Shown in pieces: positions 1 through 64,000 of a stretch of DNA of 64,000 bases. The notes under the pieces are model-generated. The model worked only from the letters and a program-made list of their open reading frames with translations. It was not told the origin of the DNA and ran no database searches. The first letter of the stretch is position 1, and the number at the start of each line of letters is the position of its first letter. This stretch comes from an uncultured Acidobacteriota bacterium (GTDB lineage Bacteria; Acidobacteriota; Thermoanaerobaculia; Thermoanaerobaculales; Sulfomarinibacteraceae). The stretch covers positions 135,959 to 199,958 of the forward strand of contig CAVQPK010000007.1 of the NCBI GenBank assembly GCA_963714745.1. The letters are read 5' to 3'. The position numbers were made by a program, and so were the translations under genes.

Positions 1-361
1 CCAGGGCGGCGCCGGGCTTCGGCTTCTCCGGCTTCGAGCCGGGTGCCGCCGGCGCGTCGCGCTCGGCGAAGGGCGCCTCGACCGCCGTGGCGATCCACCG
101 GCCGTCGGCGGAGAAGACCGGTCGGGCGCCGCGCTCCACGCGGTGCTCGGCGCTGCCGTCCACGGCTCGCAGCACCACCTCGCCGTCGCCCCGCCCGGGC
201 CGGAGCTCGGCCGCCACCCACCGTCCGCCGCGGGAGATCACCGGATCGTGGATCGTCCGCATCCGGTACAGGTCGGCGGGCTCGAGCGCGCGGTCTCCGG
301 CCGTGGACAGAGCCGGAGCGAGCAGGCAGGGCAACAGGACCAGGAATCTCCAACGGCGCAT
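1..361 (-). CDS. secreted protein, N-terminal part (gene runs off the window start); possibly beta-propeller / S9-peptidase-like
   Basis: Reverse-strand ATG at 361-359, then the signal-peptide-like MRRWRFLVLLPCLLAPALSTAG and an open high-GC3 frame to position 1. It is absent from the ORF track because it has no stop inside the window. The family assignment is only an impression. Confidence 0.45.
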   Translation of the reverse strand, partial: MRRWRFLVLLPCLLAPALSTAGDRALEPADLYRMRTIHDPVISRGGRWVAAELRPGRGDGEVVLRAVDGSAEHRVERGARPVFSADGRWIATAVEAPFAERDAPAAPGSKPEKPKPGAAL

Positions 362-490
362 GGCATCCTCCCCGAGCGTTCAGGGTAGCGCAGAGCGATG
401 GGAGAGGGACGCCGCGACTTGAACCGGCCCGCGCTCCGGCGCCGTGCCCGCCGCAACGGTGTCGCACCCCGCGCGGCACGGGAAGCAGGC

Positions 491-910
491 TCAGCGCGGT
501 GGGATCACCAGCGCCTCGCCGACCAGGACCTCGTCACCGTCCTGGTTCAGACAGCGGGTGTCGAGGCGCACGCGCCCTTTTTCGGTGAGAACCTCGAGCA
601 CCTCGAGCCGGACCTCGATCTCGTCGCCGATCCGCACCGGGCGCAGGAAGCGCAGGGTCTGCGAGAGGTAGATCGTCCCCAGCCCGGGGAACTCGGTGCC
701 GAGCACCGCCGACAGCAGGCCTGCGGTCAGCATGCCATGGGCGATCCGGCCCCCGAACGGCGTGCTCCGGGCATAGTCGTCGTCGAGGTGGATCGGGTTG
801 GTGTCGCCGGACGCCGCGGCGAACTGCCGGACCCGTTCGTCGGTCACGGCGAACCGGTTGGAGTGGGTCTGACCCTTCTCGAGGACCTCGAGGGTGTACG
901 CTGTGGCCAT
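491..910 (-). CDS. MaoC-like (R)-specific enoyl-CoA hydratase / dehydratase
   Basis: The C-terminal 139 aa of ORF 491..1837(-), starting at MATAYTLEV (ATG 910-908). Hot-dog fold signature ...FAAASGDTNPIHLDDDYARSTPFGGRIAHGML...; the upstream part of the ORF is Arg/Gly-rich shadow sequence. Confidence 0.85.
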   Translation of the reverse strand: MATAYTLEVLEKGQTHSNRFAVTDERVRQFAAASGDTNPIHLDDDYARSTPFGGRIAHGMLTAGLLSAVLGTEFPGLGTIYLSQTLRFLRPVRIGDEIEVRLEVLEVLTEKGRVRLDTRCLNQDGDEVLVGEALVIPPR

Positions 911-1027
911 CGGGTCACCTCCGGTCGGCGAGTGTAGATCGGCCGGTTCAAACCGCTGCCGCCGCGCGAGCATCTCAGGGGTCGGACGCAGAGACCTCGG
1001 CCCCGAGGGGCCGGCGAAGGGGGAACG

Positions 1028-1807
1028 ATGATGACCAAGGCGAAGCGGCTCCTGACCTGCATGGCGGTCGCGCTGCTCGCGGCCGGGCTCGCAGCGGCGG
1101 CCGACCGCACCGAGACCTTCGACCAGACCTATCCGCTGGCAGCGGACGGTCGGGTCAGTCTCGAGAACATCAACGGAAACGTCACGGTGCGGGTCTGGGA
1201 CCGTGCCGAGGTCCGGGTCGAGGCGGTCAAGGAGGCGGAGTCCGCCGAGGCGCTCGAGCGGCTCGTGATCGATGTCGACTCCTCCGCCAGGAGCCTGTCG
1301 ATCGAGACCCAGTACCCGAGCTCGGACGGGTGGGGCGGGTTCTGGAAGCGCGGCACCGGCCACACCCAGGTGACCTACACGCTCACGGTTCCCCGGACCG
1401 CGGGTCTGCACGGCATCGACCTGGTCAACGGGGATCTCGAGGTGACCGGCGTCGCCGGTGGAGTCCGGGCCGAAACCGTGAACGGGACGATCTCGGTGCG
1501 CGAGGTGCGCGGCGAGGTCGAGCTGTCGACCGTCAACGGCTCGCTCGATGTCGCGTACGACCAGCTCGCCGCCTCGGACCGGGTCGACCTCGAGTCGGTC
1601 AACGGGACCATCGAGCTCAAGCTGCCGATGGGCGCCGGCGCCCATGTCGAGGCGGAAACGGTCAACGGTCGAATCCGCAACGACTTCGGAATCGACGTCA
1701 AGAAGGGGCGCTGGGTCGGCTCGTCGATGCGCGGCACCCTCGGCGGCGGCGGGGCCCTGGTGACCATGGAGACCGTCAACGGCGCCATCTCCCTGACCTC
1801 GAAGTAG
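1028..1807 (+). CDS. secreted DUF4097-like beta-strand-repeat protein (putative adhesin fold)
   Basis: ORF 1028..1807 has a signal peptide (MMTKAKRLLTCMAVALLAAGLAAAA). It repeats V-N-G-x-I/L motifs (ENINGNVTV, TVNGTISV, TVNGSLDV, SVNGTIEL, TVNGRIRN, TVNGAISL). AAGGGGGA lies upstream of the ATG. Confidence 0.75.
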   Translation: MMTKAKRLLTCMAVALLAAGLAAAADRTETFDQTYPLAADGRVSLENINGNVTVRVWDRAEVRVEAVKEAESAEALERLVIDVDSSARSLSIETQYPSSDGWGGFWKRGTGHTQVTYTLTVPRTAGLHGIDLVNGDLEVTGVAGGVRAETVNGTISVREVRGEVELSTVNGSLDVAYDQLAASDRVDLESVNGTIELKLPMGAGAHVEAETVNGRIRNDFGIDVKKGRWVGSSMRGTLGGGGALVTMETVNGAISLTSK

Positions 1808-1855
1808 CCCGCACTTCGGAACCTCCGCGGGGGCCACCCCGCGTGAGCCACGTCC

Positions 1856-1890
1856 GCGGCCCCGGGGTCCACTCCGGGGCCGCGCCTTTT
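1856..1890. terminator. GC-rich hairpin with T tract between convergent genes
   Basis: GCGGCCCCGG (1856-1865), 8-nt loop, CCGGGGCCGC (1874-1883), a perfect 10-bp stem, followed by GCCTTTT. It sits between the stops of 1028..1807(+) and 1890..2330(-). Confidence 0.55.
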
Positions 1891-2330
1891 CACTCCGGGA
1901 TGTCGGCGGCGGTGGCGTGCACCGTCCGCCAGCGGCGGATCTGGACCTTGCCCGGCGGCAGACCGCGGGGCTTGCTGACGTCGGCGCAGGTGGTCACGTG
2001 CACTGCGACCCGGCCGCCCTTCCGGCCGCGGGAGAAGCGGACCGCCAGCGAGGCGGCGAACGCCTCGGTCGGTTTCGGCAGGCGAGCGAGCCCGTCCGGG
2101 TTGCGCACCACTACGTGGGAACCCGACTCGCCCGCGACGTGGAGCCAGAAGTCCCGCGGGCTGGAGAGCTTCAAGCTCAGGACGTCGTTGTCCGATGCGG
2201 TCCGCCCGACCAGCACGACCATGCCGTCGGGCGACTCGAAGCGGCGCGCGATCGAGCTGCCCTGCCACAGCCCGGCGTCGGGGTCGGTGGGTCCGGGGAG
2301 GGGCCTGCGGTCGGCGGGGGAGCGCGCCAT
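1890..2330 (-). CDS. NFACT-R / DUF814 domain protein (Rqc2/FbpA C-terminal-like RNA-binding domain)
   Basis: Part of ORF 1890..2453(-), from MARSPADRR (ATG 2330-2328). Contains ...VLVGRTASDNDVLSLKLSSPRDFWLHVAGESGSHVVVRNP...RGRKGGRVAVHVTTCADVSKPRGLPPGKV..., typical of DUF814. Confidence 0.75.
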   Translation of the reverse strand: MARSPADRRPLPGPTDPDAGLWQGSSIARRFESPDGMVVLVGRTASDNDVLSLKLSSPRDFWLHVAGESGSHVVVRNPDGLARLPKPTEAFAASLAVRFSRGRKGGRVAVHVTTCADVSKPRGLPPGKVQIRRWRTVHATAADIPE

Positions 2331-2344
2331 CCGGTCGAGCCCGG

Positions 2345-2626
2345 CTACCGGGGGTCCGCGCCCTCGATCCGGCTGCCCGCCCCGAGCCGGTGACAGCGCG
2401 GCCCGACGGTCGCCTCGAGCTCCGTGGTTGCCGGGGCTCCGGTGCAGCGGCAAGGCGCCCGGCGGGGGCGCACGCCGAGCCCGGCCGACGTGCCGGCGAC
2501 CGGTTCCGGCTCGCCCCGGAGCCGCACTCCGTCGAGGCGGGCGGGGCGCCCGGTTGTGTCCGCCGCCGGAGCCGGTGGCGCCGACGCGAGGCAGCCCTCA
2601 GCGGCCACGATCCGAGCTGACGTCAT
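2345..2626 (-). CDS. small hypothetical protein (93 aa); faint resemblance to small 2Fe-2S (Fer2_4-type) subunits
   Basis: Reverse ATG 2626-2624 is preceded by GGAGG. GC3 is about 87 %. The stop lies 14 nt before the DUF814 start. Sequence ...LDGVRLRGEPEPVAGTSAGLGV...RRAPCRCTG...RCHRLGAGSRIEG; only 3 Cys, so cofactor binding is doubtful. Confidence 0.3.
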   Translation of the reverse strand: MTSARIVAAEGCLASAPPAPAADTTGRPARLDGVRLRGEPEPVAGTSAGLGVRPRRAPCRCTGAPATTELEATVGPRCHRLGAGSRIEGADPR

Positions 2627-2767
2627 CGCACAACCTCCGCCGGCTCGCCGCCCGCGGCGGCACGCCGGATCTGTGTCCAATCTACGTCGTTCGCCCACCC
2701 GCGGCCAACCGTGACGGAAACCTGTCGGCCGGGCTGTAACCGGAACGGCCCTCGCGTGTCGTAGGGT

Positions 2768-3331
2768 GTGAGCGACATGACGAGCGAAGGCGGATCCACG
2801 ATGCAGGCAGCGGCGGTCGCGACGGAGTTCTGGCACCAGGCCTACCGACAGCACGGGTCGGCGGTGCTGGCCTTCCTGCGCAGCCGGGTCGGATCGCGGG
2901 ACGACGCCGAGGAGCTCTTCCAGGAGACCTTTGTCCGGGTCCTGCGCCGCGCTGCGGTGCTCGACGACCAACGGTCGGCCCGGGCCTATCTCTTCACCAC
3001 CGCCCACAACCTCGCCCGCAACCACGCCCGCCGCCGGCGGATCTCGCCCTTCGTCGAGGGGTTGGACGTCGAGGCGGAGGCCGGGCACGGAGCCGACGTG
3101 CGGGCGCGCCTGCGTTCCCTGGTCGAGCAGCTCGAGCGGGTGCTCGCAGAGCTGCCCGAGGCGCACCGCACGGCCTTCCGCCTGGGCGTGCTCGACAAGC
3201 TGCCCTACCAGGAGATCGCCAATCGCACCGGGTGGACGATCGCCACGGTGAAGATCAACGTCTACCGCGCTCGCCGGCGGGTCGTCGAGGCCCTCGGCGG
3301 GATCGCGCCGAATCGGGAGTCCACGCCATGA
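2768..3331 (+). CDS. ECF-type RNA polymerase sigma-70 family factor
   Basis: ORF 2768..3331. Region 2 (...DDAEELFQETFVRVLR...YLFTTAHNLARNHARRR) and region 4 (LPEAHRTAFRLGVLDKLPYQEIANRTGWTIATVKINVYRARRRV). The start is uncertain (GTG 2768 or ATG 2777/2801). Confidence 0.9.
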   Translation: MSDMTSEGGSTMQAAAVATEFWHQAYRQHGSAVLAFLRSRVGSRDDAEELFQETFVRVLRRAAVLDDQRSARAYLFTTAHNLARNHARRRRISPFVEGLDVEAEAGHGADVRARLRSLVEQLERVLAELPEAHRTAFRLGVLDKLPYQEIANRTGWTIATVKINVYRARRRVVEALGGIAPNRESTP

Positions 3332-3969
3332 ACACTGAGTGCGAGCTGTACGCTGTCGAGCTGTCGGCGCTGATCGACCACGGTCTCGAGCCCTCCGAGG
3401 TCCCGCCGGTCATCGACCACCTCGTCGAGTGTCCGGAGTGCCGCGCCTTCTGGATGGCGGCCCGTGGGCTCGACGGCGCCCTCGTCGATCTCCGCGGCGC
3501 GGGCGACGTGGACCTCCCCCCCGGCATGTGGCAGCAGATTCGGGAGGCGGCGGGCGCCGGGCCAGCGGACGACGTCGACGGCTCCGCGACGACGGTCGCC
3601 ACCCTGCACCGCCGGCGGCTCCCGGCGTGGACGCTGCGGCTGGCGGCGGCGTTGGCGGCGGCCGTGGCCCTGGTCGCCCTGCTGGGGCCGCGGTTGGCGC
3701 CCGAGCGTGCCCGGTCCTCGGCGATGGAGATCCAGAGGATCGGCGGCGACGCTCCGATGGAGCAGGAGCAGCTGCTGGCGGTCGCGGCTGGACTGCTCAG
3801 GGCCGATCCGCGGGACCGCGCGGCTCTGGTGGACATCCTCGAGGCGGTGGACAGCCGGCAGCGGAGACGTGAGGGCTCGGTGGACCGGGTCCGGCCCGAC
3901 GAGATCATGACCGATCTGGCCCTGAGGGAAGACGGCGACGCCGGCAGCCCGCAGTACGCGACCTACTGA
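3328..3969 (+). CDS. anti-sigma factor, zf-HC2 type, single-pass membrane protein
   Basis: ATG 3328 overlaps the sigma stop (ATGA). N-terminal H-x3-C-x2-C motif (IDHLVECPECRAF). TM helix LRLAAALAAAVALVALLG. Position directly after the ECF sigma gene. Confidence 0.8.
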   Translation: MNTECELYAVELSALIDHGLEPSEVPPVIDHLVECPECRAFWMAARGLDGALVDLRGAGDVDLPPGMWQQIREAAGAGPADDVDGSATTVATLHRRRLPAWTLRLAAALAAAVALVALLGPRLAPERARSSAMEIQRIGGDAPMEQEQLLAVAAGLLRADPRDRAALVDILEAVDSRQRRREGSVDRVRPDEIMTDLALREDGDAGSPQYATY

Positions 3970-3993
3970 CAGAAGAACAGCAACGACAGGGGG

Positions 3994-5256
3994 ATGACGA
4001 CCATGCGAAGGACGACACTCGTGCTGATCGCGAGCCTGCTCGGGGGGCTCGGATGGACCGCGGCGGCGACGGCGGCCGGGCCCGCCGACGGCCACATCTA
4101 CGGGACGGTGACCACCCGGTCGGACAACACCTACACCGGGGTCATCCGGTGGGGCCGCGAGGAGGCATTCTGGGACGACCTCTTCCACTCCTCAAAGGAC
4201 GACCTGCCGTGGATCGAGCACGCCGAGACCCGCGACCGGTCGCGGGACGACCGCGACCGGTCCCGGGGCTGGGAGTGGCTGAGGATCTTCGGCCGCAGCA
4301 TGCGGGTGAGCTGGGGCGAGCCGTCGCGGATCTTCATCGCCCGCTTCGGGGACATCGCGTCGATCCGGGTGACCGGGTCGGACTCCGCCGAGCTGACCAT
4401 GAAGAGCGGCACGAAGATCGACGTGTCCGGCTATGCCAACGACGTCGGCACCACGATCCGGGTGACGGACAGTGCGCTCGGCGACGTCGAGCTGGAGTGG
4501 AAACGAGTCGACACCATCACCTTCGCGTCCGCGCCGGCGGCGCTCGAGCCGCCCGCGACCCGGCTCGCCGGGACCGTGAAGACCCGGTCGGGTGAGCTCG
4601 ACGGCTTCATCCAGTGGGACTCCGAGGAGTGCCTGAGCATCGACAAGCTCGACGGCGACTCCGTCGACGGGCGGGTGTCGCTGGCGATGGGCGCCCTGCG
4701 GTCGATCGAGCGGCGCTCCTCGCGAAGCTCCAGGGTGACGCTCACCGACGGACGCGAGCTGGTGCTCGACGGAACCAACGACGTCAACGACGACAACCGG
4801 GGCATCTCGGTCGAGGACCCCCGATTCGGCCGGGTCAAGGTGCCGTGGGACGAGTTCGAGCGGCTCGATCTGGTGGAGGGAAGGGGCAGCGGTCGCGGCT
4901 ACGCGAGCTTTGCTCCGGGACGGGCGCTGACGGGCCGGGTCACCACCCGCGACGGGGAGGTCCACGCGGGCCGGATCGTCTACGATCTCGACGAAGAGGA
5001 GTCGTGGGAGATGCTCAACGGCTCCCGCTTCGACGTCGAGTACGCGATTCCCTTCGAGCGCGTGCGTGCGATCGAGCCGGTCGGCTCGTCGTCGGCCCAG
5101 GTCACGCTCACCAACGGCGAGACGATCCGGCTCGAGGACGGTCAGGACGTGTCCGACGACAACGACGGGCTGCTGGTGCTCCAGCTCGAAAAGACCACCG
5201 GAAAGCCGGTCTACGTCCCGTGGCGGGAGCTGCGCAGGGTCGAGTTCGACTGGTGA
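3994..5256 (+). CDS. secreted protein of unknown function built from three ~130-aa internal repeats
   Basis: ORF 3994..5256 with a signal peptide (MTTMRRTTLVLIASLLGGLGWTAAATAAG). Three units each open with G-x-V-x-T-R-x-G...G-x-I (GHIYGTVTTRSDNTYTGVIRW / TRLAGTVKTRSGELDGFIQW / RALTGRVTTRDGEVHAGRIVY). Each closes with ...V-x-W-x-x-h-x-x-h-x-F. Confidence 0.7.
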   Translation: MTTMRRTTLVLIASLLGGLGWTAAATAAGPADGHIYGTVTTRSDNTYTGVIRWGREEAFWDDLFHSSKDDLPWIEHAETRDRSRDDRDRSRGWEWLRIFGRSMRVSWGEPSRIFIARFGDIASIRVTGSDSAELTMKSGTKIDVSGYANDVGTTIRVTDSALGDVELEWKRVDTITFASAPAALEPPATRLAGTVKTRSGELDGFIQWDSEECLSIDKLDGDSVDGRVSLAMGALRSIERRSSRSSRVTLTDGRELVLDGTNDVNDDNRGISVEDPRFGRVKVPWDEFERLDLVEGRGSGRGYASFAPGRALTGRVTTRDGEVHAGRIVYDLDEEESWEMLNGSRFDVEYAIPFERVRAIEPVGSSSAQVTLTNGETIRLEDGQDVSDDNDGLLVLQLEKTTGKPVYVPWRELRRVEFDW

Positions 5257-5362
5257 ACGACCCGAACCGGCGCCGCCGGGCCGCCGGGCTGGAAGGGAGC
5301 CGCGGGACTTCGTGTTGCCCTCCGGTGTCCGCCGGGCGCGGGCACTGAAGGGAGAACGTGCG

Positions 5363-5839
5363 ATGGTCGAGACGATCGAGACGGGCCGGCCGGCGCCGGC
5401 CTTCACCCTGCCCGACCAGGACGGGAACGAGGTGTCGTCGGCGAGCCTGGCCGGCTCCTGGGTGGTGCTGTACTTCTACCCGAGGGACGATACGCCCGGC
5501 TGTACCACCGAGGCCTGCGAGTTCACCGAGTCGATCGCCGACTTCGCCGGGCTCGACGCGGTGGTGCTCGGCTGCAGCCCGGACACACCGGAGAAGCACC
5601 GGAAGTTCATCGCCAAGCACGGGCTCGGGGTCCGGCTGCTGAGCGACCCGGAGCACCGGGTGATGGAGCGCTATGGGGCGTGGGGTGAGAAAACGATGTA
5701 CGGGCGCACCACCCAGGGTGTGATCCGGTCGACCGTGCTGATCGACCCCAAGGGCCGGGTAGCGCACCACTGGCCCCGGGTGAAGGCGGCCGGGCACGCC
5801 GCCAAGGTCAGAGAGCGACTCGCCGAGCTTCGGGGCTGA
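5363..5839 (+). CDS. bcp: thioredoxin-dependent thiol peroxidase (peroxiredoxin Bcp)
   Basis: Inside ORF 5066..5839, from MVETIETGRPAPAF (ATG 5363, GAAGGGAG upstream). Contains ...WVVLYFYPRDDTPGCTTEACEF... with the peroxidatic PxxxTxxC motif. Confidence 0.9.
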   Translation: MVETIETGRPAPAFTLPDQDGNEVSSASLAGSWVVLYFYPRDDTPGCTTEACEFTESIADFAGLDAVVLGCSPDTPEKHRKFIAKHGLGVRLLSDPEHRVMERYGAWGEKTMYGRTTQGVIRSTVLIDPKGRVAHHWPRVKAAGHAAKVRERLAELRG

Positions 5840-5920
5840 GACACGTCGCAACACCGGCGGCCGCGGGCCGTACCTCCGGCACCGGCGCCACGCGAGGGTG
5901 CCAACCGGAGGCTTCCGCAG

Positions 5921-6919
5921 ATGCGCCCATCGGTTCCTCTCACGGTCATCGCCCTGACTGCCGCCTGCGCGGTGAACCCGAACCCCGCTCCGCAGGGACC
6001 GACCGGACCGTATTTGGGGCAGGTTCCACCGGGGCCGACCGCGCGCCTGTTCGCGCCCGGTCTCGTGTCCACGGGAGCGTTCGAGCGCGACGCCGCCTTC
6101 ACGCCCGACGGCCGCGAGCTCTACTTCACCGTGGTGCTCGGCGAGCGATTCGTGATCGTGGTCATGGCCCAGGACGAGAGCGGCCGCTGGTCCGGCCCCG
6201 AGGTGGCGCCCTTTTCGGGCCGCTCCAAGGACCTCGAGCCGGTCGTCAGCCCCGACGGGTCGCGCCTTCTGTTCGTCTCCGACCGGCCCGGCCCGGGGCG
6301 GGGCGAGGGGCGTGACGACTTCGACATCTGGACGATGGAGCGGAACGGCGGCGGATGGGGGCCGCCTGCTCCGCTCGGCCCCGAGGTCAATACCGAGCGC
6401 AATGAGTTCTACCCCTCGGTCACCCGCGACGGCACGCTCTACTTCACCCGCAACGAGGGTGAGGTCGAGGGCATCTTCCGTGCGCGGCGGTCCGGAGACG
6501 GCGAGCCTGCGGTGGAGCGGTTGCCGGAGGCGGTCAACGGGACCGCGGCGCAGTTCAACGCCTTCATCGCAGCCGACGAGAGCTACCTGATCTTCGGCTC
6601 GATCCCGCGCGGAGAGGTCAGCTTCGGCCGCGCCGACTACTACGTCTGCTTCCGGCGTCCGGACGACACCTGGACCGAGGCGGTCAACCTGGGTCCCGAG
6701 GTCAACAGCGCAGGCAACGAGTACTGCCCCTCGGTGACGCCGGACGGCCGCTACTTCGTCTTCAACAGCACCCGCGCGATCGCGCCGGAACCCGGCCCCG
6801 ACGGCCGCCTCGACTACGCCGCCCTCGCCGCCGCCGCCACCGGCCCGGGTAACGGCCAGTCCGACGTCTACTGGATCGACGCCGGCTTCCTCGACACCCT
6901 CCGCCCGGCAATGGACTGA
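5921..6919 (+). CDS. lipoprotein with WD40-like (PD40 / TolB-type) beta-propeller repeats
   Basis: ORF 5921..6919. Lipobox-like LTAAC. Repeated ...E-x-x-P-x-V/F-S/T-P/R-D-G-x-x-L/Y-x-F... units (FTPDGRELYF, VSPDGSRLLF, VTRDGTLYF, VTPDGRYFVF). Confidence 0.8.
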   Translation: MRPSVPLTVIALTAACAVNPNPAPQGPTGPYLGQVPPGPTARLFAPGLVSTGAFERDAAFTPDGRELYFTVVLGERFVIVVMAQDESGRWSGPEVAPFSGRSKDLEPVVSPDGSRLLFVSDRPGPGRGEGRDDFDIWTMERNGGGWGPPAPLGPEVNTERNEFYPSVTRDGTLYFTRNEGEVEGIFRARRSGDGEPAVERLPEAVNGTAAQFNAFIAADESYLIFGSIPRGEVSFGRADYYVCFRRPDDTWTEAVNLGPEVNSAGNEYCPSVTPDGRYFVFNSTRAIAPEPGPDGRLDYAALAAAATGPGNGQSDVYWIDAGFLDTLRPAMD

Positions 6920-7076
6920 CCACCACCACGACACCAAGGCACCGAAAGGCCCGCGGCGGATCCTGACCTCGGGCTGGTCTCCGAAGGGGTCCGGTCGCCG
7001 ACTCGGAGAGCCCAGCTCGAGCGAGAGTGGAGCGAGCCGTCCCGCAGCGGGGAGCGCGGTCCCGCGCATCAGGATG

Positions 7077-7120
7077 GAAGGGCGAGAGCCCCGTCGCTCG
7101 CCCTTCTCCTCTCTTCTTCA
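7077..7120 (+). terminator. possible rho-independent terminator
   Basis: GAAGGGCGAG (7077-7086), 10-nt loop, CTCGCCCTTC (7097-7106), then the T/C-rich TCCTCTCTTCTTC. It lies about 160 nt after the stop of 5921..6919. Confidence 0.4.
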
Positions 7121-7172
7121 GGCGACCGGCTGCTGCCGGCAGTTGCCGTGGTCGCACCGGAGACGGCCCTCG

Positions 7173-8519
7173 TCACGATGGCTTGGTGTCGTGGTGCCTT
7201 GGTGGTGAGTCCGGCTGACCGCCGCCGCGCTGGAGATCGTGGCGGAGCTCGGCATCCCTTGCGGCGCGTCGGCCTTCGGCCTCGTCGACCCGGGCGAGGA
7301 GCAGACCGCCGACGACGAAGAAGACCACCAGCGAGAGGATCGCCATCCGGCCGCTGCCGACCAGGTCGGAGACGACCGCGAAGGTGAGCGGTCCGAAGAT
7401 CCCGGCGAACTTTCCCGAGGCGGAGAAGAAGCCGAAGAACTCGGCGGTCTTGTGGCGCGGCACCATCGACGCGAACAGCGAACGGCTGAGCGCCTGGGCG
7501 CCGCCCTGGACCGTGCCGACCAGACCCGCGAGCAGGTAGAACTGCCAGGCCGAGTGGACGAAGAAGCCGGCGAGCGAGATCATGGCGTACACGGCCAGCG
7601 ACAGGAGCACCGCCCGACGGGCGCCGATCCGCTCGCCGAGCCTGCCGAAGGCGAGCGCGCTCGGAAAGCCGACGAACTGGGTCAGCACCAGGGCGCCGAC
7701 CAGGTGGGGAAGCCCGATGCCGATCTCGGATCCGAACGCCGTCGCCATCTTCATCACCGTGGAGATGCCGTCGTTGTAGATCCAGAACGCGAGCAGGAAG
7801 AGCAGCAGCTGGCGATACGAGCGCAGCTCGCGGAAGGTCCGGGCAAGCCGGGCGACGCCGGCGGCGACCGGAGCGTAGCCGGCCAGAGGGTCAGCCGGGG
7901 GCTCGGCCACGCGACGGAAGAGGGGGATCGAGAACACCGCCCACCAGACTGCGACGCTCGCGAACGAGGCCCGGACCGCGACCCCCGCGTCCGCCATTCC
8001 GAACAGGTCCGGCCGGATCACCCAGGCCGCGTTGACCACCAGCAGCAGTCCGCCGCCGAGGTAGCCGAGGGCGTAACCTCGGGCCGAGATCCGGTCGAGC
8101 TCCGGTCCCGAGCCGAGGCTCGGCAGCAGCGCCTCGTAGAACACGTTGCCGCCCGAGAAGCCGATCTGGGCGAGCCCGAAGAGCGCCGCCGCCAGCAGCC
8201 AGGTGTCGTCTCCGTTGACGACCGTGGTTGCGGTGGCCGCGACGCCGAGCACCACGAACCCGGCCAGGAATCCCTTGCGGCGCCCGAGGTGGTCGGCGAC
8301 CGCCCCGAGCAGAGGCGAGGCGAGCGCGATCACCGCCAGAGCGATGGCCACCGTGTAACCCCAGGCGGCGGTCGCGCGGCTCGGCGACATCCCGGCCGCC
8401 TCCGCGAGCGCCCTGAAGAACGGCGGGTACATCGCCGCCATCACCGTGGTCGCGAACGCGGAGTTGGCCCAGTCGTACAGGCACCACGCGCGGATCGCCC
8501 GGGAGTCGCCCATCACCAC
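7173..8519 (-). CDS. MFS transporter, UMF1/Atg22-like family
   Basis: ORF 7173..8519(-). N-terminus ...RAWCLYDWANSAFATTVMAAMYPPFF... and about 12 hydrophobic segments. Confidence 0.85.
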   Translation of the reverse strand: MVMGDSRAIRAWCLYDWANSAFATTVMAAMYPPFFRALAEAAGMSPSRATAAWGYTVAIALAVIALASPLLGAVADHLGRRKGFLAGFVVLGVAATATTVVNGDDTWLLAAALFGLAQIGFSGGNVFYEALLPSLGSGPELDRISARGYALGYLGGGLLLVVNAAWVIRPDLFGMADAGVAVRASFASVAVWWAVFSIPLFRRVAEPPADPLAGYAPVAAGVARLARTFRELRSYRQLLLFLLAFWIYNDGISTVMKMATAFGSEIGIGLPHLVGALVLTQFVGFPSALAFGRLGERIGARRAVLLSLAVYAMISLAGFFVHSAWQFYLLAGLVGTVQGGAQALSRSLFASMVPRHKTAEFFGFFSASGKFAGIFGPLTFAVVSDLVGSGRMAILSLVVFFVVGGLLLARVDEAEGRRAARDAELRHDLQRGGGQPDSPPRHHDTKPS

Positions 8520-8582
8520 CTCAGGATGCCATGGGACTCCGAGTTCGGTGAGCCTTGGTCGAGGCTCAGCAGTCTCGGGGTC

Positions 8583-10085
8583 CTAGAGGTTGGGGTTGCG
8601 CGCCATGGTCCGCAGACGACGGACCCGCTTGTCGCCGTCGAGCTCGGTGAGCCGCTCCGCAGCGCGCTCGTCGTCAGGGTCAGCGGTCAGTGCCAGCTGG
8701 AGGGCGCGACGCTCGCGGTCGACATTCCGGCGCCGGCGCCAGAAGGACGCCAGCTCGAGCCAGCCGTCGACCATGCCCGGGTCGAGCTCGAGCGCCTGCT
8801 TGAGCCGCGCCAGCGCCCGCTCCGACCACATCGGGTTGGCGAGCATCAGCCGCGCCAGCGTGAGCAGCGGCACCGGTTGCGGGTCGAGGTTGCATGCCGC
8901 CTCGAGCAGGGTGTAGGCGGTGTGGCGGTCGCCGGCGCGCAGCGCCTCCTCGGCCCGCCGCAGGTTGGCCCCGACGATCTCACGTCGTGCTATGTCCTGG
9001 CTCTGTGTCGCCGAGTCGCCTTCGCTCGTCGTGTCGACCCGGGGAACCGGGCGGCGGTCGGCGGGGCGAACCCGGTCGTATCGGACCCTCGACGATGGGT
9101 CGAACAGGGTCTGGTAGGCCATCCGCAGCTTTTCGGAGGCCTGCTCGAGAGCCTCGCCGAGATCGGCGAGGTGACCCTCGCGCGCCGCTCGCCCGGGGTC
9201 GAAGAACGCGCGCTGCCGCTCCCAAGCCTGCTCGATCGTGGTGTAGGACGAGCCGCGTGGAATGCCCAGCATCGCGTAGTGGTCGCCGCTCGGCGCCCGG
9301 GTGTGGAAGCTGACGATCGCCGCCCGCTCGGCCAGCTCGGAGTTGGACAGCCGTGCGCGCTCGGCGCGATTCCCGTTGATCTCGACCAGGGCGCCGCAGA
9401 GCACGAACGGCGCGACGAGGGCGCCCAGCCGCACGCGGTCGAGCTCGGTGTCTCGGATCACCTGGTCGAGGTCGGCTCCGCTGCCGAACGAGCCGAGCGC
9501 CCGCAGCTCCTCCTCGGTCGGGTCGAGGTCGCGGGCGATGTCTTCGGAGCTCCCGTTGAGACGCCACCTGCGGCCGGAGCTCATCAGCTGTGAGATCTCG
9601 CCGTTCTGGGGGAGCTCGCGCGCGGCCGCCAGGATGAGGCGGGCAGTGGCGCGGTCGGGCAGCTCGCCGCCGCCGGCCCGCCCGCCGGGATGGAACTCGA
9701 GGTGATCGCGCACCGCAGACGTGGCGCGGCGAACGATCGTCTTGGACAGAGCCTCGACCTCGTGGACGAGGGTCGGCCCGTCGATCAGATCGCGGTCGAG
9801 GAGAAGGCGGCCGAGCAGAACCGAAGGGTCGCCGGCCTGGGCCAGCAGCGCGAGGGCGACCTCCTCGGCACCGAGCCGGCCGCGTTGGGTCAACCACTCG
9901 CCGAGATGTTCGTCGTGACGATCGGAGCGGGTCGCCCGGATGAAGCCGGCCTCGAAGACCAGCTCCCGCCGGACGTCGGTCGAGACCACCGAGAGAGCGC
10001 CAGTGACCTCCTGGTCGCGCAGCTCCGCGAGGATCTTCGGCAGTGGCCGCTGGTCTTTGGGGGCGAAGTCGGGGAGCGAGGACAT
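8583..10085 (-). CDS. DUF4388 (PatA-N-like) / degenerate J-domain / TPR protein
   Basis: ORF 8583..10085(-). N-terminal ...VTGALSVVSTDVRRELVFEAGFIRATRSD...LGEWL... (DUF4388-like). A central J-like segment DHYAMLGIPRGSSYTTIEQAWERQRAFFDPGRA...AYQTLFDPSSRVRYDR. A TPR-like C-terminus. Confidence 0.75.
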   Translation of the reverse strand: MSSLPDFAPKDQRPLPKILAELRDQEVTGALSVVSTDVRRELVFEAGFIRATRSDRHDEHLGEWLTQRGRLGAEEVALALLAQAGDPSVLLGRLLLDRDLIDGPTLVHEVEALSKTIVRRATSAVRDHLEFHPGGRAGGGELPDRATARLILAAARELPQNGEISQLMSSGRRWRLNGSSEDIARDLDPTEEELRALGSFGSGADLDQVIRDTELDRVRLGALVAPFVLCGALVEINGNRAERARLSNSELAERAAIVSFHTRAPSGDHYAMLGIPRGSSYTTIEQAWERQRAFFDPGRAAREGHLADLGEALEQASEKLRMAYQTLFDPSSRVRYDRVRPADRRPVPRVDTTSEGDSATQSQDIARREIVGANLRRAEEALRAGDRHTAYTLLEAACNLDPQPVPLLTLARLMLANPMWSERALARLKQALELDPGMVDGWLELASFWRRRRNVDRERRALQLALTADPDDERAAERLTELDGDKRVRRLRTMARNPNL

Positions 10086-10226
10086 CGGGCGACTTCTCCC
10101 TTCAGGAATGCAGACCGAGTCTCGATTCTGGTTGGTACGACAACGGTGCGCCGGCGGGAATTCCCGCGAGCGCGGTGTATCGCCGACCGCAGCAGCTGTC
10201 TGTTGAAGGATGCGGGCTACACGCCG

Positions 10227-11399
10227 CTACAGCTCCCGCAGGGCCGAGGCCACCGGAAGGCGGGCCGCGCGCAGGGCCGGCAGCAGCCCCCCCACTGTGC
10301 CCATCAGCAGCGCGAAAGCGAACCCGATCGCGAGCAGCGAGGGGGTCACCCGGAACGCGAACGCGAGATGGGAGAAGGTCTGCCAGTTGATGGTGCCGGT
10401 GGTGAAGCCGTTGACCGGCAGCACCGCCAGGCAGCCGAGCACTCCGCCGGCGGCCGCGATCAACAACGATTCGAACAGGAAGGAGAGCACCACGCTGGCG
10501 CCGCCGAAGCCGAGCGCGCGCAGGGTGGCGATCTCCCGTGCCCGGGCGGCCACCGCCGAGTACATCGTATTGAGGGCCCCGAACACCGCCCCGATGCCCA
10601 TCACGATCGCGACCAGGAAGCCGAGGGTCATGATCAGTGCCGAGACCGCTCGCGACTGCTTGGCGTAGTACTCGCGCTCCCGGCTGGCCTGCACGGTCAG
10701 GCGGGGGTCGGCGGTGAGCCGGTCCTTGAAGGCGGGGAACAGGTCGGCGGTTCCGAGCCGCGCGGTGACCGACTGGAAGATGTTCTCCGGCCGCCTGAAT
10801 GCCTGGTTGAGCACCGCAGCGTCGCACCACAGCTCGGAGTCGAAGGCCGAGCCGCCGGCGTCGAGCACCCCGACCACGGTCCAGCTCTGGCCGCCGAAGT
10901 CGAGCCGCTGGCCGAGGCCGACGCCGCGGTAGATCGTGGCCGCGTTCTTTCCCACCACCACCTCTGCAGTGCCGGGGTTGAACTTCCGGCCCGCGACCAC
11001 CCTGACGCCCTCGCGCACGTCGAAGGTCCTCGACGACACGCCGCGAATCTGGACGTTGGCGTCGGTCCCGCTGGCGGCGAGGGGGAACGCGCCGATCACC
11101 ACCACCTCGGCGCTGACCAGCGGCGCCCCGTCGGCGGTCCGGGCCACCTCCGGCGCGTCGCCGATCACCTTGACCTGCTCCAGCGTCACCGCGCTGACCA
11201 TCTCCGAGTCGGCACCGGAGCGCAGCACGATCGCGTTGGCTGGAGACCCGGACGCCACCAGGGTGGCCTGGAAGCCGCGCGCCATCGACAGCATCGCCAC
11301 GAACACGCCGACCGTCCCGGCGATGCCGAGCACGGCGACGAGAGCAGCCGGCCACCGGACCATCACGCTGCGGGCGTTGTACGAGATCGGGATCGCCAT
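10227..11399 (-). CDS. ABC transporter permease, FtsX/MacB-type (permease 2)
   Basis: C-terminal 390 aa of ORF 10227..11957(-), from MAIPISYNARSVMVRW (ATG 11399-11397). One N-terminal TM helix, a large periplasmic domain, and a C-terminal FtsX 3-TM bundle (...REIATLRALGFGGASVV...). Confidence 0.85.
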   Translation of the reverse strand: MAIPISYNARSVMVRWPAALVAVLGIAGTVGVFVAMLSMARGFQATLVASGSPANAIVLRSGADSEMVSAVTLEQVKVIGDAPEVARTADGAPLVSAEVVVIGAFPLAASGTDANVQIRGVSSRTFDVREGVRVVAGRKFNPGTAEVVVGKNAATIYRGVGLGQRLDFGGQSWTVVGVLDAGGSAFDSELWCDAAVLNQAFRRPENIFQSVTARLGTADLFPAFKDRLTADPRLTVQASREREYYAKQSRAVSALIMTLGFLVAIVMGIGAVFGALNTMYSAVAARAREIATLRALGFGGASVVLSFLFESLLIAAAGGVLGCLAVLPVNGFTTGTINWQTFSHLAFAFRVTPSLLAIGFAFALLMGTVGGLLPALRAARLPVASALREL

Positions 11400-11401
11400 C
11401 G

Positions 11402-12541
11402 TCACACCCTCCGCAGCGCGTCGACGATCGTGAGCCGCATCGCGGTCAGCGCCGGCACGACGCCGGCGGCGAGACCGACCGTGATCGCGAGCACCATCCC
11501 GAGGGCGATCTTCTCCGGCGCCAGGTAGAACAGCGGGAGCATGCCGCCGGTGGGGTCGCCGCGCAGGGTGAAGGCCTTGGCGAGGCCGAGCCCGAGCGCG
11601 CCGCCGGCGGTGGCGAGTGCGAGCGACTCGGCCAGCACCAGCGCCAGGACGCCGCGGTCGGAAAAGCCGAGGGTCTTGATCACGCCCAGCTCGGCGGTGC
11701 GCTCCCGCACCGCCATCGCCATCGTATTGGCGGTCACCAGCAGCAGGGTGAACATGACCACCGCGCCGATCGACAACACGATGAAACGGATGTTGCCGAT
11801 CTGGCGGGCGAAGCCGGCGGCGAAGGCCTTCTCGGTCTCGGTCGAGGTCTCCCAGGGCGAGTTGGCGAACCGGGCGTCCACCGCCTCGGCCACCTCCACC
11901 GCGTGGTCCGAGTCGTCCACCTCGACCACGTACCAGCCGACCATGCCCTTGCCCCATGGCCGCCGCTCCTCCAGGTACTTGCCGTGGAACCAGAACTGGG
12001 AGGTGTCGTCCTCCGGGCGCGCGCCCCGGTAGATGGCGCGCAGGTTGAACTCCCAGGTTCCCGAGAAGATCGTGCCCCGGAGCGGGATCCGGTCGCCGAC
12101 CTCCCAGCCGAAGCGCTTGGCGGTCGCCTCACCGGCCACCGCGCCCTCTCGGTCGGCGAGGAACGCCGCCCACTGGTCGGGCGGCACCACGTACTCCGGG
12201 TAGACCTTGGTCCAGGTCTCGGTGTCGATCGCGAACTGGGGGAAGAAGTTGCGCTCGTCCTGGTAGACCGCCCCGAACCAGCTCGAGTAGGTGACCTCCG
12301 AGACGTGGGGGATCTGGCGCAGGCGCTCCTGGTACGACACCGGCAACGGCATGATCAGCGAGGTCTTGTTCCGGACCACGAGGCGGTCCGCGCCGGCCAC
12401 CTCGACCCCCTGGCTGAGGGCGGTCTCGATGGTGACGAGGAGACCGAAGAGGAAGAGGGCGACGGCGATCGAGCCGATCGTGAGCACCGCCCGCGTCTTC
12501 CTGCGGAACAGGTTGACCAGCACGAAGGGCAGGAACCTCAT
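11402..12541 (-). CDS. ABC transporter permease, FtsX/MacB-type (permease 1)
   Basis: C-terminal 379 aa of ORF 11402..12991(-), from MRFLPFVLVNLFRRKTRAVLT (ATG 12541-12539). Overlaps the ATPase stop by 4 nt. ...RTAELGVIKTLGFSDRGVLALV... is an FtsX motif. Confidence 0.85.
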   Translation of the reverse strand: MRFLPFVLVNLFRRKTRAVLTIGSIAVALFLFGLLVTIETALSQGVEVAGADRLVVRNKTSLIMPLPVSYQERLRQIPHVSEVTYSSWFGAVYQDERNFFPQFAIDTETWTKVYPEYVVPPDQWAAFLADREGAVAGEATAKRFGWEVGDRIPLRGTIFSGTWEFNLRAIYRGARPEDDTSQFWFHGKYLEERRPWGKGMVGWYVVEVDDSDHAVEVAEAVDARFANSPWETSTETEKAFAAGFARQIGNIRFIVLSIGAVVMFTLLLVTANTMAMAVRERTAELGVIKTLGFSDRGVLALVLAESLALATAGGALGLGLAKAFTLRGDPTGGMLPLFYLAPEKIALGMVLAITVGLAAGVVPALTAMRLTIVDALRRV

Positions 12542-13266
12542 GACGCCGCCGTCCCCTCGGCCGCCTCGACCAGCACACCCTTGTCGAGGTGGAGCACCAC
12601 GTCCGCCCGCTCGGCAGCCCTCGGATCGTGGGTGACCATCAGCACGGTCTTGCCGTGCTCGCGGACCAGGGCCTCGATCAGGTCGAGGATCTCGTCGCCG
12701 GCCTTGCGGTCGAGGTCGCCGGTGGGCTCGTCGCAGAGCAGGAAGGTGGGGTCGGTGACGATCGCCCGCGCGATCGCGACCCGCTGCTCCTGGCCGCCGG
12801 AGAGCTGGCGCGGCTTGTGGTCCATACGATCCGCGAGGCCGACCAGGGCGAGCGCGGTCTCGACGTGCCGGCGCCTGTCCGCCCCGCCGAGCCGGGTCAG
12901 CAGCAGCGGCAGCTCGACGTTGCCGAACGCGGTCAGCACGGGAATCAGGTTGTACATCTGGAAGATGAAGCCGACGTGGCGGGCGCGCCACCGGGTGAGG
13001 GCGCGGGACGACATCGAGGTGATCGCGTCGCCGTCGACCGTGACCGTGCCCTCGGAGGGCACGTCGAGGCCGCCGAGCAGGTTGAGCAGGGTGGTCTTGC
13101 CGGAGCCGGAGGGCCCCATGAAGGCCACGAACTCACCCTTGTCGACGTCCAGGTTGAGGCCCTGGAGGACCTCGATGGTCTCGCTGCCGCGCCGGTAGCG
13201 CTTGGTCAGGTTGCGCACCCGGATCAGGCTGCTGCCGTTCGAACGTCCGTCCACGCTGACCATCAC
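12538..13266 (-). CDS. ABC transporter ATP-binding protein (MacB/LolD-like)
   Basis: ORF 12538..13266(-). Walker A GPSGSGKTT, Q-loop, signature LSGGQEQR, Walker B FLLCDEPTGDLD, H-loop MVTHD. Confidence 0.95.
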   Translation of the reverse strand: MMVSVDGRSNGSSLIRVRNLTKRYRRGSETIEVLQGLNLDVDKGEFVAFMGPSGSGKTTLLNLLGGLDVPSEGTVTVDGDAITSMSSRALTRWRARHVGFIFQMYNLIPVLTAFGNVELPLLLTRLGGADRRRHVETALALVGLADRMDHKPRQLSGGQEQRVAIARAIVTDPTFLLCDEPTGDLDRKAGDEILDLIEALVREHGKTVLMVTHDPRAAERADVVLHLDKGVLVEAAEGTAAS

Positions 13267-13346
13267 GCCTCCTCTCGAGCCCGGCCCGCTCCATCACCGT
13301 CACCGGCGACGGGGAGGGTGTCATCCGGTCGATGAGCTCGATGCTG

Positions 13347-14570
13347 CTATCGGACTGTAACCCGATCGCCGTCGCCGAGATTCTCGGGGCCCTCGACCAC
13401 CACCCGCTCGCCGGGCGCCACCCCGGCCAGCACCTCGACGTCGTTGGACAGGGTGCGACCGAGAGTCACGGCGCGACGCTCGACCCTGTCGCCGTTCAGC
13501 ACCCACACCACCGTCCGGTCGTCGTCACGACGGATCGCGCCGGCCGGGAGGATCGCCCGGGCGGCCGGCTGGTCCTCCCCGGCCTCGGGCTCTGGAGCGA
13601 GGAACGAGACCTTGACCCCCATGTCGGGCAGGATCCGCGGGTCGAGCCGGTCGAAGGCGATCCGGACCTTGACCGTCGCCTTCTGCCGGTCGGCGGTCGG
13701 GATCACGGTGCGCACGCTGGCCGGGATCCGCCAGTCCGGATAGGCGTCGAGCACCGCCTCGACCCTCTGGTCCGGCGCGACCTTGGCGATGTAGGACTCG
13801 TTGACGTCGACCTCGACCTCGAGCGAGGCCATGTCGACGATGGTCGAGATCCCGGTCCGGGTGAAGCCGCCCCCCGCCGAGACCGGCGACACCATCTCGC
13901 CGGGCTGGGCGTCCTTGGACACCGCGATGCCGTCGAAGGGCGCCCGGATGGTGTAGTTCTCCAGATCCTGCTCGGACACGGCGAGCTGGGCCTCGGCGGC
14001 CTCCAGGCTGCGCCGTGCCACCTCGAGCCGCGCCCGGAGCGCGGCGACCGCGGTCGCCGCGCTGTCCAGGTCCTGCTCGCCGACCACGCCGTCGGCGGCC
14101 AGCTCCCGGGTGCGCCGGAGGGTCCGCTCGGCATCGACCAGCTCGACCTCGATCTCGTCCAGCGACGCCCGGGCGACGTCGCGGTCGGCGCTGATGGCGG
14201 CGGCGCGACGGCGGGCGTCCGAGTCGTCGAGACGAGCCAGCACCTGGCCCTTGGCGACCTCCATGCCCTCCTCGACCAGCACCTCGGTCACCCGGCCGGT
14301 GATCTTGGCGGCGACCGTCGACCGCCGGCGGGGCGTGACGTAGCCCGAGGCGTTGAGCACGGTGGCGGCGCCGGTCGCCGCCGCCGGCCGGGCGGTCGCC
14401 GTGGTGACCTCTGCCGGCGCGCTGCGCGCGACGAGCGCGATCGTGGCCGCGGCGAGAGCCACGAGCACCAGCGCCGCCACGACGAGGGCGCGGCGCCCCG
14501 ACGGGCGCGGCGCCGTCTCGCGGTCGATCTTCAGGGCACTCAGATCAGGTCGGTCGGGTGACGTGCTCAT
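13347..14570 (-). CDS. efflux periplasmic adaptor (membrane-fusion protein, HlyD/MacA family)
   Basis: ORF 13347..14570(-). N-terminal TM anchor, biotinyl-lipoyl-like ...ASGYVTPRRRSTVAAKITGRVTEVLVEEGMEVAKGQVLARLDD..., a coiled-coil hairpin, and a beta-barrel C-terminus. First gene of the ABC operon. Confidence 0.9.
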   Translation of the reverse strand: MSTSPDRPDLSALKIDRETAPRPSGRRALVVAALVLVALAAATIALVARSAPAEVTTATARPAAATGAATVLNASGYVTPRRRSTVAAKITGRVTEVLVEEGMEVAKGQVLARLDDSDARRRAAAISADRDVARASLDEIEVELVDAERTLRRTRELAADGVVGEQDLDSAATAVAALRARLEVARRSLEAAEAQLAVSEQDLENYTIRAPFDGIAVSKDAQPGEMVSPVSAGGGFTRTGISTIVDMASLEVEVDVNESYIAKVAPDQRVEAVLDAYPDWRIPASVRTVIPTADRQKATVKVRIAFDRLDPRILPDMGVKVSFLAPEPEAGEDQPAARAILPAGAIRRDDDRTVVWVLNGDRVERRAVTLGRTLSNDVEVLAGVAPGERVVVEGPENLGDGDRVTVR

Positions 14571-14622
14571 CCGCGATTCTCCCGGTGGCGTCGGCGGAGT
14601 CTACCACCGCGGGGTGCGACGG

Positions 14623-15015
14623 CTACTCGAGGATGTCGTAGACGACCATGCGCGCGACCAGCGGTCGCAGCACCTCGTCGACGGCTCGCAGGTGATCCGG
14701 ATGGGCGAGGTACGCGGCGAGCGCGTCGGGGTCGGCGAAGGTCATCACGATCCCGAGGTCGAAGGAGTCGTCGACCACGGGCCGGTCGCTCGGCAGCGGA
14801 CCACCGGTCCGGAGCTCGAGCACGCCCGGGAGCCGGGCGAGATCCCGGGTGGTCTTCGCCAGCCGCGCGGCGGCTTCGGCGTCTCCAGGGGTGGCGAGCC
14901 AGCACAGCACCACGTGGTGGACCCGAGGGCCGGAGGGAGGCGGCTCGGGGGACGGGGCGGCACAGCTGACCAAGGACACGAGCAGGATCCCGAGCGCGGT
15001 CCGACGAAGGCTCAC
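14623..15015 (-). CDS. Dabb (stress-responsive A/B-barrel) domain lipoprotein
   Basis: ORF 14623..15015(-). Lipobox LVSC. ...HHVVLCWL...FDLGIVMTFADPDALAAYLAHPDHLRAV... is typical of Dabb. Confidence 0.8.
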   Translation of the reverse strand: MSLRRTALGILLVSLVSCAAPSPEPPPSGPRVHHVVLCWLATPGDAEAAARLAKTTRDLARLPGVLELRTGGPLPSDRPVVDDSFDLGIVMTFADPDALAAYLAHPDHLRAVDEVLRPLVARMVVYDILE

Positions 15016-15476
15016 GTGCCGCTCCCAGGCGACGTGTGACGTGAAACGAAGGAGCGGACCGCCGTGGTTGCCTGCTTCCGGACCGGCTTGGGCAGAGAGT
15101 AGAGGTTGAGGTCCAGCACCTCACCCGACGCGAGCCGGATCCCGAGCGCGTCGTCCCCGGACCAGGCGACGCCCTGGACGTCCTCGGCCCGGACCCGCCG
15201 TGCCTGGATCGCCTCCGGGGGGGCGTAGTCGAACCACCCGTCGCCCACCGCGAGCACCGGCCGTCGCCGAGCGCGCAGCACCGCAGCGAGGTGGAAGACG
15301 ACCAGGATCAGGGCGACCACGGCGACCGCGACCCGGACCAGGGAAGCCACCGGTGGTCCGGGTTCGGTGGCGAGCCGGGCGACCCCGTCGGCTGCCGCGA
15401 CCAGGGCGAGGGCCGAGGCCGCCGCGCCCGTGATCGCATGCGCTGGCCTCGCCGCGAAGGTCATGGTCGCCCGCAT
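15012..15476 (-). CDS. hypothetical membrane protein (2 TM helices plus a small soluble domain)
   Basis: C-terminal 154 aa of ORF 15012..16685(-), from MRATMTFAARP (ATG 15476-15474). Two hydrophobic stretches. The stop overlaps the Dabb start by 4 nt. No family recognised. Confidence 0.5.
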   Translation of the reverse strand: MRATMTFAARPAHAITGAAASALALVAAADGVARLATEPGPPVASLVRVAVAVVALILVVFHLAAVLRARRRPVLAVGDGWFDYAPPEAIQARRVRAEDVQGVAWSGDDALGIRLASGEVLDLNLYSLPKPVRKQATTAVRSFVSRHTSPGSGT

Positions 15477-15572
15477 CGTCTCCTCCCCGGCGGCAGACCC
15501 GAGCCGTCGCGAACGAGTGTACCCGGCCCGGCAAGGAGTGGCTCGCGGAGCCGACCGGTCGCAGGCCCGGGG

Positions 15573-15624
15573 TTGACAGATCGCGGGTATTGCATAATTA
15601 TGCATTTTCCATTCCGAATTCACT
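15573..15624 (+). promoter_or_regulatory. putative arg-operon promoter overlapped by an ARG-box-like operator
   Basis: TTGACA (15573-15578), 17 nt, AATTAT (15596-15601). A perfect 14-bp palindrome TGCATAATTATGCA (15591-15604), followed by a half-site-like AATTCACT (15618-15625). This is the only AT-rich island for kilobases, 40 nt upstream of the argG ATG (RBS GGAGGAGG). Confidence 0.5.
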
Positions 15625-15641
15625 CGGATGGAGGAGGTCCG

Positions 15642-16844
15642 ATGCGGGTGGTGCTGGCGTACTCGGGAGGTCTCGACACCTCGTTCTGCGTCGCCTGGTT
15701 GACCAGGGAGCGCGGGTTCGAGGTCACCACGGTGACCGTCGACACCGGCGGCTTCGAGCGCGCCGAGCTCGACCTGATCGCCCGGCGGGCGCGGGCCGCG
15801 GGGGCGGTCGCCCATCGGGAGGTCGACGCCCGGCAGGCGGTGTGGGACGGGTTCGTGTCGACGCTGATCCGGGGCAACGTGCTGCGCGGCGCGGTCTACC
15901 CGGTCTCGGTGGCGGCCGAGCGGACCCAGCAGGCGGTCGAGGTGGCGCGGGTCGCCCGCGAGCTCAGCGCCGACGCCGTCGCCCACGGCTCGACCGGCGC
16001 CGGTAACGACCAGGTGCGGTTCGACGTCGCATTCCGCGGTGCTGCTGCAACGGTGTGCCGATCGCTCGCGCCGATCCGCGAGCTCGGGCTGACGCGGGAG
16101 CGGGCGATCGCGGCCCTCGAGAGCTGGGGCCTCGAGGTTCCCGAGGGTGCGGGCCGCTACTCGGTCAACCGCGGCCTGTGGGGGACGACCCTCGGCGGCG
16201 GCTGGACCCACGACCCCTGGCAGGGGCCGCCGGAAGACGCCTGGCCCGGCGCCGGTACGGCGTCGTCGCCGGCGCCCGAGGAGCTCGAGATCGGACTGGG
16301 AGCAGGGCCTCCCGGCGGCGCTCGACGGCGCCCTGATGCCGGGCCCGGACCTGGTCGCGGCGCTGGCGGGGCGGCTTGCTCCCCATGGCATCGGGCGCGG
16401 CATCCACCTCGGCGAGACCGTGCTCGGCATCAAGGGCCGGATCGGCTTCGAGGCCGGCGCGGCCATGGTGCTGGTTGCCGCCCACCGCGAGCTGGAGAAG
16501 CTGGTGCTGACCCGGTGGCAGTCGTTCTGGAAGGACCACCTGGCCCAGTTCTGGGGCGACCGCCTGCACGAGGGCCAGGCCTTCGATCCGGTGATGCGCG
16601 ACATCGAGGCGATGATCGCCAGCTCGCAGCGACGGGTCATCGGGGAGACGCGGGTCCGGCTCGCGGCCGGCAGCTTCCTGGTCACCGGCGTGCGCAGCCC
16701 GCACAGCCTGATGGACCCGACGGTGGCCCGCTACGGCGAGAGCAACGCGCTGTGGACCGGCGACGAGGCGCGGGCGTTCGCCAAGGTCGTCGGCGATCCC
16801 GTCGACTGCTCGCGGCGCGGGCGGGGGAGGGTCCGCCGTGGTGA
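15642..16844 (+). pseudogene. argG: argininosuccinate synthase, frame-broken as assembled
   Basis: ATG 15642. MRVVLAYSGGLDTSFCVAWL... (N-type ATP-PPase motif), ...HGSTGAGNDQVRFD.... The frame changes 0>1 near 16293 (PEELEI|DWEQGLPAALDG), 1>2 near 16795 (FAKVVG|IPS) and 2>0 at 16805-16826, reaching the TGA at 16842. Confidence 0.85.
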
Positions 16845-17902
16845 CGACCACGCTTCGCCTCGACCGGATCGCGTCCGTCGACCCGCAACGCCCGCATCGG
16901 TCGCGAGGTGCTGGTCGGGCCCGAGATCGTCGTGCCGCGAGGGATACGTGCTGGCGGTGCGGATCCTGACCGACGAAGACGGTCTACAACCAGGTCGAGG
17001 ACACCGGCGGACGGATGGTCCGCGCTGCGCGCCGGCGATCTGCTCGCCGGCGTGCTCGGCAGCCGCCGCGCGCTGCGCGGCTACGCCGGCGAGGTCCCCG
17101 AGGCGCTCGCGCCCGGCGACGTCGTCCAGGTGCTGAACATGGGCGGCGTGCTCGGCCGCTGCACCGCGGTCAACCCCGACCTCGGGCCGCCCTTCGACGC
17201 CGAGGTGCTGGGGGCGGTGCTGTCCTTCCCTCGCACCGGCGACCGGGTCGGCCGCCCGGCCCACATCCTCGACGGCGCGGTGGCCTCGGCCGAACGGCTG
17301 GAGGGCCGCGTGCCGGTCGTCTTCGTCGCCGGCACCTGCATGAACGCCGGCAAGACCATGGCCGCCGCCGAGATGGTGCACGGGCTCACCCGGGCCGGGC
17401 TCCGGGTGGCGGGGGTCAAGCTCACCGGCGTGTCGCTGCGCCGGGACTCGCTGGCGATGGTCGACGCCGGGCGCGGTCGCGGCGCTCACCTTCAACGACG
17501 CCGGGATCGTCTCCACCAACGCCGCCACGGCGCTGCCGACCGCCCACGGCCTGCTCAACGAGCTGGTCGCGGGTGCACCGGCCGGAGGTCGTCGTCGCCG
17601 AGCTCGGCGACGGCATCCTCGGCGAGTACGGGGTCGCGGTGCTGCTCGCGGACGCGCCGCTGATGGCGCTTTCCGCGGCGCTGGTGTGCTGCGCACCCGA
17701 CCAGGTCGCGGCCTGGGGCGCCGTGCGGGTGCTCGAGGAGCGCTTCGGCCTGCGGCCGACCGTGATCTCGGGCCCGGCGACCGACAACGAGGTCGGCTGC
17801 CGGTTCATCCGCGACCAGCTCGGCCTGCCGGCGGCCAACGCGCGGCGCCACGACGGCGAGCTGGTGCGGCTGGTGCTGGAGGCGGTCCGTGGCCGCGCGT
17901 GA
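16838..17902 (+). pseudogene. uncharacterised P-loop (GTxxNAGKT) protein embedded in the arg operon, frame-broken as assembled
   Basis: GTG 16838 overlaps the argG stop. The sense reading needs six +1 frame steps (near 16886, 16944, 16980, 17022, 17472, 17578). Longest clean block: ...LRAGDLLAGVLGSRRALRGYAGEVPEAL...RVPVVFVAGTCMNAGKTMAAAEMVHGLTRAGLRVAGVKLTGVSLRRDSLAMVDAG. The C-terminal block ends ...RLVLEAVRGRA* at 17902. Confidence 0.6.
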
Positions 17903-18928
17903 GGGGCTCCGCGTTGCCGTGATCGGCGCCTCCGGCTACGTCGGCGGTGAGCTGCTGCGCCTGCTTGCCGGGCATCCGGAGGTGGGCACGGTGCGGGCGT
18001 TCTCGGCCAGCGGCGCCGGGCGGCCGGCGGCCGAGGTCCACCCGGCGCTGGTGCACCTGCCGGAGCAGCGCTTCGAGTCGCCCGACCCCGCCGGCGCCGC
18101 GACCTGGGCGGAGGTGGTGTTCCTCGCGCTTCCCCATGGCCGCTCGCAGCTCATCCTGCGCGAGCTCTCCGCGGCGCCGCTGGTGATCGACACCGCGGCC
18201 GACTTCCGGATCCGGGACCGGGCGCTCTCCGAGGCGGCCTACGGGGACCACGCCGACTTCTCGGCGGTCGCGGAGTTCCGCTACGGCCTCGCCGACGTGG
18301 TCGGCAGCGAGCTCGCCGGGGCCCGGCGGATCGCGGTGCCGGGTTGCTTCGCCACCGCGGCGCTGCTCGGTCTGCGGCCGTTCGCCGGCCCCGGCGCGCT
18401 CGCCGCACCTCCGGTGGCGGTCGCCGCGACCGGCTCCTCCGGGTCGGGCGCCGAGCCCAAGGCGGCCACGCACCACCCTCGCCGCGCGCACAACTTCTTC
18501 GCCTACAGTGTGACCGGCCATCGCCACGAGGCCGAGATCGCCGAGCGGCTCCGGGCCTGGTCCGGCGCGCCCGGGGCGCACTGCACGCTGCTCACCCACT
18601 CGGCCCCACTGGTGCGTGGGATCCACGTCTGCCTCCATCTGCGGCCGTCGACGCCCATCGCCGACCCGCTCGCCAGGTCGCCCGCTGGCTACAGAGGCCG
18701 TCCGTTCGTCCGTGCTCGACCGGCCGCCCGAGGTCGCCGCGGTCGCCGGGACCAACTTCGCCCACCTGCATGCCGCCGCCCGGGACGGCGGCCGGGAGGT
18801 CATCGTGCTGGTCGCCATCGACAACCTGGTCAAGGGCGCCGCCGGCCAGGCGGTGCAGTGCGCCGAACCTCGCCCTCGGGCTCGACGAGGACTCGGGGCT
18901 CGACTTCCCGGGGATCTTCCCGTGCTGA
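17889..18928 (+). pseudogene. argC: N-acetyl-gamma-glutamyl-phosphate reductase, frame-broken as assembled
   Basis: GTG 17889 (MAAREGLRVAVIGASGYVGGELLRLL...), catalytic ...IAVPGCFATAALL.... Frame 0>1 near 18714 (PFVR|LDRPPEVAAVAGTNF) and 1>2 near 18865 (IDNLVKGAAGQAVQC|NLALGLDEDSGLDFPGIFPC*). Confidence 0.85.
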
Positions 18929-20072
18929 CGGAGACCGTCGAGATGGAGCTCCCGGTCTACGCGCGGCTGCCGTTCGTCCCCTTCGCGGGTCGGGGTCGAT
19001 GTTGGACGACGCCGCCGGGCGCGCCATGCTCGACCTCTACGGCGGTCACGCGGTGGCGCTGACGGGCCACTGCCACCCGCAGGTCGTGGCGGCGGTCGGG
19101 AGCAGGCCGAGCAGCTGCTGTTCTACTCCAACGCGGTCCCACTCGACATCCGCGACCGCCTCTTCGGGCTGCTCGCGGCGATGGCGCCGCCTGCGCTCGA
19201 GCCGCCTTCCTGGTCAACTCCGGCGCGGAGGCCAACGAGAACGCCCTCCAGCTCGCGCGCCGGATCACCGGCCGGCGCAGGGTCGTGACCTTCGAAGGCG
19301 GATTCCACGGCCGCACGCTCGCGACGCTCGCCGCCTCGGGGATCGCCAGGTACCGCGGGCTCGCGCGACCGCGCGGGCGGGGCGGCGCTGGTCGAGGAGG
19401 CACCGTCATCGGGTTCGACGATCCGCAGGCGCTGTCCGCGGTGGTCGAGGCCGGTGGCCGCGGTGCTCCTCGAGCCGGTGCAGGGCCTGGCCGGCGCCCG
19501 CGACGCTGCGCCGGACTTCCTGCGGGCGGCGCGGCCGGCCTGCGATGCCGTCGGCGCGCTGCTGATCTTCGACGAGGTCCAGTGCGGCTGCGGCCGGACC
19601 GGCGCGTTCACCGCCGCGCAGTCGTACGGCGTCACCCCGGACCTGGTGACCCTGGCCAAGGGGATCGCCGCCGGCCTGCCGATGGGGGCGGTGCTGTTGT
19701 CGGGGCGATCGCCGCGCGGTCGGCCGCGCGACCTCGGCACCACCTTCGGCGGCGGGCCGGTGCCCTGCGCCGCCGCGACCGCCAACTCGAGGTGCTCGCG
19801 ACGAGGACCTGCGGGCCGGGCGCGCAAGCTCGAGCGCAGCTGCGGCGGCGCTGGCGGCGATGCCGGGGGTCGTCAGGATCACCGGCCGCGGGCTGCTGCT
19901 GGGCGTGGTGCTCGACCGGCCGGCGCGACCGGTGCAGCAGGCGCTGTTCGAACGGGGCATCCTGGTCGGGACGGCGATCGACCCCGCCGTGCTGCGTCTG
20001 CTGCCGCCGCTGGTGCTGACCGACGACGAGGCGGCGCGATTCGTGGCCGCTCTCGAGGAGGTGCTCGCATGA
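18922..20072 (+). pseudogene. argD: acetylornithine aminotransferase (class III PLP), frame-broken as assembled
   Basis: GTG 18922 overlaps the argC stop (ATG 18943 is an alternative). Recognisable blocks sit in different frames. These include [52 protein letters not shown] and [46 protein letters not shown]. They also include [17 protein letters not shown]...[61 protein letters not shown] and [19 protein letters not shown]...[26 protein letters not shown]. There are at least 7 breaks. Confidence 0.8.
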
Positions 20073-21085
20073 GCCCGCGCTCTTTCTCGCCACCGACGAC
20101 TGGTCCGACGCGGAGATCCTCGGGTTGCTCGATCGTGCCGCGAAGCTCAAGACCGGCGCGGCGACGCCGCCCTCGCCGGCAAGGTGCTGTCGATGGTCTT
20201 CTTCGATCCCTCCCTGCGCACCCGCACGTCGTTCGAGGTGGCGATGGTGCGCCACGGCGGCCACGCGGTGGTGCTCGAGCCGGGCCGCGGCAGCTGGGCG
20301 ATCGAGACCCGCGACGGCGTGGTCATGGACGGCGGCCCGCCGAGCACATGATCGAGGCCGCGCGGGTGCTGGGGCGCTACGCCGACGCGCTCGCGGTGCG
20401 CGCCTTCCCGAGCGCCGAGACCTGGGCCGAGGCGCGCGAGGACGCGGTGGTGAAGGGCTTCGCCCGCCACGCCGGCGTGCCGGTGATCAACCTGGAGTCG
20501 GCCCGTCGCCACCCGTGCCAGGGCCTGGCTGACGCCCTCACCCTGCGCGAGAAGCTCGGGTCCCGGCTCGCCGGCCGGCGGTTCGTGCTCGCCTGGGCGT
20601 GGCACCCGAAGCCGCTGCCGACCGCGGTCCCGGCATCGGCCGCGCTGGCCGCCGCGCGGCTCGGGATGGAGGTCGTGATCGCGCGGCCCCCGGGCTACGA
20701 CCTCGACCCTGAGGACACCGCGTCGATCCGCGCCTGCGCCGGGAGGAACGGCGGCCGCCTGGTCGAGATCGATGACCTCGACGACGCGGTGGCGGGAGCC
20801 GACGCGGTCTACGCCAAGAGCTGGGGGTGTCTCGCCCACTTCGGCGATGCCACCGCCGAGGCCGAGCTGAGGGCGCCGCACCGGGGGTGGCGGATCGACG
20901 AGCGCCGGATGGCCTCGACCCGGATCGGCGCGGGGATCTTCATGCACTGTCTGCCGGTGCGTCGCAACGTGGTGGTCACCGACGGGGTGCTCGACGGGCC
21001 CTGGTCGGTGGTCACCGATCAGGCCGAGAACCGGCTGCACGCCCAGCGGGCGCTGCTGCTCGAGCTGCTCGGAGGTGGCTCATGA
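20069..21085 (+). pseudogene. argF': N-acetylornithine (or N-succinylornithine) carbamoyltransferase, OTCase-like ArgF' family, frame-broken near its 5' end
   Basis: ATG 20069 (ATGA overlap). Three -1 steps near 20082, 20162 and 20338, then intact to 21085. ...FLATDDWSDAEILGLLDRAAKLK | ALAGKVLSMVFFDPSLRTRTSFEVAMVRHGGHAVVLEPGRGSWAIETRDGVVMDGG | AEHMIEAARVLGRYADALAVRAF...HPCQGLAD...FMHCLP.... The W-x-I-E...V-M-D-G...EH insertion is the AOTCase/SOTCase hallmark rather than classical ArgF. Confidence 0.8.
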
Positions 21086-21999
21086 CCGAGCTCGTGCAGG
21101 GCCTCAAGGAGGCCCTCGACTACACCCGGCTCTACCGCGACCAGATCTTCGTGGTCAAGCTCGGCGGCGAGGTGATGGCCTCGCCCGACCGGCTCGACGA
21201 AATCGCGATCCAGATCGCCCTGCTGGAGTCGCTCTCGATCCGGGTGGTGCTGGTCCACGGCGGAGGGCCCCAGGCGACCGAGCTCGGCCGCCGGCTCGGC
21301 CTCGAGCCGGAGATCGTCGCAGGGCGCCGGGTGACCACTCCCGAGGTGCTCGAGGTGGCGAAGATGGTCTACGCCGGACGGCTCAACGTCGACGTCTTGT
21401 CGGCGCTCACCGGCCACGGCGTGAAGGCTGTCGGCCTGTCCGGTATCGACGCCGGGCTGGTCGTGGCCCACCGCCGGCCCCCGGTCGAGGTGACCGACGA
21501 CGAGGGCGAGCTGCGATCGGTCGACTTCGGCGAGGTCGGCGACGTCGACTCGGTCGACGTCGCGCTGCTCGAGCTGCTGCTCGAGCGCGGCTACGTTCCG
21601 GTGGTCGCCTCGCTTGCGGCGGACGCCGACGGCAAGGTGCTCAACGTCAACGCCGACACGCTCGCCGAGGCTCTGGCGAGCGCCCTCAAGGCGAAGAAGC
21701 TGATCTACCTGACCGGGGCGCCCGGGCTGCTGCGGGAGCCGGACGACCCCTCGTCGCTGGTCGCCTTCGCCTGCCCCGACGACCTCCGCGAGCTGCTCGG
21801 GAGCGGCGGCGTTCGGGGCGGGATGCGGCCCAAGGTCGAGGCCTGCCTGCGGGCGGTGGCGGGCGGCGTGCGACGGACCCACATCATCGACGGCCGGCAG
21901 CCCGACTCGCTGCTGCTGGAGCTCTTCACCGGCCACGGCTCGGGCACGATGATCGTCGCCCGCCGGGAGATGGAGAGCTACCGGGAGCGCGAGCTGTGA
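21082..21999 (+). CDS. argB: acetylglutamate kinase
   Basis: Inside ORF 20827..21999, from MTELVQGLKEAL (ATG 21082, ATGA overlap). ...IFVVKLGGEVM...VVLVHGGGPQ...VLNVNADTLA...GGMRPKVEA.... Confidence 0.92.
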   Translation: MTELVQGLKEALDYTRLYRDQIFVVKLGGEVMASPDRLDEIAIQIALLESLSIRVVLVHGGGPQATELGRRLGLEPEIVAGRRVTTPEVLEVAKMVYAGRLNVDVLSALTGHGVKAVGLSGIDAGLVVAHRRPPVEVTDDEGELRSVDFGEVGDVDSVDVALLELLLERGYVPVVASLAADADGKVLNVNADTLAEALASALKAKKLIYLTGAPGLLREPDDPSSLVAFACPDDLRELLGSGGVRGGMRPKVEACLRAVAGGVRRTHIIDGRQPDSLLLELFTGHGSGTMIVARREMESYREREL

Positions 22000-23072
22000 G
22001 CCTCGGCGATCCCGCCGGGCTGCTCGCCGAGCTGGTCGCGACCCCGAGCCCCTCGGGAGCCGAGGCGGAGGCGGCGCGGGTGCTGGCCGGTTGGGCCCAG
22101 GCCCGGGGTCTCGAGCCCGCGGTCGACGACGCGGCGGTGCGCCTCGAAGCGGTCGGCAGGTCCCCCGGCCCGACCCTGCTCTTCGCCTCGCACCTGGACA
22201 CCGTGCCTCCGGGGGAGGGCTGGACCCGGGATCCCTATGGTGCGACCACCGACGACGGCCTGCTCTTCGGCCGCGGCGCGGTCGACGCCAAGGCGTCGGT
22301 GGCGGCGATGGCGGCTGCTGCTGCCCGGCTCGCCGCCGCAGGAGGCCCGTCGCGCGGCCGGCTGGTGGTGCTCGCCACCTACTCCGAGGAGACCCGCGAC
22401 ACCACCATGCCCGAGGCGCTGCGCCGTCTCGGCGGTCCTCCCGATGCAGCGGTGGTGGGGGAGCCCACCTCGCTCGAGCCGGCCACCGCCCAACGCGGCC
22501 AGCTGCTGCTCAAGCTCGTGTGGCAGGGCGAGCAGCTCCACGCGGGAAGGGCCGCGGGCCGGGTGCCGAGGCCGGTCAACGCGATCGAGCGCGCCGCCGC
22601 CGACCTGGTCGCCCTCGCCGCCCTCGAGCTGCCGGGCCGTCACCCGACCCTGGGCGGAATCGCCGTGACCCCGACCATGCTCTCCGCCGGCGTCGCCCGC
22701 AACGTCACGCCGCCGCGGGCGGAGGCGGTGCTCGACATCCGGACCACCCCGGTGATGAGCCACCGGGAGGTGGTCGACGCGGTCGCCCGGGCGGTCGCAG
22801 CACGGGTCGAGGTGCTCTCCGACCGGCTGGTGCCGGCCGAAACCCCGCCCGGCTCGGGGCTGCTGGCCGCCCTCGGCCGGGTCGCGCCGGACGCACGGCC
22901 GTTCGCGTCGCCGACCTGCTCCGACTGGGTCTTCCTGCGCCACGTCGACGCCCTCAAGCTGGGCCCTGGCGAGTCGGACTGGTCGCACCGGCCCGACGAG
23001 CGGGTCGATCTCGCCGAGGTCGAGCGGGCGGCGGAGCTGTACGCCGCGCTCGCCGAGGAGTACCTGTCGTGA
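21996..23072 (+). CDS. argE: M20-family deacylase (acetylornithine / acetylcitrulline deacetylase)
   Basis: Inside ORF 21075..23072, from GTG 21996 (GTGA overlap). ...LLFASHLDTVPPGEGWTRDPYGA...LFGRGAVDAKASVAAM...YSEETRDT...VVGEPTSL.... These are M20 metal ligands in the operon context. Confidence 0.8.
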   Translation: MSLGDPAGLLAELVATPSPSGAEAEAARVLAGWAQARGLEPAVDDAAVRLEAVGRSPGPTLLFASHLDTVPPGEGWTRDPYGATTDDGLLFGRGAVDAKASVAAMAAAAARLAAAGGPSRGRLVVLATYSEETRDTTMPEALRRLGGPPDAAVVGEPTSLEPATAQRGQLLLKLVWQGEQLHAGRAAGRVPRPVNAIERAAADLVALAALELPGRHPTLGGIAVTPTMLSAGVARNVTPPRAEAVLDIRTTPVMSHREVVDAVARAVAARVEVLSDRLVPAETPPGSGLLAALGRVAPDARPFASPTCSDWVFLRHVDALKLGPGESDWSHRPDERVDLAEVERAAELYAALAEEYLS

Positions 23073-24448
23073 CGACGACCACGGTGACCCTGTGGGGAGA
23101 GCTCGACGCCGCGGTCGCGGCCTACACCGTGGGTGACGACCGGGTCTGGGACCGCAGGCTGCTGAGCTGGGACATCCTCGGCAGCCTCGCCCACGTGGAG
23201 GGCTTGGAGGCCTGCGGGCTGCTGAGCCGGTCCGACGGCGCCCGCCTGCGCCGCGCGCTGGCCGAGGCCCTCGACGACGCCCGCCGCGGCACCCTGACCG
23301 TGACCGAGGCCGACGAGGACGTGCACACCGCGCTCGAGGGCCGGCTGGTCGCGCGCCTGGGCGAGCTCGGCGAGCGGGTCCACACCGGGCGCTCCCGCAA
23401 CGACCAGGTGATGGTCGACCTTCGGCTGGTGGTCAAGGACCGCCTGCTGGCGGTGATGGACCGGACGGTCGACCTCGCCACGGCGCTGGCGCGGTTCGGC
23501 CGCCGACACGAGCGGGTGCTGATGCCGGGCTACACCCACCAGCGGCGCGCGATGCCCTCTTCGATCGGCCTTTGGGGCGCGGGCCTGGCCGAGTCACTGG
23601 TCGAGGACCTGGGTCTCGTCGAGGCCGCCCTCGACCTCGCCGACCGGTCGCCGCTCGGCAGCGCGGCCGGCTACGGTGTGCCCCTGCCGATCGACCGGGC
23701 CCTGGTCAGCGAGCGGCTCGGCTTCGCCTCCGTCCAGCGGGCGGTGACCGTCGTTCAGGCGTCCCGGGGCAAGCTCGAGGCCGCGGTGCTCGCCGCCCTG
23801 TGGGCAGTCGCCCATGATCTCGGCCGGCTCGCCTGGGACGTGATCCTGTGGAGCTCCGAGGAGTTCGGCTTCCTCCAGCTGCCGAGCGGGCTCGCCACAG
23901 GGTCCAGCATCATGCCCCAGAAGAAGAACCCCGACCTGTTCGAGCTCACCCGGGCGCGGGCGGGCGCCCTGCTCGGGCTCACCGTCGAGTGTGCGGCGGT
24001 GGCAGGGCCGCTGCCGAGCGGCTACCATCGCGACCTGCAGCTGGCCAAGGGGCCCCTGTTCAGGGGTCTCGACCTGGCCGAGGAGGCGGTGACGGCCATG
24101 GCCCGGGCGATACCCAGGATCGGCGTCGACCGGCGCGCCTGCGCGGCGGCGGTGACCGGGGACCTGCTCGCCACCGACGAGGTCTTCCGCCGCGTGCGCG
24201 GCGGCGCCAGCTTCCGTGCCGCCTACCACCAGGTCGCGGACGAGGTCCGCGCGGGGGTCGCCGTGCCGGAGCTGCCGGCCGACGAGGTCCGCTCGGCCCG
24301 AACCCACCTCGGTGGTGTCGGCGCGCCCGGTTTCGCCGCCTTGGCCCGCGATCTCCGGAGCTGGCGGAGGCGGATCGGGAGGCGGCGCAGGGCGTTCGAC
24401 GCCGCGCTGGCGGGCCTGGTCGGGCGCGCCAGGGAAGGTGGTCGGTGA
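23069..24448 (+). CDS. argH: argininosuccinate lyase
   Basis: Inside ORF 22091..24448, from GTG 23069 (GTGA overlap). ...HTGRSRNDQV..., ...MPGYTHQRRAMP..., fumarate-lyase signature GSSIMPQKKNPD. Confidence 0.93.
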   Translation: MTTTTVTLWGELDAAVAAYTVGDDRVWDRRLLSWDILGSLAHVEGLEACGLLSRSDGARLRRALAEALDDARRGTLTVTEADEDVHTALEGRLVARLGELGERVHTGRSRNDQVMVDLRLVVKDRLLAVMDRTVDLATALARFGRRHERVLMPGYTHQRRAMPSSIGLWGAGLAESLVEDLGLVEAALDLADRSPLGSAAGYGVPLPIDRALVSERLGFASVQRAVTVVQASRGKLEAAVLAALWAVAHDLGRLAWDVILWSSEEFGFLQLPSGLATGSSIMPQKKNPDLFELTRARAGALLGLTVECAAVAGPLPSGYHRDLQLAKGPLFRGLDLAEEAVTAMARAIPRIGVDRRACAAAVTGDLLATDEVFRRVRGGASFRAAYHQVADEVRAGVAVPELPADEVRSARTHLGGVGAPGFAALARDLRSWRRRIGRRRRAFDAALAGLVGRAREGGR

Positions 24449-24900
24449 AGAGCCGCCGTCGCCGCGAGCTGATCCTGGCGCTGGTCGCGTCCCGGCGCGT
24501 GGAAACCCAGGACGAGCTCGCCGCGGCGCTTGCCGAGAAGGGTCTTGCGGCCAGCCAGGCGTCGGTCTCACGCGACGTCGCCGCTCTCGGCCTGGTCAAG
24601 GTCGACGGCCGCTATGCGCCGCCGCCCCCCGAAGCGCCCTCCGGCGATCCGCGGGAGGCCCGGGTCGCGGCCTACCTCCTGGGTATCGCGCCGGCCGGCG
24701 ACCACCTGCTGGTGCTCAAGACCCCCCCGGGGGAGGCCCCCGGCGTCGCGCTCGCGGTCGACAGCCTCGATCTCGCCGGTGTGGTCGGTACGGTCGCCGG
24801 CGACGACACCATCTTCGTCGCCGTGTCCGGCGCTCGCGCCCGCGACGCCGTCACCCGCCGCCTCGCCGCCCTCAGCCCCGCCACCCGCCGCACCGGGTAA
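24445..24900 (+). CDS. argR: arginine repressor
   Basis: Inside ORF 23848..24900, from GTG 24445 (GTGA overlap). Winged-helix N-terminus ...ETQDELAAALAEKGLAASQASVSRDVAALGLVK.... C-terminal ...VVGTVAGDDTIFV... (the GTIAGDDT core). Confidence 0.9.
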   Translation: MKSRRRRELILALVASRRVETQDELAAALAEKGLAASQASVSRDVAALGLVKVDGRYAPPPPEAPSGDPREARVAAYLLGIAPAGDHLLVLKTPPGEAPGVALAVDSLDLAGVVGTVAGDDTIFVAVSGARARDAVTRRLAALSPATRRTG

Positions 24901-24911
24901 ACGGCGAAATA

Positions 24912-25007
24912 CCACAGAGGCACAGAGACACAGAGAGGACCACGGAGCCCCATCACACCGGGACGGAGAGGAGGGTTCTGTGTCTCTCTGTCTCCGAGCC
25001 TCTGTCG
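24912..25007. repeat. CACAGAG-rich imperfect palindromic element (copy A)
   Basis: Left arm CCACAGAGGCACAGAGACACAGAGAGG (24912-24938). Right arm TTCTGTGTCTCTCTGTCTCCGAGCCTCTGTCG (24976-25007). About 20 of 27 positions are complementary. It fills the gap between the convergent argR and 25009..25548(-). A related copy lies at 36231-36378. Confidence 0.6.
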
Positions 25008-25008
25008 T

Positions 25009-25548
25009 TCACTCCGCGCCGGGGAGGCGCTCGCCGCACTGGGGGCAGAAGCGGTCCTCCTGGCTCACCGCCTGGCCGCACTTCGGGCAGGTCAGCAGGG
25101 CCTCGAGCTCGGAGGAGTCGGAGTAGGTGACTCCCTGGATGACCCAGCCGTCGGCGCGCTCTTCGAGTGAGAAGCGGATCCGCGCGCTGCCGCGCTCGAA
25201 CTCGGCGAGGTACTCGACCCGGGCGCGGCTGCCCTGCGGCGTGCGATTGATGTTCATGCCCGCCAGCCTGACCCCGGTTCGGGCCCCGAGCCTCTCCCGG
25301 ACGGCGGTCTCGAAGTTGATGTACTCCTGCTCGTCGAGCTCGGTCGTCACCCCCTCGCCGAGCCGGTCGTAGGCGGCCTCGAGATCGCCGCGGCCGACGT
25401 CCTCGAGATAGGCCTCGGTGGCCGCCGTGAGGCCCGCATGGGCGCCCCGGACCATGTACACACAGGCCCCGATGCCGCCGATCAGGACAAAGACCGTGAT
25501 CGCGCAGCCCCACAGCCAGCAGCCCCAACCTCTGTGTCCCTCCGCCAT
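25009..25548 (-). CDS. membrane-anchored protein with C-terminal zinc ribbon
   Basis: ORF 25009..25548(-). TM helix WGCWLWGCAITVFVLIGGIGACVYMV, a small mixed alpha/beta domain, and C-terminal CPKCG-x11-CPQCG. Confidence 0.65.
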   Translation of the reverse strand: MAEGHRGWGCWLWGCAITVFVLIGGIGACVYMVRGAHAGLTAATEAYLEDVGRGDLEAAYDRLGEGVTTELDEQEYINFETAVRERLGARTGVRLAGMNINRTPQGSRARVEYLAEFERGSARIRFSLEERADGWVIQGVTYSDSSELEALLTCPKCGQAVSQEDRFCPQCGERLPGAE

Positions 25549-26361
25549 CTACCGCCTCCCGCTCTGCGCCCGGCCGCCCGGCGCCTCGATGATCACGCTG
25601 CAGCAGGTCACGGCGCCCTCGGCCAGAGCCAGCTGCGAAAGATCAACCGCGCGGACCTCGATGCCACGAGCTTCGAGGCGGTCGCGGGTGCGCCCAAAGG
25701 CAGCCGCCACGACCACCGTTCGACCGATTCGCAGCGCGTTCGCCGCGTGGGGCTCCGACGGGTCGACCTCGAGCCACTCGTGGCCGGAGAAGTCCCGCGG
25801 GTCGACCCACTGCGGGTTGACCAGGACGACGCCGTCGTCGACCGAAGTGGCCGCGCTCTTGAGGTGCAGGCAGCCGGTCACCGGTATCACGACCACCCGG
25901 TACCCGGAGGGCTCGACCGCCGCCGCGAGCGCCGTGGCGCCCGCCCGGTCGGAACGGCTCGTGCGGCCGACGAAGAGCGTCCGGCCCAGGCGGAGCACGT
26001 CGCCTCCGTCGAGTGCCGCAGGGCTCTCGAGGCGGACCACCGGCCGATGGCGGGAGATGGCCTCGGCCACGCTCGCGACCTCGGCGCGGCGCGCGGGCGC
26101 CCCGGGTCGGGTGGCCACCGCGAGCTCGTCGAGCACCACCGCACAGTCCTCCACGAACACCGCGTCGGGGTGGTCGTCGAGGGCCGGAAGGCGCTCGAGC
26201 CGGCAGCCCAGCTCCTCGAGCACGGCCTCGTAGGCGGCGTGCTGGGCCCGGGCGAGCGCGACGTCGATCGGCGTCCGCTCGAGGTGAGTGAGCTGGCACC
26301 GGTCGAGGGTCGCGCTGACCGGACGGGTGAGGGCGACTCGGGCGTTGGTCCGTGGCTCCAC
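25549..26361 (-). CDS. dimethylarginine dimethylaminohydrolase-like (amidinotransferase/DDAH superfamily)
   Basis: Part of ORF 25549..26739(-), from GTG 26361. ...PDAVFVEDCAVV...ATRPGAPARRAE...LDGGDVLRLGRTLFVGRTSRSD...CLHLKSA...EGAVTCCSVI.... The pattern, including the C-terminal catalytic Cys, matches P. aeruginosa DDAH. Confidence 0.8.
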   Translation of the reverse strand: MEPRTNARVALTRPVSATLDRCQLTHLERTPIDVALARAQHAAYEAVLEELGCRLERLPALDDHPDAVFVEDCAVVLDELAVATRPGAPARRAEVASVAEAISRHRPVVRLESPAALDGGDVLRLGRTLFVGRTSRSDRAGATALAAAVEPSGYRVVVIPVTGCLHLKSAATSVDDGVVLVNPQWVDPRDFSGHEWLEVDPSEPHAANALRIGRTVVVAAAFGRTRDRLEARGIEVRAVDLSQLALAEGAVTCCSVIIEAPGGRAQSGRR

Positions 26362-26481
26362 GCCGCCATCATACGCGCCGTCCACCGGTCGGAATCTCGA
26401 ACCGCCCGAGCCTCGGCCAGCTGCATGGCGGGACCCGCAGGCTCGTGTAGACTGGTTCTCATCGAGGAGACGGGGGTCAAC

Positions 26482-26862
26482 ATGAGCGGTGCCGAACGGC
26501 CTGCTGTGGGATCGATCGGATGGTTTGACCTGACGGTCGCCGACGCGCCGCGAATCCGCGACTTCTACACCGCGGTCACCGGCTGGACGTCGAGCGAGAT
26601 CGACATGGGAGGCTACGCCGACTTCGTGATGGTGCCGCCCGGCGGCGGTGGGGTTGCCGGAGTCTGCCACGCGCGGGGCGCCAACGACGATCTCCCGGTC
26701 GCCTGGCTCGCCTACGTGGTGATCGAGGACCTCGACCACAGCCTGGCCCGCGTGGTCGAGCTCGGCGGGTCGGTCGTTGCGGGTCCGAAGTCGATGGGGG
26801 AGGCGCGATACGCCGTCATCCGCGACCCGGCCGGCGCGGTGATCGCGCTCTACCAGGCCTGA
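26482..26862 (+). CDS. VOC (glyoxalase/bleomycin-resistance fold) family protein
   Basis: Inside ORF 25438..26862, from MSGAERPAVGSIGWFDLTV (ATG 26482, GAGGAG upstream). ...FYTAVTGW...YAVIRDPAGAVIALYQ. Confidence 0.8.
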   Translation: MSGAERPAVGSIGWFDLTVADAPRIRDFYTAVTGWTSSEIDMGGYADFVMVPPGGGGVAGVCHARGANDDLPVAWLAYVVIEDLDHSLARVVELGGSVVAGPKSMGEARYAVIRDPAGAVIALYQA

Positions 26863-26869
26863 CCCGACC

Positions 26870-27550
26870 TCAGTACGCGAGGCTCTCGGGGCCCCACCAG
26901 GGCAGGATCTCGGCGATGAAATAGCCGGCGGCGATCGCCGGGTCCTCGGCGCTGAGCGCCTCCGCCGCCGCGAGCGAGTCCGTCACGTAGAGCGAGATGC
27001 CGGGCAGCCAGCGCTCGGGCTCCTGCTCCCCGAACGGCCCGGCCAGGCGGAGCGTGCCGGCCGCGGCCTGCCGCCGGATGTGGCCGAAGTGGCCGACCAT
27101 CAGCGCGGCGCGGCGCGTCTCGTCGATCCCCTGCTGAGCGGGACCGGGGCGCAGGATGGTGATGAAGTACTGCACCATCAAGCCCTCCGGCTCGGCCGAC
27201 CGGGCCGTCTCCACCTCCTGGTTGCCGGCGGCACGGATCACGTCCAGCCGCAACGTGCGCACCTTGCCGAGCCAGGAGAACGGACCGGTCACCACAACCG
27301 GGCGCGTCGTCAGCCCCTGTAGCCGCTCGAGGTCGATCCGCTCGACCCCGTGGAGCAGGAAGATCTCGCCGTTGGCGGCCTCGAGCACCACCGGGTTGCC
27401 CGGACGCAAACAGTCGGCGGGCGGCTGGTGCTCGGTGCACCCCGCGACCGCCAGCGTACCGACCACGGTCTTGCGCTCGCCGTTGACGGGTTCGGCCGGC
27501 GCCGTGGAGGCGACCGCGAGAAGGAACATGGCGGTGGCGAATCTGGGCAT
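26870..27550 (-). CDS. secreted protein with C-terminal YciI-like domain
   Basis: ORF 26870..27619(-), start taken at MPRFATAMFLLAVASTAPA (ATG 27550). C-terminal ...MVQYFITILRPGP...HFGHIRRQAAAGTLRLAGPFG...DPAIAAGYF... resembles YciI. Confidence 0.6.
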   Translation of the reverse strand: MPRFATAMFLLAVASTAPAEPVNGERKTVVGTLAVAGCTEHQPPADCLRPGNPVVLEAANGEIFLLHGVERIDLERLQGLTTRPVVVTGPFSWLGKVRTLRLDVIRAAGNQEVETARSAEPEGLMVQYFITILRPGPAQQGIDETRRAALMVGHFGHIRRQAAAGTLRLAGPFGEQEPERWLPGISLYVTDSLAAAEALSAEDPAIAAGYFIAEILPWWGPESLAY

Positions 27551-27610
27551 CGGGGTCTCCATCCGGGTGCAATCGAGACTGATTCTACGCCCTGAGGCAG
27601 CAGCTGATGC

Positions 27611-27646
27611 AAACAACAAAGAGAGCCGGCCTCTCGGCCGGCTCTC
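27611..27646 (-). terminator. rho-independent terminator of the SLH-protein gene
   Basis: Perfect 11-bp stem GAGAGCCGGCC / GGCCGGCTCTC (27621-27631 / 27636-27646) with loop TCTC. On the minus strand it is followed by TTTGTTGTTT (27620-27611). Confidence 0.7.
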
Positions 27647-27670
27647 ACTGGTCGCGGTTGTTGGTGAGGA

Positions 27671-28498
27671 CTAGTTCTCGAAGTGCAGCCCGAGGGCCTT
27701 GGCGAGGAAGACCGCCATCTGGGCGCGGGTGACCGGGCTGTCCGGGCAGAAGGTGGTCGGGCCGCAGCCGCCGGTGATGCCCGAGTCCTTGAGCGCTTCG
27801 ACATGCTGGAAGGCCCAGTGGCCGGTGGGCACGTCGGTGAACGAAGCAGAAGCCGGCGCGGCACTGAGCTGGCGCTGCCAGAGCACGCTCACGGCGCCGT
27901 GCTGAGTCAGCACGTTCGACTTCGTGAAGTCGATGCGCACGGCGTAGGAGATCGTGCCGTACTTGCCATCCGAGTTGATGTCGGCAAAGGTCGTGACGCG
28001 ATGCAACGGAACCACGCACAGCATCTTGTAGCCGTCGTCCCAGCTGACACCCGAGGTGACGGTCGACCCGAGCTGCTTCTGATGCGACGCGCCGGAGGTG
28101 TTCGCGGGGTGTTCGAACTGCCACAGCTCGAGCTCGATCTGAGCGGTCGAGTCGCTGTCGACCACGTACGTGCAGACGGAGCCGACCAGCGCGCCGAGAG
28201 GGATGTCGGTCCCCGCCGGGAGGTCCATGCCGACACCTGCAGCGGTGCCGGTCGAGAGATAGCGGTACCCGTCGAAGAAGGTGTAGTAGGTTTGATCGCT
28301 GTTGAGCGGTACGAACCCGAACGCGGAGTAGGTTGAGGTCTCCGCCCGGCTGATGCCGAAGCCGTCGAGGTCTCGGGTCTCCGAGATGTAGCGGATCGCA
28401 CCCTCGTCGAGGTCCTCCAGCGAGCCCTGAGCCAGCGCGGCAAGCGGAAGGGCCAGCGCGAACGCGGCGGCAATGATCAGTACGCGGCGGATGTCCAT
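27671..28498 (-). CDS. secreted protein with C-terminal S-layer-homology (SLH) domain
   Basis: Part of ORF 27671..28723(-), from MDIRRVLIIAAAFALALPLAALAQG (ATG 28498, AAGGAGG upstream). C-terminal FTDVPTGHWAFQHVEALKDSGITGGC...FCPDSPVTRAQMAVFLAKAL is SLH-like. The N-terminal ~200 aa are unassigned. Confidence 0.75.
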   Translation of the reverse strand: MDIRRVLIIAAAFALALPLAALAQGSLEDLDEGAIRYISETRDLDGFGISRAETSTYSAFGFVPLNSDQTYYTFFDGYRYLSTGTAAGVGMDLPAGTDIPLGALVGSVCTYVVDSDSTAQIELELWQFEHPANTSGASHQKQLGSTVTSGVSWDDGYKMLCVVPLHRVTTFADINSDGKYGTISYAVRIDFTKSNVLTQHGAVSVLWQRQLSAAPASASFTDVPTGHWAFQHVEALKDSGITGGCGPTTFCPDSPVTRAQMAVFLAKALGLHFEN

Positions 28499-28947
28499 CT
28501 CGTCCTCCTTGTGGTCGCGGCCCCGCGATCGCGGCGGCCGTTCCTGGTGCCGGGTGCTCCCGGCGGGCTGTCGATCCTCGACCACAACGATCGTTCCTGC
28601 GGTGAGTTCAGTGAAGGGACCAACGCGACAGGGACGTGCACCGCCGCGACAGCGACGTGTCTCAGCGCGACGCGGGGACTGAACCACCGACACGCAGAGA
28701 CGCAGCGTGGGCCGTGCTCGCAACCCAGGCGACCGGTGAGCGAACGTGGCCGCTTCGGTTCACACGGAGGCGAGAGCCCGGGGTCGGGCGAAGGGCGGCA
28801 GGTGGCGGGCGCGCGCCGCCCGCAGCCGGCCGCCCCCACCGGACGGACACGACGTCGGCTTCCCGGATCCGCTGCCGGGATCGTTCCGCCCGACTCGACG
28901 GTCCGAACCGGGAGTGTGCTCTTCGGTGTCCCTGGACCTCCGCAGTC

Positions 28948-32477
<3,530 letters not shown>

Positions 32478-32485
<8 letters not shown>

Positions 32486-34347
32486 GGTCGTCTCCGGCGG
32501 GCTCGACCCGCGAGCGGGCGAGCGCCTCGTCGAGCAGCGGCACCACGTCCTCCGGGCGCTTGAACGGCGCGATGACGTAGACCCCGGCGCACCGTGCCGG
32601 GGCTTCGGCGAGCATCGTCAGGGCGTGCTCGCGACCCAGCCGTGCAGCCTCGGGCCCGGCCTCCTCGAGGGCCGAGATCAGGTTGTCCGGAACCATGATT
32701 CCCGGGACCTCGTGGTGCAGGCGCAGCGCCAGCCGGGCCGAGGTCAGCGGCCAGATCGCGACCAGGGTCGGAATCGGCGTCCGGCCGCCGAGGCGGTCCA
32801 ACATGCGCTCGTAGGGGGCCCACTCGAAGAACACCTGGGTCATCGCGAAGTGGGCTCCGGCGTCGACCTTGCGCTGGAGCCGGTCGAGCTCGTGGTCGAG
32901 GTCGTCGGCGTTGGGGTTGACCGCGACCCCGACCAGGAACGACGGCGGCTCGAGGATCGGGTTTCCGGCGCAGTCGACCCCCTCGGCCATGCGGGAGATC
33001 GCGCGCACCAGCTCGAAGACGTCGACGTGGTAGACGTCGTGCACCCCCGGGTAGTCGCCGAGCTGGGACGGGTCGCCGGTGACCGCGAACAGGTTGCGGA
33101 CGCCGCCCAGCCATGCGCCCAGCAGCTGCGACTGGAGGCCCATCAGCGACGCGTCGCGGGGGGTGATGTGGGGCATGCACTCCAGGCCGGTACGGCGCTG
33201 GATCTCCACCGCCAGCGACAGCGAGTCCATGCGCAGCCGGGCGAGCGGGTTCGAGTTGATGTCGACCGCATGCACGCCGGGGTGGGCGGCGAGCCGCTCG
33301 GCCGCCTGCAGCACCGCGTCCGCGTTGGTGCCCTTGGGCGGGTCGATCTGCACCACGCGCACGAAGCGGCCGCGGTCGAGGCTCTCGGCGAGGGTCGACT
33401 GCGGCCGAGGGGCGGGGTGCGGCGTGGTCCGGGCCACCGTCAGCCGGTGCGGTCCGTGGTGGTGCTCGGGCTTGAGCCCGCGCATCGCCTCGACCATCGC
33501 CTGGATGTGCTCCGGGCCGGTGCCACAGCAGCCGCCCACGATCGACACCCCCAGCGCCGCCGCCTCGCGGGCGAAGCGCGCCAGGTAGGCGGGCGTGGCC
33601 GGCGGCATCAGGAGGCGGCCGTCACGCCGCTGCAGCACCCCGGCGTTGGGCATCGCGACCAGGGTGCAGTCGAGCTCGGGCAGCGCGCGCAGGATCTCCA
33701 GCGTTCCCATCGGACCGGGCGAGCAGTTCGACGCCGACCCCGTCGAGGCCGAGATCGACCACCCGCATGAGGTCGCGGGCGTGGTCCTCCCACTGGTGAG
33801 GCGGGCGCTCGGCGGGAAAGGTCATCATCCCGAGCACCGGCAGCGCGGTCGCCCGGCGCACCGCCTCGGCGGCGACCTCCATCTCGTCGGCCCGGAAGAA
33901 GGTCTCGAGCACGATCAGGTCCGCACCGCGGTCGGCGAGGATCGCCGCCTGCTCGGCGTGGGAGGCGGCGATCGCCTGCCGGCAGGCCGGGTCGTCCATG
34001 TCGAGCACGCCGGCGAGGGGGCCGATCGAGCCCGCGACCAGGCAGTCGCGCCCGGACAGCTCGCGTGCGTCCCGAGCGAGCTTGACTGCCCGGGAGTTGA
34101 CCTCCTCGACCAGGTGCGCGGCGCGGCGGGCGGCGAGGCGGGGGCGAGAGGCGCCGAAGGTGGCGGTTTCGATCAGCTCGGCGCCCGCCTTGAGAAAGCC
34201 GAGGTGGATCTCGAGCACCTCGGCCGGGTGCTCGACTGCGGCCAGGTCGAGAATCGCCCCTGGTTCGAGCCGGGTGAGCAGCTCCGAGCCCATCGCGCCG
34301 TCGGCGACGACCACGTGGTCGGCGAGGCGGTCGGCGAACCGGCTCAC
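32478..34347 (-). pseudogene. bifunctional homocysteine S-methyltransferase / methylenetetrahydrofolate reductase (YitJ-like), one frame break as assembled
   Basis: GTG 34347 (GTGA overlap with the upstream gene). ...VVADGAMGSELL...ETATFGA... continues as ...DLGLDGVGV | NCSPGPMGTLEIL... after removing one base near 33729. Then GGCCGTGPEHI and an MTHFR domain (...HAVDINSNPLARLRMDS...HITPRD...). The stop overlaps the metH start by 8 nt. Confidence 0.85.
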
Positions 34348-35135
34348 TCGCCCTCGTGCTCCCGGTGGCCGTCGGCGCCGAACTTCACCGTCACTCCGTC
34401 CTGGCCTCGGCTCGTGGCGACGAGGTGGCTGTGGATCTCCTGAAAGTCGTCCAGCCTCAGGTTCGCAATCCGGTCGTTGTGGGCGGCGAAGAGGGCGTCG
34501 TTCGGTCCGGCCTCGACCTCGGGTCCGCGCAGCTCGTCGCGCCGGCTCTCCAGCCGCGCGCGCACCTCGGCGAGGGCTCGGGTCGGTCCGAACCGCTGTT
34601 CGAGCTCGCCGAGGAAGCCGAGGTCGTCCTCGGTCGCCGTGAGGAGTCGAGCGTCGGCCGGCTCTGAAAGGCCGGCGTCGAGCCAGTCGTCGTAGACCGT
34701 CGTCTCGAGCCAGCGGAACTCGGACTTCGACATCCGCGCCCGCTCGAGGTTCTCGATCTGGGCGACGATCACGTTGCGGGTGGCGATGATCACCTCGCGC
34801 GCGGTCTCCCACGACTCGTCGCCCCGCTTCTCGATCTCCCGGACCAGGGCCTGCCACGCCTGGTAGCGGGGCTTGAGGTCAGCGCGGACGTCGAGGAAGG
34901 CCTCGAGCCGGTCCGGCGCGACGGCGCCGTCCGCGGGGGGTGTGAAGGGGAAGCTCTCGTCGAGCGCGTCGAGCCGCTTCTCGGCCCGCGCCAGGTCGAG
35001 GATCGGACCGCCCACGGCGCGGCCCTCGCGATACAGCTTCGGTCCCCAGACCACGCCGATCGTCGCCAGGGCGGCCAGCACCACCAGGGCGATGGCGCCG
35101 AACACGCCGATTCTGCCGGAGCTGCGGCGAGTCAT
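34344..35135 (-). CDS. hypothetical N-terminally anchored membrane protein
   Basis: ORF 34344..35255(-), start taken at MTRRSSGRIGVFGAIALVVLAALATIGVV (ATG 35135, GGAGGGAGG upstream). The remainder is helical and acidic. No family recognised. Confidence 0.6.
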   Translation of the reverse strand: MTRRSSGRIGVFGAIALVVLAALATIGVVWGPKLYREGRAVGGPILDLARAEKRLDALDESFPFTPPADGAVAPDRLEAFLDVRADLKPRYQAWQALVREIEKRGDESWETAREVIIATRNVIVAQIENLERARMSKSEFRWLETTVYDDWLDAGLSEPADARLLTATEDDLGFLGELEQRFGPTRALAEVRARLESRRDELRGPEVEAGPNDALFAAHNDRIANLRLDDFQEIHSHLVATSRGQDGVTVKFGADGHREHEGE

Positions 35136-35248
35136 GTCTCCCTCCCTCCGCGCGGGTGCGCGTGGTGCAAGAATAGTATGGTCGTTCGAAGCGGGTGCGC
35201 CGGAGGGGCGGGGAGCCGCCCCCGGCGGCACCGGTCGGGAGGCGCTAG

Positions 35249-36223
35249 ATGGCACGCGCGATCCGCATCCACGAGCACGGCGGTCCCGAGGTGCTGCGCT
35301 GGGACGAGGTCGAGGTCGGGGCGCCGGGACCGGGGCAGGCGCTGGTTCGGCACACCGCAGTGGGCCTGAACTACATCGACACCTATCATCGGACGGGGCT
35401 TTATCCGCTCGAGCTCCCGGCCACTCCGGGGATGGAGGCGGCGGGGATCGTCGAGGCCGTCGGGGAGGGCGTGGCCGAGCTGCGTCCCGGCGACCGGGTC
35501 GCCTACGGCGGGGCGCCCCCGGGGGCCTACGCCGAGGTCCGGGTCATGCCAGCGGATGCGCTGGTCCGGCTGCCGGACGAGATCGACGACCGGGTCGCCG
35601 CCGCGGTCATGGTCAAGGGGATGACCGCGGAGTACCTGGTGCGCAGGACCTACCTCGTCACGCCCGGCGACACGGTGCTGGTCCACGCCGCGGCCGGCGG
35701 GGTCGGGCTCATCCTGTGCCAGTGGGCGAAGCACCTCGGCGCCACCGTGATCGGTACCGTGGGCGGCGACGAGAAGGCCGCGCTCGCGCGCGAGCACGGC
35801 TGCGACCATGTGATCGTCTACACCCGCGAGAGCTTCGTGTCCCGCGTGCGGGAGCTCACCGGCGGCCGCGGCGTGCCGGTGGTCTACGACTCGGTGGGGG
35901 CCGCCACCTGGGACGGCTCCCTCGACTGTCTCCGCCCGCGCGGGCTGATGGTGACCTTCGGCAACGCCTCCGGACCGGTGCCGCCGATCCAGCCGCTGGT
36001 GCTGTCCCAGAAGGGCTCGATCTACCTCACCCGGCCGACCCTGATGAGCTACAACGCGACCCGAGAGGAGCTGCTCGACAGCGCCGCGGCGCTGTTCGAC
36101 GTGATCCGGTCCGGGGCGGTGAGAATCCAGGTCCGCCAGACCTGGCCGCTGAGCGAGGCCGCCGACGCCCACCGCGCCCTCGAGGCGAGAAAGACCACCG
36201 GCTCCACCGTCCTCCTGCCGTAG
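35249..36223 (+). CDS. qor: NADPH:quinone oxidoreductase (zeta-crystallin / MDR family)
   Basis: ORF 35249..36223. ...VGLNYIDTYHRTGLYP...PGMEAAGIVEAVGEGV...VLVHAAAGGVGLI.... Confidence 0.9.
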   Translation: MARAIRIHEHGGPEVLRWDEVEVGAPGPGQALVRHTAVGLNYIDTYHRTGLYPLELPATPGMEAAGIVEAVGEGVAELRPGDRVAYGGAPPGAYAEVRVMPADALVRLPDEIDDRVAAAVMVKGMTAEYLVRRTYLVTPGDTVLVHAAAGGVGLILCQWAKHLGATVIGTVGGDEKAALAREHGCDHVIVYTRESFVSRVRELTGGRGVPVVYDSVGAATWDGSLDCLRPRGLMVTFGNASGPVPPIQPLVLSQKGSIYLTRPTLMSYNATREELLDSAAALFDVIRSGAVRIQVRQTWPLSEAADAHRALEARKTTGSTVLLP

Positions 36224-36230
36224 GGCTGAA

Positions 36231-36378
36231 CCACAGAGAGACACAGAGGCACAGAGGAGCTCAGAGAATCCCTTTCTCCCGAGGGCCAGGACGGGGCTCG
36301 CGCCGAGCGGGAGCCCCGTCCTGGATGCCTTGGGGGGAGGGGGCTCTGTGTCTCTCTGTGTCCTCCGTGCCTCTGTGG
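36231..36378. repeat. CACAGAG-rich palindromic element (copy B) with a nested perfect hairpin
   Basis: Outer arms CCACAGAGAGACACAGAGGCACAGAGGAGC (36231-36260) and GCTCTGTGTCTCTCTGTGTCCTCCGTGCCTCTGTGG (36343-36378). Inner perfect 14-bp stem CCAGGACGGGGCTC / GAGCCCCGTCCTGG (36286-36299 / 36311-36324). It lies between convergent qor and the UDG gene. Confidence 0.65.
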
Positions 36379-36397
36379 TATTCCGCCGCGCTCTCCG

Positions 36398-37111
36398 CTA
36401 CGGGATCGCGATTCCGAGGGCGGCGAGCTGGGCCTCGGCCTGGGCGGCCCAGCCCCGGTTGGCGAGCGGGCTTGCCGGGGAGGGATGGAGCACCTCGCCG
36501 ATCTTCACGCCCGCGCCGCCGAGCACCTTCTCGGCGCGGGTGCGGGCGAAGCGGCCGACGCCGATCAGCCACTCGGGCTCGAGGACCTCGATCGTGCTGC
36601 GCAGCGCCCGGTCGCAGGCCGCCTCGAGCGGGGCCCGCGCCGAGGCCGGCAGCTTGTCCGGGGTCAGGTTGCGCCCCGAGACCTCGAGGAAGGCGAGCGG
36701 GCAGTAGTTGGCGACGAAGAACCGGGCGAAGAAGCGCTCGGGGGTGCCGAAGCGCTCCCGCGCCCAGCCCCACAGGCGCTGGCCCGAGACCTCCACCCGC
36801 GGGCAGTCGAGCCCCTGAACGGGCCGCTTCGGGTGCTCGTCGGCCGGCCGTCCGACCGGCTCGTCGATCGCCAGCCACTCCCGCACCGTCACCACGTCGC
36901 CGAAGGGCACCCCGGTCTGGGCCATCCCGAACGGTCCCGGGTTCATGCCCAGCAGAACCACCTGCGTGCGGCCCCCGCCGAAGCGCGCGAGGTAAGCCTC
37001 GTGCGAGGCGCGGGCGTAGATGAGCGGGTTGTAGACATGGGCCGCCGGAGAGGGAAACGCGAGCTGGTCGACCTCGGCGGCGAGCGCGCGGGAGATCTCG
37101 ATCAACGTCAT
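36398..37111 (-). CDS. uracil-DNA glycosylase, SMUG1-like (UDG family 3)
   Basis: ORF 36398..37111(-). Motif 1 LLGMNPGPFGMAQTGVPFG and motif 2 HPSPASP. Confidence 0.85.
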   Translation of the reverse strand: MTLIEISRALAAEVDQLAFPSPAAHVYNPLIYARASHEAYLARFGGGRTQVVLLGMNPGPFGMAQTGVPFGDVVTVREWLAIDEPVGRPADEHPKRPVQGLDCPRVEVSGQRLWGWARERFGTPERFFARFFVANYCPLAFLEVSGRNLTPDKLPASARAPLEAACDRALRSTIEVLEPEWLIGVGRFARTRAEKVLGGAGVKIGEVLHPSPASPLANRGWAAQAEAQLAALGIAIP

Positions 37112-37247
37112 CGCGCGTCATGGTAGGGCATCGGACGTGAGGAACGAGGAGTGAGCACGGACGCCGGACGGGTCGAGACGAGTGGAGGGCCGCAGAAGCG
37201 CCGGCGATCCCCGTGGGGGGTCGCGAGAGCGCTGTCCGGCACTGCGT

Positions 37248-37424
37248 TCACTCCTGGGTCGCGGGCGGCTCGGGCGCGTACAGCCGCTCGACCCACTCCC
37301 GGAACCAGGGTGGGCGCGCGATCAGCAGGTAGGCCGCCCCGAGCGCCGTCAGCGGCAGCGCGAACAGGACCACGTCGACCGCGACCAGGGCGACGGCCAG
37401 CACGACTCGCTCCGAGGTGGTCAT
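37248..37424 (-). CDS. possible small membrane protein (58 aa) downstream of copA
   Basis: Below the ORF-track size cutoff. ATG 37424-37422 with GGAGGGAGGAG 7 nt upstream. MTTSERVVLAVALVAVDVVLFALPLTALGAAYLLIARPPWFREWVERLYAPEPPATQE, one or two TM helices, high GC3. Confidence 0.4.
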   Translation of the reverse strand: MTTSERVVLAVALVAVDVVLFALPLTALGAAYLLIARPPWFREWVERLYAPEPPATQE

Positions 37425-37441
37425 CTCTCGCTCCTCCCTCC

Positions 37442-37569
37442 GGTGCCGGGTGCAACACTACAGTAACTTCGTTTTCCCGAGGGTCGGCTTTCCGGTCGTT
37501 GCTGAAGTCGGTAAAGTCGCTCAATACAGGTCTCTTGCGCTATGTTGTTGTATTGTTGCACACGGCACC
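37442..37569. repeat. 128-bp MITE/REPIN-like element bounded by inverted REP-like 26-mers
   Basis: GGTGCCGGGTGCAACACTACAGTAAC (37442-37467) and GTTGTTGTATTGTTGCACACGGCACC (37544-37569). The arms match at 22 of 26 positions in inverted orientation. The same termini flank the RAYT-like gene at 57281-58351. Confidence 0.65.
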
Positions 37570-37623
37570 ATGGGCCGGGTGCCGACCAGCGCAGACTCTG
37601 GAGCAGGCGGATGGGCGGCTGCG

Positions 37624-40113
37624 TCAGGGGCCGAGGCGGGCGCGCTTGAGGCGGAGGCTGTTGGACACCACCGAAACCGACGAGAAGGCCATCGCGAGGG
37701 CCGCGAAGGCGGGGTGGAGCATCCTCAGGCCGTCCGGTAGGGCATGGAACGGAGCCAGCACCCCCGCCGCCACCGGGATCAGGATGACGTTGTAGGCGAA
37801 AGCCCAGAACAGGTTCTGGCGGATGGTGCGTACCGTCGCCCGGCTGAGCTCGATCGCGGTCGGGATCAGCTTCAGGTCGCCCCGCATCAGGGTCACGTGG
37901 GCGGCCTGCATGGCGACGTCGGTGCCGCCGCCCATCGCGATCCCGACGTCAGCGCGGGCGAGGGCGGGGGCGTCGTTGACCCCGTCGCCGACCATCGCGA
38001 CCAGGCCCTCGGCGGAGCCCTGCAGTGCCTGCACGGCCGCCGCCTTGTCCTCGGGGAGCACGTCGGCCACGACCTCGTCGATGCCGACCTCCCTGGCCGC
38101 CGCCTCGGCAGCAGCGCGGTGGTCTCCGGTCAGCAGAACGGTCCTGAGGCCGAGGCCGTGCAGCATCCGCACCGCGTCGGCGGCGCCGCCCTTGACCGTA
38201 TCCGCGAGCCCGATCACGCCCAGGGCCACCCCGTCCCTCGCGACCCACACCGTGGTCCGGCCCTCCTGCTCGAGCCGCGAAGCCTGCTCGTCGAGGGGAG
38301 TCGGGTCGATGTCGTGGCGGGCCAGGTGGGCCCGTTTGCCGACCACGACCCGATGCTCGCCGAAGGTCGCGGCCACCCCCATCCCCGGCGTGGGCTCGAA
38401 TCGGTCCGCGCGGGCAACCGTCAGCCCGCGCTCGCGAGCCGAGTCCACTACCGCGCGGGCCAAGGGGTGCTCCGAGTCGAGCTCGGCCGCCGCCGCCAGT
38501 GCGAGCACCACCCCCTCCGGCGCCTCGCCGGCGGGAGCGCGGCAGTCCTCTGCGACCGCGATCTCGGCTACCCGCGGCCGTCCTTCGGTCACTGTTCCGG
38601 TCTTGTCGAGCACCACCACGCCGAGCTTCACGGCGCGCTCCAGGGCCTCGCTCGAGCGGTAGAGAATGCCGAGCCCCGCCCCGCGACCGGTGCCGACCAT
38701 GACCGCGGTCGGGGTGGCCAGGCCGAGCGCGCACGGGCAGGCGATCACCAGCACCGCCACCATCCGCATCAGCGCGGCGGTGAAGCCGGCGCCGACTCCC
38801 AGCCACCAGACCAGGAGGGTGGCCGCGGCGATCACGATCACGACCGGCACGAAGACTGCGGCGACCCGGTCGGCGAGCCGCTGGATCTCAGGCTTCGAGC
38901 CCTGGGCCTCGCGCACCAGGCGGACCACCTGGGCGAGCGCGGTGTCTGCACCCACCTTGGTCGCCTCGAAGCGCAGGACGCCGTCCGAGGTCACCGTCCC
39001 GGCGAGCACCGTGTCGCCCGCTGCCTTGGCGACTGGCACGCTCTCGCCGGTGAGCGCCGACTCGTCGACCGCGGCCCGGCCCGAGCTGACCACCCCGTCC
39101 ACTGGCACCCGCTCACCGGGCCGCACCACCACCACATCACCCGGGCTGACCTGCTCCACGCCGATGTCCTCGACCTGCCCGTCGCGCTCGATTCGGACTC
39201 TCTGCGGCGCAAGCGAAGCGAGCTCGCGGATGGCGTCGCCGGCGCGGCCCTTCGCCCGGTGCTCGAGCAGCTTGCCGACTTTGATCAGGGTCAGGATCAC
39301 CGCCGCGGTCTCGTAGAACACGTGCTCGCCGAGGGCGGTCGAGCCGAGCGTGAGCGCGACCGTCACCGGCAGGCTGGCGAGGTAGGCGGTGAGCGAGCCG
39401 AGGCTGACCAGCACGTCCATGTTCGCGGTCCGGTTGCGAAGCGCCTTCAAGGCCGCGACGTAGAAGTCCCGACCGGTGACCAGGAGCACCGGCGTGGCGA
39501 GGACGAGCAGCAGCCAGTTGACCCACGGGGCGTGGGACCAGACGCCGGCCAAGCCGAGGTCGCGGGCCATCGAGAGCGCGAACAGCGGGACCGTGAACGC
39601 CACCCCGACGCCGAGCGCGACCGCGTGGCGGCGGGCCTCGGCGCGATCCGCCGCGGCGACCTGCTCGGCCTCGTCCGCCCCGAGCGAGCCCGCCTCGTGC
39701 CGCACGCCGTACCCGGCTCGCTCGACCGCGGCGACCAGGTCGCGCCGGGTCGCGGCGCCCGGAACGTACTCGACGCGAGCCGTCTCGGCCGCGAAGTTGA
39801 CCGCCGCGGCGACCACCCCCGGGACCTTGCGCAGGAGAGTCCGTTCGACCGTCGCGGAGCAGTTGGCGCAGGTCATGCCGGTGATCTCGAGATCGGCGGC
39901 CGTGGTCGGCACCTCGTAGCCTGCGCCGCGCACCGCGGCCACCACGTCGGCGGCGGAGGCCTGACCCTCGAGCGCGACGGTGACGGTCTCAGCGGCGAAG
40001 TTGACACTCGCCTCCCTCACCCCGCCGAGGCGGCCGAGCACGCGTTCGATGGTGGCCGCGCAGTTGGCGCAGGTCATGCCGCGAACCGGCAGCGTGAGGC
40101 GCGCCGCGGCCAC
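37624..40113 (-). CDS. copA: copper-translocating P1B-type ATPase
   Basis: ORF 37624..40113(-). Two N-terminal HMA domains (GMTCANC twice), CPC motif ([11 protein letters not shown]), [15 protein letters not shown]. Confidence 0.95.
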
Positions 40114-40119
40114 CGTGGT

Positions 40120-40329
40120 TCAGCTCTGGTCGGCCGGGTAGCCGATCTGCCGCAGCAGCTCGTGGATCGCCTCCCAGCTCGCGGGCGGGACCCAGGCGAC
40201 CGTGACCCGGTGGGTGGTGGCGTCCCCGGAGACCGCCGCGACGCCCTCGAGCTCGCCGAGCTCGCGTTGGATCGTGGCCACACAGTGGCCGCAGCTGATC
40301 GACGGGACCGAGACCGTTCGCTCTTCCAT
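40120..40329 (-). CDS. copZ: heavy-metal-associated (CopZ-like) metallochaperone
   Basis: ORF 40120..40329(-), 69 aa. The ferredoxin-like HMA fold has ISCGHCV in place of the usual MxCxxC. It lies directly upstream of copA. Confidence 0.8.
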   Translation of the reverse strand: MEERTVSVPSISCGHCVATIQRELGELEGVAAVSGDATTHRVTVAWVPPASWEAIHELLRQIGYPADQS

Positions 40330-40468
40330 CGGGTGCCCCCCTCGGGACGTCGAACCGTCCCAGTGCCACGCAACAGGCGCGTCGTGGAGGCGATTCCGCA
40401 GCCGGAGCGGCGCGCGAGCTCACGGCGGGCGGTTCTCGAGCCGGCCGGTCCCGCGCTATCCTGAGACG

Positions 40469-41218
40469 ATGACCCGACGACGGTTCGAGCACGCCGCCAA
40501 CCGTGCCTTCCCGTGCGCCGAGCGGGTGCTGCTGCTGCCCTTCGGCCGCGAGAGCTACCTGCCGGCGATCGCCGCGGCCTGGGACGGAGAGCCGATGCCG
40601 CTCGGCCCGTCCGCCGACCGGATCGTGATCGACCTCCGGGGCGCACCGGCGCCCACGACGCTCGTCTACTCGGGCATGGGCTCGCCCGCCGCGGCCAACG
40701 CGCTCGAGATGGCGGCGGCGAACGGCGCCCGGGTGGTGGTCGTGGTCGGTGCCTGCGGAGGGGTGGGGGAGGGCGTCGCGGTCGGCGACCTGGTGGCCGT
40801 CACCGGGGCGGTCCGCGGCGAGGGCACCTCGAGCTACTACGCCCCGCCCGGCTTCCCGGCGGCCTTCGACCCGACCCTGGTGGTCGCGCTCGACGGCGCC
40901 GCCCGGCGCCTCAGCCGCACCATGCGTCGCGGTGTCGTCTACACCACCGACGCGGGCTACCGCCAGGGGCCGGAGATCTACGAGCAGTGCCGCGGTCTCG
41001 TGGTGGGTGTCGAGTCGGAGTGTGCCGCCGTCGCGGTGGTGGCCGCCCGGCTCGGACTCGCCGCCGGCGCTCTGCTCTTCGTCACCGACAACGTGACCGC
41101 CCGGGACGGCTCGGATCACGCCTACCGCGGGCTCGACGACCCGCGGGTCGCGGCAGCGTTCGAGGCTGCCGTCCGAGCCTCGCTGGAAGCACTCGCTGGG
41201 CACTTCGTCCGCGGGTGA
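40469..41218 (+). CDS. nucleoside phosphorylase family protein (PNP_UDP_1 fold)
   Basis: Inside ORF 40202..41218, from MTRRRFEHAANRAF (ATG 40469). ...YSGMGSPAAANALEMAAANGARVVVVVGACGGV...VGDLVAVTGAVRGEGTSSYY...ESECAAVAVVA.... Confidence 0.75.
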   Translation: MTRRRFEHAANRAFPCAERVLLLPFGRESYLPAIAAAWDGEPMPLGPSADRIVIDLRGAPAPTTLVYSGMGSPAAANALEMAAANGARVVVVVGACGGVGEGVAVGDLVAVTGAVRGEGTSSYYAPPGFPAAFDPTLVVALDGAARRLSRTMRRGVVYTTDAGYRQGPEIYEQCRGLVVGVESECAAVAVVAARLGLAAGALLFVTDNVTARDGSDHAYRGLDDPRVAAAFEAAVRASLEALAGHFVRG

Positions 41219-41347
41219 TCGTCGCGGCTGCCTCGAGTCCGCTCCGCTCCGGGAGGTTGTGAGGGGGTTCGGAACGTCGAAGCAGACCGGCCCCGGCTTG
41301 GCGGCGCAGCGCCTCCGGGGATCCGGGAGGGCCGAGGTGCTCGGGCC

Positions 41348-41653
41348 TCAGCCCTCCCGGATTTTCGCCTGCACGCTCTCGACCTTGTCGGCCATGGTCT
41401 GGGCGCGGTCGGTGCGGGAGCCGACCCTGAGGTTGGTCGACACCCGCGGCGCGCCCATCTCGTGGAGCAGCTCGTGGCAGCGGCGCAAGGCGCCGAACAC
41501 CGTCTCCCACTCGCCCTCGACGTTGGTGCCGTAGGCGTGCAGCTGCGTCTTCAGCCCGGCCTCGGCGAGCACCTTCTCGCAGGCGGCGATGTAGCGGGAC
41601 AGCGAGAGGCCGACCCCGAGCGGCACGATGCTGATGTCCGCGATGACCTTCAT
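41348..41653 (-). CDS. MTH1187/YkoF-family (DUF77) thiamine-binding-like protein
   Basis: C-terminal 101 aa of ORF 41348..42886(-). MKVIADISIVPLGVGLSLSRYIAACEKVLAEAGLKTQLHAYGTNVEGEWETVFGALRRCHELL.... Confidence 0.85.
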   Translation of the reverse strand: MKVIADISIVPLGVGLSLSRYIAACEKVLAEAGLKTQLHAYGTNVEGEWETVFGALRRCHELLHEMGAPRVSTNLRVGSRTDRAQTMADKVESVQAKIREG

Positions 41654-41662
41654 CTTCCCTCC

Positions 41663-41690
41663 GGTGCCGTGTGCAGCAATACGATAACGC
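41663..41690. repeat. solo REP-like copy
   Basis: GGTGCCGTGTGCAGCAATACGATAACGC. It shares 24-25 of 28 positions with the copies at 57281 and 58351(rc), and has an internal GTGTGC...GCACAC stem. It abuts the RBS of the MTH1187-family gene. Confidence 0.55.
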
Positions 41691-41782
41691 ACACCACGAC
41701 GCGGCGCTCGCGTCTCCTCTCCTGCACCGGTCCGGCGCTCCCAACCGCTTCGACTGCCGAGCCGGCTCCCGGCCCGGATGCA

Positions 41783-42964
41783 ATGCGGCGACCGCGGCTT
41801 CCGTTCTCCCGCCCGATGAGCTCTGCCGCGCGCTTCGCCGTCTTCCTCGCCGTCGTCCTGTCCGTGTGGGGCGCCCAGCACCTCTACGTCGGCTGGCGTC
41901 TGACCGGTCTGCCGCCGTTGGCCGGCACAACCACCGCCCGCTGGCTCACCGGACTGCTGGTGCTCGGCTTCCTGACATACCCCCTCGGCCGCCTGCTCTT
42001 CGCTCTCGGTGCCCGCGGCGTCGGCAACGCCCTCGAGTACGTCGGTGCGGTCTGGATGGGCACCCTCTTCCTTCTGGTTGCCGCCCTTCTGGTCGCCGAG
42101 CTGCTCACGCTCGGGGGCCTCACACCGAACCCCTGGACAGTGGGTATTCGTTGGACCGCGGTGGGTGTGGCCCTGGTGGCAGCCTTCGCCGGCTGGGTGG
42201 GAGGGTTCTGCTCGCCCCGGGTCGTCGGGCACGAGGTGGAGCTCGCCGGCCTGCCTCCCGAGGCCGACGGGACGGTCATCGCCCTGGTCACCGACGTTCA
42301 CCTCGGGACCATTCTCGGCCGGGGGCGCCTGGAGTCGATCCGTCAGGTGGTCGAACGCGCCCGACCGGACCTGATCGCCGTCGCGGGCGACCTGATCGAC
42401 GGCGACGCCGGAGTGGTCGAGGAGCTGCTGCCGGAGCTCCGCCGGCTGACCGCGCCCCTCGGGGTCTTCGCGATACTCGGCAACCACGAGCACTACGCCG
42501 GACCCGAGCGCTCGCGCCGGCTGCTCGCCGAGGCCGGCTTCACCGTGCTCGACAACGCCGCCGTCGAGGTCCGGCCGGAGCTGTTCGTCGCCGGCGTGCC
42601 CGATGCGCGCGGCGCCGAGCAGACCGGGAGCCCGATCCGCGCCGACCTCGACGCCGCCTTCGCCCCGGTCACGCCGGGGGCGGCGAGCGTGCTGCTGCTG
42701 CACTCTCCCGACGCCGACCTCGCCGAGGCGGCGGCAGCAGCTGGCTGCGGCCTGATCCTCTCCGGCCACACCCACGGCGGCCAGATTCAGCCCTTCGGTC
42801 TGCTCGTGCGGCTCGCGTACCCCCACACCGCCGGCGTTGCCCGGATCGGCGAGACCGTCCACATCGTCAGCCGCGGGGCCGGCCACTGGGGCCCGCCCAT
42901 GCGCCTCGGCGCCCCCGCCGAGATCTGGCGCATCGTCCTCAGGTCACCCGTCGCAGGCACGTAG
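41783..42964 (+). CDS. membrane-bound metallophosphoesterase (YkuE-like)
   Basis: Inside ORF 41462..42964, from ATG 41783 (ATG 41816 is an alternative). Several N-terminal TM helices, then ...IALVTDVHLG...AVAGDLIDG...ILGNHE...LSGHTHGG.... Confidence 0.8.
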   Translation: MRRPRLPFSRPMSSAARFAVFLAVVLSVWGAQHLYVGWRLTGLPPLAGTTTARWLTGLLVLGFLTYPLGRLLFALGARGVGNALEYVGAVWMGTLFLLVAALLVAELLTLGGLTPNPWTVGIRWTAVGVALVAAFAGWVGGFCSPRVVGHEVELAGLPPEADGTVIALVTDVHLGTILGRGRLESIRQVVERARPDLIAVAGDLIDGDAGVVEELLPELRRLTAPLGVFAILGNHEHYAGPERSRRLLAEAGFTVLDNAAVEVRPELFVAGVPDARGAEQTGSPIRADLDAAFAPVTPGAASVLLLHSPDADLAEAAAAAGCGLILSGHTHGGQIQPFGLLVRLAYPHTAGVARIGETVHIVSRGAGHWGPPMRLGAPAEIWRIVLRSPVAGT

Positions 42965-43191
42965 CGCGGTCGCGATCCACCACCAGGACGCAACGGCAGA
43001 AGGTCCCACCAGCCGGGCAGTAGGGGAAGTGCTTGGAGGCGGTCTCACAGCTCCCCTCGGCCCGCTTCTCCAGGTTCGTTCGACGTGACTCCCAGCGGCT
43101 GCGAGTGAACCGCAAAGACCGCGAAGGGCGCGAAGGGGCCCGCCAAGAGCATTCAATTCTGTCGCTGTGGTGTGACCCAATCCGGCCCGGA

Positions 43192-44739
43192 TCAGGGTGC
43201 GCGTCGACCGGTTGCGGGTCTCGCTTCCGGCAGCCGGTCGCCGACCGCGTAGCGGTAGCGCATCCAGCGCACCGGCGAGCGTCCGTCGGGCCCCTCGATG
43301 AAGGTGAGGTCGATCAGGCCGAAGCCGGAGGCGCCGGTGTCGACCAGGAAGCTCGAGGCCGCGAACTGGTTCATCGGATAGGTTCCTGCGGCGATCACCG
43401 GTCCTCCCCTGGTCACCTCGAGCCGCAGGCGCGGTGTGGAGAACCCGTGGTCGATGGAGACCTCACCGGAGAGCCTCCGGCCGAGGTAGTCGGTGAGCTC
43501 GTATCGGCCTTCGAGGGGCGGCAGGACGCGGGCGTAGAGTCCCGGATCCCAGCCCGGGTGGGACGGGGGAAGCACCGCGTCCAGGGCGCAGAAGCTCGCC
43601 TCGACCAGGGGGGCGGGTGTGTTCGCCAGCACCGCCACGGCGAACTCCCGCTCGGGCAGCCAGAGGATGAACGTCCCCCAGCCGATCACGCTGCCGTCGT
43701 GGTACAGGACGTCGCGGTCGATGTATCGGTCGCGGCTGATGCCATAGCCGTAGTGCAGCTCGGGCGTGTAGTGACACCAGACCCGTGGTCCCTGCATGGT
43801 GACCGCCGAGGCCGGGGCGAGCACCGGCCCGCCGTCCTCCATCATCAGCTTCGCCCAGGTCATCAGGTCGCCGACGGTCGAGAAGGCCCAGCCTGCGGGC
43901 CCCCCCGACCAGCTGTCGATGTCGTCGGGCTCGACGGGGACCCACTCGTGCTCCTGCGCGTCCCAGGCGTGGCCGGTCGCGTAGTTCCCGCCAGCCATCA
44001 CCCGCGCCGCGTCGAAGGTGGTCGAGGTCATCCCGGCCGGCCCCCAGAGCTGCTGCTCGAGGTAGGTGCGATACGGCACCCCGGAGGCCCGCTCGAGCAC
44101 CAGGCCGGCGAGCATGAAGTTCGGATTGGCGTAGTTCCAGAACGCCCCCGGCGGGGCGTGGAGTGTGACGTCTCCTTGAGCTTCCGCCCAGTTGGACAGT
44201 GCGTCCTCTCCCGACGCACCGAGGTCGAGCAGCCGGTCCGGCCAGCCCGAGGTGTGGGTGAGCAGGTGGTGGACGGTGATCCGGTCCGCAGGCCAGCGGC
44301 CGTTGATCGCGAGCTCCGGGACGTAGCGGGTCACCGGGGCGGCAAGGTCGACGCGGCCCGCCTCGACCTGCTGCAGGACCGCGGCGGCGGTCATCATCTT
44401 GGTCACCGAGCCGATCCGGAAGACCGTGTCCGCCGTGACCGGATCGACGCCGCCGAGCCGACGGACGCCGTAGCCCTGCTGGTAGAGGAGCTGACCGTCG
44501 AGCATCACCGCGATCGCGGCGCCGGGCGCCTGGGTCGAGCTCATCCCGGCGCGGACGCAGGCGTCGATCCGCTCCTCGAGGGTCGTCGTCGCCGCAGCCC
44601 GAGCCGGCGCCAGCGGCAGCACCACCGGGCCCGAGTCCGGCAGGACCACGATCCGCGAGGGCAGCTCCCCTGTCACCCCGGCAGGCGGGATGAGGCTGCA
44701 GAAAACAACCGCTGCGAGCCGCCTCCACCAGCGAGCCAT
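43192..44739 (-). CDS. serine hydrolase, beta-lactamase/PBP4* family
   Basis: Inside ORF 43192..44907(-), from MARWWRRLAAVVF (ATG 44739, GGAGG upstream). Active-site FRIGSVTKMMTAAAV (SxxK), then a C-terminal beta-rich domain. Confidence 0.85.
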   Translation of the reverse strand: MARWWRRLAAVVFCSLIPPAGVTGELPSRIVVLPDSGPVVLPLAPARAAATTTLEERIDACVRAGMSSTQAPGAAIAVMLDGQLLYQQGYGVRRLGGVDPVTADTVFRIGSVTKMMTAAAVLQQVEAGRVDLAAPVTRYVPELAINGRWPADRITVHHLLTHTSGWPDRLLDLGASGEDALSNWAEAQGDVTLHAPPGAFWNYANPNFMLAGLVLERASGVPYRTYLEQQLWGPAGMTSTTFDAARVMAGGNYATGHAWDAQEHEWVPVEPDDIDSWSGGPAGWAFSTVGDLMTWAKLMMEDGGPVLAPASAVTMQGPRVWCHYTPELHYGYGISRDRYIDRDVLYHDGSVIGWGTFILWLPEREFAVAVLANTPAPLVEASFCALDAVLPPSHPGWDPGLYARVLPPLEGRYELTDYLGRRLSGEVSIDHGFSTPRLRLEVTRGGPVIAAGTYPMNQFAASSFLVDTGASGFGLIDLTFIEGPDGRSPVRWMRYRYAVGDRLPEARPATGRRAP

Positions 44740-44791
44740 GCCGTCCACCTCCGGGCGACCGAATCGCTCCCTGAGCAGAGTACGTCGTCGC

Positions 44792-44821
44792 TTGCACGGG
44801 GGTTTGACCCGATGGTAGAGT
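44792..44821 (+). promoter_or_regulatory. possible sigma-70 promoter of the tRNA-Thr gene
   Basis: TTGCAC (44792-44797), 18 nt, TAGAGT (44816-44821), about 28 nt upstream of the tRNA 5' end. Confidence 0.35.
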
Positions 44822-44849
44822 GCGCGATGCGCTCCTCCCCGGAGCGCAC

Positions 44850-44925
44850 GCCAACGTAGCTCAGTCGGTAGAGCAAGTGATTCGTAATCACTAGGTCGCC
44901 GGTTCAAGTCCGGCCGTTGGCTCCA
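44850..44925 (+). tRNA. tRNA-Thr (anticodon CGU)
   Basis: Cloverleaf read by eye. Acceptor GCCAACG/CGTTGGC, D-arm TAGCTCAGTCGGTAGAGCA, anticodon stem AGTGA/TCACT with loop TTCGTAA, T-arm GCCGGTTCAAGTCCGGC, encoded CCA. Confidence 0.93.
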
Positions 44926-45035
44926 GCCTCACAGCCCACCGCGACCCGGCCCGGCGCCGGGTCGCGCCGTGTCCGAACCGGGCTGCGGCTCTCGTCACCT
45001 CGGCGAGTGGCCGCGCGTGCGGGCGAAGATCGGGC

Positions 45036-45239
45036 TCAGCCCTTGCCCCTGGTGGTGATCTTCAGCGGGTGATAGAGGGGGCAGAAGCCCACCAGGCTGG
45101 TCAGCAGGAAGACCGCCGCGAGGACGCCGAGGACGATGGCCGCCGTCCCCGAGATCGTCCCCCGGGCGTAGAGAATGACCACCACGGCGACCAGGACCAG
45201 CCGCACGACTCGGTCGATCGCACCCATGTTCTTCGTCAT
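45036..45239 (-). CDS. DUF2892 (YgaP-C-like) small membrane protein
   Basis: ORF 45036..45239(-). MTKNMGAIDRVVRLVLVAVVVILYARG...LLTSLVGFCPLYHPLKI. Confidence 0.8.
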   Translation of the reverse strand: MTKNMGAIDRVVRLVLVAVVVILYARGTISGTAAIVLGVLAAVFLLTSLVGFCPLYHPLKITTRGKG

Positions 45240-45529
45240 CGTGAACCTCGCCTTTCCGCTCCACCCTCGATGGAGCGTGAGGTGTGCGACCCCGGGTGAG
45301 TTGGCCGATGGCCGGTAGGGCGTCTCATACCGTGATTTCCGCCAATCCAGTCTACCTGTGCACGGCGTCTATGAGGGCCACACCGCCTGGCGGGTCGACC
45401 CGGTCGGCATCGCCCACGTCCTCGGTCTGCGCTCGCTCGACGGGCTCGAGGCGGTCTTCCCCGGCCGGCTGCACGAGGTGGTGACGGGGCACCGCCTCGC
45501 GACGAGGTTCGGCGAGACGCGAAGGCTCG

Positions 45530-46810
45530 CTACTGCGCCGTGATGAAAACCGCGTCCCCGGAGAGGTTGTCCACCGCCGAGGCGTAGGCGAAGAAGACCG
45601 CGCCGGGGGTGGCGCTGGTCACGGTGATGTACCCGTCGTCGACCTGGCTCGCGGTGACGGCGGTGAAGATCGTGCTGGCCTGGATCGACTCGTAGGGTCT
45701 CAGCATGTAGCTCCGGGTCCCGAGCGAGGTGCCGTCGGCCCGGAAGAGCTCGACGTCCACGGTGAGGGCGAACGGCGACGCGCTCACCAGCCCGAGGTTG
45801 GTGCGGAAGCCGCTGGTCGGTGAGACGGACTGGGAGAGGTGAACCAGGTACCCGGTGCCGCCGGGCTGGACCGCGCGATCGAGGTCCATGGCCGGGATCA
45901 GCTGGCCGTAGGTGCCGCCGGGGTCATCGTTGTAGGTTCGGGCGTTGACCACCAGGCTGCCGCCGATCGCAGTCAGCCGGAGCGTGGCGGCGCCGGTGAA
46001 GCCGAAGGTCTGATCGAGCACGTTGCCGATGCGCAGCGCCTCACCGGGCTGTACCGTGAGCTGCTGCTGGGCAGGGCTCGAGTTGTCCTGGTTCCACACC
46101 AGCAGGGACAGGGTGACGGTGCTCGCGAAGCTGCCGCGGTTCAGGATCTCGAGGTCCGTGCGCCACCGGGTGGTGCCCAGCCCCGGCTGGTTCGCGCCGC
46201 CGGGCAGGTAGAGCGGGCCGATCATCGGGCCGGCGCCATAGGTGATCGACAGGTTGTCGAAGCGCGCCCAGGTGTCGCCGTGGCCGGAGAACTCCACCCG
46301 CCGGATGCGGAAAGCGGAGACGCACAGCGTCTGGGTGACCCCGAGGGGCGAGGTGGCCTCGGCGAGCAGGGCGCCGCCCGCGTCGTAGGCTCGGAGCACG
46401 CCGGCGTGCTGTGGTGAGCCCGGGTTGTCCGGGAGGACGTCGATGCACGCCGAGCTCGCCGGGCTGGCGAAGGTCGCCCGCACGAGGCCCTTCTTGTTCT
46501 CGCTCATGTCCGACGCGGAGCCTTGGTTGTAGAGCGTGATCACGTTCGGGGCGGAGCCGAAGCCCGCGGGTTGGTTGCTGTTGGCGTAGATCTGCCAGCC
46601 GCTCTGGCCGGGGGCGTTGACCCGGGAGAAGGTCACACCCATCGACGCGTAGACCGTGTTCAGGATGGTCCCGGGCGCGATCGTATTGGTCGACGGGTCG
46701 GTGTCGAAGTCGATCAGGACCGCCTGCGCGAGCGCAGCCGGGGCGTACGCGGCGGCTGCGGCGGTCACGACAACAACGGAAAGACGACGTGCAAGGACGC
46801 GGATGAGCAT
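45530..46810 (-). CDS. secreted protein: N-terminal beta-sandwich-like region plus one copy of an unassigned ~230-aa domain
   Basis: ORF 45530..46810(-) with a signal peptide. The C-terminal half (...LGTTRWRTDLEILN...ARTYN...GTYGQLIPA...SGFRTNLGLVSAS...DDGYITV...FFAYASAVDNLSGDAVFI) is homologous to the two repeats in the 62021.. lipoprotein. Confidence 0.7.
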   Translation of the reverse strand: MLIRVLARRLSVVVVTAAAAAYAPAALAQAVLIDFDTDPSTNTIAPGTILNTVYASMGVTFSRVNAPGQSGWQIYANSNQPAGFGSAPNVITLYNQGSASDMSENKKGLVRATFASPASSACIDVLPDNPGSPQHAGVLRAYDAGGALLAEATSPLGVTQTLCVSAFRIRRVEFSGHGDTWARFDNLSITYGAGPMIGPLYLPGGANQPGLGTTRWRTDLEILNRGSFASTVTLSLLVWNQDNSSPAQQQLTVQPGEALRIGNVLDQTFGFTGAATLRLTAIGGSLVVNARTYNDDPGGTYGQLIPAMDLDRAVQPGGTGYLVHLSQSVSPTSGFRTNLGLVSASPFALTVDVELFRADGTSLGTRSYMLRPYESIQASTIFTAVTASQVDDGYITVTSATPGAVFFAYASAVDNLSGDAVFITAQ

Positions 46811-46970
46811 CGGCGGGCCTCCTGATCGGCTGATTGCCGAGATGCTATCACCGTCCGGTCGGGCGGCGCGATGATCTGGGTCATTCCCTCCTGAAGATCC
46901 CGGTGCACCCAGGGTCGGAACCTCGCGGCTGGGTGCTGGCCGCCGACGCTGGGAGCGGACCGCTGCGGTT

Positions 46971-46999
46971 TAGACCATCGGTCTATTCCGTGCTACGAT
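46971..46999 (+). promoter_or_regulatory. putative TetR operator overlapping a promoter
   Basis: Palindrome TAGACC-ATC-GGTCTA (46971-46985). TAGACC as the -35, 17 nt, TACGAT (46994-46999) as the -10. It lies about 110 nt upstream of the TetR start. Confidence 0.4.
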
Positions 47000-47108
47000 C
47001 CGAGCCAGCTCGACCGGAATCGTGATGGCCGGGTCGATCGCGGGCCGACGCCGCGACCGGTTCCTGAGTGTTGAAACGATCCGATGACTCGATGCGGGGA
47101 GGACTGAG

Positions 47109-47837
47109 GTGGCGAGGCCCTCCAGGAACGAAACCACGCGCAACGCCCGCGCCACGCTGATCTCCCACGCTCGCAGCCTGATCGTCTCGCGGGGCTACAC
47201 CAACACCTCGGTCGACGCCATCAATCGCCAGGCTCGGCTGTCCAAGGGGACCTTCTACCACTACTTCAAGAGCAAGTCCGCGATCCTCGACGCGGTCGTG
47301 GACCAGCTCACCGACGAGGGCTGGGCCAACGCACGGCGAGCGATCGAATCCCCCGAGGACGGTGCGATGGAGCGGTTCACGAGGTTCCTCGTCGCCGCTC
47401 GGCGGTGGCGGATCATCGCCCTGCCGCAGACGGCCGAGATCATGCGCGCCGTCTTCCGACCGGAGAACTCGCTCCTGAGGGAGCGTATGCGCGAGCGGAG
47501 CATCGGCCTGGCAGCTCCCGCGCTTTCGGGCCTTCTCGGCGACGGCAACCGGGAAGGAGTCTTCGCGGTCGACGACCCCGAGGCCTCGGCGAGGGTGTTC
47601 CTGATCCTGGCGTACGGGGTGAGCGACGACCAGGTCAGGGAGGTCATGACGTCGACGGCCTCCGATGAGGTGCTGCTGGAGCGAATCGTGGCGCGCGGAC
47701 GGGCGTTCATGCGCGCCATCGAGGCACTGCTGGGTGTGAAGCCCGGGAGCCTCGAGGGTCCTGATGTCGAGCTGCTGAACAGCATGGTCAGGGCCTTCCG
47801 GACTCCGGAAAGTGCGGTCGATGGAGAGGCGCAATGA
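47109..47837 (+). CDS. TetR/AcrR family transcriptional regulator
   Basis: ORF 47109..47837 (GTG start, GGAGGA upstream). HTH ...RATLISHARSLIVSRGYTNTSVDAINRQARLSKGTFYHYFKSK.... Confidence 0.9.
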   Translation: MARPSRNETTRNARATLISHARSLIVSRGYTNTSVDAINRQARLSKGTFYHYFKSKSAILDAVVDQLTDEGWANARRAIESPEDGAMERFTRFLVAARRWRIIALPQTAEIMRAVFRPENSLLRERMRERSIGLAAPALSGLLGDGNREGVFAVDDPEASARVFLILAYGVSDDQVREVMTSTASDEVLLERIVARGRAFMRAIEALLGVKPGSLEGPDVELLNSMVRAFRTPESAVDGEAQ

Positions 47838-48832
47838 GGGTCATCATCACGGGAGCGACCGGTTTCATCGGTGGCCACCTCGCCCGGTGCCTCCACCGCG
47901 ACGGCGTCGACGTCGTGGCCACGGGACGATCCGAAGCCCACGGTCGAGCGCTGCAATCTGCCGGCATCGAGTTTCGGCCGGCCGATATGCTCGACTGCGA
48001 AGCGCTCATGAATGCCCTCGCACCGGCGGGCTGCGTGGTCCACTGCGCCGGGAAGTCCGCCGACTGGGGAGGGGCATCGGAGTTTCACAACGTCAACGTG
48101 GTCGGGACCCGGAACCTCGTCCGCGCTTGCGAGCACCACGGCATCCGCAGGATCGTCTTTCTCTCCACCCCGAGCATCTACTACACGGGCCGCGACCGCT
48201 TCGACGTGACCGAGAGCGAGCCGGTGCCACCGAGGCAGCTCACCCACTACGCCGGGGCCAAGCTCCAGGCCGAGCAGGAGCTGTTGGGGCTTGCTGAGCG
48301 GGGGTTCGAGGTCATCATCCTGAGACCCCGGGCGGTGCTCGGTCCCCACGACACCACCATCACGCCGCGGATCCTGCGCCTCGCCGAAGGGAGGTCCTTT
48401 CCCCTCATCGGCGGCGGAGAGGCCATCACCGAGATCACGGCTGTGGACAACCTCGTCGACGCGGTCCGTGCGGCACTCAACGCGAGCCCAGCAGCGTGGA
48501 ACACGGTCTACAACATCACCAACGGTGAGCCCATCCGGATCCGGGACTGGTTCGCTCGAGTGCTCGACGCCTTCGACCGTCCGTTCAGACCACGTAAGGT
48601 TCCGCTGGTGGCGGCGAAGTCCGCCGCCGTCGTCATGGAGCTCGCCAGTCGTCTCCCGTTCGGCCCCAAGGAGCCTGCGTTCACGCGCTTCTCGGTGGGC
48701 TACATGGCGACCTCGATGACCCTGTCCCTCGACCGTGCCAGAAGCCGCCTCGGCTACTCTCCGAAGATCGACAACGAGGGGACTTTCGAGCGGCTCGCCC
48801 AATGGCATCGATCCGGTGCCGGGGGGCGGTGA
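47834..48832 (+). CDS. NAD-dependent epimerase/dehydratase (extended SDR, 3-beta-HSD-like)
   Basis: ORF 47834..48832 (ATGA overlap with TetR). MRVIITGATGFIGGHL..., ...YAGAKLQAE... (YxxxK). Confidence 0.85.
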   Translation: MRVIITGATGFIGGHLARCLHRDGVDVVATGRSEAHGRALQSAGIEFRPADMLDCEALMNALAPAGCVVHCAGKSADWGGASEFHNVNVVGTRNLVRACEHHGIRRIVFLSTPSIYYTGRDRFDVTESEPVPPRQLTHYAGAKLQAEQELLGLAERGFEVIILRPRAVLGPHDTTITPRILRLAEGRSFPLIGGGEAITEITAVDNLVDAVRAALNASPAAWNTVYNITNGEPIRIRDWFARVLDAFDRPFRPRKVPLVAAKSAAVVMELASRLPFGPKEPAFTRFSVGYMATSMTLSLDRARSRLGYSPKIDNEGTFERLAQWHRSGAGGR

Positions 48833-49388
48833 AATCCGTCGCTGAAGGACTCGAATCAGAACGCGATGGGGCGGCGCGGCGGCGCGATCGAGAGAGGACC
48901 TTTCGCGCGACGCTTCACGGGAGCGGTCAGGGCCCGGATCCCGGTCGAGCGGGCCGCCTGGTCCAGGAAGCTCGCGTTGCAGGCCTTGAGCCCACAGGAT
49001 GCACGGTGCTGCGAAGCTCGCCGTCAATGACCGGTGTATCAGGCCGGACCGGTTGGGGGTACTAGTCGTCGGGATCGCAACCCTCGAGCCAGAGCCCGAC
49101 GGAGCTCGGGTGGACTGGGCCTCGGATCCGACGGATCATGAAGGGACGGCCGAGAATGACGGTGGTCTGCAGCCAGATGGAACCTCTCCCCTGCGGCGGC
49201 GCCGCTGCGGCTGCGGCCAGGATTTCCGTCGCCGGTTCCCGAATCTCGGGTCGGCTCCGGCTGTCGATCGTCCAGGACGTGTGCAGTCCACGAGGCAACC
49301 TGCTCTCGGAGACCTCCCAACAACACCCTGCGCGTTTCGAGATTGGGCACTCGGATATGGCGTCGGGGTCTGGACAGGTCCTGCTAGG

Positions 49389-51626
49389 ATGAGGGTGAGG
49401 CACGACCTCGCAGCTGTGAACCCGGAGCACGAATCAGTGATCGGACGCGACACGCCCGAGCTGGTGCCCTCGAGACTCCACGTGCTGGTGGTCTCGGCGG
49501 ACCGCCAGTGCGGGCTCCAGCTGGGCTCGGTGGTCGAGGAGCTCGGGCACCGGCTCGAGCTCTGCGACGAGCCGGGTCGCGCCCTGGGCAGGCCGCCGTG
49601 GGCGCTGCCGAACCTGGTGATCGTGGACTGGGGTCTGGGCGCAGAGTCGGTGGCGATGGTGGTGGACGGGGTCGCGGGCTCGGCCGACGGCTCGAGGTCC
49701 CTGGTTCTGGTGGTGGCGCCCACGCCCCACGGCGAGGAGCTGCGTCGCCTCGCGGACCGTCGGCCGGACTCCGTGATGGTGAGCTCGGCGAGCCGGGGCG
49801 AGATCGTGCACCAGGTCAGGGTGGCCGAGTCCAGGATCCGGCACGACCCGGACCACCTCGGCGGATGGAAACCGACCGAAGAGGATCGTGAGGAGGAGCC
49901 CTCGTCGCTCGAGCCGGTGGACGGGTGGTGGGAGTGGGACGTCGCGACGGATGCGGTGCGCTACTCCTCACGCTGGTGGGCGATGGTCGGCCGCGAGCAG
50001 CCCGAGGTCGACTCGACTCCCGCCGAGTGGAAGCGGCTGGTGCACCCGGACGATCTGGCGCCCCTCGAGAAGAACCTGACCAGCTTTCTCGACGGGGGTA
50101 TCCGCGACCTCGAGCACGGGCACCGGATGCGGCTGGGCAATGACGACTTCCGGTGGGTGCTGACTCGGTGCTTCGCGTTCCGTGACGCCGCGGGGCGCGC
50201 CCAGCGGGTGATCGGCCTGCACACCGACGTGACCGCCCAGATGAGGACCGAGGAGCGGCTGCAGTACGTGGCCCTGCACGACGCACTGACCGGCCTGCCC
50301 AATCGCACCCTGTTCATCGATCGGCTGCACCAGGCGTTCCTGCGGGTGCAACGGGAGCCGAAGAGCCCGTTCGCGCTCTTCTTTCTCGACGTCGACCGTT
50401 TCAAGAACGTCAACGACGCGTTCGGGCATCTCACCGGCGACCGGCTGCTGGGCTCGATCGCGACCCGCCTCGAGAGCGCGCTGCGGCCGAGCGACACGGT
50501 CGCCCGCTTCGGCGGCGACGAGTTCGTGATCCTCACCGAGGGCATCCACGACGCCCATCGCGCGACCGCGATCGCGCTGCGGATCCAGGAGGCTTTCCGG
50601 CAGCCTTTCGAGCTGCGCGGCACCGAGGTCTTCATCAGCGTGAGCATGGGTATCGCGATGTGGTCGGAGCGTTACACCAGCTCGGAGGAGCTGCTGCGCG
50701 ACGCCGACACCGCGATGTACCGCGCCAAGGCGATGGGCAAGAACCGCTTCGAGCTCTTCGACGAGGACATGCACCGTGAGGTGGTGGCGGCGCTGCAGCT
50801 CGAGAACGACCTCCGACGTGCGGTCGAGCGGCAGGAGTTCGAGGTCTACTATCAACCGATCGTCGACCTCGAGGACGGCAGGATCTCCGGCTTCGAGGCG
50901 CTGGTTCGCTGGCGCCATCCCGAACGGGGGCTGCTGCGGCCCGCCAGCTTCATCCCCCTCGCCGAAGAGATCGGCCTGGTGGTCGAAATCGACCGTTGGG
51001 TGCTCGAGGAGGCGTGCCGGCAGCTGCGACTGTGGCAGGTTCAGTTCCGTCAGAACCCCCCGCTCAAGGTCAACGTGAACCTGTCCGGGATCCAGTTCGC
51101 GCGCCCGGACCTGATCGCGCAGGTGGACCACATCGTGCGCAAGTCCGGGCTGTTCGGGCGCAGCCTCAACCTGGAGATCACCGAGAGCCTGATCATGGAG
51201 GACGCGAGCTACGCGGGCGCGATGCTCGAGCAGCTCAAGACCCTCGGGATCGGGATCTGCATCGACGACTTCGGCACCGGCTACTCGTCCATGAGCTACC
51301 TGAAGCGCTTCGACATCGACGTGCTCAAGATCGACAAGTCGTTCGTGTCGAGGATGATCGAGGACGAGGAGAGCCAGGAGATCGTGCGCACCATCACCAA
51401 CCTCGCGCACAACCTGGGCAAGGTGACGGTGGTCGAAGGGGTGGAGACCGCCGCCCAGCTCGAGATGGTGCGGGTGATGAAGCCGGCCCGTATCCAGGGT
51501 TACTACGTGTCGGAACCGATCCCGGCCGGCATGGCCCACCGCCTGCTCGAATGCGCGTTCGGCGGTAAGAACCACCTCCGGGCCGTGCTCTCGATGCCGG
51601 CGGAGACCCGGCGAGCCGCCGGCTGA
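49389..51626 (+). CDS. receiver-like / PAS / GGDEF / EAL signalling protein (c-di-GMP turnover)
   Basis: Inside ORF 48999..51626, start taken at ATG 49389. An N-terminal CheY-like segment (LHVLVVSAD...LVIVDWGL), PAS (WWEWDVATDAVRYSSRWW...), GGDEF (RFGGDEFVIL), and EAL (FEALVRWRHP...EITES...DDFGTGYSS). Confidence 0.9.
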   Translation: MRVRHDLAAVNPEHESVIGRDTPELVPSRLHVLVVSADRQCGLQLGSVVEELGHRLELCDEPGRALGRPPWALPNLVIVDWGLGAESVAMVVDGVAGSADGSRSLVLVVAPTPHGEELRRLADRRPDSVMVSSASRGEIVHQVRVAESRIRHDPDHLGGWKPTEEDREEEPSSLEPVDGWWEWDVATDAVRYSSRWWAMVGREQPEVDSTPAEWKRLVHPDDLAPLEKNLTSFLDGGIRDLEHGHRMRLGNDDFRWVLTRCFAFRDAAGRAQRVIGLHTDVTAQMRTEERLQYVALHDALTGLPNRTLFIDRLHQAFLRVQREPKSPFALFFLDVDRFKNVNDAFGHLTGDRLLGSIATRLESALRPSDTVARFGGDEFVILTEGIHDAHRATAIALRIQEAFRQPFELRGTEVFISVSMGIAMWSERYTSSEELLRDADTAMYRAKAMGKNRFELFDEDMHREVVAALQLENDLRRAVERQEFEVYYQPIVDLEDGRISGFEALVRWRHPERGLLRPASFIPLAEEIGLVVEIDRWVLEEACRQLRLWQVQFRQNPPLKVNVNLSGIQFARPDLIAQVDHIVRKSGLFGRSLNLEITESLIMEDASYAGAMLEQLKTLGIGICIDDFGTGYSSMSYLKRFDIDVLKIDKSFVSRMIEDEESQEIVRTITNLAHNLGKVTVVEGVETAAQLEMVRVMKPARIQGYYVSEPIPAGMAHRLLECAFGGKNHLRAVLSMPAETRRAAG

Positions 51627-51685
51627 GCAGGCGCCGATGGTCCACCGGGCGCAGGTCTCCCTGTGCCCCTCCCGCCCGAAAGCCG

Positions 51686-51903
51686 GTGGGATTCCCGGAG
51701 GGGATCCTTCGACTCGCTCGCCTCCGGCTCGATGATCGAAGGCGAGTGGGATTCCCGGAGGGGATCCTTCGACTCGCTCGCTGACGCTCGCTCGCTCAGG
51801 ATGACAGGGGGGGGGGTGCGGCTCGCTCGCTCAGGATGACGGGGGGGTGCGGCTCGCTCGCTCAGGATGACGGGGGCGGTGCGGCTCGCTCGCTCAGGAT
51901 GAC
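51686..51903. repeat. tandem direct repeats (2 x 36 nt at 60-nt spacing, then 4 x ~24 nt separated by G runs)
   Basis: GTGGGATTCCCGGAGGGGATCCTTCGACTCGCTCGC at 51686-51721 and 51746-51781 (identical). (T/A)(G/C)CG(G/C)CTCGCTCGCTCAGGATGAC at 51783-51805, 51817-51840, 51848-51871 and 51880-51903. G10, G7 and G5 runs lie between them. Confidence 0.8.
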
Positions 51904-52471
51904 AGTGGAGGGGAGACCCTGGCTCGCGCGCCGGGGACAACCGCGGTCGAGGCGCTGCACGCAGGCTGTGACCCTGAGGGCCGTTGCCCGCCTCGGCCGT
52001 CCCCCCGCCTTGTGACCCTGAGCGGAGAGGCCCGCCCGAGCCGCGAACTCAAGGGTCTCCTCCGGTACCCCGATAACCGTCATTCCCTGGGATCCGGCCC
52101 GTGCCCGGGAGAGCAGGCTGATCGGGACCAGTCCCACGCCGGAATGGACGCCGTATCCCGGACCGACCGCCCGCTGCCCGGCCCCGGGCTGGAGCCTTCG
52201 TGTGGACGGCAGCGACCGCGTCCGCTCACCGGTTCTATGGGTCGCGGCGGCGGCCCGCGCCGTGTGGTCCAGGCATCGTCGAGGCGCGACCGCGTGTGGG
52301 GAGCTCTCTCGCGACGACGCTGCGACGGGGTATCATCGAACCGACGGCGGCGACCATGCGGCTGCCTGCTGGCCTTCGAAGCCGAGCCGGGTGAGCGCTC
52401 GGTGCGAGGGACGGGTCGCGTGATCGACTGGACGAGCACGATCCAGGGCTCGCGAAGGAAGGAGAACCGAG

Positions 52472-53386
52472 ATGACGATCCGGCCGGTGCAGCGTCTGAT
52501 CACCTCGAAGCCGACGATCGAGGGCGCGGGAGTACGCCTGCGGCGCGCTTTCGGGTTCGGCGACACCGAGCCCTTCGACCCGTTCCTGCTGATGGACGAC
52601 TTCCGCAACGACCGGCCCGAGGACTACCGGGCAGGCTTTCCCTGGCACCCGCACCGGGGGATCGAGACCATCACCTACGTCCTGGCCGGCACGGTGGAGC
52701 ACGGCGACAGCCTCGGCAACCGAGGCGTGATCGGCCCCGGCGACGTGCAGTGGATGACGGCCGGCTCCGGCATCGTGCACCAGGAGATGCCGATGGGGGA
52801 CGATGCGGGCCGGATGCACGGCTTCCAGCTCTGGCTCAACCTCCCGCGGGAGCACAAGATGACCGATCCGCGCTACCAGGAGGTCCCGGCCGAGGGGATT
52901 CCGGAGGTGACCGAGGACGACGGCACCGTCGCGCGGGTGATCTGCGGCAGCCTGTGGGGCGTCTCGGGGCCGGTCGACGGGATCGCCGGCTCACCCTCGT
53001 ACCTGGACGTGACCGTGCCGCCAGGGGTCAGGCGCCGGATACCGGTGGAGCACTGGCGCCACGCCTTCGCCTACGTCTTCGAGGGGTCGGGCTCGTTCTG
53101 CGACGCCTCCGAGCCGCTCGCGGTGCCGACCGAGCCGGCCGGCTGGCTGCAGGAGAAGCCGCCCCGCGAGACCGGGGACCGCTCGCTGGTGCTGTTCGAC
53201 GCCGGCGACGAGGTGGTGGTCACGGCGGGTGAGCGCGGGATCCGCTTCCTGCTCGTCTCGGGGCGGCCGTTCCGAGAGCCGGTGGCCTGGTACGGGCCGA
53301 TCGTGATGAACACCCAAGGGGAGCTGCGCCAGGCCTACCAGGAGCTCGAGGAGGGCACCTTCCTCAAGCACGGCGGGAGGGGATAG
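52472..53386 (+). CDS. pirin family protein
   Basis: ORF 52472..53386. ...GFPWHPHRGIETITYVLAGTVEHGDSLGN...DVQWMTAGSGIVHQEMP.... Confidence 0.92.
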   Translation: MTIRPVQRLITSKPTIEGAGVRLRRAFGFGDTEPFDPFLLMDDFRNDRPEDYRAGFPWHPHRGIETITYVLAGTVEHGDSLGNRGVIGPGDVQWMTAGSGIVHQEMPMGDDAGRMHGFQLWLNLPREHKMTDPRYQEVPAEGIPEVTEDDGTVARVICGSLWGVSGPVDGIAGSPSYLDVTVPPGVRRRIPVEHWRHAFAYVFEGSGSFCDASEPLAVPTEPAGWLQEKPPRETGDRSLVLFDAGDEVVVTAGERGIRFLLVSGRPFREPVAWYGPIVMNTQGELRQAYQELEEGTFLKHGGRG

Positions 53387-53393
53387 CTTCGGC

Positions 53394-56063
53394 TCAATGC
53401 CCGGCCGAGGTGCCTGGATGTGCCGGTCGGTGCGCGGCGAGTTCGAGCAGCTGCTGGAATCGTGGGTCGGCTCGCAGATCAGCGAGCCCTGGTGTGTTGA
53501 CGATCTGATCCAGGGCAAAACCGCGCTCGAGCACCTCGGCGAGCAGCTCCAGCGCCCGATCGCGATGGCCCGCGTCCTCGCAGATGTTGGCTGCGAAGAG
53601 CCTGGTGTCCAGGTCGTCGGGCGCGAGCTCGAGCGCTTGCTCCACCAGGGCGAGACCTTCGGCGGTGCGCCCGAGGGCGACCTCGCAGTCGGCCAGGTTG
53701 ATCAGGACCTCGGGATCGCGGGGGTTGACCCGCCGCTGCTCCTCGGCCAGCTCCGCGGCGCGGCGGTAGGCCGCCGGGGCCTTGGCCTCGAGGCCGGGCG
53801 CCCACAGGTAGGCCGAAGCGAGGTTTCGCCAGATGCGGTAGTCGGTGGCCTGGAGCTCGAGCGCCTGCTCGAACGCGCCGGCGGCGCCGGTGAAGTCGCC
53901 CTGTGAGTACCTGATGGTGGCCAGGTTCGAGTACACGCGATAGCTGGGCTCGATGGCGGCGGCGCGCCGGAACGCAGAAGCCGCCTCGTCGATCCTCCCC
54001 ATGGCGTAGTAGACGCCGCCGAGGTTGCTGAAGGCGCGAGCGCTCCACGGCGCGAGCTCCGTCACACGGACGAACGTACGCTCGGCCTCCTCCAACCGCC
54101 CGGTCCGGTAGTAGAAGACACCAAGCTGGTTGAAGCTGGCCCAGTACCCGGGGCGGGCGTCGATGGCCAGGCGGTAGGTGGCCTCGGCATCCGCCATGCG
54201 GCCCAACGATTCGTAGGTGGCGGCCAGACCACGCAGCGCCTCCGGGTCGTGCGGGCTCAGCGCCAGCGCGCGGCGAAAGGACTCCACCGCCTCTTCGGAC
54301 CTTCCGGTGCCGTCCAGCACCAGGCCGAGGGTCACCCATCCCGGGGCGAGCAGGTCGTTCAGCTCGACCGCTCGCCGCGATGCGCTCCGGGCGAGCTCCA
54401 TCGATGCCGCGTCCTGATTGAGCTTCCAGCGCCGCCAGCAGGCCTCGCCGAGGCCGGCGTAGGCGAGGGCATACTGCGGGTCCCGCTGCAGAGCCCCCTG
54501 AAACGAACCGACAGCCTGGTCGAGGCTCTCGCTGTCGGTGTAGTCCTGGAGGTGGGCGCGACCCTCCAGATAGAGACGATAGGCGTCGGCTTCCGAGGTG
54601 GTCCCGGCGCGGATGATCCGCTCCGCCTCGGGATTGAGCTCGATCTCGAGCATCCCGGCCACCCGTCGCACCAGCTCGTCCTGCATGTTCATGAGGTGGT
54701 CGACTGAGGAGTCGACGTCGATCGCGCGAAGCTGGCGTCCGGCGACGGCGTCGATCAGGTTCGCCGTCAGACGGACCGTAGGCCCCACCTTCTGGACACT
54801 GCCGGAGACCACGAGCGAGACGCCGAACCTGCGGTGGGCCGCAGCCGCGCTGGTGATGTCGGCTTCGCGGACCTCAGATGCGGGGACGACCGCCAGCGAT
54901 CCCCGGAACCCCTCGAGCTCGGTGAGCTTGCTGGTGAGGATCTCGGCCAGTCCGGCACCGATCAGTCGGCTGTCCTGGTCGCCTTCAGCGGTCGAAAAGG
55001 GGAGCACTGCGAGCGATCCCTGTCCGGGCGCCGGCGCGCCGCCAGGGATCTCTCCCGTTCGGCCGCGCATGAAGAGCAACCAGAGGAGCACCAATACCGC
55101 GACGACCGGCAGCGCGAGGACCCATGCGGGGGCTCTCCTGCGGCCTCGTGGAGGTGGTTCGACCACGGGGGTGGTGAGGTGGATGACCCGAGCTTCACCC
55201 GAGTCGGTGAGGATGCTCCGCAGGGCGAAGGCGAGGTCGCGCGCCGACTGGAACCTGTCCTCGGGCCGTTTCTCGAGGCACCTGTTGACCACGCGCTCGA
55301 GTGCCGCCGGGACGGCCGTGGCGAGCTGCGACAGCCGCGGCGGGTCGTCACGGGCGATGGCCGCCATGGTTTCGGCGGCGCTCTGCTCGTGGAATGCCCG
55401 CGTACCGGCGAGCATCTCGTAGAGAACGGTGCCCATCGAGAACAGATCGCTTCGGTGATCCGTCGGCTGCGAGCGGACCTGCTCCGGCGACATGTACCCT
55501 GCGGTGCCGAGGACCATCCCCGGATGCGTGTCGAGGGTCAGAGTGGGCAGGTTACCGCCAGTGGTGGGATCTTGGGACTCCTGCTGTCTCAGCTTGGCCA
55601 GCCCGAAGTCGAGGATCTTCACCGTACCGTCCGAGGTGATGAAGATGTTGTCGGGCTTGAGGTCGCGATGGATGACACTTCGCTCATGGGCGGCTGCGAG
55701 GCCGTCGGCGATCTGGATGGCGTACTCGATCACCTTCCCGGGCGGGAGGCGGCCGCCTTCGATGCGGTCGCGCAGTGTCTCGCCCTCGAGCAGCTCGGTG
55801 ACGATGAACGGCCGGTCGTCTTCGACTCCGGAGTAGTGGATCGCGAGGATGTTCGGGTGGGCGAGCTTGGCCACCGCCTTGGCCTCGCGGTCGAATCGCG
55901 CGAGGCGGTCGGGTCTCTGGGCGACCGAGTCCGGCATCACCTTCACCGCAACATCCCGGTCGAGGCGCTCGTCGTGGGCCCGGTACACTTCTCCCATCCC
56001 GCCCTCACCGAGCTTGGCGACGATGCGGTAGTGGCCGAGCGTCCGTCCGATGAGGTCACTCAT
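53394..56063 (-). CDS. Ser/Thr protein kinase with TM helix, periplasmic-type middle domain and C-terminal TPR array
   Basis: ORF 53394..56063(-). GEGGMGEVYRA, VAVK, HRDLKPDN, DFGLAK, GTAGYMSPE. TM WVLALPVVAVLVLLWLLF. At least 8 TPR-like units. Confidence 0.9.
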   Translation of the reverse strand: MSDLIGRTLGHYRIVAKLGEGGMGEVYRAHDERLDRDVAVKVMPDSVAQRPDRLARFDREAKAVAKLAHPNILAIHYSGVEDDRPFIVTELLEGETLRDRIEGGRLPPGKVIEYAIQIADGLAAAHERSVIHRDLKPDNIFITSDGTVKILDFGLAKLRQQESQDPTTGGNLPTLTLDTHPGMVLGTAGYMSPEQVRSQPTDHRSDLFSMGTVLYEMLAGTRAFHEQSAAETMAAIARDDPPRLSQLATAVPAALERVVNRCLEKRPEDRFQSARDLAFALRSILTDSGEARVIHLTTPVVEPPPRGRRRAPAWVLALPVVAVLVLLWLLFMRGRTGEIPGGAPAPGQGSLAVLPFSTAEGDQDSRLIGAGLAEILTSKLTELEGFRGSLAVVPASEVREADITSAAAAHRRFGVSLVVSGSVQKVGPTVRLTANLIDAVAGRQLRAIDVDSSVDHLMNMQDELVRRVAGMLEIELNPEAERIIRAGTTSEADAYRLYLEGRAHLQDYTDSESLDQAVGSFQGALQRDPQYALAYAGLGEACWRRWKLNQDAASMELARSASRRAVELNDLLAPGWVTLGLVLDGTGRSEEAVESFRRALALSPHDPEALRGLAATYESLGRMADAEATYRLAIDARPGYWASFNQLGVFYYRTGRLEEAERTFVRVTELAPWSARAFSNLGGVYYAMGRIDEAASAFRRAAAIEPSYRVYSNLATIRYSQGDFTGAAGAFEQALELQATDYRIWRNLASAYLWAPGLEAKAPAAYRRAAELAEEQRRVNPRDPEVLINLADCEVALGRTAEGLALVEQALELAPDDLDTRLFAANICEDAGHRDRALELLAEVLERGFALDQIVNTPGLADLRADPRFQQLLELAAHRPAHPGTSAGH

Positions 56064-56072
56064 GGGCGCTGA

Positions 56073-57272
56073 TCACGGTGGACCGATGGTATCGCGGGAT
56101 TGCCGCGGACGCGCCGCGGTCAGCGGCTGGAGTTCGCCGGGGTAGACTGCGGTGAAGGTGCCGTCGACGATCTCGAGCGCGGACGGCCGGCCCCGAGCGG
56201 GCCAGTGCTCCATCAGGGTGTCGATCACGAACAGACGACCGTTGAATCGTTCGAGGATCCGGCCATCCCTACGGGGGATGTGGCCGACCACCATGCGCTG
56301 CACCGCGAAGCTGGCCAGCAGCTCGGAGAGCTCCGCTGCGTCGGCGGTCTCGTCCCAGAACGACGGCGCGCCGTTCCACAGAGGTCCCGCGGGATCGGCG
56401 ATGAGCCAGGACTGCCATCCCACCAGGTCGCGCATCGGACCGACCTGCAGCGCGCGTCGACGCTCGTTCGCGCTGGGCTTCCGGCCGAGCCGCTCGGCGA
56501 AGCGGATCTCGTTCTCGACCACGGTGTTCATCAGGTGGATCGACGAGGTTGGTTGGATCAGGCCGAGGTCGGCCAGGTGGCGTCGCACCCGGTCGAAGGT
56601 GGCGAGCTCCTCCCGCACCCGGCGGTTGATCTCCTCGAGCCGCGTCCCCTTCATGGTCGGGCCGAGCCCGCCGTGGACGAAGACCGTGTCTCCGAGGAGC
56701 ACGACCGCGGGCCGCTGGCGCAGCCACCGGCCGTACTCGCCGGTCGGTCCGAACGCCTCGAGGTACTCGACCTTGCCGAGGGGATGGGCCTCGAGCCAGT
56801 GCCGCTCGAGCGCGCGGTCAACCGGGGGAGGAGAGGCGCCGAGGTAGCGCGCCTGTGCTTTGAGGAACCGCAGGTACTCCTCGTAGGCGTCCCGCCTGGC
56901 AGCCTCCGAACGGGCGTCCACGAATGCGTCAAAGCTGCGGGGGTCGACCTCGCGGAGCACGCCGAGGAGGTCGTTGACCTCGTGGTTGCCGAGCAGAACG
57001 ACAACACGGCCCCCGGCCTGCGCGGCCTCTCCCTCGAGGCGGATGAGCAGGTCGAGGACCTCGCGCAGGCGGGGCGCCCGGTCGACGATGTCGCCCATCT
57101 GGACCAGGGTCGTCGCACCGCCGGTCCAGCGCAGGTTCTCGTCGGCCAGGCCGGTCTCCCGCAGGATCGTCGTGAGAGCCCCGACGTTTCCATGCAGGTC
57201 CCCGACCGCCACGATGCGGTCGCCGGCGCCGGCCGAGGCCGCGACCAGCGCAACCCCTATCGCGGCAGTCAC
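56073..57272 (-). CDS. PPP-family metallophosphoesterase (probable Ser/Thr protein phosphatase) with signal peptide
   Basis: Inside ORF 56073..58106(-), start taken at GTG 57272 (TTG 57275 is an alternative). (M)TAAIGVALVAASAGAG, then the GDLHG / GDIVDRA / GNHE triad. Confidence 0.75.
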   Translation of the reverse strand: MTAAIGVALVAASAGAGDRIVAVGDLHGNVGALTTILRETGLADENLRWTGGATTLVQMGDIVDRAPRLREVLDLLIRLEGEAAQAGGRVVVLLGNHEVNDLLGVLREVDPRSFDAFVDARSEAARRDAYEEYLRFLKAQARYLGASPPPVDRALERHWLEAHPLGKVEYLEAFGPTGEYGRWLRQRPAVVLLGDTVFVHGGLGPTMKGTRLEEINRRVREELATFDRVRRHLADLGLIQPTSSIHLMNTVVENEIRFAERLGRKPSANERRRALQVGPMRDLVGWQSWLIADPAGPLWNGAPSFWDETADAAELSELLASFAVQRMVVGHIPRRDGRILERFNGRLFVIDTLMEHWPARGRPSALEIVDGTFTAVYPGELQPLTAARPRQSRDTIGPP

Positions 57273-57280
57273 CAACCACT

Positions 57281-58351
57281 GGTGCCGTGTGCAACAATCC
57301 GACAACACGCTCAGGATCCCACCGTCAGCTGGGTCCGCCCGCCGAGATCGCCGCGTCGACCCGATCGAGCTCGGCTCGCAGCCCGAGGTCGTCGCTTCTC
57401 GCCTCGGCAACGCGGCGCGCCGCATAGCCGAGACTGCCCTCGTGCTTGCCGAGCAGAAGGGCGAGCGCACGCAGCCGTTGACCGTGGCGCTCGACGGCGA
57501 GCAGCGCGACCACACCCCGGGCACGGGCGGTTTCGGGATCGCGGTGGCGGCCGGCCAGTTGCTCGACGTCGAGACCGAGCGCGGCGGCCGCCCGAGCGAG
57601 AAACTCGGCGGGCTCGAGGCGCGGCCGTTCCGGTGCGGTCGTTCTCCCCAGGGCGTCGACGAACGGCCCGCCGCCGGCCGGCTCGAGCTGGGGGTCCGTC
57701 TCGGCGGCGCCCCGCCACCAGGGCAACCTCCCGGGGATGAGGTCGACCCACGCGGCGTCGCGCACCTCGCCGAGTGTCCGGCGGTACGCACGAACGGCCG
57801 ACGAGCGCCGTCCGCCCCACAGCAGCAGCGCCTGGTCGCGGTCGGCGAGCCCTTCGCCGGCTCGCCCGAGCAGCTCGCGGTGACCGCTGAGGCTCCAATC
57901 TGCGGGGTCCGCGACGATGCCGGCGGCCACCGGGTTGAGGTGGATGGAGGCGACCAGTCGCCTGAGGTGGTTGTCACCCTGCACGAGCTTGCTGCGGTAG
58001 CGGCCCTGCCAGAGGGGGCCCGTGAGCTGGCGGCGGTGGTTGAAGGCCTTCGCGGAGCGACCTTGGAGCGAGGCCATGGTGCGCCACAGCAGGACGTCCC
58101 CGGCACGGAGCGCGAGGTGGTAGTGGTTCGACATCAGACACCAGGCGAAGAGGGTGAAGCCGTCGCGCGCCTTCAACTCGCGGAGCAGGTCGACGAAGGC
58201 GCTGGCCTCGGTGGGGTCTGAGAAGACCGGTTCGCCGCGCGCGACGCGTGCGTAGACGTGGAAGACGGCTCCTGGAGCGAAGACCCGTGGCGGTCGAGGC
58301 ATCGGCGGCTCCTTACGGGCCGAGTGTTATTGGATTATTGCACACGGCACC
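57281..58351. mobile_element. RAYT-like transposase gene bracketed by inverted REP-like sequences
   Basis: GGTGCCGTGTGCAACAATCCGACAACACGC (57281-57310) and GTGTTATTGGATTATTGCACACGGCACC (58324-58351) are inverted copies of the same 28-mer. They enclose the single Y1/HUH gene 57325..58302(-). Confidence 0.6.
57325..58302 (-). CDS. IS200-like Y1/HUH transposase family protein (REP-associated, RAYT-like) with C-terminal DnaA-C-like HTH
   Basis: ORF 57325..58302(-), AAGGAG upstream. ...FHVYARVARGEPVF...LFAWCLMSNHYHLAL (HUH = HYH)...GPLWQGRYRSKLV...LVASIHLNPVAAGIV...WSLSGH.... C-terminus ...ARGVVALLAVERHGQRLRALALLLGKHEGSLGYAARRV. Confidence 0.75.
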   Translation of the reverse strand: MPRPPRVFAPGAVFHVYARVARGEPVFSDPTEASAFVDLLRELKARDGFTLFAWCLMSNHYHLALRAGDVLLWRTMASLQGRSAKAFNHRRQLTGPLWQGRYRSKLVQGDNHLRRLVASIHLNPVAAGIVADPADWSLSGHRELLGRAGEGLADRDQALLLWGGRRSSAVRAYRRTLGEVRDAAWVDLIPGRLPWWRGAAETDPQLEPAGGGPFVDALGRTTAPERPRLEPAEFLARAAAALGLDVEQLAGRHRDPETARARGVVALLAVERHGQRLRALALLLGKHEGSLGYAARRVAEARSDDLGLRAELDRVDAAISAGGPS

Positions 58352-61097
58352 GGGCGAGGAGGGAGCGGGCGGCGAAGGTGTCCGGGTGGTCTGCGCCGAG
58401 CAGGGTGGTGCGCCGGTCGACGACCCTCGCGGCGAGCGCCTCGGCCTCCTCGAGGCGACCCAGCCCGGCCAGCGCCCGGGCGCGCTCGAGCTCGGCATGC
58501 AGCACCACCGGATGTTCGGGCCCCAGCCCCTCGCTCCCGATCCGGACGGCCTCCTCGCTGAGCTCGAGCGCCTCCTCGGAGCGGCCCTGGAGGGTCCGTA
58601 TTCGGGCCATCAGGGTCAGGCTGCCGAGGGTGTCCGGGTGGGCCTCGCCGCGGACCCGCTGCTGGGGCTCGAGGATCTCCGTCAGCAGCGCCTCGGCGGC
58701 CTCGAGCTCGCCCTGCTCGACCCGCAGCTCCGCCAGGCCGGCCATGGTCCTCAGGGTGTTCCCGTCCTCGGGACCGAAGCTCTCGCGCTGCAGCTTCAGC
58801 GTGGAGAGGTAGAGGGCTTCGCCCTCCTCGAGGCGCCCCTGATCGCGGAGCACGTCGGCCAACAGGTTCCTCGAGAAGAGCCAGCTCGACCTGTCACCCG
58901 GGAGATTCTCTCGAATCGTGATCGCCCGCCGGAGCTGCTCCTCGGCCTCGGGGTAGCGAGCCTGCTCCGCGAGGGTCACGCCCAGGTTGTGCACCGACAT
59001 TGCGGTTTCCCCATGGTTCTCGCCCAGCACCCGGGTCTTGGCGCCGACGACCTCCCGGAGCAGGGACTCGGCCTGAGCGTAGCGGCCGAGCTCGAGGTAG
59101 GCGGAGGCGAGGTTGCTGCCGAGGGTGAGGGTGTGGGGGTGGTCCTCGCCCAGGAGTCGTGTGGCGACCGCCAGGGCCTGCTCGAAGAGCGCCGCCGCCT
59201 CGGCGTACCGCCCCGCGTTGAACAGCGTCGCCGCGAGCCCATTGAGCGACTTGAGCGTGTCCGGGTGGTCCTCGCCCAGTACCCGGCGGCGGATCTCGAG
59301 GGTGTGGCGGTCGATCGCCTCGACCTCGTCGTATCGGCCCTCGGCCCACAGCAGGTCGGCAAGCAGGTTCAGGGCCTTGAGTGTGGACGGGTGGTCCTCG
59401 CCGAGGGTCTCGGCCCGGAGCTCGAGCACTCTGCGCAGGATCGGCTCGGCTTCGTCGAAGAGCCCGAGTCGGGTGTAGAGCACGGCGAGGTCGGCGGCGG
59501 CGTCCAGAGCCTCGGGATTCCGAGCCTCGAGGCCTCCGCGGAGCTCGACGGCACGCTCGAGGTGCTCTTGCGCCTCGGGGTAGCGGCCGAGTGAGACATA
59601 GGTGTTGCCGATCGTCAGCCGAACGGCCGCTTCGACCTCGGGTTGCGCGGCCAGCTCGCCGCTGTCGGCGATCCTCCCCGCAGCCTGCTCGAGCACGTCG
59701 GCGACGGTGACCTCGCGCCCCTGGGCCTTCATCGGGTCGACCGACGACAGCAGCTCGCCGAGGAAGCCGGAGACCGCCACCGCCTTGGCCGTCTCGCGCT
59801 GCGCCGTGGCCCGTGCACGCTCCGCCTCGCTGCGCAGCGCCCGCTCGCGGAGGAAGCCTCCGATGATGACCGCGGCCACGAGACCGGCGGCCAGCAGGAC
59901 GCGGCGATGGCGGCGGGCGAACTTGCCCGCCCGGTAGCCGAAGGTACTCTTCCTGGCCAGGACCGGCAGCCCCTCCAGGTAGCGCTCGATGTCCTGGCCG
60001 AGCTGCTCGGCCGAGGCGTAGCGCGCCTCGGGCTCGGGTCGCAGGGCCTTGAGGCAGATGGTGTCGAGGTCGCCGGCGATCCGGCGCCAGTCCCCCCGCG
60101 CGGGCGCCGGTGCGCCGGGCTCGGCGGTCTCCGTGGGCGGTATCCCGCCCCGCCGCTGCCGGGAGCGGAGTCGCGAGCTCGGGGTCGCGGGCAGGTCCCG
60201 CGTCGGCGAGCCCGGATCGGGCGTGGGTCGCTCGTGAGGCCGGCTGCCGGTGAGCAGCTCGTAGAGCACCACGCCGAGGGCGTAGACGTCGGTGGCGGTG
60301 GTCACCGGCTCGCCCGCGAGCTGCTCGGGAGCGGCGTACTCGGGCGTCATGAGCTGCTCCCCGGTGCGGGTCAGCCCGGCGCCTTCCGGGACCTCGTCGA
60401 GCAGCTTGGCGATGCCAAAGTCGAGCAGCTTCACCTGCCCGTCGCGGTCGACGAGGATGTTGCCGGGTTTGAGGTCGCGGTGCACGATCAGGTTGCGGTG
60501 CAGGTAACTCACGGCCCCGATGACTGCCAGGAAGAGCCGGAGCACGTCGTCGACGGCAAGGCCCTGGGCCGCGCAGTGGCGGGTGATCGGCTGGCCCTCG
60601 ACGTGCTCCATGACGAAATAGGGCCGGCCCTCGTCGGTGACGCCGCCGTCCAGCAGCCGGGCGATGTGGGGGTGGCCGAGGCGGGCCAGGATCTGCCGCT
60701 CGGCGAGGAAGCGCGCCCTCAGCTGCGGCGTCTCCATGTCGAGGTGGAGCAGCTTGAGGGCGACCTGCTGGTCGAAGGCCCCGTCGACGCGCTCGGCCCG
60801 GTAGACCGCGCCCATGCCGCCGTGGCCGACGGCCTCCAGGGTGCGGTAGGGTCCGATCTGCATCCTCGGGCGGGCTGCGCTGTCGAGCTCGAGCGGCGCC
60901 GCGGCGGCGATCTCGCCGGTCAGCCCGTCGAAGAACCTCGAGGCCTCCTCGTGCACTCCGAGCAGCTCCTCCAGCTCGCGGCGCAGCCCGAGGTCGTCCC
61001 CGCAGGCCTCGTCGAGGAAGGCGCTGCGGGCCTCGGCCGGTCGCTCGAGCACCTCGGCGAGCAGCTCCTCGAGCCGGTCGAGGCGTTGGTCGCTCAT
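58335..61097 (-). CDS. Ser/Thr protein kinase with TM helix and long TPR (TPR_12-like) array
   Basis: ORF 58335..61148(-), start taken at MSDQRLDRLEELL (ATG 61097). GHGGMGAVYRA, VALK, HRDLKPGN, DFGIAK. TM VLLAAGLVAAVIIGGFL. About 10 TPR units (...LNLLADLLWAEGRYDEVEAIDRH...). Confidence 0.9.
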   Translation of the reverse strand: MSDQRLDRLEELLAEVLERPAEARSAFLDEACGDDLGLRRELEELLGVHEEASRFFDGLTGEIAAAAPLELDSAARPRMQIGPYRTLEAVGHGGMGAVYRAERVDGAFDQQVALKLLHLDMETPQLRARFLAERQILARLGHPHIARLLDGGVTDEGRPYFVMEHVEGQPITRHCAAQGLAVDDVLRLFLAVIGAVSYLHRNLIVHRDLKPGNILVDRDGQVKLLDFGIAKLLDEVPEGAGLTRTGEQLMTPEYAAPEQLAGEPVTTATDVYALGVVLYELLTGSRPHERPTPDPGSPTRDLPATPSSRLRSRQRRGGIPPTETAEPGAPAPARGDWRRIAGDLDTICLKALRPEPEARYASAEQLGQDIERYLEGLPVLARKSTFGYRAGKFARRHRRVLLAAGLVAAVIIGGFLRERALRSEAERARATAQRETAKAVAVSGFLGELLSSVDPMKAQGREVTVADVLEQAAGRIADSGELAAQPEVEAAVRLTIGNTYVSLGRYPEAQEHLERAVELRGGLEARNPEALDAAADLAVLYTRLGLFDEAEPILRRVLELRAETLGEDHPSTLKALNLLADLLWAEGRYDEVEAIDRHTLEIRRRVLGEDHPDTLKSLNGLAATLFNAGRYAEAAALFEQALAVATRLLGEDHPHTLTLGSNLASAYLELGRYAQAESLLREVVGAKTRVLGENHGETAMSVHNLGVTLAEQARYPEAEEQLRRAITIRENLPGDRSSWLFSRNLLADVLRDQGRLEEGEALYLSTLKLQRESFGPEDGNTLRTMAGLAELRVEQGELEAAEALLTEILEPQQRVRGEAHPDTLGSLTLMARIRTLQGRSEEALELSEEAVRIGSEGLGPEHPVVLHAELERARALAGLGRLEEAEALAARVVDRRTTLLGADHPDTFAARSLLARCRVQ

Positions 61098-61111
61098 CAC
61101 GCTCCCCGCGA

Positions 61112-61694
61112 TCAGGTCGGGGCGGTCTGAAGCTCCCGGTACAGCCACGATCGGGCCAGGCTCCAGCCGCGCTTGATTGTTGCAGGTGAAACCTCGAGCG
61201 CCTCGGCGGTCTCATCGACCGAGAGGCCCCCGAAGCACCGGCACTCGACGATGCGGGCGAGGCGGGGCTGCCGCTCGGTCGAGGCGCTCGAGCGCCTCGT
61301 CGAGGGCCAGGAGCTCCTCGGAGCGCTCGGCGGAGACCAGCATCGACTCCTCGAGCGCGGCCGGGACCCGGCCTCCGCCGCGCTTCTGACGCCCCAGCCA
61401 ACGGGCGTTGTCGATCAGGATGCTGCGCATCGCTTTGGAGGCGAGAGCATAGAAGTGCCGGCGGTTGGCGAAGTCGACGTTGACCTGCCCCTGCAGCTTG
61501 AGGTAGGCCTCGTGCACCAGGCTGGTCGTGCCCGGGGCGCGCTGGTCGCTCCACCGGTAGCGGTTGGCCCGCGCCAGCTCCTTGAGCTCGCCGTAGATCA
61601 GCGGCATGAGCTGCTCGAGCACGGCGCTTCGGTTGACATCCGGCTGGTCGCCGAGCTGCGCCAGAAGGCGCGTGATCTCGCCGCTGCCGTTCAT
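61112..61694 (-). pseudogene. ECF sigma factor of the kinase-associated type (TIGR02999-like), one frame break as assembled
   Basis: ATG 61694. MNGSGEITRLLAQLGDQPD...LMPLIYGELKELARANR...TSLVHEAYLKL.... Region 4 is only read after removing one base near 61277 (ALERLD | [54 protein letters not shown]). The stop at 61112 is 14 nt before the kinase ATG. Confidence 0.8.
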
Positions 61695-62020
61695 CGCGCG
61701 GGCCGGACCTGGTGGGCCCGAAGGTCGGGATTCGCGGTCAGCCGTGACCGGACATCCAGAACGGCGATGTTCCTGAGATGGGGGCCTTTCATGGTGACCA
61801 TCCCGATCGTATTGAGATCGTAGCACGCGGCGTGGGACAGGCGGGGAGGGCGCCGGGCCTTTCCGCAGCAGCGTCCGCGGCTGCGTGCGACCGCGAGGCC
61901 TCGCGCCCGGTGATCCCTGGAAGGCCAGGACGTCGTCTGGATGGGAAAGGGCCAACCTCCGAGGGCGTGATGGGTTGCGGTTCTCGGAACGCCGGCCGCA
62001 GAGCTGAGGAGGAGGTCGCC

Positions 62021-64000
62021 ATGCAACACACACACAGTTCGCTATCGCGCGGGCTCGTCGTAACGATCGCAGTCGCGGCGGCCGTTCTCTTGACCGGATG
62101 TAAGGGCGAGGAGCTTCGAAGATGGCTCGACCTCTGGTCCCCAGCCAATGTGAACTGTGTCCGGCCGGGTTCGGCGACCCTCGCCGCGTCCGCGGGAGAG
62201 GTGCTCTACCTCGCGGCCTCGGCCCACGTGACCGGCGCCCTCGGCACCGACTGGCGGTCGGACGTGGAGCTGCACAATCTCTCGGAGGAGAACGCGCTGG
62301 TGACCCTCTGGCTGCTGGTGCACGGCGCCGACAACAGCTCCCCCGCGTCCGCTCAGATCACCGTCCCGGCGGGCTCGAGCGTGCGCCTGGCCGACGTGCT
62401 GGCCGGCCAGTTCAGCCTCGACGGCCAGGCGGCGCTGATGCTGTCGGTGGGCTCGGGGAGGATCCTGGCCACCAGCCGGACCTACAACCTGCTCGCCGCC
62501 GGCAACCCGCTGGGCCTGCCCGGAGGCTCGACCTTCGGCCAGTTCATTCCGGCGCTGGAGCGGAGCGGGGCGATCGCCTTCGGCGAGGAAGGCCGGCTGA
62601 TCCAGCTCTCCCACTCGACCGCCACCTCGGGCGGCTTCCGCACCAACCTGGGGCTGGTCAACATCACCTCGTCGTCGCTCGACGTGGAGGTGGAGCTCTA
62701 CACCGCCAGCGGCACGCCGCTCGGGACCGTTTCCGTGACCCTGCCGCCCTTCGGCTACCAGCAGCTCAACCGGGTCTTCGCGAGCGTCACCGCGGGCGAC
62801 GTCGACGACGGCTACGCGGTGGTGCGGACCACGACGGCGGGCGGCAGCTTCTTCGCCTACGCCTCGGTGGTCGACAACCTGACCGGCGACCCGATCGCGA
62901 TCACGGCCGAGAAGGTGCCGGTGGAGGAGCCGGCGGGCAGGGGCGAGCCGGTCTACCTGGTCGCGGCGGCCCACCTGAGCGGGGTCGGGGGCACCAACTG
63001 GCGCACCGACGCCGAGATCCACTGCTGGGGGGACGTGACGGCGTCGTTCAGGATCGAGCTGCTCGAGCACGGGGTCGACAACAGCACGCCTGGCTACTCC
63101 GCGAGCTACACCCTGGAGGCCGGCCGCAGCCTGCGGCTCGAGGACCTGCTGGACAGCGAGTTCGGCTTCTCCGGGGCGGCGGCGGTGCGGGTCACGACCT
63201 ACGCGGGCCACGTGCTGGTCACCAGCCGGACCTACAACCTGCTCGGCGAGGGCAACGACGCCGGGCTGCCGGCGGGTGCGACCTTCGGGCAGTACATCCC
63301 GGGCGTGACCATGGCCGACGCGATCCGGGAGGGCGAGGAGGGGCGGCTGATCCAGCTCTCCCACACCCCCGGCGGTGCGAGCGGCTTCCGCACCAACCTG
63401 GTGCTGGTCAACGCGAGCCCGAAGCAGATCGCGGTCGAGGTCGACCTGTACTCAAGCGACGGCGCCCTGCTGGGGACCGTGAACCGGACCCTGCTGGCCC
63501 ACGAGTACCGCCAGCTCAACGGGGTCTTCGAGCAGGTGACGGGATCGACCGTCGCCGACGGCTATGCGGTGGTGCGCACGACGACCTCGGAGGGCGCGGT
63601 CTTCGCCCTGGCCTCGGTGGTCGACAACCTGACCGGCGACCCGGTCGGGCTCGGTGCGGCGGTGGTGCTCTCGGCCGGAGCCGAGGGGTTGATGGGCGAA
63701 GTCGGGGCCATCCTCGAGGTGATGGGGGGCACCACCCTCGAGAGTGCGGTCGACGGCATGCAAACGGTGGGGCTCGAAGGCATGCTCGACGGAGTGGTGA
63801 GCGCGCAGCCGGAGGTCGCCCGGCGGACGCCCGAGGGCTACGTGCTCGACTACGGCGAGGGCACCGTGCGGCCGGACGGGTCGGTGTGGTCGGGGGCGAC
63901 CGCCGTCGACGCCTCGGGCCTGTCGGTCACGAGCGACGGGATCTCGGGCACGATGACCATCACCAACGACGGGTTCGCGATTGACGGCGAGCCGTCCCCG
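62021..64000 (+). CDS. lipoprotein with two tandem copies of an unassigned ~230-aa domain (partial, continues beyond window end)
   Basis: Not in the ORF track (no stop in the window). ATG 62021 with GAGGAGGAGG upstream. Lipobox LLTGC. The frame is open for 660 codons. Repeats at aa 61-297 and 310-545 share ...GT(D/N)WR(S/T)D...TSRTYNLL...TFGQ(F/Y)IP...EGRLIQLSH...GFRTNL(G/V)LVN...DGYAVVRTTT...ASVVDNLTGDP.... Confidence 0.75.
   Translation, partial: MQHTHSSLSRGLVVTIAVAAAVLLTGCKGEELRRWLDLWSPANVNCVRPGSATLAASAGEVLYLAASAHVTGALGTDWRSDVELHNLSEENALVTLWLLVHGADNSSPASAQITVPAGSSVRLADVLAGQFSLDGQAALMLSVGSGRILATSRTYNLLAAGNPLGLPGGSTFGQFIPALERSGAIAFGEEGRLIQLSHSTATSGGFRTNLGLVNITSSSLDVEVELYTASGTPLGTVSVTLPPFGYQQLNRVFASVTAGDVDDGYAVVRTTTAGGSFFAYASVVDNLTGDPIAITAEKVPVEEPAGRGEPVYLVAAAHLSGVGGTNWRTDAEIHCWGDVTASFRIELLEHGVDNSTPGYSASYTLEAGRSLRLEDLLDSEFGFSGAAAVRVTTYAGHVLVTSRTYNLLGEGNDAGLPAGATFGQYIPGVTMADAIREGEEGRLIQLSHTPGGASGFRTNLVLVNASPKQIAVEVDLYSSDGALLGTVNRTLLAHEYRQLNGVFEQVTGSTVADGYAVVRTTTSEGAVFALASVVDNLTGDPVGLGAAVVLSAGAEGLMGEVGAILEVMGGTTLESAVDGMQTVGLEGMLDGVVSAQPEVARRTPEGYVLDYGEGTVRPDGSVWSGATAVDASGLSVTSDGISGTMTITNDGFAIDGEPSP

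Follow-up and report, generated by a model that had tools for sequence, protein, structure and literature searches.

Genuine multi-hit pseudogenes are known from reductive genomes such as those of Mycobacterium leprae and of insect endosymbionts, and true decay brings not only stop codons and larger deletions but also substitutions at conserved sites and a loss of codon bias. Errors in long-read consensus sequences are overwhelmingly indels of one or two bases. In Xanthomonas, an operon for the acetylated arginine pathway contains argF' and argE. Spurious pseudogenes vary with the sequencing platform, the assembler and the coverage (Cooley and Wright, 2024; PMC11017572); 98% of the errors flagged in a long-read assembly were indels or complex, and indel errors were brought in by collapsed alleles (Cosentino et al., 2021; PMC8445201). 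The MFD MAGs are Flye assemblies that received one round of Medaka (PMC12313526).

The window that we analyzed, a stretch of 64,000 nucleotides from an uncultured, Acidobacteriota-like bacterium with a GC content of 72%, carries an arginine operon that reads argG-X-argC-argD-argF'-argB-argE-argH-argR after frame correction, a gene order common to Acidobacteriota and Gemmatimonadota relatives. A first-pass annotation of this DNA had noted about 20 changes of reading frame between 16293 and 20339 and had offered two readings of them: a poor consensus or a recent wholesale inactivation of the genes. The cluster itself was recovered in our analysis, but it comprises about 30 events and begins at 16034 (Table 1). 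About ten events are additions to the earlier list (extra bases at 16034, 16049, 16064 and 19375; missing bases at 19409, 19699, 19716, 19727, 19810 and 19846, with the -1 triple at 19699/19716/19727 graded probable); the remaining sites of Table 1, from 16296 to 20336, correspond to the breaks that had been listed, each recovered within about 15 nt. Gene identities were assigned by NCBIfam profiles and agree with those proposed before; e.g., the corrected ArgF' protein scored 439.4 bits on NF003384 (cut-off 288) over residues 2-334. Judged from the comparisons described below, the operon is almost certainly intact despite its apparent pseudogenes.

Table 1. Coordinates of the arginine operon, of the frameshift cluster within it, and of isolated frame breaks in the window.
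Feature	Position (nt)	Strand	Evidence or remarks
argG, argininosuccinate synthase	15642..16844	+	6 extra bases; corrected protein 85% aa identity to L161
gene X, conserved 352-aa protein of unknown function	16838..17902	+	6 extra bases; corrected protein 85% aa identity to P0001
argC, N-acetyl-gamma-glutamyl-phosphate reductase	17889..18928	+	2 events close to the 3' end
argD, acetylornithine transaminase	18934..20072 (start approximate)	+	about 15 events, densest part of the cluster
argF', N-acetylornithine carbamoyltransferase	20069..21085	+	3 missing bases in the first 270 nt; other 750 nt clean
argB, argE, argH, argR	21085..24900	+	intact; gap-free versus L161 as far as 23072
Frameshift cluster	16034..20336	+	DNA alignment to L161, frameshift-aware protein alignment, frame segmentation
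Insertion zone	16034..17565	+	12 single extra bases: 16034, 16049, 16064, 16296, 16790, 16805, 16875, 16934, 16972, 17022, 17466, 17565
Indel-free 1.15 kb stretch within the cluster	17566..18712	+	covers the 3' end of X and most of argC
Deletion zone	18713..20336	+	missing at 18713 (2), 18977, 19096, 19205, 19409, 19450 (2), 19699, 19716, 19727, 19785, 19796, 19810, 19846 (2), 20080, 20153, 20336
Extra bases inside the deletion zone	18865 and 19375	+	n = 2
Break splitting metH (Pterin_bind / B12-binding_2)	30448..30502 (near 30475)	-	+1; split Pfam domains
Break splitting the S-methyltransferase domain of a homocysteine-methyltransferase/MTHFR fusion	33711..33750 (near 33729)	-	+1; split Pfam domains
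Break splitting an ECF sigma factor	61250..61295 (near 61275)	-	+1; split Pfam domains

An alignment to the closest genomes had been suggested earlier, and as reference for the indel calls we used the operon of the closest relative (L161), which is intact and shares 82% nucleotide identity with the window. A MAFFT alignment of the DNA revealed 30 gap events in the cluster, each of 1-2 nt, with 14 extra bases and 16 missing stretches in the window. Across the 7.4 kb aligned to this relative, no gap was a multiple of three and none exceeded 2 nt, and positions 20337-23072 contained no gaps of any size. Frameshift-aware protein-to-DNA alignment of each gene against four to six relatives placed the breaks at the same sites and detected zero frameshifts in argB, argE, argH and argR, genes that had already been described as free of breaks. 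A GC3 frame plot combined with a 7-state Viterbi segmentation showed the coding frame switching about 20 times at 16293-20332; no stop codon was present at the frame junctions of the cluster, while elsewhere in the window the segments were gene-sized and ended at stops. A tblastn search without composition correction was unusable because alternative frames of high GC content produced spurious homology.

The signs of the events are ordered along the cluster. The first 12 are all extra bases and 16 of the 18 that follow are missing bases (runs test, p=1.5e-4), in line with the same-sign run noted before; five deletions fall inside 62 nt (19785-19846) and three insertions inside 30 nt. The cluster has 7.0 events per kb and the remainder of the window 0.05 per kb, a 139-fold difference (binomial p=3e-32), and the probability of finding no event in the following 4.6 kb at the rate of the cluster is 1.5e-14. 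The earlier judgment that uniform random error would not yield such a pattern thus stands, and the non-random density together with the same-sign run points to a local stretch of low depth or faulty polishing rather than to biology. Dense runs of one sign are compatible with a stretch read from one or very few molecules and incompatible with independent mutations. The events follow a physical stretch of DNA, not the genes: the edges of the cluster lie 390 nt into argG and 270 nt into argF', its interior includes an indel-free gap of 1.15 kb, and no events occur in the operon outside it. The change from exclusively extra to predominantly missing bases is not accounted for by any demonstrated technical cause and counts against an origin in the consensus. 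The indels sum to zero modulo 3 in argG, X and argF' and do not in argC and argD. Selection for frame restoration through same-sign triplets was considered and rejected, since long out-of-frame stretches remain and same-sign runs predict as much.

Apart from the indels, the five genes bear no signs of decay. The first-pass annotation had described clean enzyme sequence between the breaks, and we found no stop codons in the five frame-corrected proteins and only two deviations at 584 conserved residues (columns with 97% conservation or more across 71-122 homologues), compared with 3 of 301 in the intact argB, argE and argH. An indel-to-substitution ratio of 1:1 would already predict about nine such deviations (Poisson P(<=2) ~0.005). 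Lineage-specific amino acid changes in the broken genes number 93 in the window versus 107 in the L161 lineage (30 versus 39 for argB plus argE), and GC3 of the broken genes is still 0.9-1.0. Hence, neither the relative rate nor the conserved sites of these sequences show the excess that relaxed selection would leave.

These data bear directly on the possibility that about 30 real indels very recently inactivated argG, X, argC, argD and argF', leaving an arginine auxotroph or a cell with another set of arg genes elsewhere. There is no question that the deposited sequence contains the frame breaks, auxotrophy is common among uncultured bacteria, and our database searches with the corrected X protein uncovered no intact same-species copy that would contradict such a loss (best match, 85% identity). 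A scan of genome and metagenome contigs for ArgB likewise yielded at best 81% identity, and exact look-ups of ArgB and of a HlyD-like protein gave no match. Nevertheless, we regard this loss as very unlikely: besides the absence of excess substitutions, of stop codons and of any indel larger than 2 nt, the cluster begins and ends within genes, and the operon was not lost as a unit, given that two thirds of argF' and all of argB, argE, argH and argR are free of defects. No further set of arg genes, for which a search had been proposed, was present in the window, the DNA that our search covered. Moreover, further hits are neutral once a gene is broken, so that the approximately 15 hits in argD without substitutions would require a locally confined mutator producing only indels, and we know of no such mutator. 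Real indels that arose in one localized event (e.g., error-prone synthesis over a repair tract of about 4 kb), with essentially no substitutions and a young five-gene knockout as the result, would be highly improbable; an indel-only "mutation shower" is, to our knowledge, undescribed in bacteria.

A further reading takes the breaks as real and the genes as still working, with expression getting past each break through programmed ribosomal frameshifting, transcriptional slippage or insertion/deletion RNA editing; the sole point in its favor is the perfectly kept coding sequence between the breaks. The sites lack slippery heptamers and homopolymer tracts, the required corrections are both +1 and -1/-2, at times only 11-15 nt apart, and the breaks are not conserved, with 17 of 19 relatives having none and the other two having theirs elsewhere. 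Since we are also aware of no bacterial bypass system of this kind, we assign this explanation a negligible probability.

Most indel sites lack any run of three bases or longer, and in several insertions the added base matches neither neighbor; homopolymer slippage was therefore rejected. That the indels lie outside homopolymers, the commonest error sites in polished Nanopore or HiFi sequence, counts against a consensus origin; raw or low-depth sequence fits these sites better than a well-polished consensus does. A methylation or sequence motif was sought as well: GATC occurred near 7 of the 14 insertions versus 2.6 expected (p=0.007), which is not significant after 256 tetramers had been tested, and most GATC sites are indel-free. 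Repeats or inverted repeats of note do not flank the cluster.

Few parts of the window are as GC-rich as the operon (0.74-0.77). This property, and the restriction of the errors to one stretch, would suit a hybrid assembly whose polishing with short reads broke down locally at extreme GC content, so that raw long-read sequence stayed in place. However, the broken zones have a GC content of 0.749, no different from the 0.749-0.750 measured for argB-argR and for the error-free 3' part of argF'; the indel-free gap within the cluster is even richer (0.765), and the peak of 0.772 at 22-23 kb is error-free. We consider such a failure of hybrid polishing improbable. GC-driven dropout was rejected on the same grounds (0.749 versus 0.750 in broken and clean stretches), and the equal GC content gives a simple dropout no support as the technical cause.

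When the same aligner was applied to the operons of 19 relatives, no frameshifts were found in 17 of them, including all nine with contig names of the short-read style. The two exceptions are L006, a Nanopore-only MAG with four frameshifts (+1, +1, +1, +2), and L025, with a single one and with a 'tig' contig name that hints at long reads. Their breaks lie at positions other than those in the window, and none of the window's breaks is shared by any of the 19 relatives. The window itself contains three further breaks, in metH, the MTHFR fusion and the ECF sigma factor gene; exactly three outside the operon had been counted before, and the split Pfam domains bear this out. They are of the same style as those of the cluster, each being an extra base outside a homopolymer. 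The source contig exceeds 1 Mb, a length that very probably implies assembly from long reads, and one protein of the window is matched exactly on a recorded contig of more than 1 Mb. A 179-aa protein of the window, next to argR and argH, was found in identical form on a Logan contig of ERR12037370, a sample that holds the species.

Taken together, the frameshifts are very probably not mutations in the organism but errors of a long-read consensus that was, over this stretch, left unpolished or polished wrongly. This reading is supported by the indel-only spectrum with events of 1-2 nt, by edges inside genes, by the untouched downstream part of the operon, by the three additional, isolated breaks in housekeeping genes of the contig and by the restriction of such frameshifts, among the 19 relatives, to contigs of known or apparent long-read origin. 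The consensus would have been poorly supported or wrongly polished for about 4.3 kb (16034-20336), possibly because it rests there on very few reads, on a single backbone read that was never polished, or on a collapse in which reads from a related strain were merged into it; indels would have survived at about 0.7% per base in this stretch and at about 0.005% in the remainder of the window. We infer both the sequencing platform and what went wrong locally, be it low depth or the collapse of strains. Underneath, the genes argG, X, argC, argD and argF' are most probably complete and working. The first-pass annotation had held that the sequence alone cannot decide between its two readings. Comparative evidence (indel spectrum, conserved sites, edges and relatives) largely does decide: the reading as poor consensus is supported and that of wholesale inactivation is strongly disfavored.

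Taken at face value, the deposited sequence would cause five arginine-biosynthesis genes to be called pseudogenes and the organism to be scored as an arginine auxotroph. The locus is a clear example of poor long-read consensus over a short stretch that can look like the loss of a pathway in a MAG, and it shows how artefact and decay can be separated without reads by means of the indel-only spectrum, change at conserved sites, the relative rate and gene-blind boundaries. Should the indels be real, they would call for an unknown localized and indel-specific mutational process, for which the evidence leaves little room.

Among the known systems, the operon resembles the acetylated arginine pathway of Xanthomonas in possessing argF' and argE, but it carries the uncharacterized X, and argA/argJ are not recognizable. 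As in the multi-hit pseudogenes of reductive genomes (e.g., M. leprae), there are several frame disruptions per gene and adjoining genes of a pathway are affected; unlike them, the window shows two changes at 584 conserved sites, no stops, no indels above 2 nt and a GC3 of 0.9-1.0. The window also resembles the spurious pseudogenes of long-read assemblies (PMC11017572; PMC8445201), in which indel-only errors break otherwise conserved ORFs, and the Nanopore-only MAG L006 presents the same phenomenon in the same operon. The window differs from typical errors of this class in its density (30 events in 4.3 kb versus 3 in 60 kb), in its non-homopolymer sites, and in the succession of an insertion-only and a deletion-rich stretch.

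The coding frame across the arginine operon was traced with a GC3 frame plot and a seven-state Viterbi segmentation. It hopped about 20 times between positions 16293 and 20332 without a stop codon at the junctions; the remainder of the window resolved into gene-sized segments terminated by stops. With a custom protein-to-DNA aligner possessing frameshift states (four to six relatives per gene), we recovered all the breaks that the first-pass annotation had listed from argG to argF' within about 15 nt, together with several more; argB, argE, argH and argR, previously described as unbroken, gave no frameshifts. The clearest view of the indels came from a MAFFT alignment of positions 15601-23400 with L161 (82% nt identity), a Logan contig that is the best relative overall and carries an intact operon (products of 398, 351, 346, 380, 339, 305 and 358 amino acids). 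This alignment contains 30 gap events, each of 1 or 2 nt and confined to 16034-20336, and none in 20337-23072; the disruption is thus larger than initially reported. The triple of deletions at 19699-19727, located in a variable loop, counts only as probable.

Features of the arginine operon, indel sites and isolated breaks (window positions; 2-nt events marked)
Feature	Position	Strand	Basis
argG	15642-16844	+	NCBIfam on frame-corrected protein
X	16838-17902	+	NCBIfam: no family above threshold
argC	17889-18928	+	NCBIfam on frame-corrected protein
argD	about 18934-20072	+	NCBIfam on frame-corrected protein
argF'	20069-21085	+	NCBIfam on frame-corrected protein
argB	21085-21999	+	NCBIfam
argE	21996-23072	+	NCBIfam
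argH	23069-24448	+	NCBIfam
argR	to 24900	+	NCBIfam
Extra bases	16034, 16049, 16064, 16296, 16790, 16805, 16875, 16934, 16972, 17022, 17466, 17565, 18865, 19375	+	MAFFT vs L161
Missing bases	18713(2), 18977, 19096, 19205, 19409, 19450(2), 19699, 19716, 19727, 19785, 19796, 19810, 19846(2), 20080, 20153, 20336	+	MAFFT vs L161
Zinc-ribbon protein (179 aa), adjoining argR	25009-25548	-	
metH, Pterin_bind and B12-binding_2 separated, isolated +1	30448-30502	-	split domains
Homocysteine-S-methyltransferase/MTHFR fusion gene, S-methyltransferase domain split, isolated +1	33711-33750	-	split domains
ECF sigma factor, isolated +1	61250-61295	-	split domains

The nearest relatives are uncultured Acidobacteriota. 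No same-species copy of the broken region was found in the genome and metagenome collections, where the best ArgB identity was 81%, or by a protein search with frame-corrected X, where the best identity was 85%, the value shared by the L161 protein. The GC content of the window is about 72%, and out-of-frame reading frames stay open across hundreds of codons (e.g., 15291-16844); a 517-aa ORF covers the entire argG gene despite 165 out-of-frame codons. Since such frames also yield strong spurious protein similarity between relatives, ORF length alone conceals frameshifts in genomes this rich in GC.

Indel density is 7.0 per kb within the cluster and 0.05 per kb elsewhere (139-fold, binomial p = 3e-32), and the signs of the events fall into six runs as compared to about 16 expected (permutation p = 1.5e-4). 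The density contrast and same-sign run noted at first pass are therefore non-random, and the switch from insertions to deletions along the cluster is real. The cluster begins 390 nt into argG, ends 270 nt into argF', and encloses a clean gap of 1.15 kb; two thirds of argF' and all of argB-argR are untouched. Its micro-clustering (five deletions in 62 nt, three insertions in 30 nt) and long same-sign runs look, from the sequence, like calls from one or very few molecules rather than independent mutations. The indel sites do not lie within homopolymers, and no repeats bound the cluster. No sequence motif was significantly linked to them in 256 tests; of the 14 inserted bases, 7 have a GATC no more than 10 nt away, against an expectation of 2.6 (uncorrected p = 0.007, not significant after 256 tests), an association absent near the deletions (16000-20400). 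A GC-related failure of hybrid polishing, a sub-type of artefact, is very unlikely: broken and clean parts have the same GC content (0.749 vs 0.750), and GC dropout was rejected as a cause on these values.

A genuine recent inactivation of the arg genes, the second of the two readings offered at first pass, is highly improbable. The five frame-corrected proteins are free of stop codons, and all events are of 1-2 nt. Aligned with 71-122 homologues each, these proteins depart from the conserved residue at just 2 of 584 columns with conservation of 97% or higher, and one of these departures sits in the ambiguous patch at 16034-16064. For the intact argB, argE and argH products the count is 3 of 301. 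Substitutions merely as frequent as indels would already predict about nine such departures (by our calculation, the Poisson P(<=2) is about 0.005). At a ratio like those of mutation-accumulation experiments, where substitutions outnumber indels roughly 10:1, dozens would be predicted. With L162 and L003, two other relatives' loci, as outgroups, window-specific amino-acid changes numbered 93 against 107 for L161 in the broken genes, and 30 against 39 in argB and argE, which indicates no acceleration in the window lineage. Pathway loss is also not expected to respect limits inside argG and argF' with argB-argR clean, a placement that fits a physical stretch of poor consensus. Recoding or editing has a negligible probability.

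We are therefore highly confident in the other reading, that the cluster marks a stretch where the long-read consensus is locally poor. It follows that argG, X, argC, argD and argF' are probably intact; the frameshift cluster is not a biological feature. The three breaks outside it that had been noted at first pass are likewise found as split genes (metH, the MTHFR fusion and the ECF sigma factor), each with what looks like a single added base, apparently G, outside homopolymers; they match the style of the operon's insertion zone. The zinc-ribbon protein has an exact match on a contig of >1 Mb, a length that, for an uncultured soil-type bacterium, implies long reads. When the same aligner was applied to the operons of 19 relatives, 17 had no frameshifts, including all nine with short-read-style contig names. 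The only positives were L025, with one frameshift and a 'tig' contig name suggestive of long reads, and L006 (CAVRZJ010000023.1, MFD05942.bin.2.248), with +1, +1, +1 and +2 events in argG and argC (4995, 6630, 6739 and 6774). The latter is an independent, Nanopore-only Microflora Danica MAG of a different species; these MAGs were assembled with Flye and given a single Medaka round (PMC12313526). Spurious pseudogenes vary with platform, assembler and coverage (PMC11017572); in a long-read assembly, 98% of flagged errors were indels or complex, and indel errors arise when related alleles are collapsed (PMC8445201). The sign switch might reflect a drift in error mode along the molecule in one or two reads that were left unpolished or, as another guess, related-strain reads mis-aligned during polishing. 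The cluster is a warning that pseudogenes and auxotrophies should be called with care from long-read MAGs.

The argF' product is identified as N-acetylornithine carbamoyltransferase, with 439 bits against a threshold of 288 (NCBIfam, frame-corrected). In the window, argH and argR overlap at GTGA; in L162 (ena:ERZ25039500 contig_10717, 16264-18258) they were called as a single 664-aa product with Lyase_1 and Arg_repressor domains, which may reflect either a true fusion or, in another assembly with 'contig_' names, a frameshift or the loss of a stop. The zinc-ribbon protein also matches exactly a 1,975-bp Logan contig from run ERR12037370, where argR and the argH 3' end follow in the same order; this run contains the window's species.

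Gene X encodes a protein of roughly 350 amino acids (L161 counterpart at 10001-11056) from a large, uncharacterised family (>5,400 proteins at E<=1e-20; 1,751 clusters at 50% identity). All 120 listed homologues lack a precomputed Pfam domain, and X lies between argG and argC in all 64 relatives' loci carrying both genes. Since the window operon has neither argA nor argJ, X is a hypothetical candidate to carry out the absent acetylation of glutamate. The confident AlphaFold model of P0001, a homologue 85% identical to X (pLDDT 92.8), combines a beta-rich N-terminal half with a C-terminal P-loop domain. SRP GTPases, HypB and dethiobiotin synthetase have folds similar to that of the modelled P-loop domain; its likeness to the N-acetyltransferase DgcN (7xrj) and to a DUF1611 protein (2obn) is weaker (TM about 0.4).

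Follow-up and report, generated by a model that had tools for sequence, protein, structure and literature searches.

The unit at positions 57281-58351 of the window (the whole stretch of DNA analysed, 64 kb) is very probably a TIRtron, an element resembling an insertion sequence and composed of one gene for a TIR-associated tyrosine transposase (TIRYT) between two 28-bp terminal inverted repeats (TIRs), with the doublet of repeats at 37442-37569 and the solo repeat at 41663 as non-autonomous relics or derivatives. The TIRYT joins a RAYT-family Y1/HUH transposase, presumably acting on single-stranded DNA, to a HTH domain like domain IV of DnaA. An earlier note on this DNA had described REP-like repeats in the REP/RAYT arrangement of gamma-proteobacteria. 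Both descriptions had to be given up: the arrangement is that published for TIRtrons and TIRYTs, an already described and little-studied class of which the unit is a member (Di Nocera, De Gregorio & Rocco 2013, BMC Genomics 14:522, PMC3733652).

Repeats and genes of the window

The 64 kb contain five copies of the 28-mer (GGTGCCGTGTGCA...), one of them degenerate (Table 1). Four matches were observed at up to 3 mismatches, against 0 expected from 100 dinucleotide-preserving shuffles, and a search of the 64 kb tolerating up to 8 substitutions gave no further copies. The earlier note had let the first repeat of the unit run to 57310; the repeat is present, and ends at 57308. Its reverse complement at the other end and the three additional copies in the window were located correctly. 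The two arms of the unit differ at 3 of 28 positions (25/28 complementary); the downstream TIR starts 17 nt past the stop codon of the 325-aa ORF, and on the other side 49 nt separate the outer end of the upstream TIR (58351) from the ATG of the TIRYT gene, which follows it. The doublet, which has the stop of a P-type ATPase gene (37624) on one side and on the other a 58-aa ORF starting at 37424, consists of a degenerate arm (37442-37469, +, 6 mismatches to the consensus derived from the copies) and a better one (37542-37569, -, 1 mismatch) separated by a 72-nt spacer. The idea that this doublet is a MITE left by internal deletion of the window unit was rejected, the spacer being unrelated to the interior of the unit (score 18; shuffled mean 18.8). 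A distance of 9 nt separates the outer end of the solo copy from the start codon (ATG, 41653) of a thiamine-binding-protein gene on the - strand, and no partner above background was found for it.

As single-stranded DNA the 28-mers form no hairpin (folds of -2.4 and -1.4 kcal/mol, z of +0.49 and +0.21 compared to shuffles), and the tetranucleotides GTAG and CGTC are absent from both strands of all five copies; only the complete doublet makes a long hairpin (fold z of -3.5 and -4.2). The repeats are TIRs and not REPs: they have neither hairpin fold nor GTAG tag. With no palindrome and no GTAG or CGTC tag in the 28-mers, the arrangement is not the classical REP/RAYT one (REPtron). The window TIR includes a sequence matching the DnaA box at 8 of 9 positions (TRTTGCACA compared to TTWTNCACA). 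The idea that TIRs carry DnaA boxes was rejected, since such 9-mers, at up to one mismatch, were no commoner in 54 TIRs than in shuffles (5.6% and 3.2%). The pattern GGTGCCGTGTGCANNAATNCNANAAC had 0 matches in genome_contigs and 0 in metagenome_contigs, neither of which includes the source genome, and an Rfam search of the whole window returned one tRNA only.

Table 1 Positions of the unit, its repeats and the surrounding genes in the 64-kb window.
Feature	Position	Strand	Remarks
Downstream TIR, GGTGCCGTGTGCAACAATCCGACAACAC	57281-57308	+	28 nt; outer end 57281
Upstream TIR, GGTGCCGTGTGCAATAATCCAATAACAC (read on the - strand)	58324-58351	-	1 mismatch to the consensus of the earlier note
Doublet of inverted TIR copies, REPIN/MITE-like	37442-37569		Outer ends outward
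Solo TIR copy	41663-41690	+	2 mismatches
TIRYT gene, 325 aa + stop	57325-58302	-	RAYT-like Y1/HUH domain fused to DnaA-domain-IV-like HTH domain
N-terminal Y1/HUH (TnpA-REP-like) domain, residues about 1-180	57763-58302	-	Pfam, NCBIfam, profile, Foldseek
HUH motif N59-H60-Y61-H62	58117-58128	-	Sequence
Codon 119, TCC = Ser (S119)	57946-57948	-	Catalytic-tyrosine position of the Y-x3-NP motif
C-terminal DnaA-domain-IV-like HTH domain, residues about 225-325	57328-57630	-	Profile, model, Foldseek
Ser/Thr kinase + TPR (Pkinase+TPR) gene	58335-61148	-	3' end inside upstream TIR
Metallophos/PPP-like phosphatase gene (GDLHG, GDIVDR, GNHE)	56073-57308	-	Annotated 5' end inside downstream TIR
Second Pkinase+TPR gene	53394-56063	-	Context
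ECF sigma gene	61212-61790	-	Context

The unit does have a kinase gene on one side and a phosphatase gene on the other, as the earlier note had stated, and its arms overlap both. The upstream TIR contains the last 5 codons of the kinase gene and its TAA stop (58335-58337); the phosphatase as given in the database (411 aa) begins with the GTG at 57306-57308, its first codons being TIR-encoded, and its N-terminus is shorter than, and unlike, the N-termini of the orthologues. The closest orthologues of the phosphatase (75, 64 and 60% identity) are found in unrelated neighbourhoods without adjacent kinases. Since no empty site was recovered at the loci of these orthologues, we only infer that the unit was inserted between the two genes, and the intact operon suggested by the earlier note is no more than a possibility. 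The GC content of the unit (0.70-0.77) is similar to that of the flanks, and thus gives no sign of recent acquisition.

The transposase and its catalytic position

The single Y1_Tnp gene reported between the arms proved to be one ORF of 325 aa, the sole ORF there, whose ATG at 58302 is preceded by AAGGAG. Residues 14-110 match Pfam Y1_Tnp (E 9.8e-8, passing the cut-off) and residues 5-139 match NCBIfam REP_Tyr_transpos (80.1 bits, cut-off 80); the sequence WQGRY is found at residues 98-102. The assignment to the RAYT type was borne out: the family profile matches TnpA-REP (4er8, residues 5-144) with an E of 6e-6 compared to a marginal E of about 0.6 for the IS200/IS605-type TnpA of ISDra2 and IS608, and the AF2 model of the window protein (pLDDT 82) has 4er8 as its top Foldseek match (TM 0.71). 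The same is true of the DnaA-C-like tail, weak in a single-sequence search (E 0.05), for which the family profile matches DnaA domain IV (3pvp, E 1.9e-6; 1j1v, E 5.7e-5) and the model predicts helices at residues 231-321 (pLDDT 81-94) that superimpose on 3pvp in Foldseek (TM 0.84-0.88, rmsd 1.6-1.7 Å); several homologues have precomputed PF08299 or PF13384 matches. The unit appears to be single-copy, the 90%-identity cluster of its protein comprising one member on one contig. The plasmid collection gave distant matches only, limited to the N-terminal domain, with at most 40% identity and the annotation 'transposase'.

The codon at the catalytic-tyrosine position encodes serine (S119), a change missed in the earlier note. 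S119 is aligned with Y115 of the E. coli TnpA-REP, which is catalytic (PMC3479197), and tyrosine is present at the equivalent position in 119/119 other homologues. The two codons, TCC and TAC, are one base apart (an A-to-C change), and the Tyr-to-Ser replacement could be a base-calling error in the MAG assembly. The window protein deviates at 2 of the 61 columns conserved in at least 90% of the family, the HUH motif and the HTH domain being intact. Judged from its sequence, the window copy has probably lost the ability to transpose and is immobile, because serine replaces the catalytic tyrosine.

Relatives of the unit and a proposed mechanism

The gene is flanked by its own inverted repeats, of 25-35 bp, in 62 of 76 relatives, which are mostly Thermoanaerobaculia, Holophagae and Sulfomarinibacteraceae MAGs (repeats counted at a score of at least 15; 1/117 control segments). 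These repeats share a terminus, (A)AAGGTRCCAGG, followed by a variable inner part, and are separated from the gene by distances with a mode of 60 nt upstream and by 9-64 nt downstream. The terminus of the window TIR is GGTGCCGTG compared to GGTGCCAGG in the family; the nearest relative with DNA (L083, 53% identity) has the inner motif CAAYAATGCAATA in common with the window. The protein distance and the inner-TIR distance co-vary (Mantel, 0/2000), and proteins at least 70% identical have the same TIR. Simple co-inheritance would give the same co-divergence of gene and TIR, and recognition of the TIR by the protein is therefore not proven by it.

The TIRYT family of these relatives looks mobile, as deduced from their multi-copy units without target-site duplications, deletion derivatives, doublets and solo TIRs. 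Whole units that are 95-98.6% identical to one another recur, two to three times, in L009, L075 and L020; those of L009 and L075 have unrelated flanks, and two of the three in L020 have common flank stretches of 68-77 nt. Target-site duplications (k of at least 4, any boundary offset) were found in 0 of about 65 units. The relatives include a 321-bp internal-deletion derivative and, in L063, a pair of 82-bp doublets, each the reverse complement of the other. Of the 231 TIR sites found in 1.22 Mb, 83 are solos and the others make up 66 full units and 8 doublets.

In the mechanism that we propose, the C-terminal HTH domain would bind the inner part of the TIR, variable and specific to each subfamily, and the HUH/Y1 domain would nick and rejoin one DNA strand at the conserved terminus. 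Cleavage would presumably take place at GGTRCC (usually GGTRCCAGG, often a 5-bp mini-palindrome), and this nicking and rejoining would move the whole unit, or pairs of TIRs, without target-site duplication.

Alternative readings and comparison with known systems

We consider it very unlikely that the unit is a classical REPtron, in which the 28-mers would be high-copy hairpin REPs spread as REPINs by a single-copy domesticated RAYT. Inverted repeat copies do flank the gene and recur nearby, once as a long-hairpin doublet; the gene is seemingly single-copy, the NCBIfam REP_Tyr_transpos model is reached just at its cut-off, and the relatives bear the name RayT in the JGI annotation. However, the individual 28-mers are unfolded and untagged, there are only five of them in 64 kb, and the protein signature and the C-terminal HTH point to subclass 2.1/Group 1, for which no REPs were reported for the subclass (PMC6006769) and only modest counts of flanking 16-mers, about 12, for Group 1 (PMC5581495); in addition, the relatives multiply the whole gene-plus-repeat unit as an IS does. 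An ordinary IS of the IS200/IS605 type, with subterminal-hairpin ends and a dimeric TnpA, has almost no probability and is contradicted by the anatomy of the unit, whose ends lack subterminal hairpins and consist of 28-bp inverted repeats, and whose protein is about twice as long, has a HTH domain and carries the Y-x3-NP motif of class 2, not the Y-x3-Q of class 1. The profile values given above also speak against such an IS, although the Y1/HUH fold is identical in kind and an IS200-type tnpA adjoins one related unit in L020.

Two other readings were weighed. The location of the repeats, in short intergenic spaces near gene starts, is what would be expected if the 28-mer flanked the gene by chance and served an unrelated regulator as promoter or operator, or some other (DDE) transposase as the TIR of its MITE. 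Such a reading, exceedingly unlikely in our estimation, is contradicted by the family-wide association of gene and TIR: the 62 homologues have their own inverted repeats at like distances and the repeat sequence follows the protein. The target duplications normal for DDE elements are also absent, and no sigma-70-like promoter consensus was found within or beside the TIRs. To the last reading, a domesticated regulator, we assign very little probability; the tyrosine loss would be real and selected, and a non-cutting TIRYT would bind dispersed TIRs as operators. In its favour, the nucleophile alone has been lost, whereas the HUH motif, the HTH domain and 59/61 of the highly conserved positions are intact; the outer 13 nt are invariant across the four good TIR copies, 7/15 inner positions being variable (p = 0.007); and outer TIR ends abut the Shine-Dalgarno or start of three genes, those of the phosphatase, the thiamine-binding protein (41653) and the 58-aa small membrane ORF (37424). 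Against it, the orientation evidence has no statistical weight (three loci, two of them symmetric), the promoter consensus is missing here too, and S119 has a simpler account in a sequencing error or in a point mutation that arose recently. Among the relatives' 78 solo TIRs, moreover, ORF starts lie beyond the outer end in 24% and the inner end in 26%, compared to 36% for random positions. With outer-end ORF starts not enriched and no sigma-70 consensus, a role of the TIR as a promoter or RBS donor was rejected as a family property. If the domesticated regulator were true, a bacterial transposase and its repeats would together have been exapted as a small regulon.

We return to the TIRtron as the preferred reading. 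No RAYT-like group is larger than the TIRYTs (RAYT Group 1, subclass 2.1), and there is no evidence of their movement according to the literature. To our knowledge no member has been studied experimentally. The window adds one more TIRYT, probably dead, and the comparative picture comprises a constant GGTRCCAGG terminus with an inner repeat that tracks the protein, near-identical units, derivatives and REPIN-like doublets. The relatives supply substrates and candidate active proteins (L020, 10001-10987, and L009, 9177-10196, for example) for studies of the action of an HUH enzyme fused to a DnaA-type DNA-binding domain on inverted-repeat ends. For annotation, TIRtron units should not carry the REP/RAYT label, and gene callers stretch neighbouring genes into TIRs.

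The published TIRtrons (PMC3733652) resemble the unit in having a RAYT-like Y1/HUH gene between long TIRs unrelated to GTAG REPs, TIRs that are also moderately abundant as singles, dimers and clusters, and several divergent TIRYT genes per genome, each with its own TIR. The same paper had already pointed to a TIRYT group specific to Acidobacteria. The published motif GGGGWSAS, found in the majority of TIRs, is absent here (window terminus GGTGCC, family (A)AAGGTRCCAGG), and it is not strictly defining, because PMC3733652 calls the other TIRs unrelated. The hosts here are Thermoanaerobaculia, Holophagae and Sulfomarinibacteraceae-type MAGs, and the window copy, unlike the published ones, has no catalytic tyrosine.

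Compared with Table 1 of PMC6006769, the motifs and the C-terminal extension of the window protein fit, at the level of sequence, TnpA-Y1 subclass 2.1.2 (Quentin, Siguier, Chandler & Fichant 2018, PMC6006769), which corresponds to RAYT Group 1 (Bertels, Gallie & Rainey 2017, PMC5581495). The subclass motifs are NH[YF]H, W[EQ] and Y[IV]HLNP (window NHYH, WQ and SIHLNP; family YIHLNP), its C-terminal extension resembles Bac_DnaA_C, HTH_23 or HTH_28, REP hairpins are absent nearby, and each genome has few divergent copies with occasional near-identical duplicates. The differences are the greater length of the proteins here (about 325 aa compared to a subclass median of 238), the 2-3 near-identical whole units, lack of target duplications and deletion derivatives in relatives, and the replacement of the motif tyrosine by serine in the window protein alone.

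The E. coli TnpA-REP (REP-BIME system; structure 4ER8, Messing et al. 2012, PMC3479197) is the best structural and profile match of the N-terminal domain and shares with it the HUH motif, the Y-x3-NP helix and inverted cognate repeats flanking the gene; however, it has 165 aa and no HTH domain, and the REPs of E. coli, present in hundreds of copies, form imperfect palindromes whose 5' guide is GTAG, whereas the 28-mers are non-palindromic. The long-hairpin inverted doublets (37442-37569 and the 82-bp ones of L063) recall the REPIN-RAYT system of Pseudomonas (Bertels & Rainey 2011, PMC3116915). A REPIN RAYT (Groups 2 and 3) is present as one vertically inherited copy alongside tens to hundreds of REPINs, whereas here some genomes have duplicated the whole unit with its gene, and the repeats seem to be of modest number.

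IS200/IS605 elements (IS608, ISDra2) have in common with the unit the Y1/HUH fold, the lack of target-site duplication and, presumably, single-strand chemistry; they differ in having subterminal hairpins in place of TIRs and a dimeric TnpA of about 130-150 aa, with Y-x3-Q and no DNA-binding tail. Finally, residues about 228-323 have the fold of DnaA domain IV (3PVP, 1J1V), and R262, invariant in the family, is aligned with a DnaA arginine that we take to be the basic-loop residue, whereas the DHTTV signature of DnaA is not conserved, the window protein having HEGSLGY there.

The window unit and its protein

The unit at 57281-58351 is a TIRtron, that is, a gene for a RAYT-like Y1/HUH transposase (TIRYT) between terminal inverted repeats (TIRs), accompanied in the window by a doublet and a solo copy of the repeat. 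The inverted 28-mers which the earlier note had placed around a single Y1_Tnp gene were confirmed, as were the three further copies it had listed. The two arms of the unit differ at 3 of 28 positions; shuffles predicted 0 chance matches, and no additional copy was found within the 64-kb window, even allowing 8 substitutions. The four good copies agree throughout the first 13 nt and differ at 7 of the 15 inner positions (Fisher p = 0.007). In the doublet (37442-37569) two inverted copies, outer ends pointing outward, are separated by a 72-nt spacer unrelated to what lies between the arms of the gene-bearing unit; no partner repeat was found for the copy at 41663.

Features of the unit, its repeats and neighbouring genes
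Feature	Position	Strand	Remarks
ORF, 325 aa	57325-58302	-	sole ORF between the arms; ATG with AAGGAG upstream
28-mer arm	57281-57308	+	GGTGCCGTGTGCAACAATCCGACAACAC
Second arm (reverse complement)	58324-58351	-	GGTGCCGTGTGCAATAATCCAATAACAC as read on the - strand
Further 28-mer copy	37542-37569	-	
Further 28-mer copy	41663-41690	+	
Degenerate copy	37442-37469	+	6 mismatches to the consensus derived from the copies
ECF sigma	61212-61790		co-directional with unit
Kinase+TPR	58335-61148		co-directional with unit; overlaps upstream arm
Metallophos phosphatase	56073-57308		co-directional with unit; overlaps downstream arm
Second kinase+TPR	53394-56063		co-directional with unit
58-aa ORF	37248-37424	-	hydrophobic core (MTTSERVVLAVALVAVDVVLFALPLTALGAAYLLIARPPWF...), strong Shine-Dalgarno, no Pfam match
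Heavy-metal P-type ATPase	37624-40113	-	upstream of the 58-aa ORF
tRNA gene	44850-44922	+	sole Rfam family match in window (74 bits)

The window protein matched Pfam Y1_Tnp (E 9.8e-8) and NCBIfam REP_Tyr_transpos (80.1 bits, cut-off 80). A family profile built from 25 homologues matched E. coli TnpA-REP (4er8; E 6e-6, residues 5-144), DnaA domain IV (3pvp; E 1.9e-6, residues 228-323) and, at just E about 0.6, ISDra2 TnpA. The AlphaFold model (pLDDT 82, pTM 0.78; disordered linker at 184-203) superposed on 4er8 (TM 0.71) and 3pvp (TM 0.84-0.88, rmsd 1.6-1.7 Å). These profile and model matches indicate that the DnaA-C-like HTH tail reported earlier is real; in the profile alignment, conservation does not extend to the DnaA signature DHTTV.

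In the family alignment the catalytic motif is Y-I-H-L-N-P, versus S119-I-H-L-N-P in the window protein, and the S119 column aligns with Y115 of TnpA-REP, identified as the catalytic tyrosine that works together with N119 and the HUH motif (Messing et al. 2012, PMC3479197). Tyrosine occupies this column in 119/119 other homologues, and among the 61 columns conserved at >=90% the window protein deviates at two, Y14F and Y119S. Codon 119 is TCC (57946-57948), one A-to-C change from TAC. Since serine replaces tyrosine with nearly all other conserved columns kept, the window copy would either have lost its nucleophile with everything else intact or contain an assembly error at this base; the TIRtron is probably inactive in the source genome. 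Clustering at 90% identity leaves the protein alone in its cluster, on a single contig, so there is no near-identical duplicate of the gene on record. Among the relatives' loci, a motif search gave L031 (gene 10001-11002) as the only other homologue with a non-tyrosine at this position (HIHLNP), and L029, L046 and L066 carry pseudogenes with 11-13 in-frame stops.

The unit, whose GC is that of its surroundings, does lie between a kinase and a phosphatase gene, as first proposed, and shares their direction; the suggested interruption of an operon was not confirmed, because no kinase adjoins the phosphatase orthologues (75, 64 and 60% identity), and no empty site (a kinase/phosphatase junction lacking the unit) was found among their loci. 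The final five codons and stop of the kinase gene are inside the upstream TIR (58335-58351; ...CRVQ-TAA). The database version of the phosphatase (P0121, 411 aa) starts at a GTG (57306-57308) at the inner end of the downstream TIR, which encodes its first residues (MLSDCCTRHQ), and its N-terminus is shorter than those of the orthologues and unlike them. In silico removal of 57281-58351 makes the kinase frame continue directly into the phosphatase frame. The cluster at 53394-62033, in which genes for a PF07638-type ECF sigma factor, a PPP-like phosphatase and two TPR-array Ser/Thr kinases all run in one direction, seems specific to the source lineage, as the closest phosphatase orthologues elsewhere are not kinase-linked.

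Relatives and their inverted repeats

The protein search returned several hundred relatives (about 320-345 aa, 42-56% identity), many named RayT by JGI; when all 1.84 billion cluster representatives were scanned, 138 proteins reached E <=1e-30 and 8148 reached E <=1e-10. Stretches encoding a relative number 374 in GTDB species representatives. The best 78 of these 374 loci are nearly all from Acidobacteriota MAGs (Thermoanaerobaculia, Holophagae, Sulfomarinibacteraceae), and a single genome often has several divergent paralogues. Their own flanking inverted repeats (score >=15) were present at 62/76 testable loci versus 1/117 control segments. Anchoring the arms on GT[GA]CC gave a common terminus, (A)AAG-GTRCC-AGG, then yAC and an inner part that varies; measured to the outer end, the distance is 42-136 nt (mode 60) upstream of the start codon and 9-64 nt downstream of the stop. 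In many arms this terminus forms a 5-bp mini-palindrome (GGTGC-CAG-GCACC or GGTAC-CAG-GTACC) with covariation at positions 3 and 9 (A paired with T in 30/31 arms), all five pairs being present in just 39/108 arms. Short direct sub-repeats are enriched in the inner parts (31% versus 6% in shuffles). Protein and inner-TIR distances co-vary (Spearman 0.29, Mantel 0/2000): proteins at least 70% identical have a common TIR, and inner TIRs are unrelated at <50% identity. Among the relatives with DNA the nearest is L083 (53% identity), whose TIRs GTGCCAGGTACCATAATGCAATAATGC and GTGCCAGATACAACAATGCAATAGTC have the inner motif CAAYAAT.C.A in common with the window TIRs; given this motif, the window terminus GGTGCC-GTG is read as a divergent variant of GGTGCC-AGG.

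Just beyond the outer ends of many TIRs there are 1-3 tandem repeats of roughly the last 10-13 nt, made up of GGYACC and some bases of the flank, for example GGCACCAGAACTTGGCACCAGAACTT and GGTACCTGTTTGGTACCTGTTTGGTACC (loci L063 ~8034 and ~19636; L058 3600; L054 11011; L045 11030; L009 10217 and 15281; L017 120-300). A second same-orientation GGYAC lies <=40 nt outside at 65/227 TIR sites versus 8% of random 40-mers (peak at 5-9 nt). These tandem termini, not seen at the window copies, may reflect a preferred target or be a trace left by cleavage and rejoining.

Mobility and rival explanations

Copies and derivatives in relatives suggest that the family is mobile. Whole TIR-gene-TIR units are present in three copies at L020 (98.3-98.6% identity), three at L009 (95-97%) and two at L075 (96%), with the ORF intact in all copies except one, and the flanks at L009 and L075 are unrelated between copies. 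No target-site duplication was found (0 of about 65 units for k >=4, any boundary offset), which fits HUH rather than DDE chemistry. L063 contains a 321-bp internal-deletion derivative retaining the gene start, and two 82-bp doublets that are mutual reverse complements, spacer included; the 231 TIR sites in 1.22 Mb include 66 full units, 8 doublets and 83 solos. At L020 a classical IS200/IS605-type tnpA ORF (7835-8278) directly adjoins one TIRtron copy, and a 68-nt hairpin-rich stretch (8385-8452 and 9870-9936; ...AACGCCGAAATGTGCACTGGGCGTT) precedes 2/3 copies, suggesting a common target or mobile elements inserted one within another.

The classical REP/RAYT arrangement proposed in the earlier note is rejected because the repeats lack the properties that define REPs: single 28-mers as ssDNA fold at shuffle level (z +0.49 and +0.21), long-hairpin folding (z -3.5 and -4.2) being confined to the doublet, and a GTAG or CGTC tag is absent from all window 28-mers. 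The observation behind that proposal stands, its interpretation being partly right. An IS200/IS605 element fits neither the end structure nor the protein class. The 28-mer as an operator of an unrelated regulator, a promoter or a DDE MITE does not fit the gene-repeat association across the family or the absence of target duplications. A putative domesticated, non-cutting binding protein has a low probability.

That repeats lie directly in front of three window genes suggested a promoter or operator role for the TIRs; such a role does not hold across the family, and no promoter consensus was found. At the copies at 37442 and 41663, CCCTCC (+) directly precedes the repeat (37425-37441; 41654-41662), which is GGAGGG on the - strand, so that a - strand Shine-Dalgarno and ATG (37424; 41653) lie directly beyond the outer TIR ends. 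An orientation bias of TIRs towards gene starts is statistically not meaningful in the window and not present in the relatives.

Comparison with known systems

RAYT-like genes with long TIRs in place of REPs, named TIRtrons and TIRYTs, have been described with TIR families as singles, dimers and clusters and with the TIRYTs of Acidobacteria forming a group of their own (Di Nocera et al. 2013, PMC3733652). TnpA-Y1 subclass 2.1, into which 20/26 TIRYTs fall, has the motifs NH[YF]H, W[EQ] and Y[IV]HLNP, C-terminal Bac_DnaA_C, HTH_23 or HTH_28-like domains and no REPs nearby (Quentin et al. 2018, PMC6006769); it equals Bertels' RAYT Group 1 (PMC6006769), the most IS-like true RAYT group, in which duplicates make up 6.3% and flanking 16-mers have about 12 occurrences (Bertels et al. 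2017, PMC5581495). In the literature searched, the term TIRYT was rare and no biochemistry on TIRYTs was found. The window unit agrees with the TIRtron and subclass 2.1 descriptions on every point but two: the published TIR motif GGGGWSAS is without counterpart, and the motif tyrosine is serine. TIRtrons are a kind already known and poorly studied, to which the window unit adds a member, and the main value lies in the family-level regularities, a guide for first experiments on the TIRYT class.
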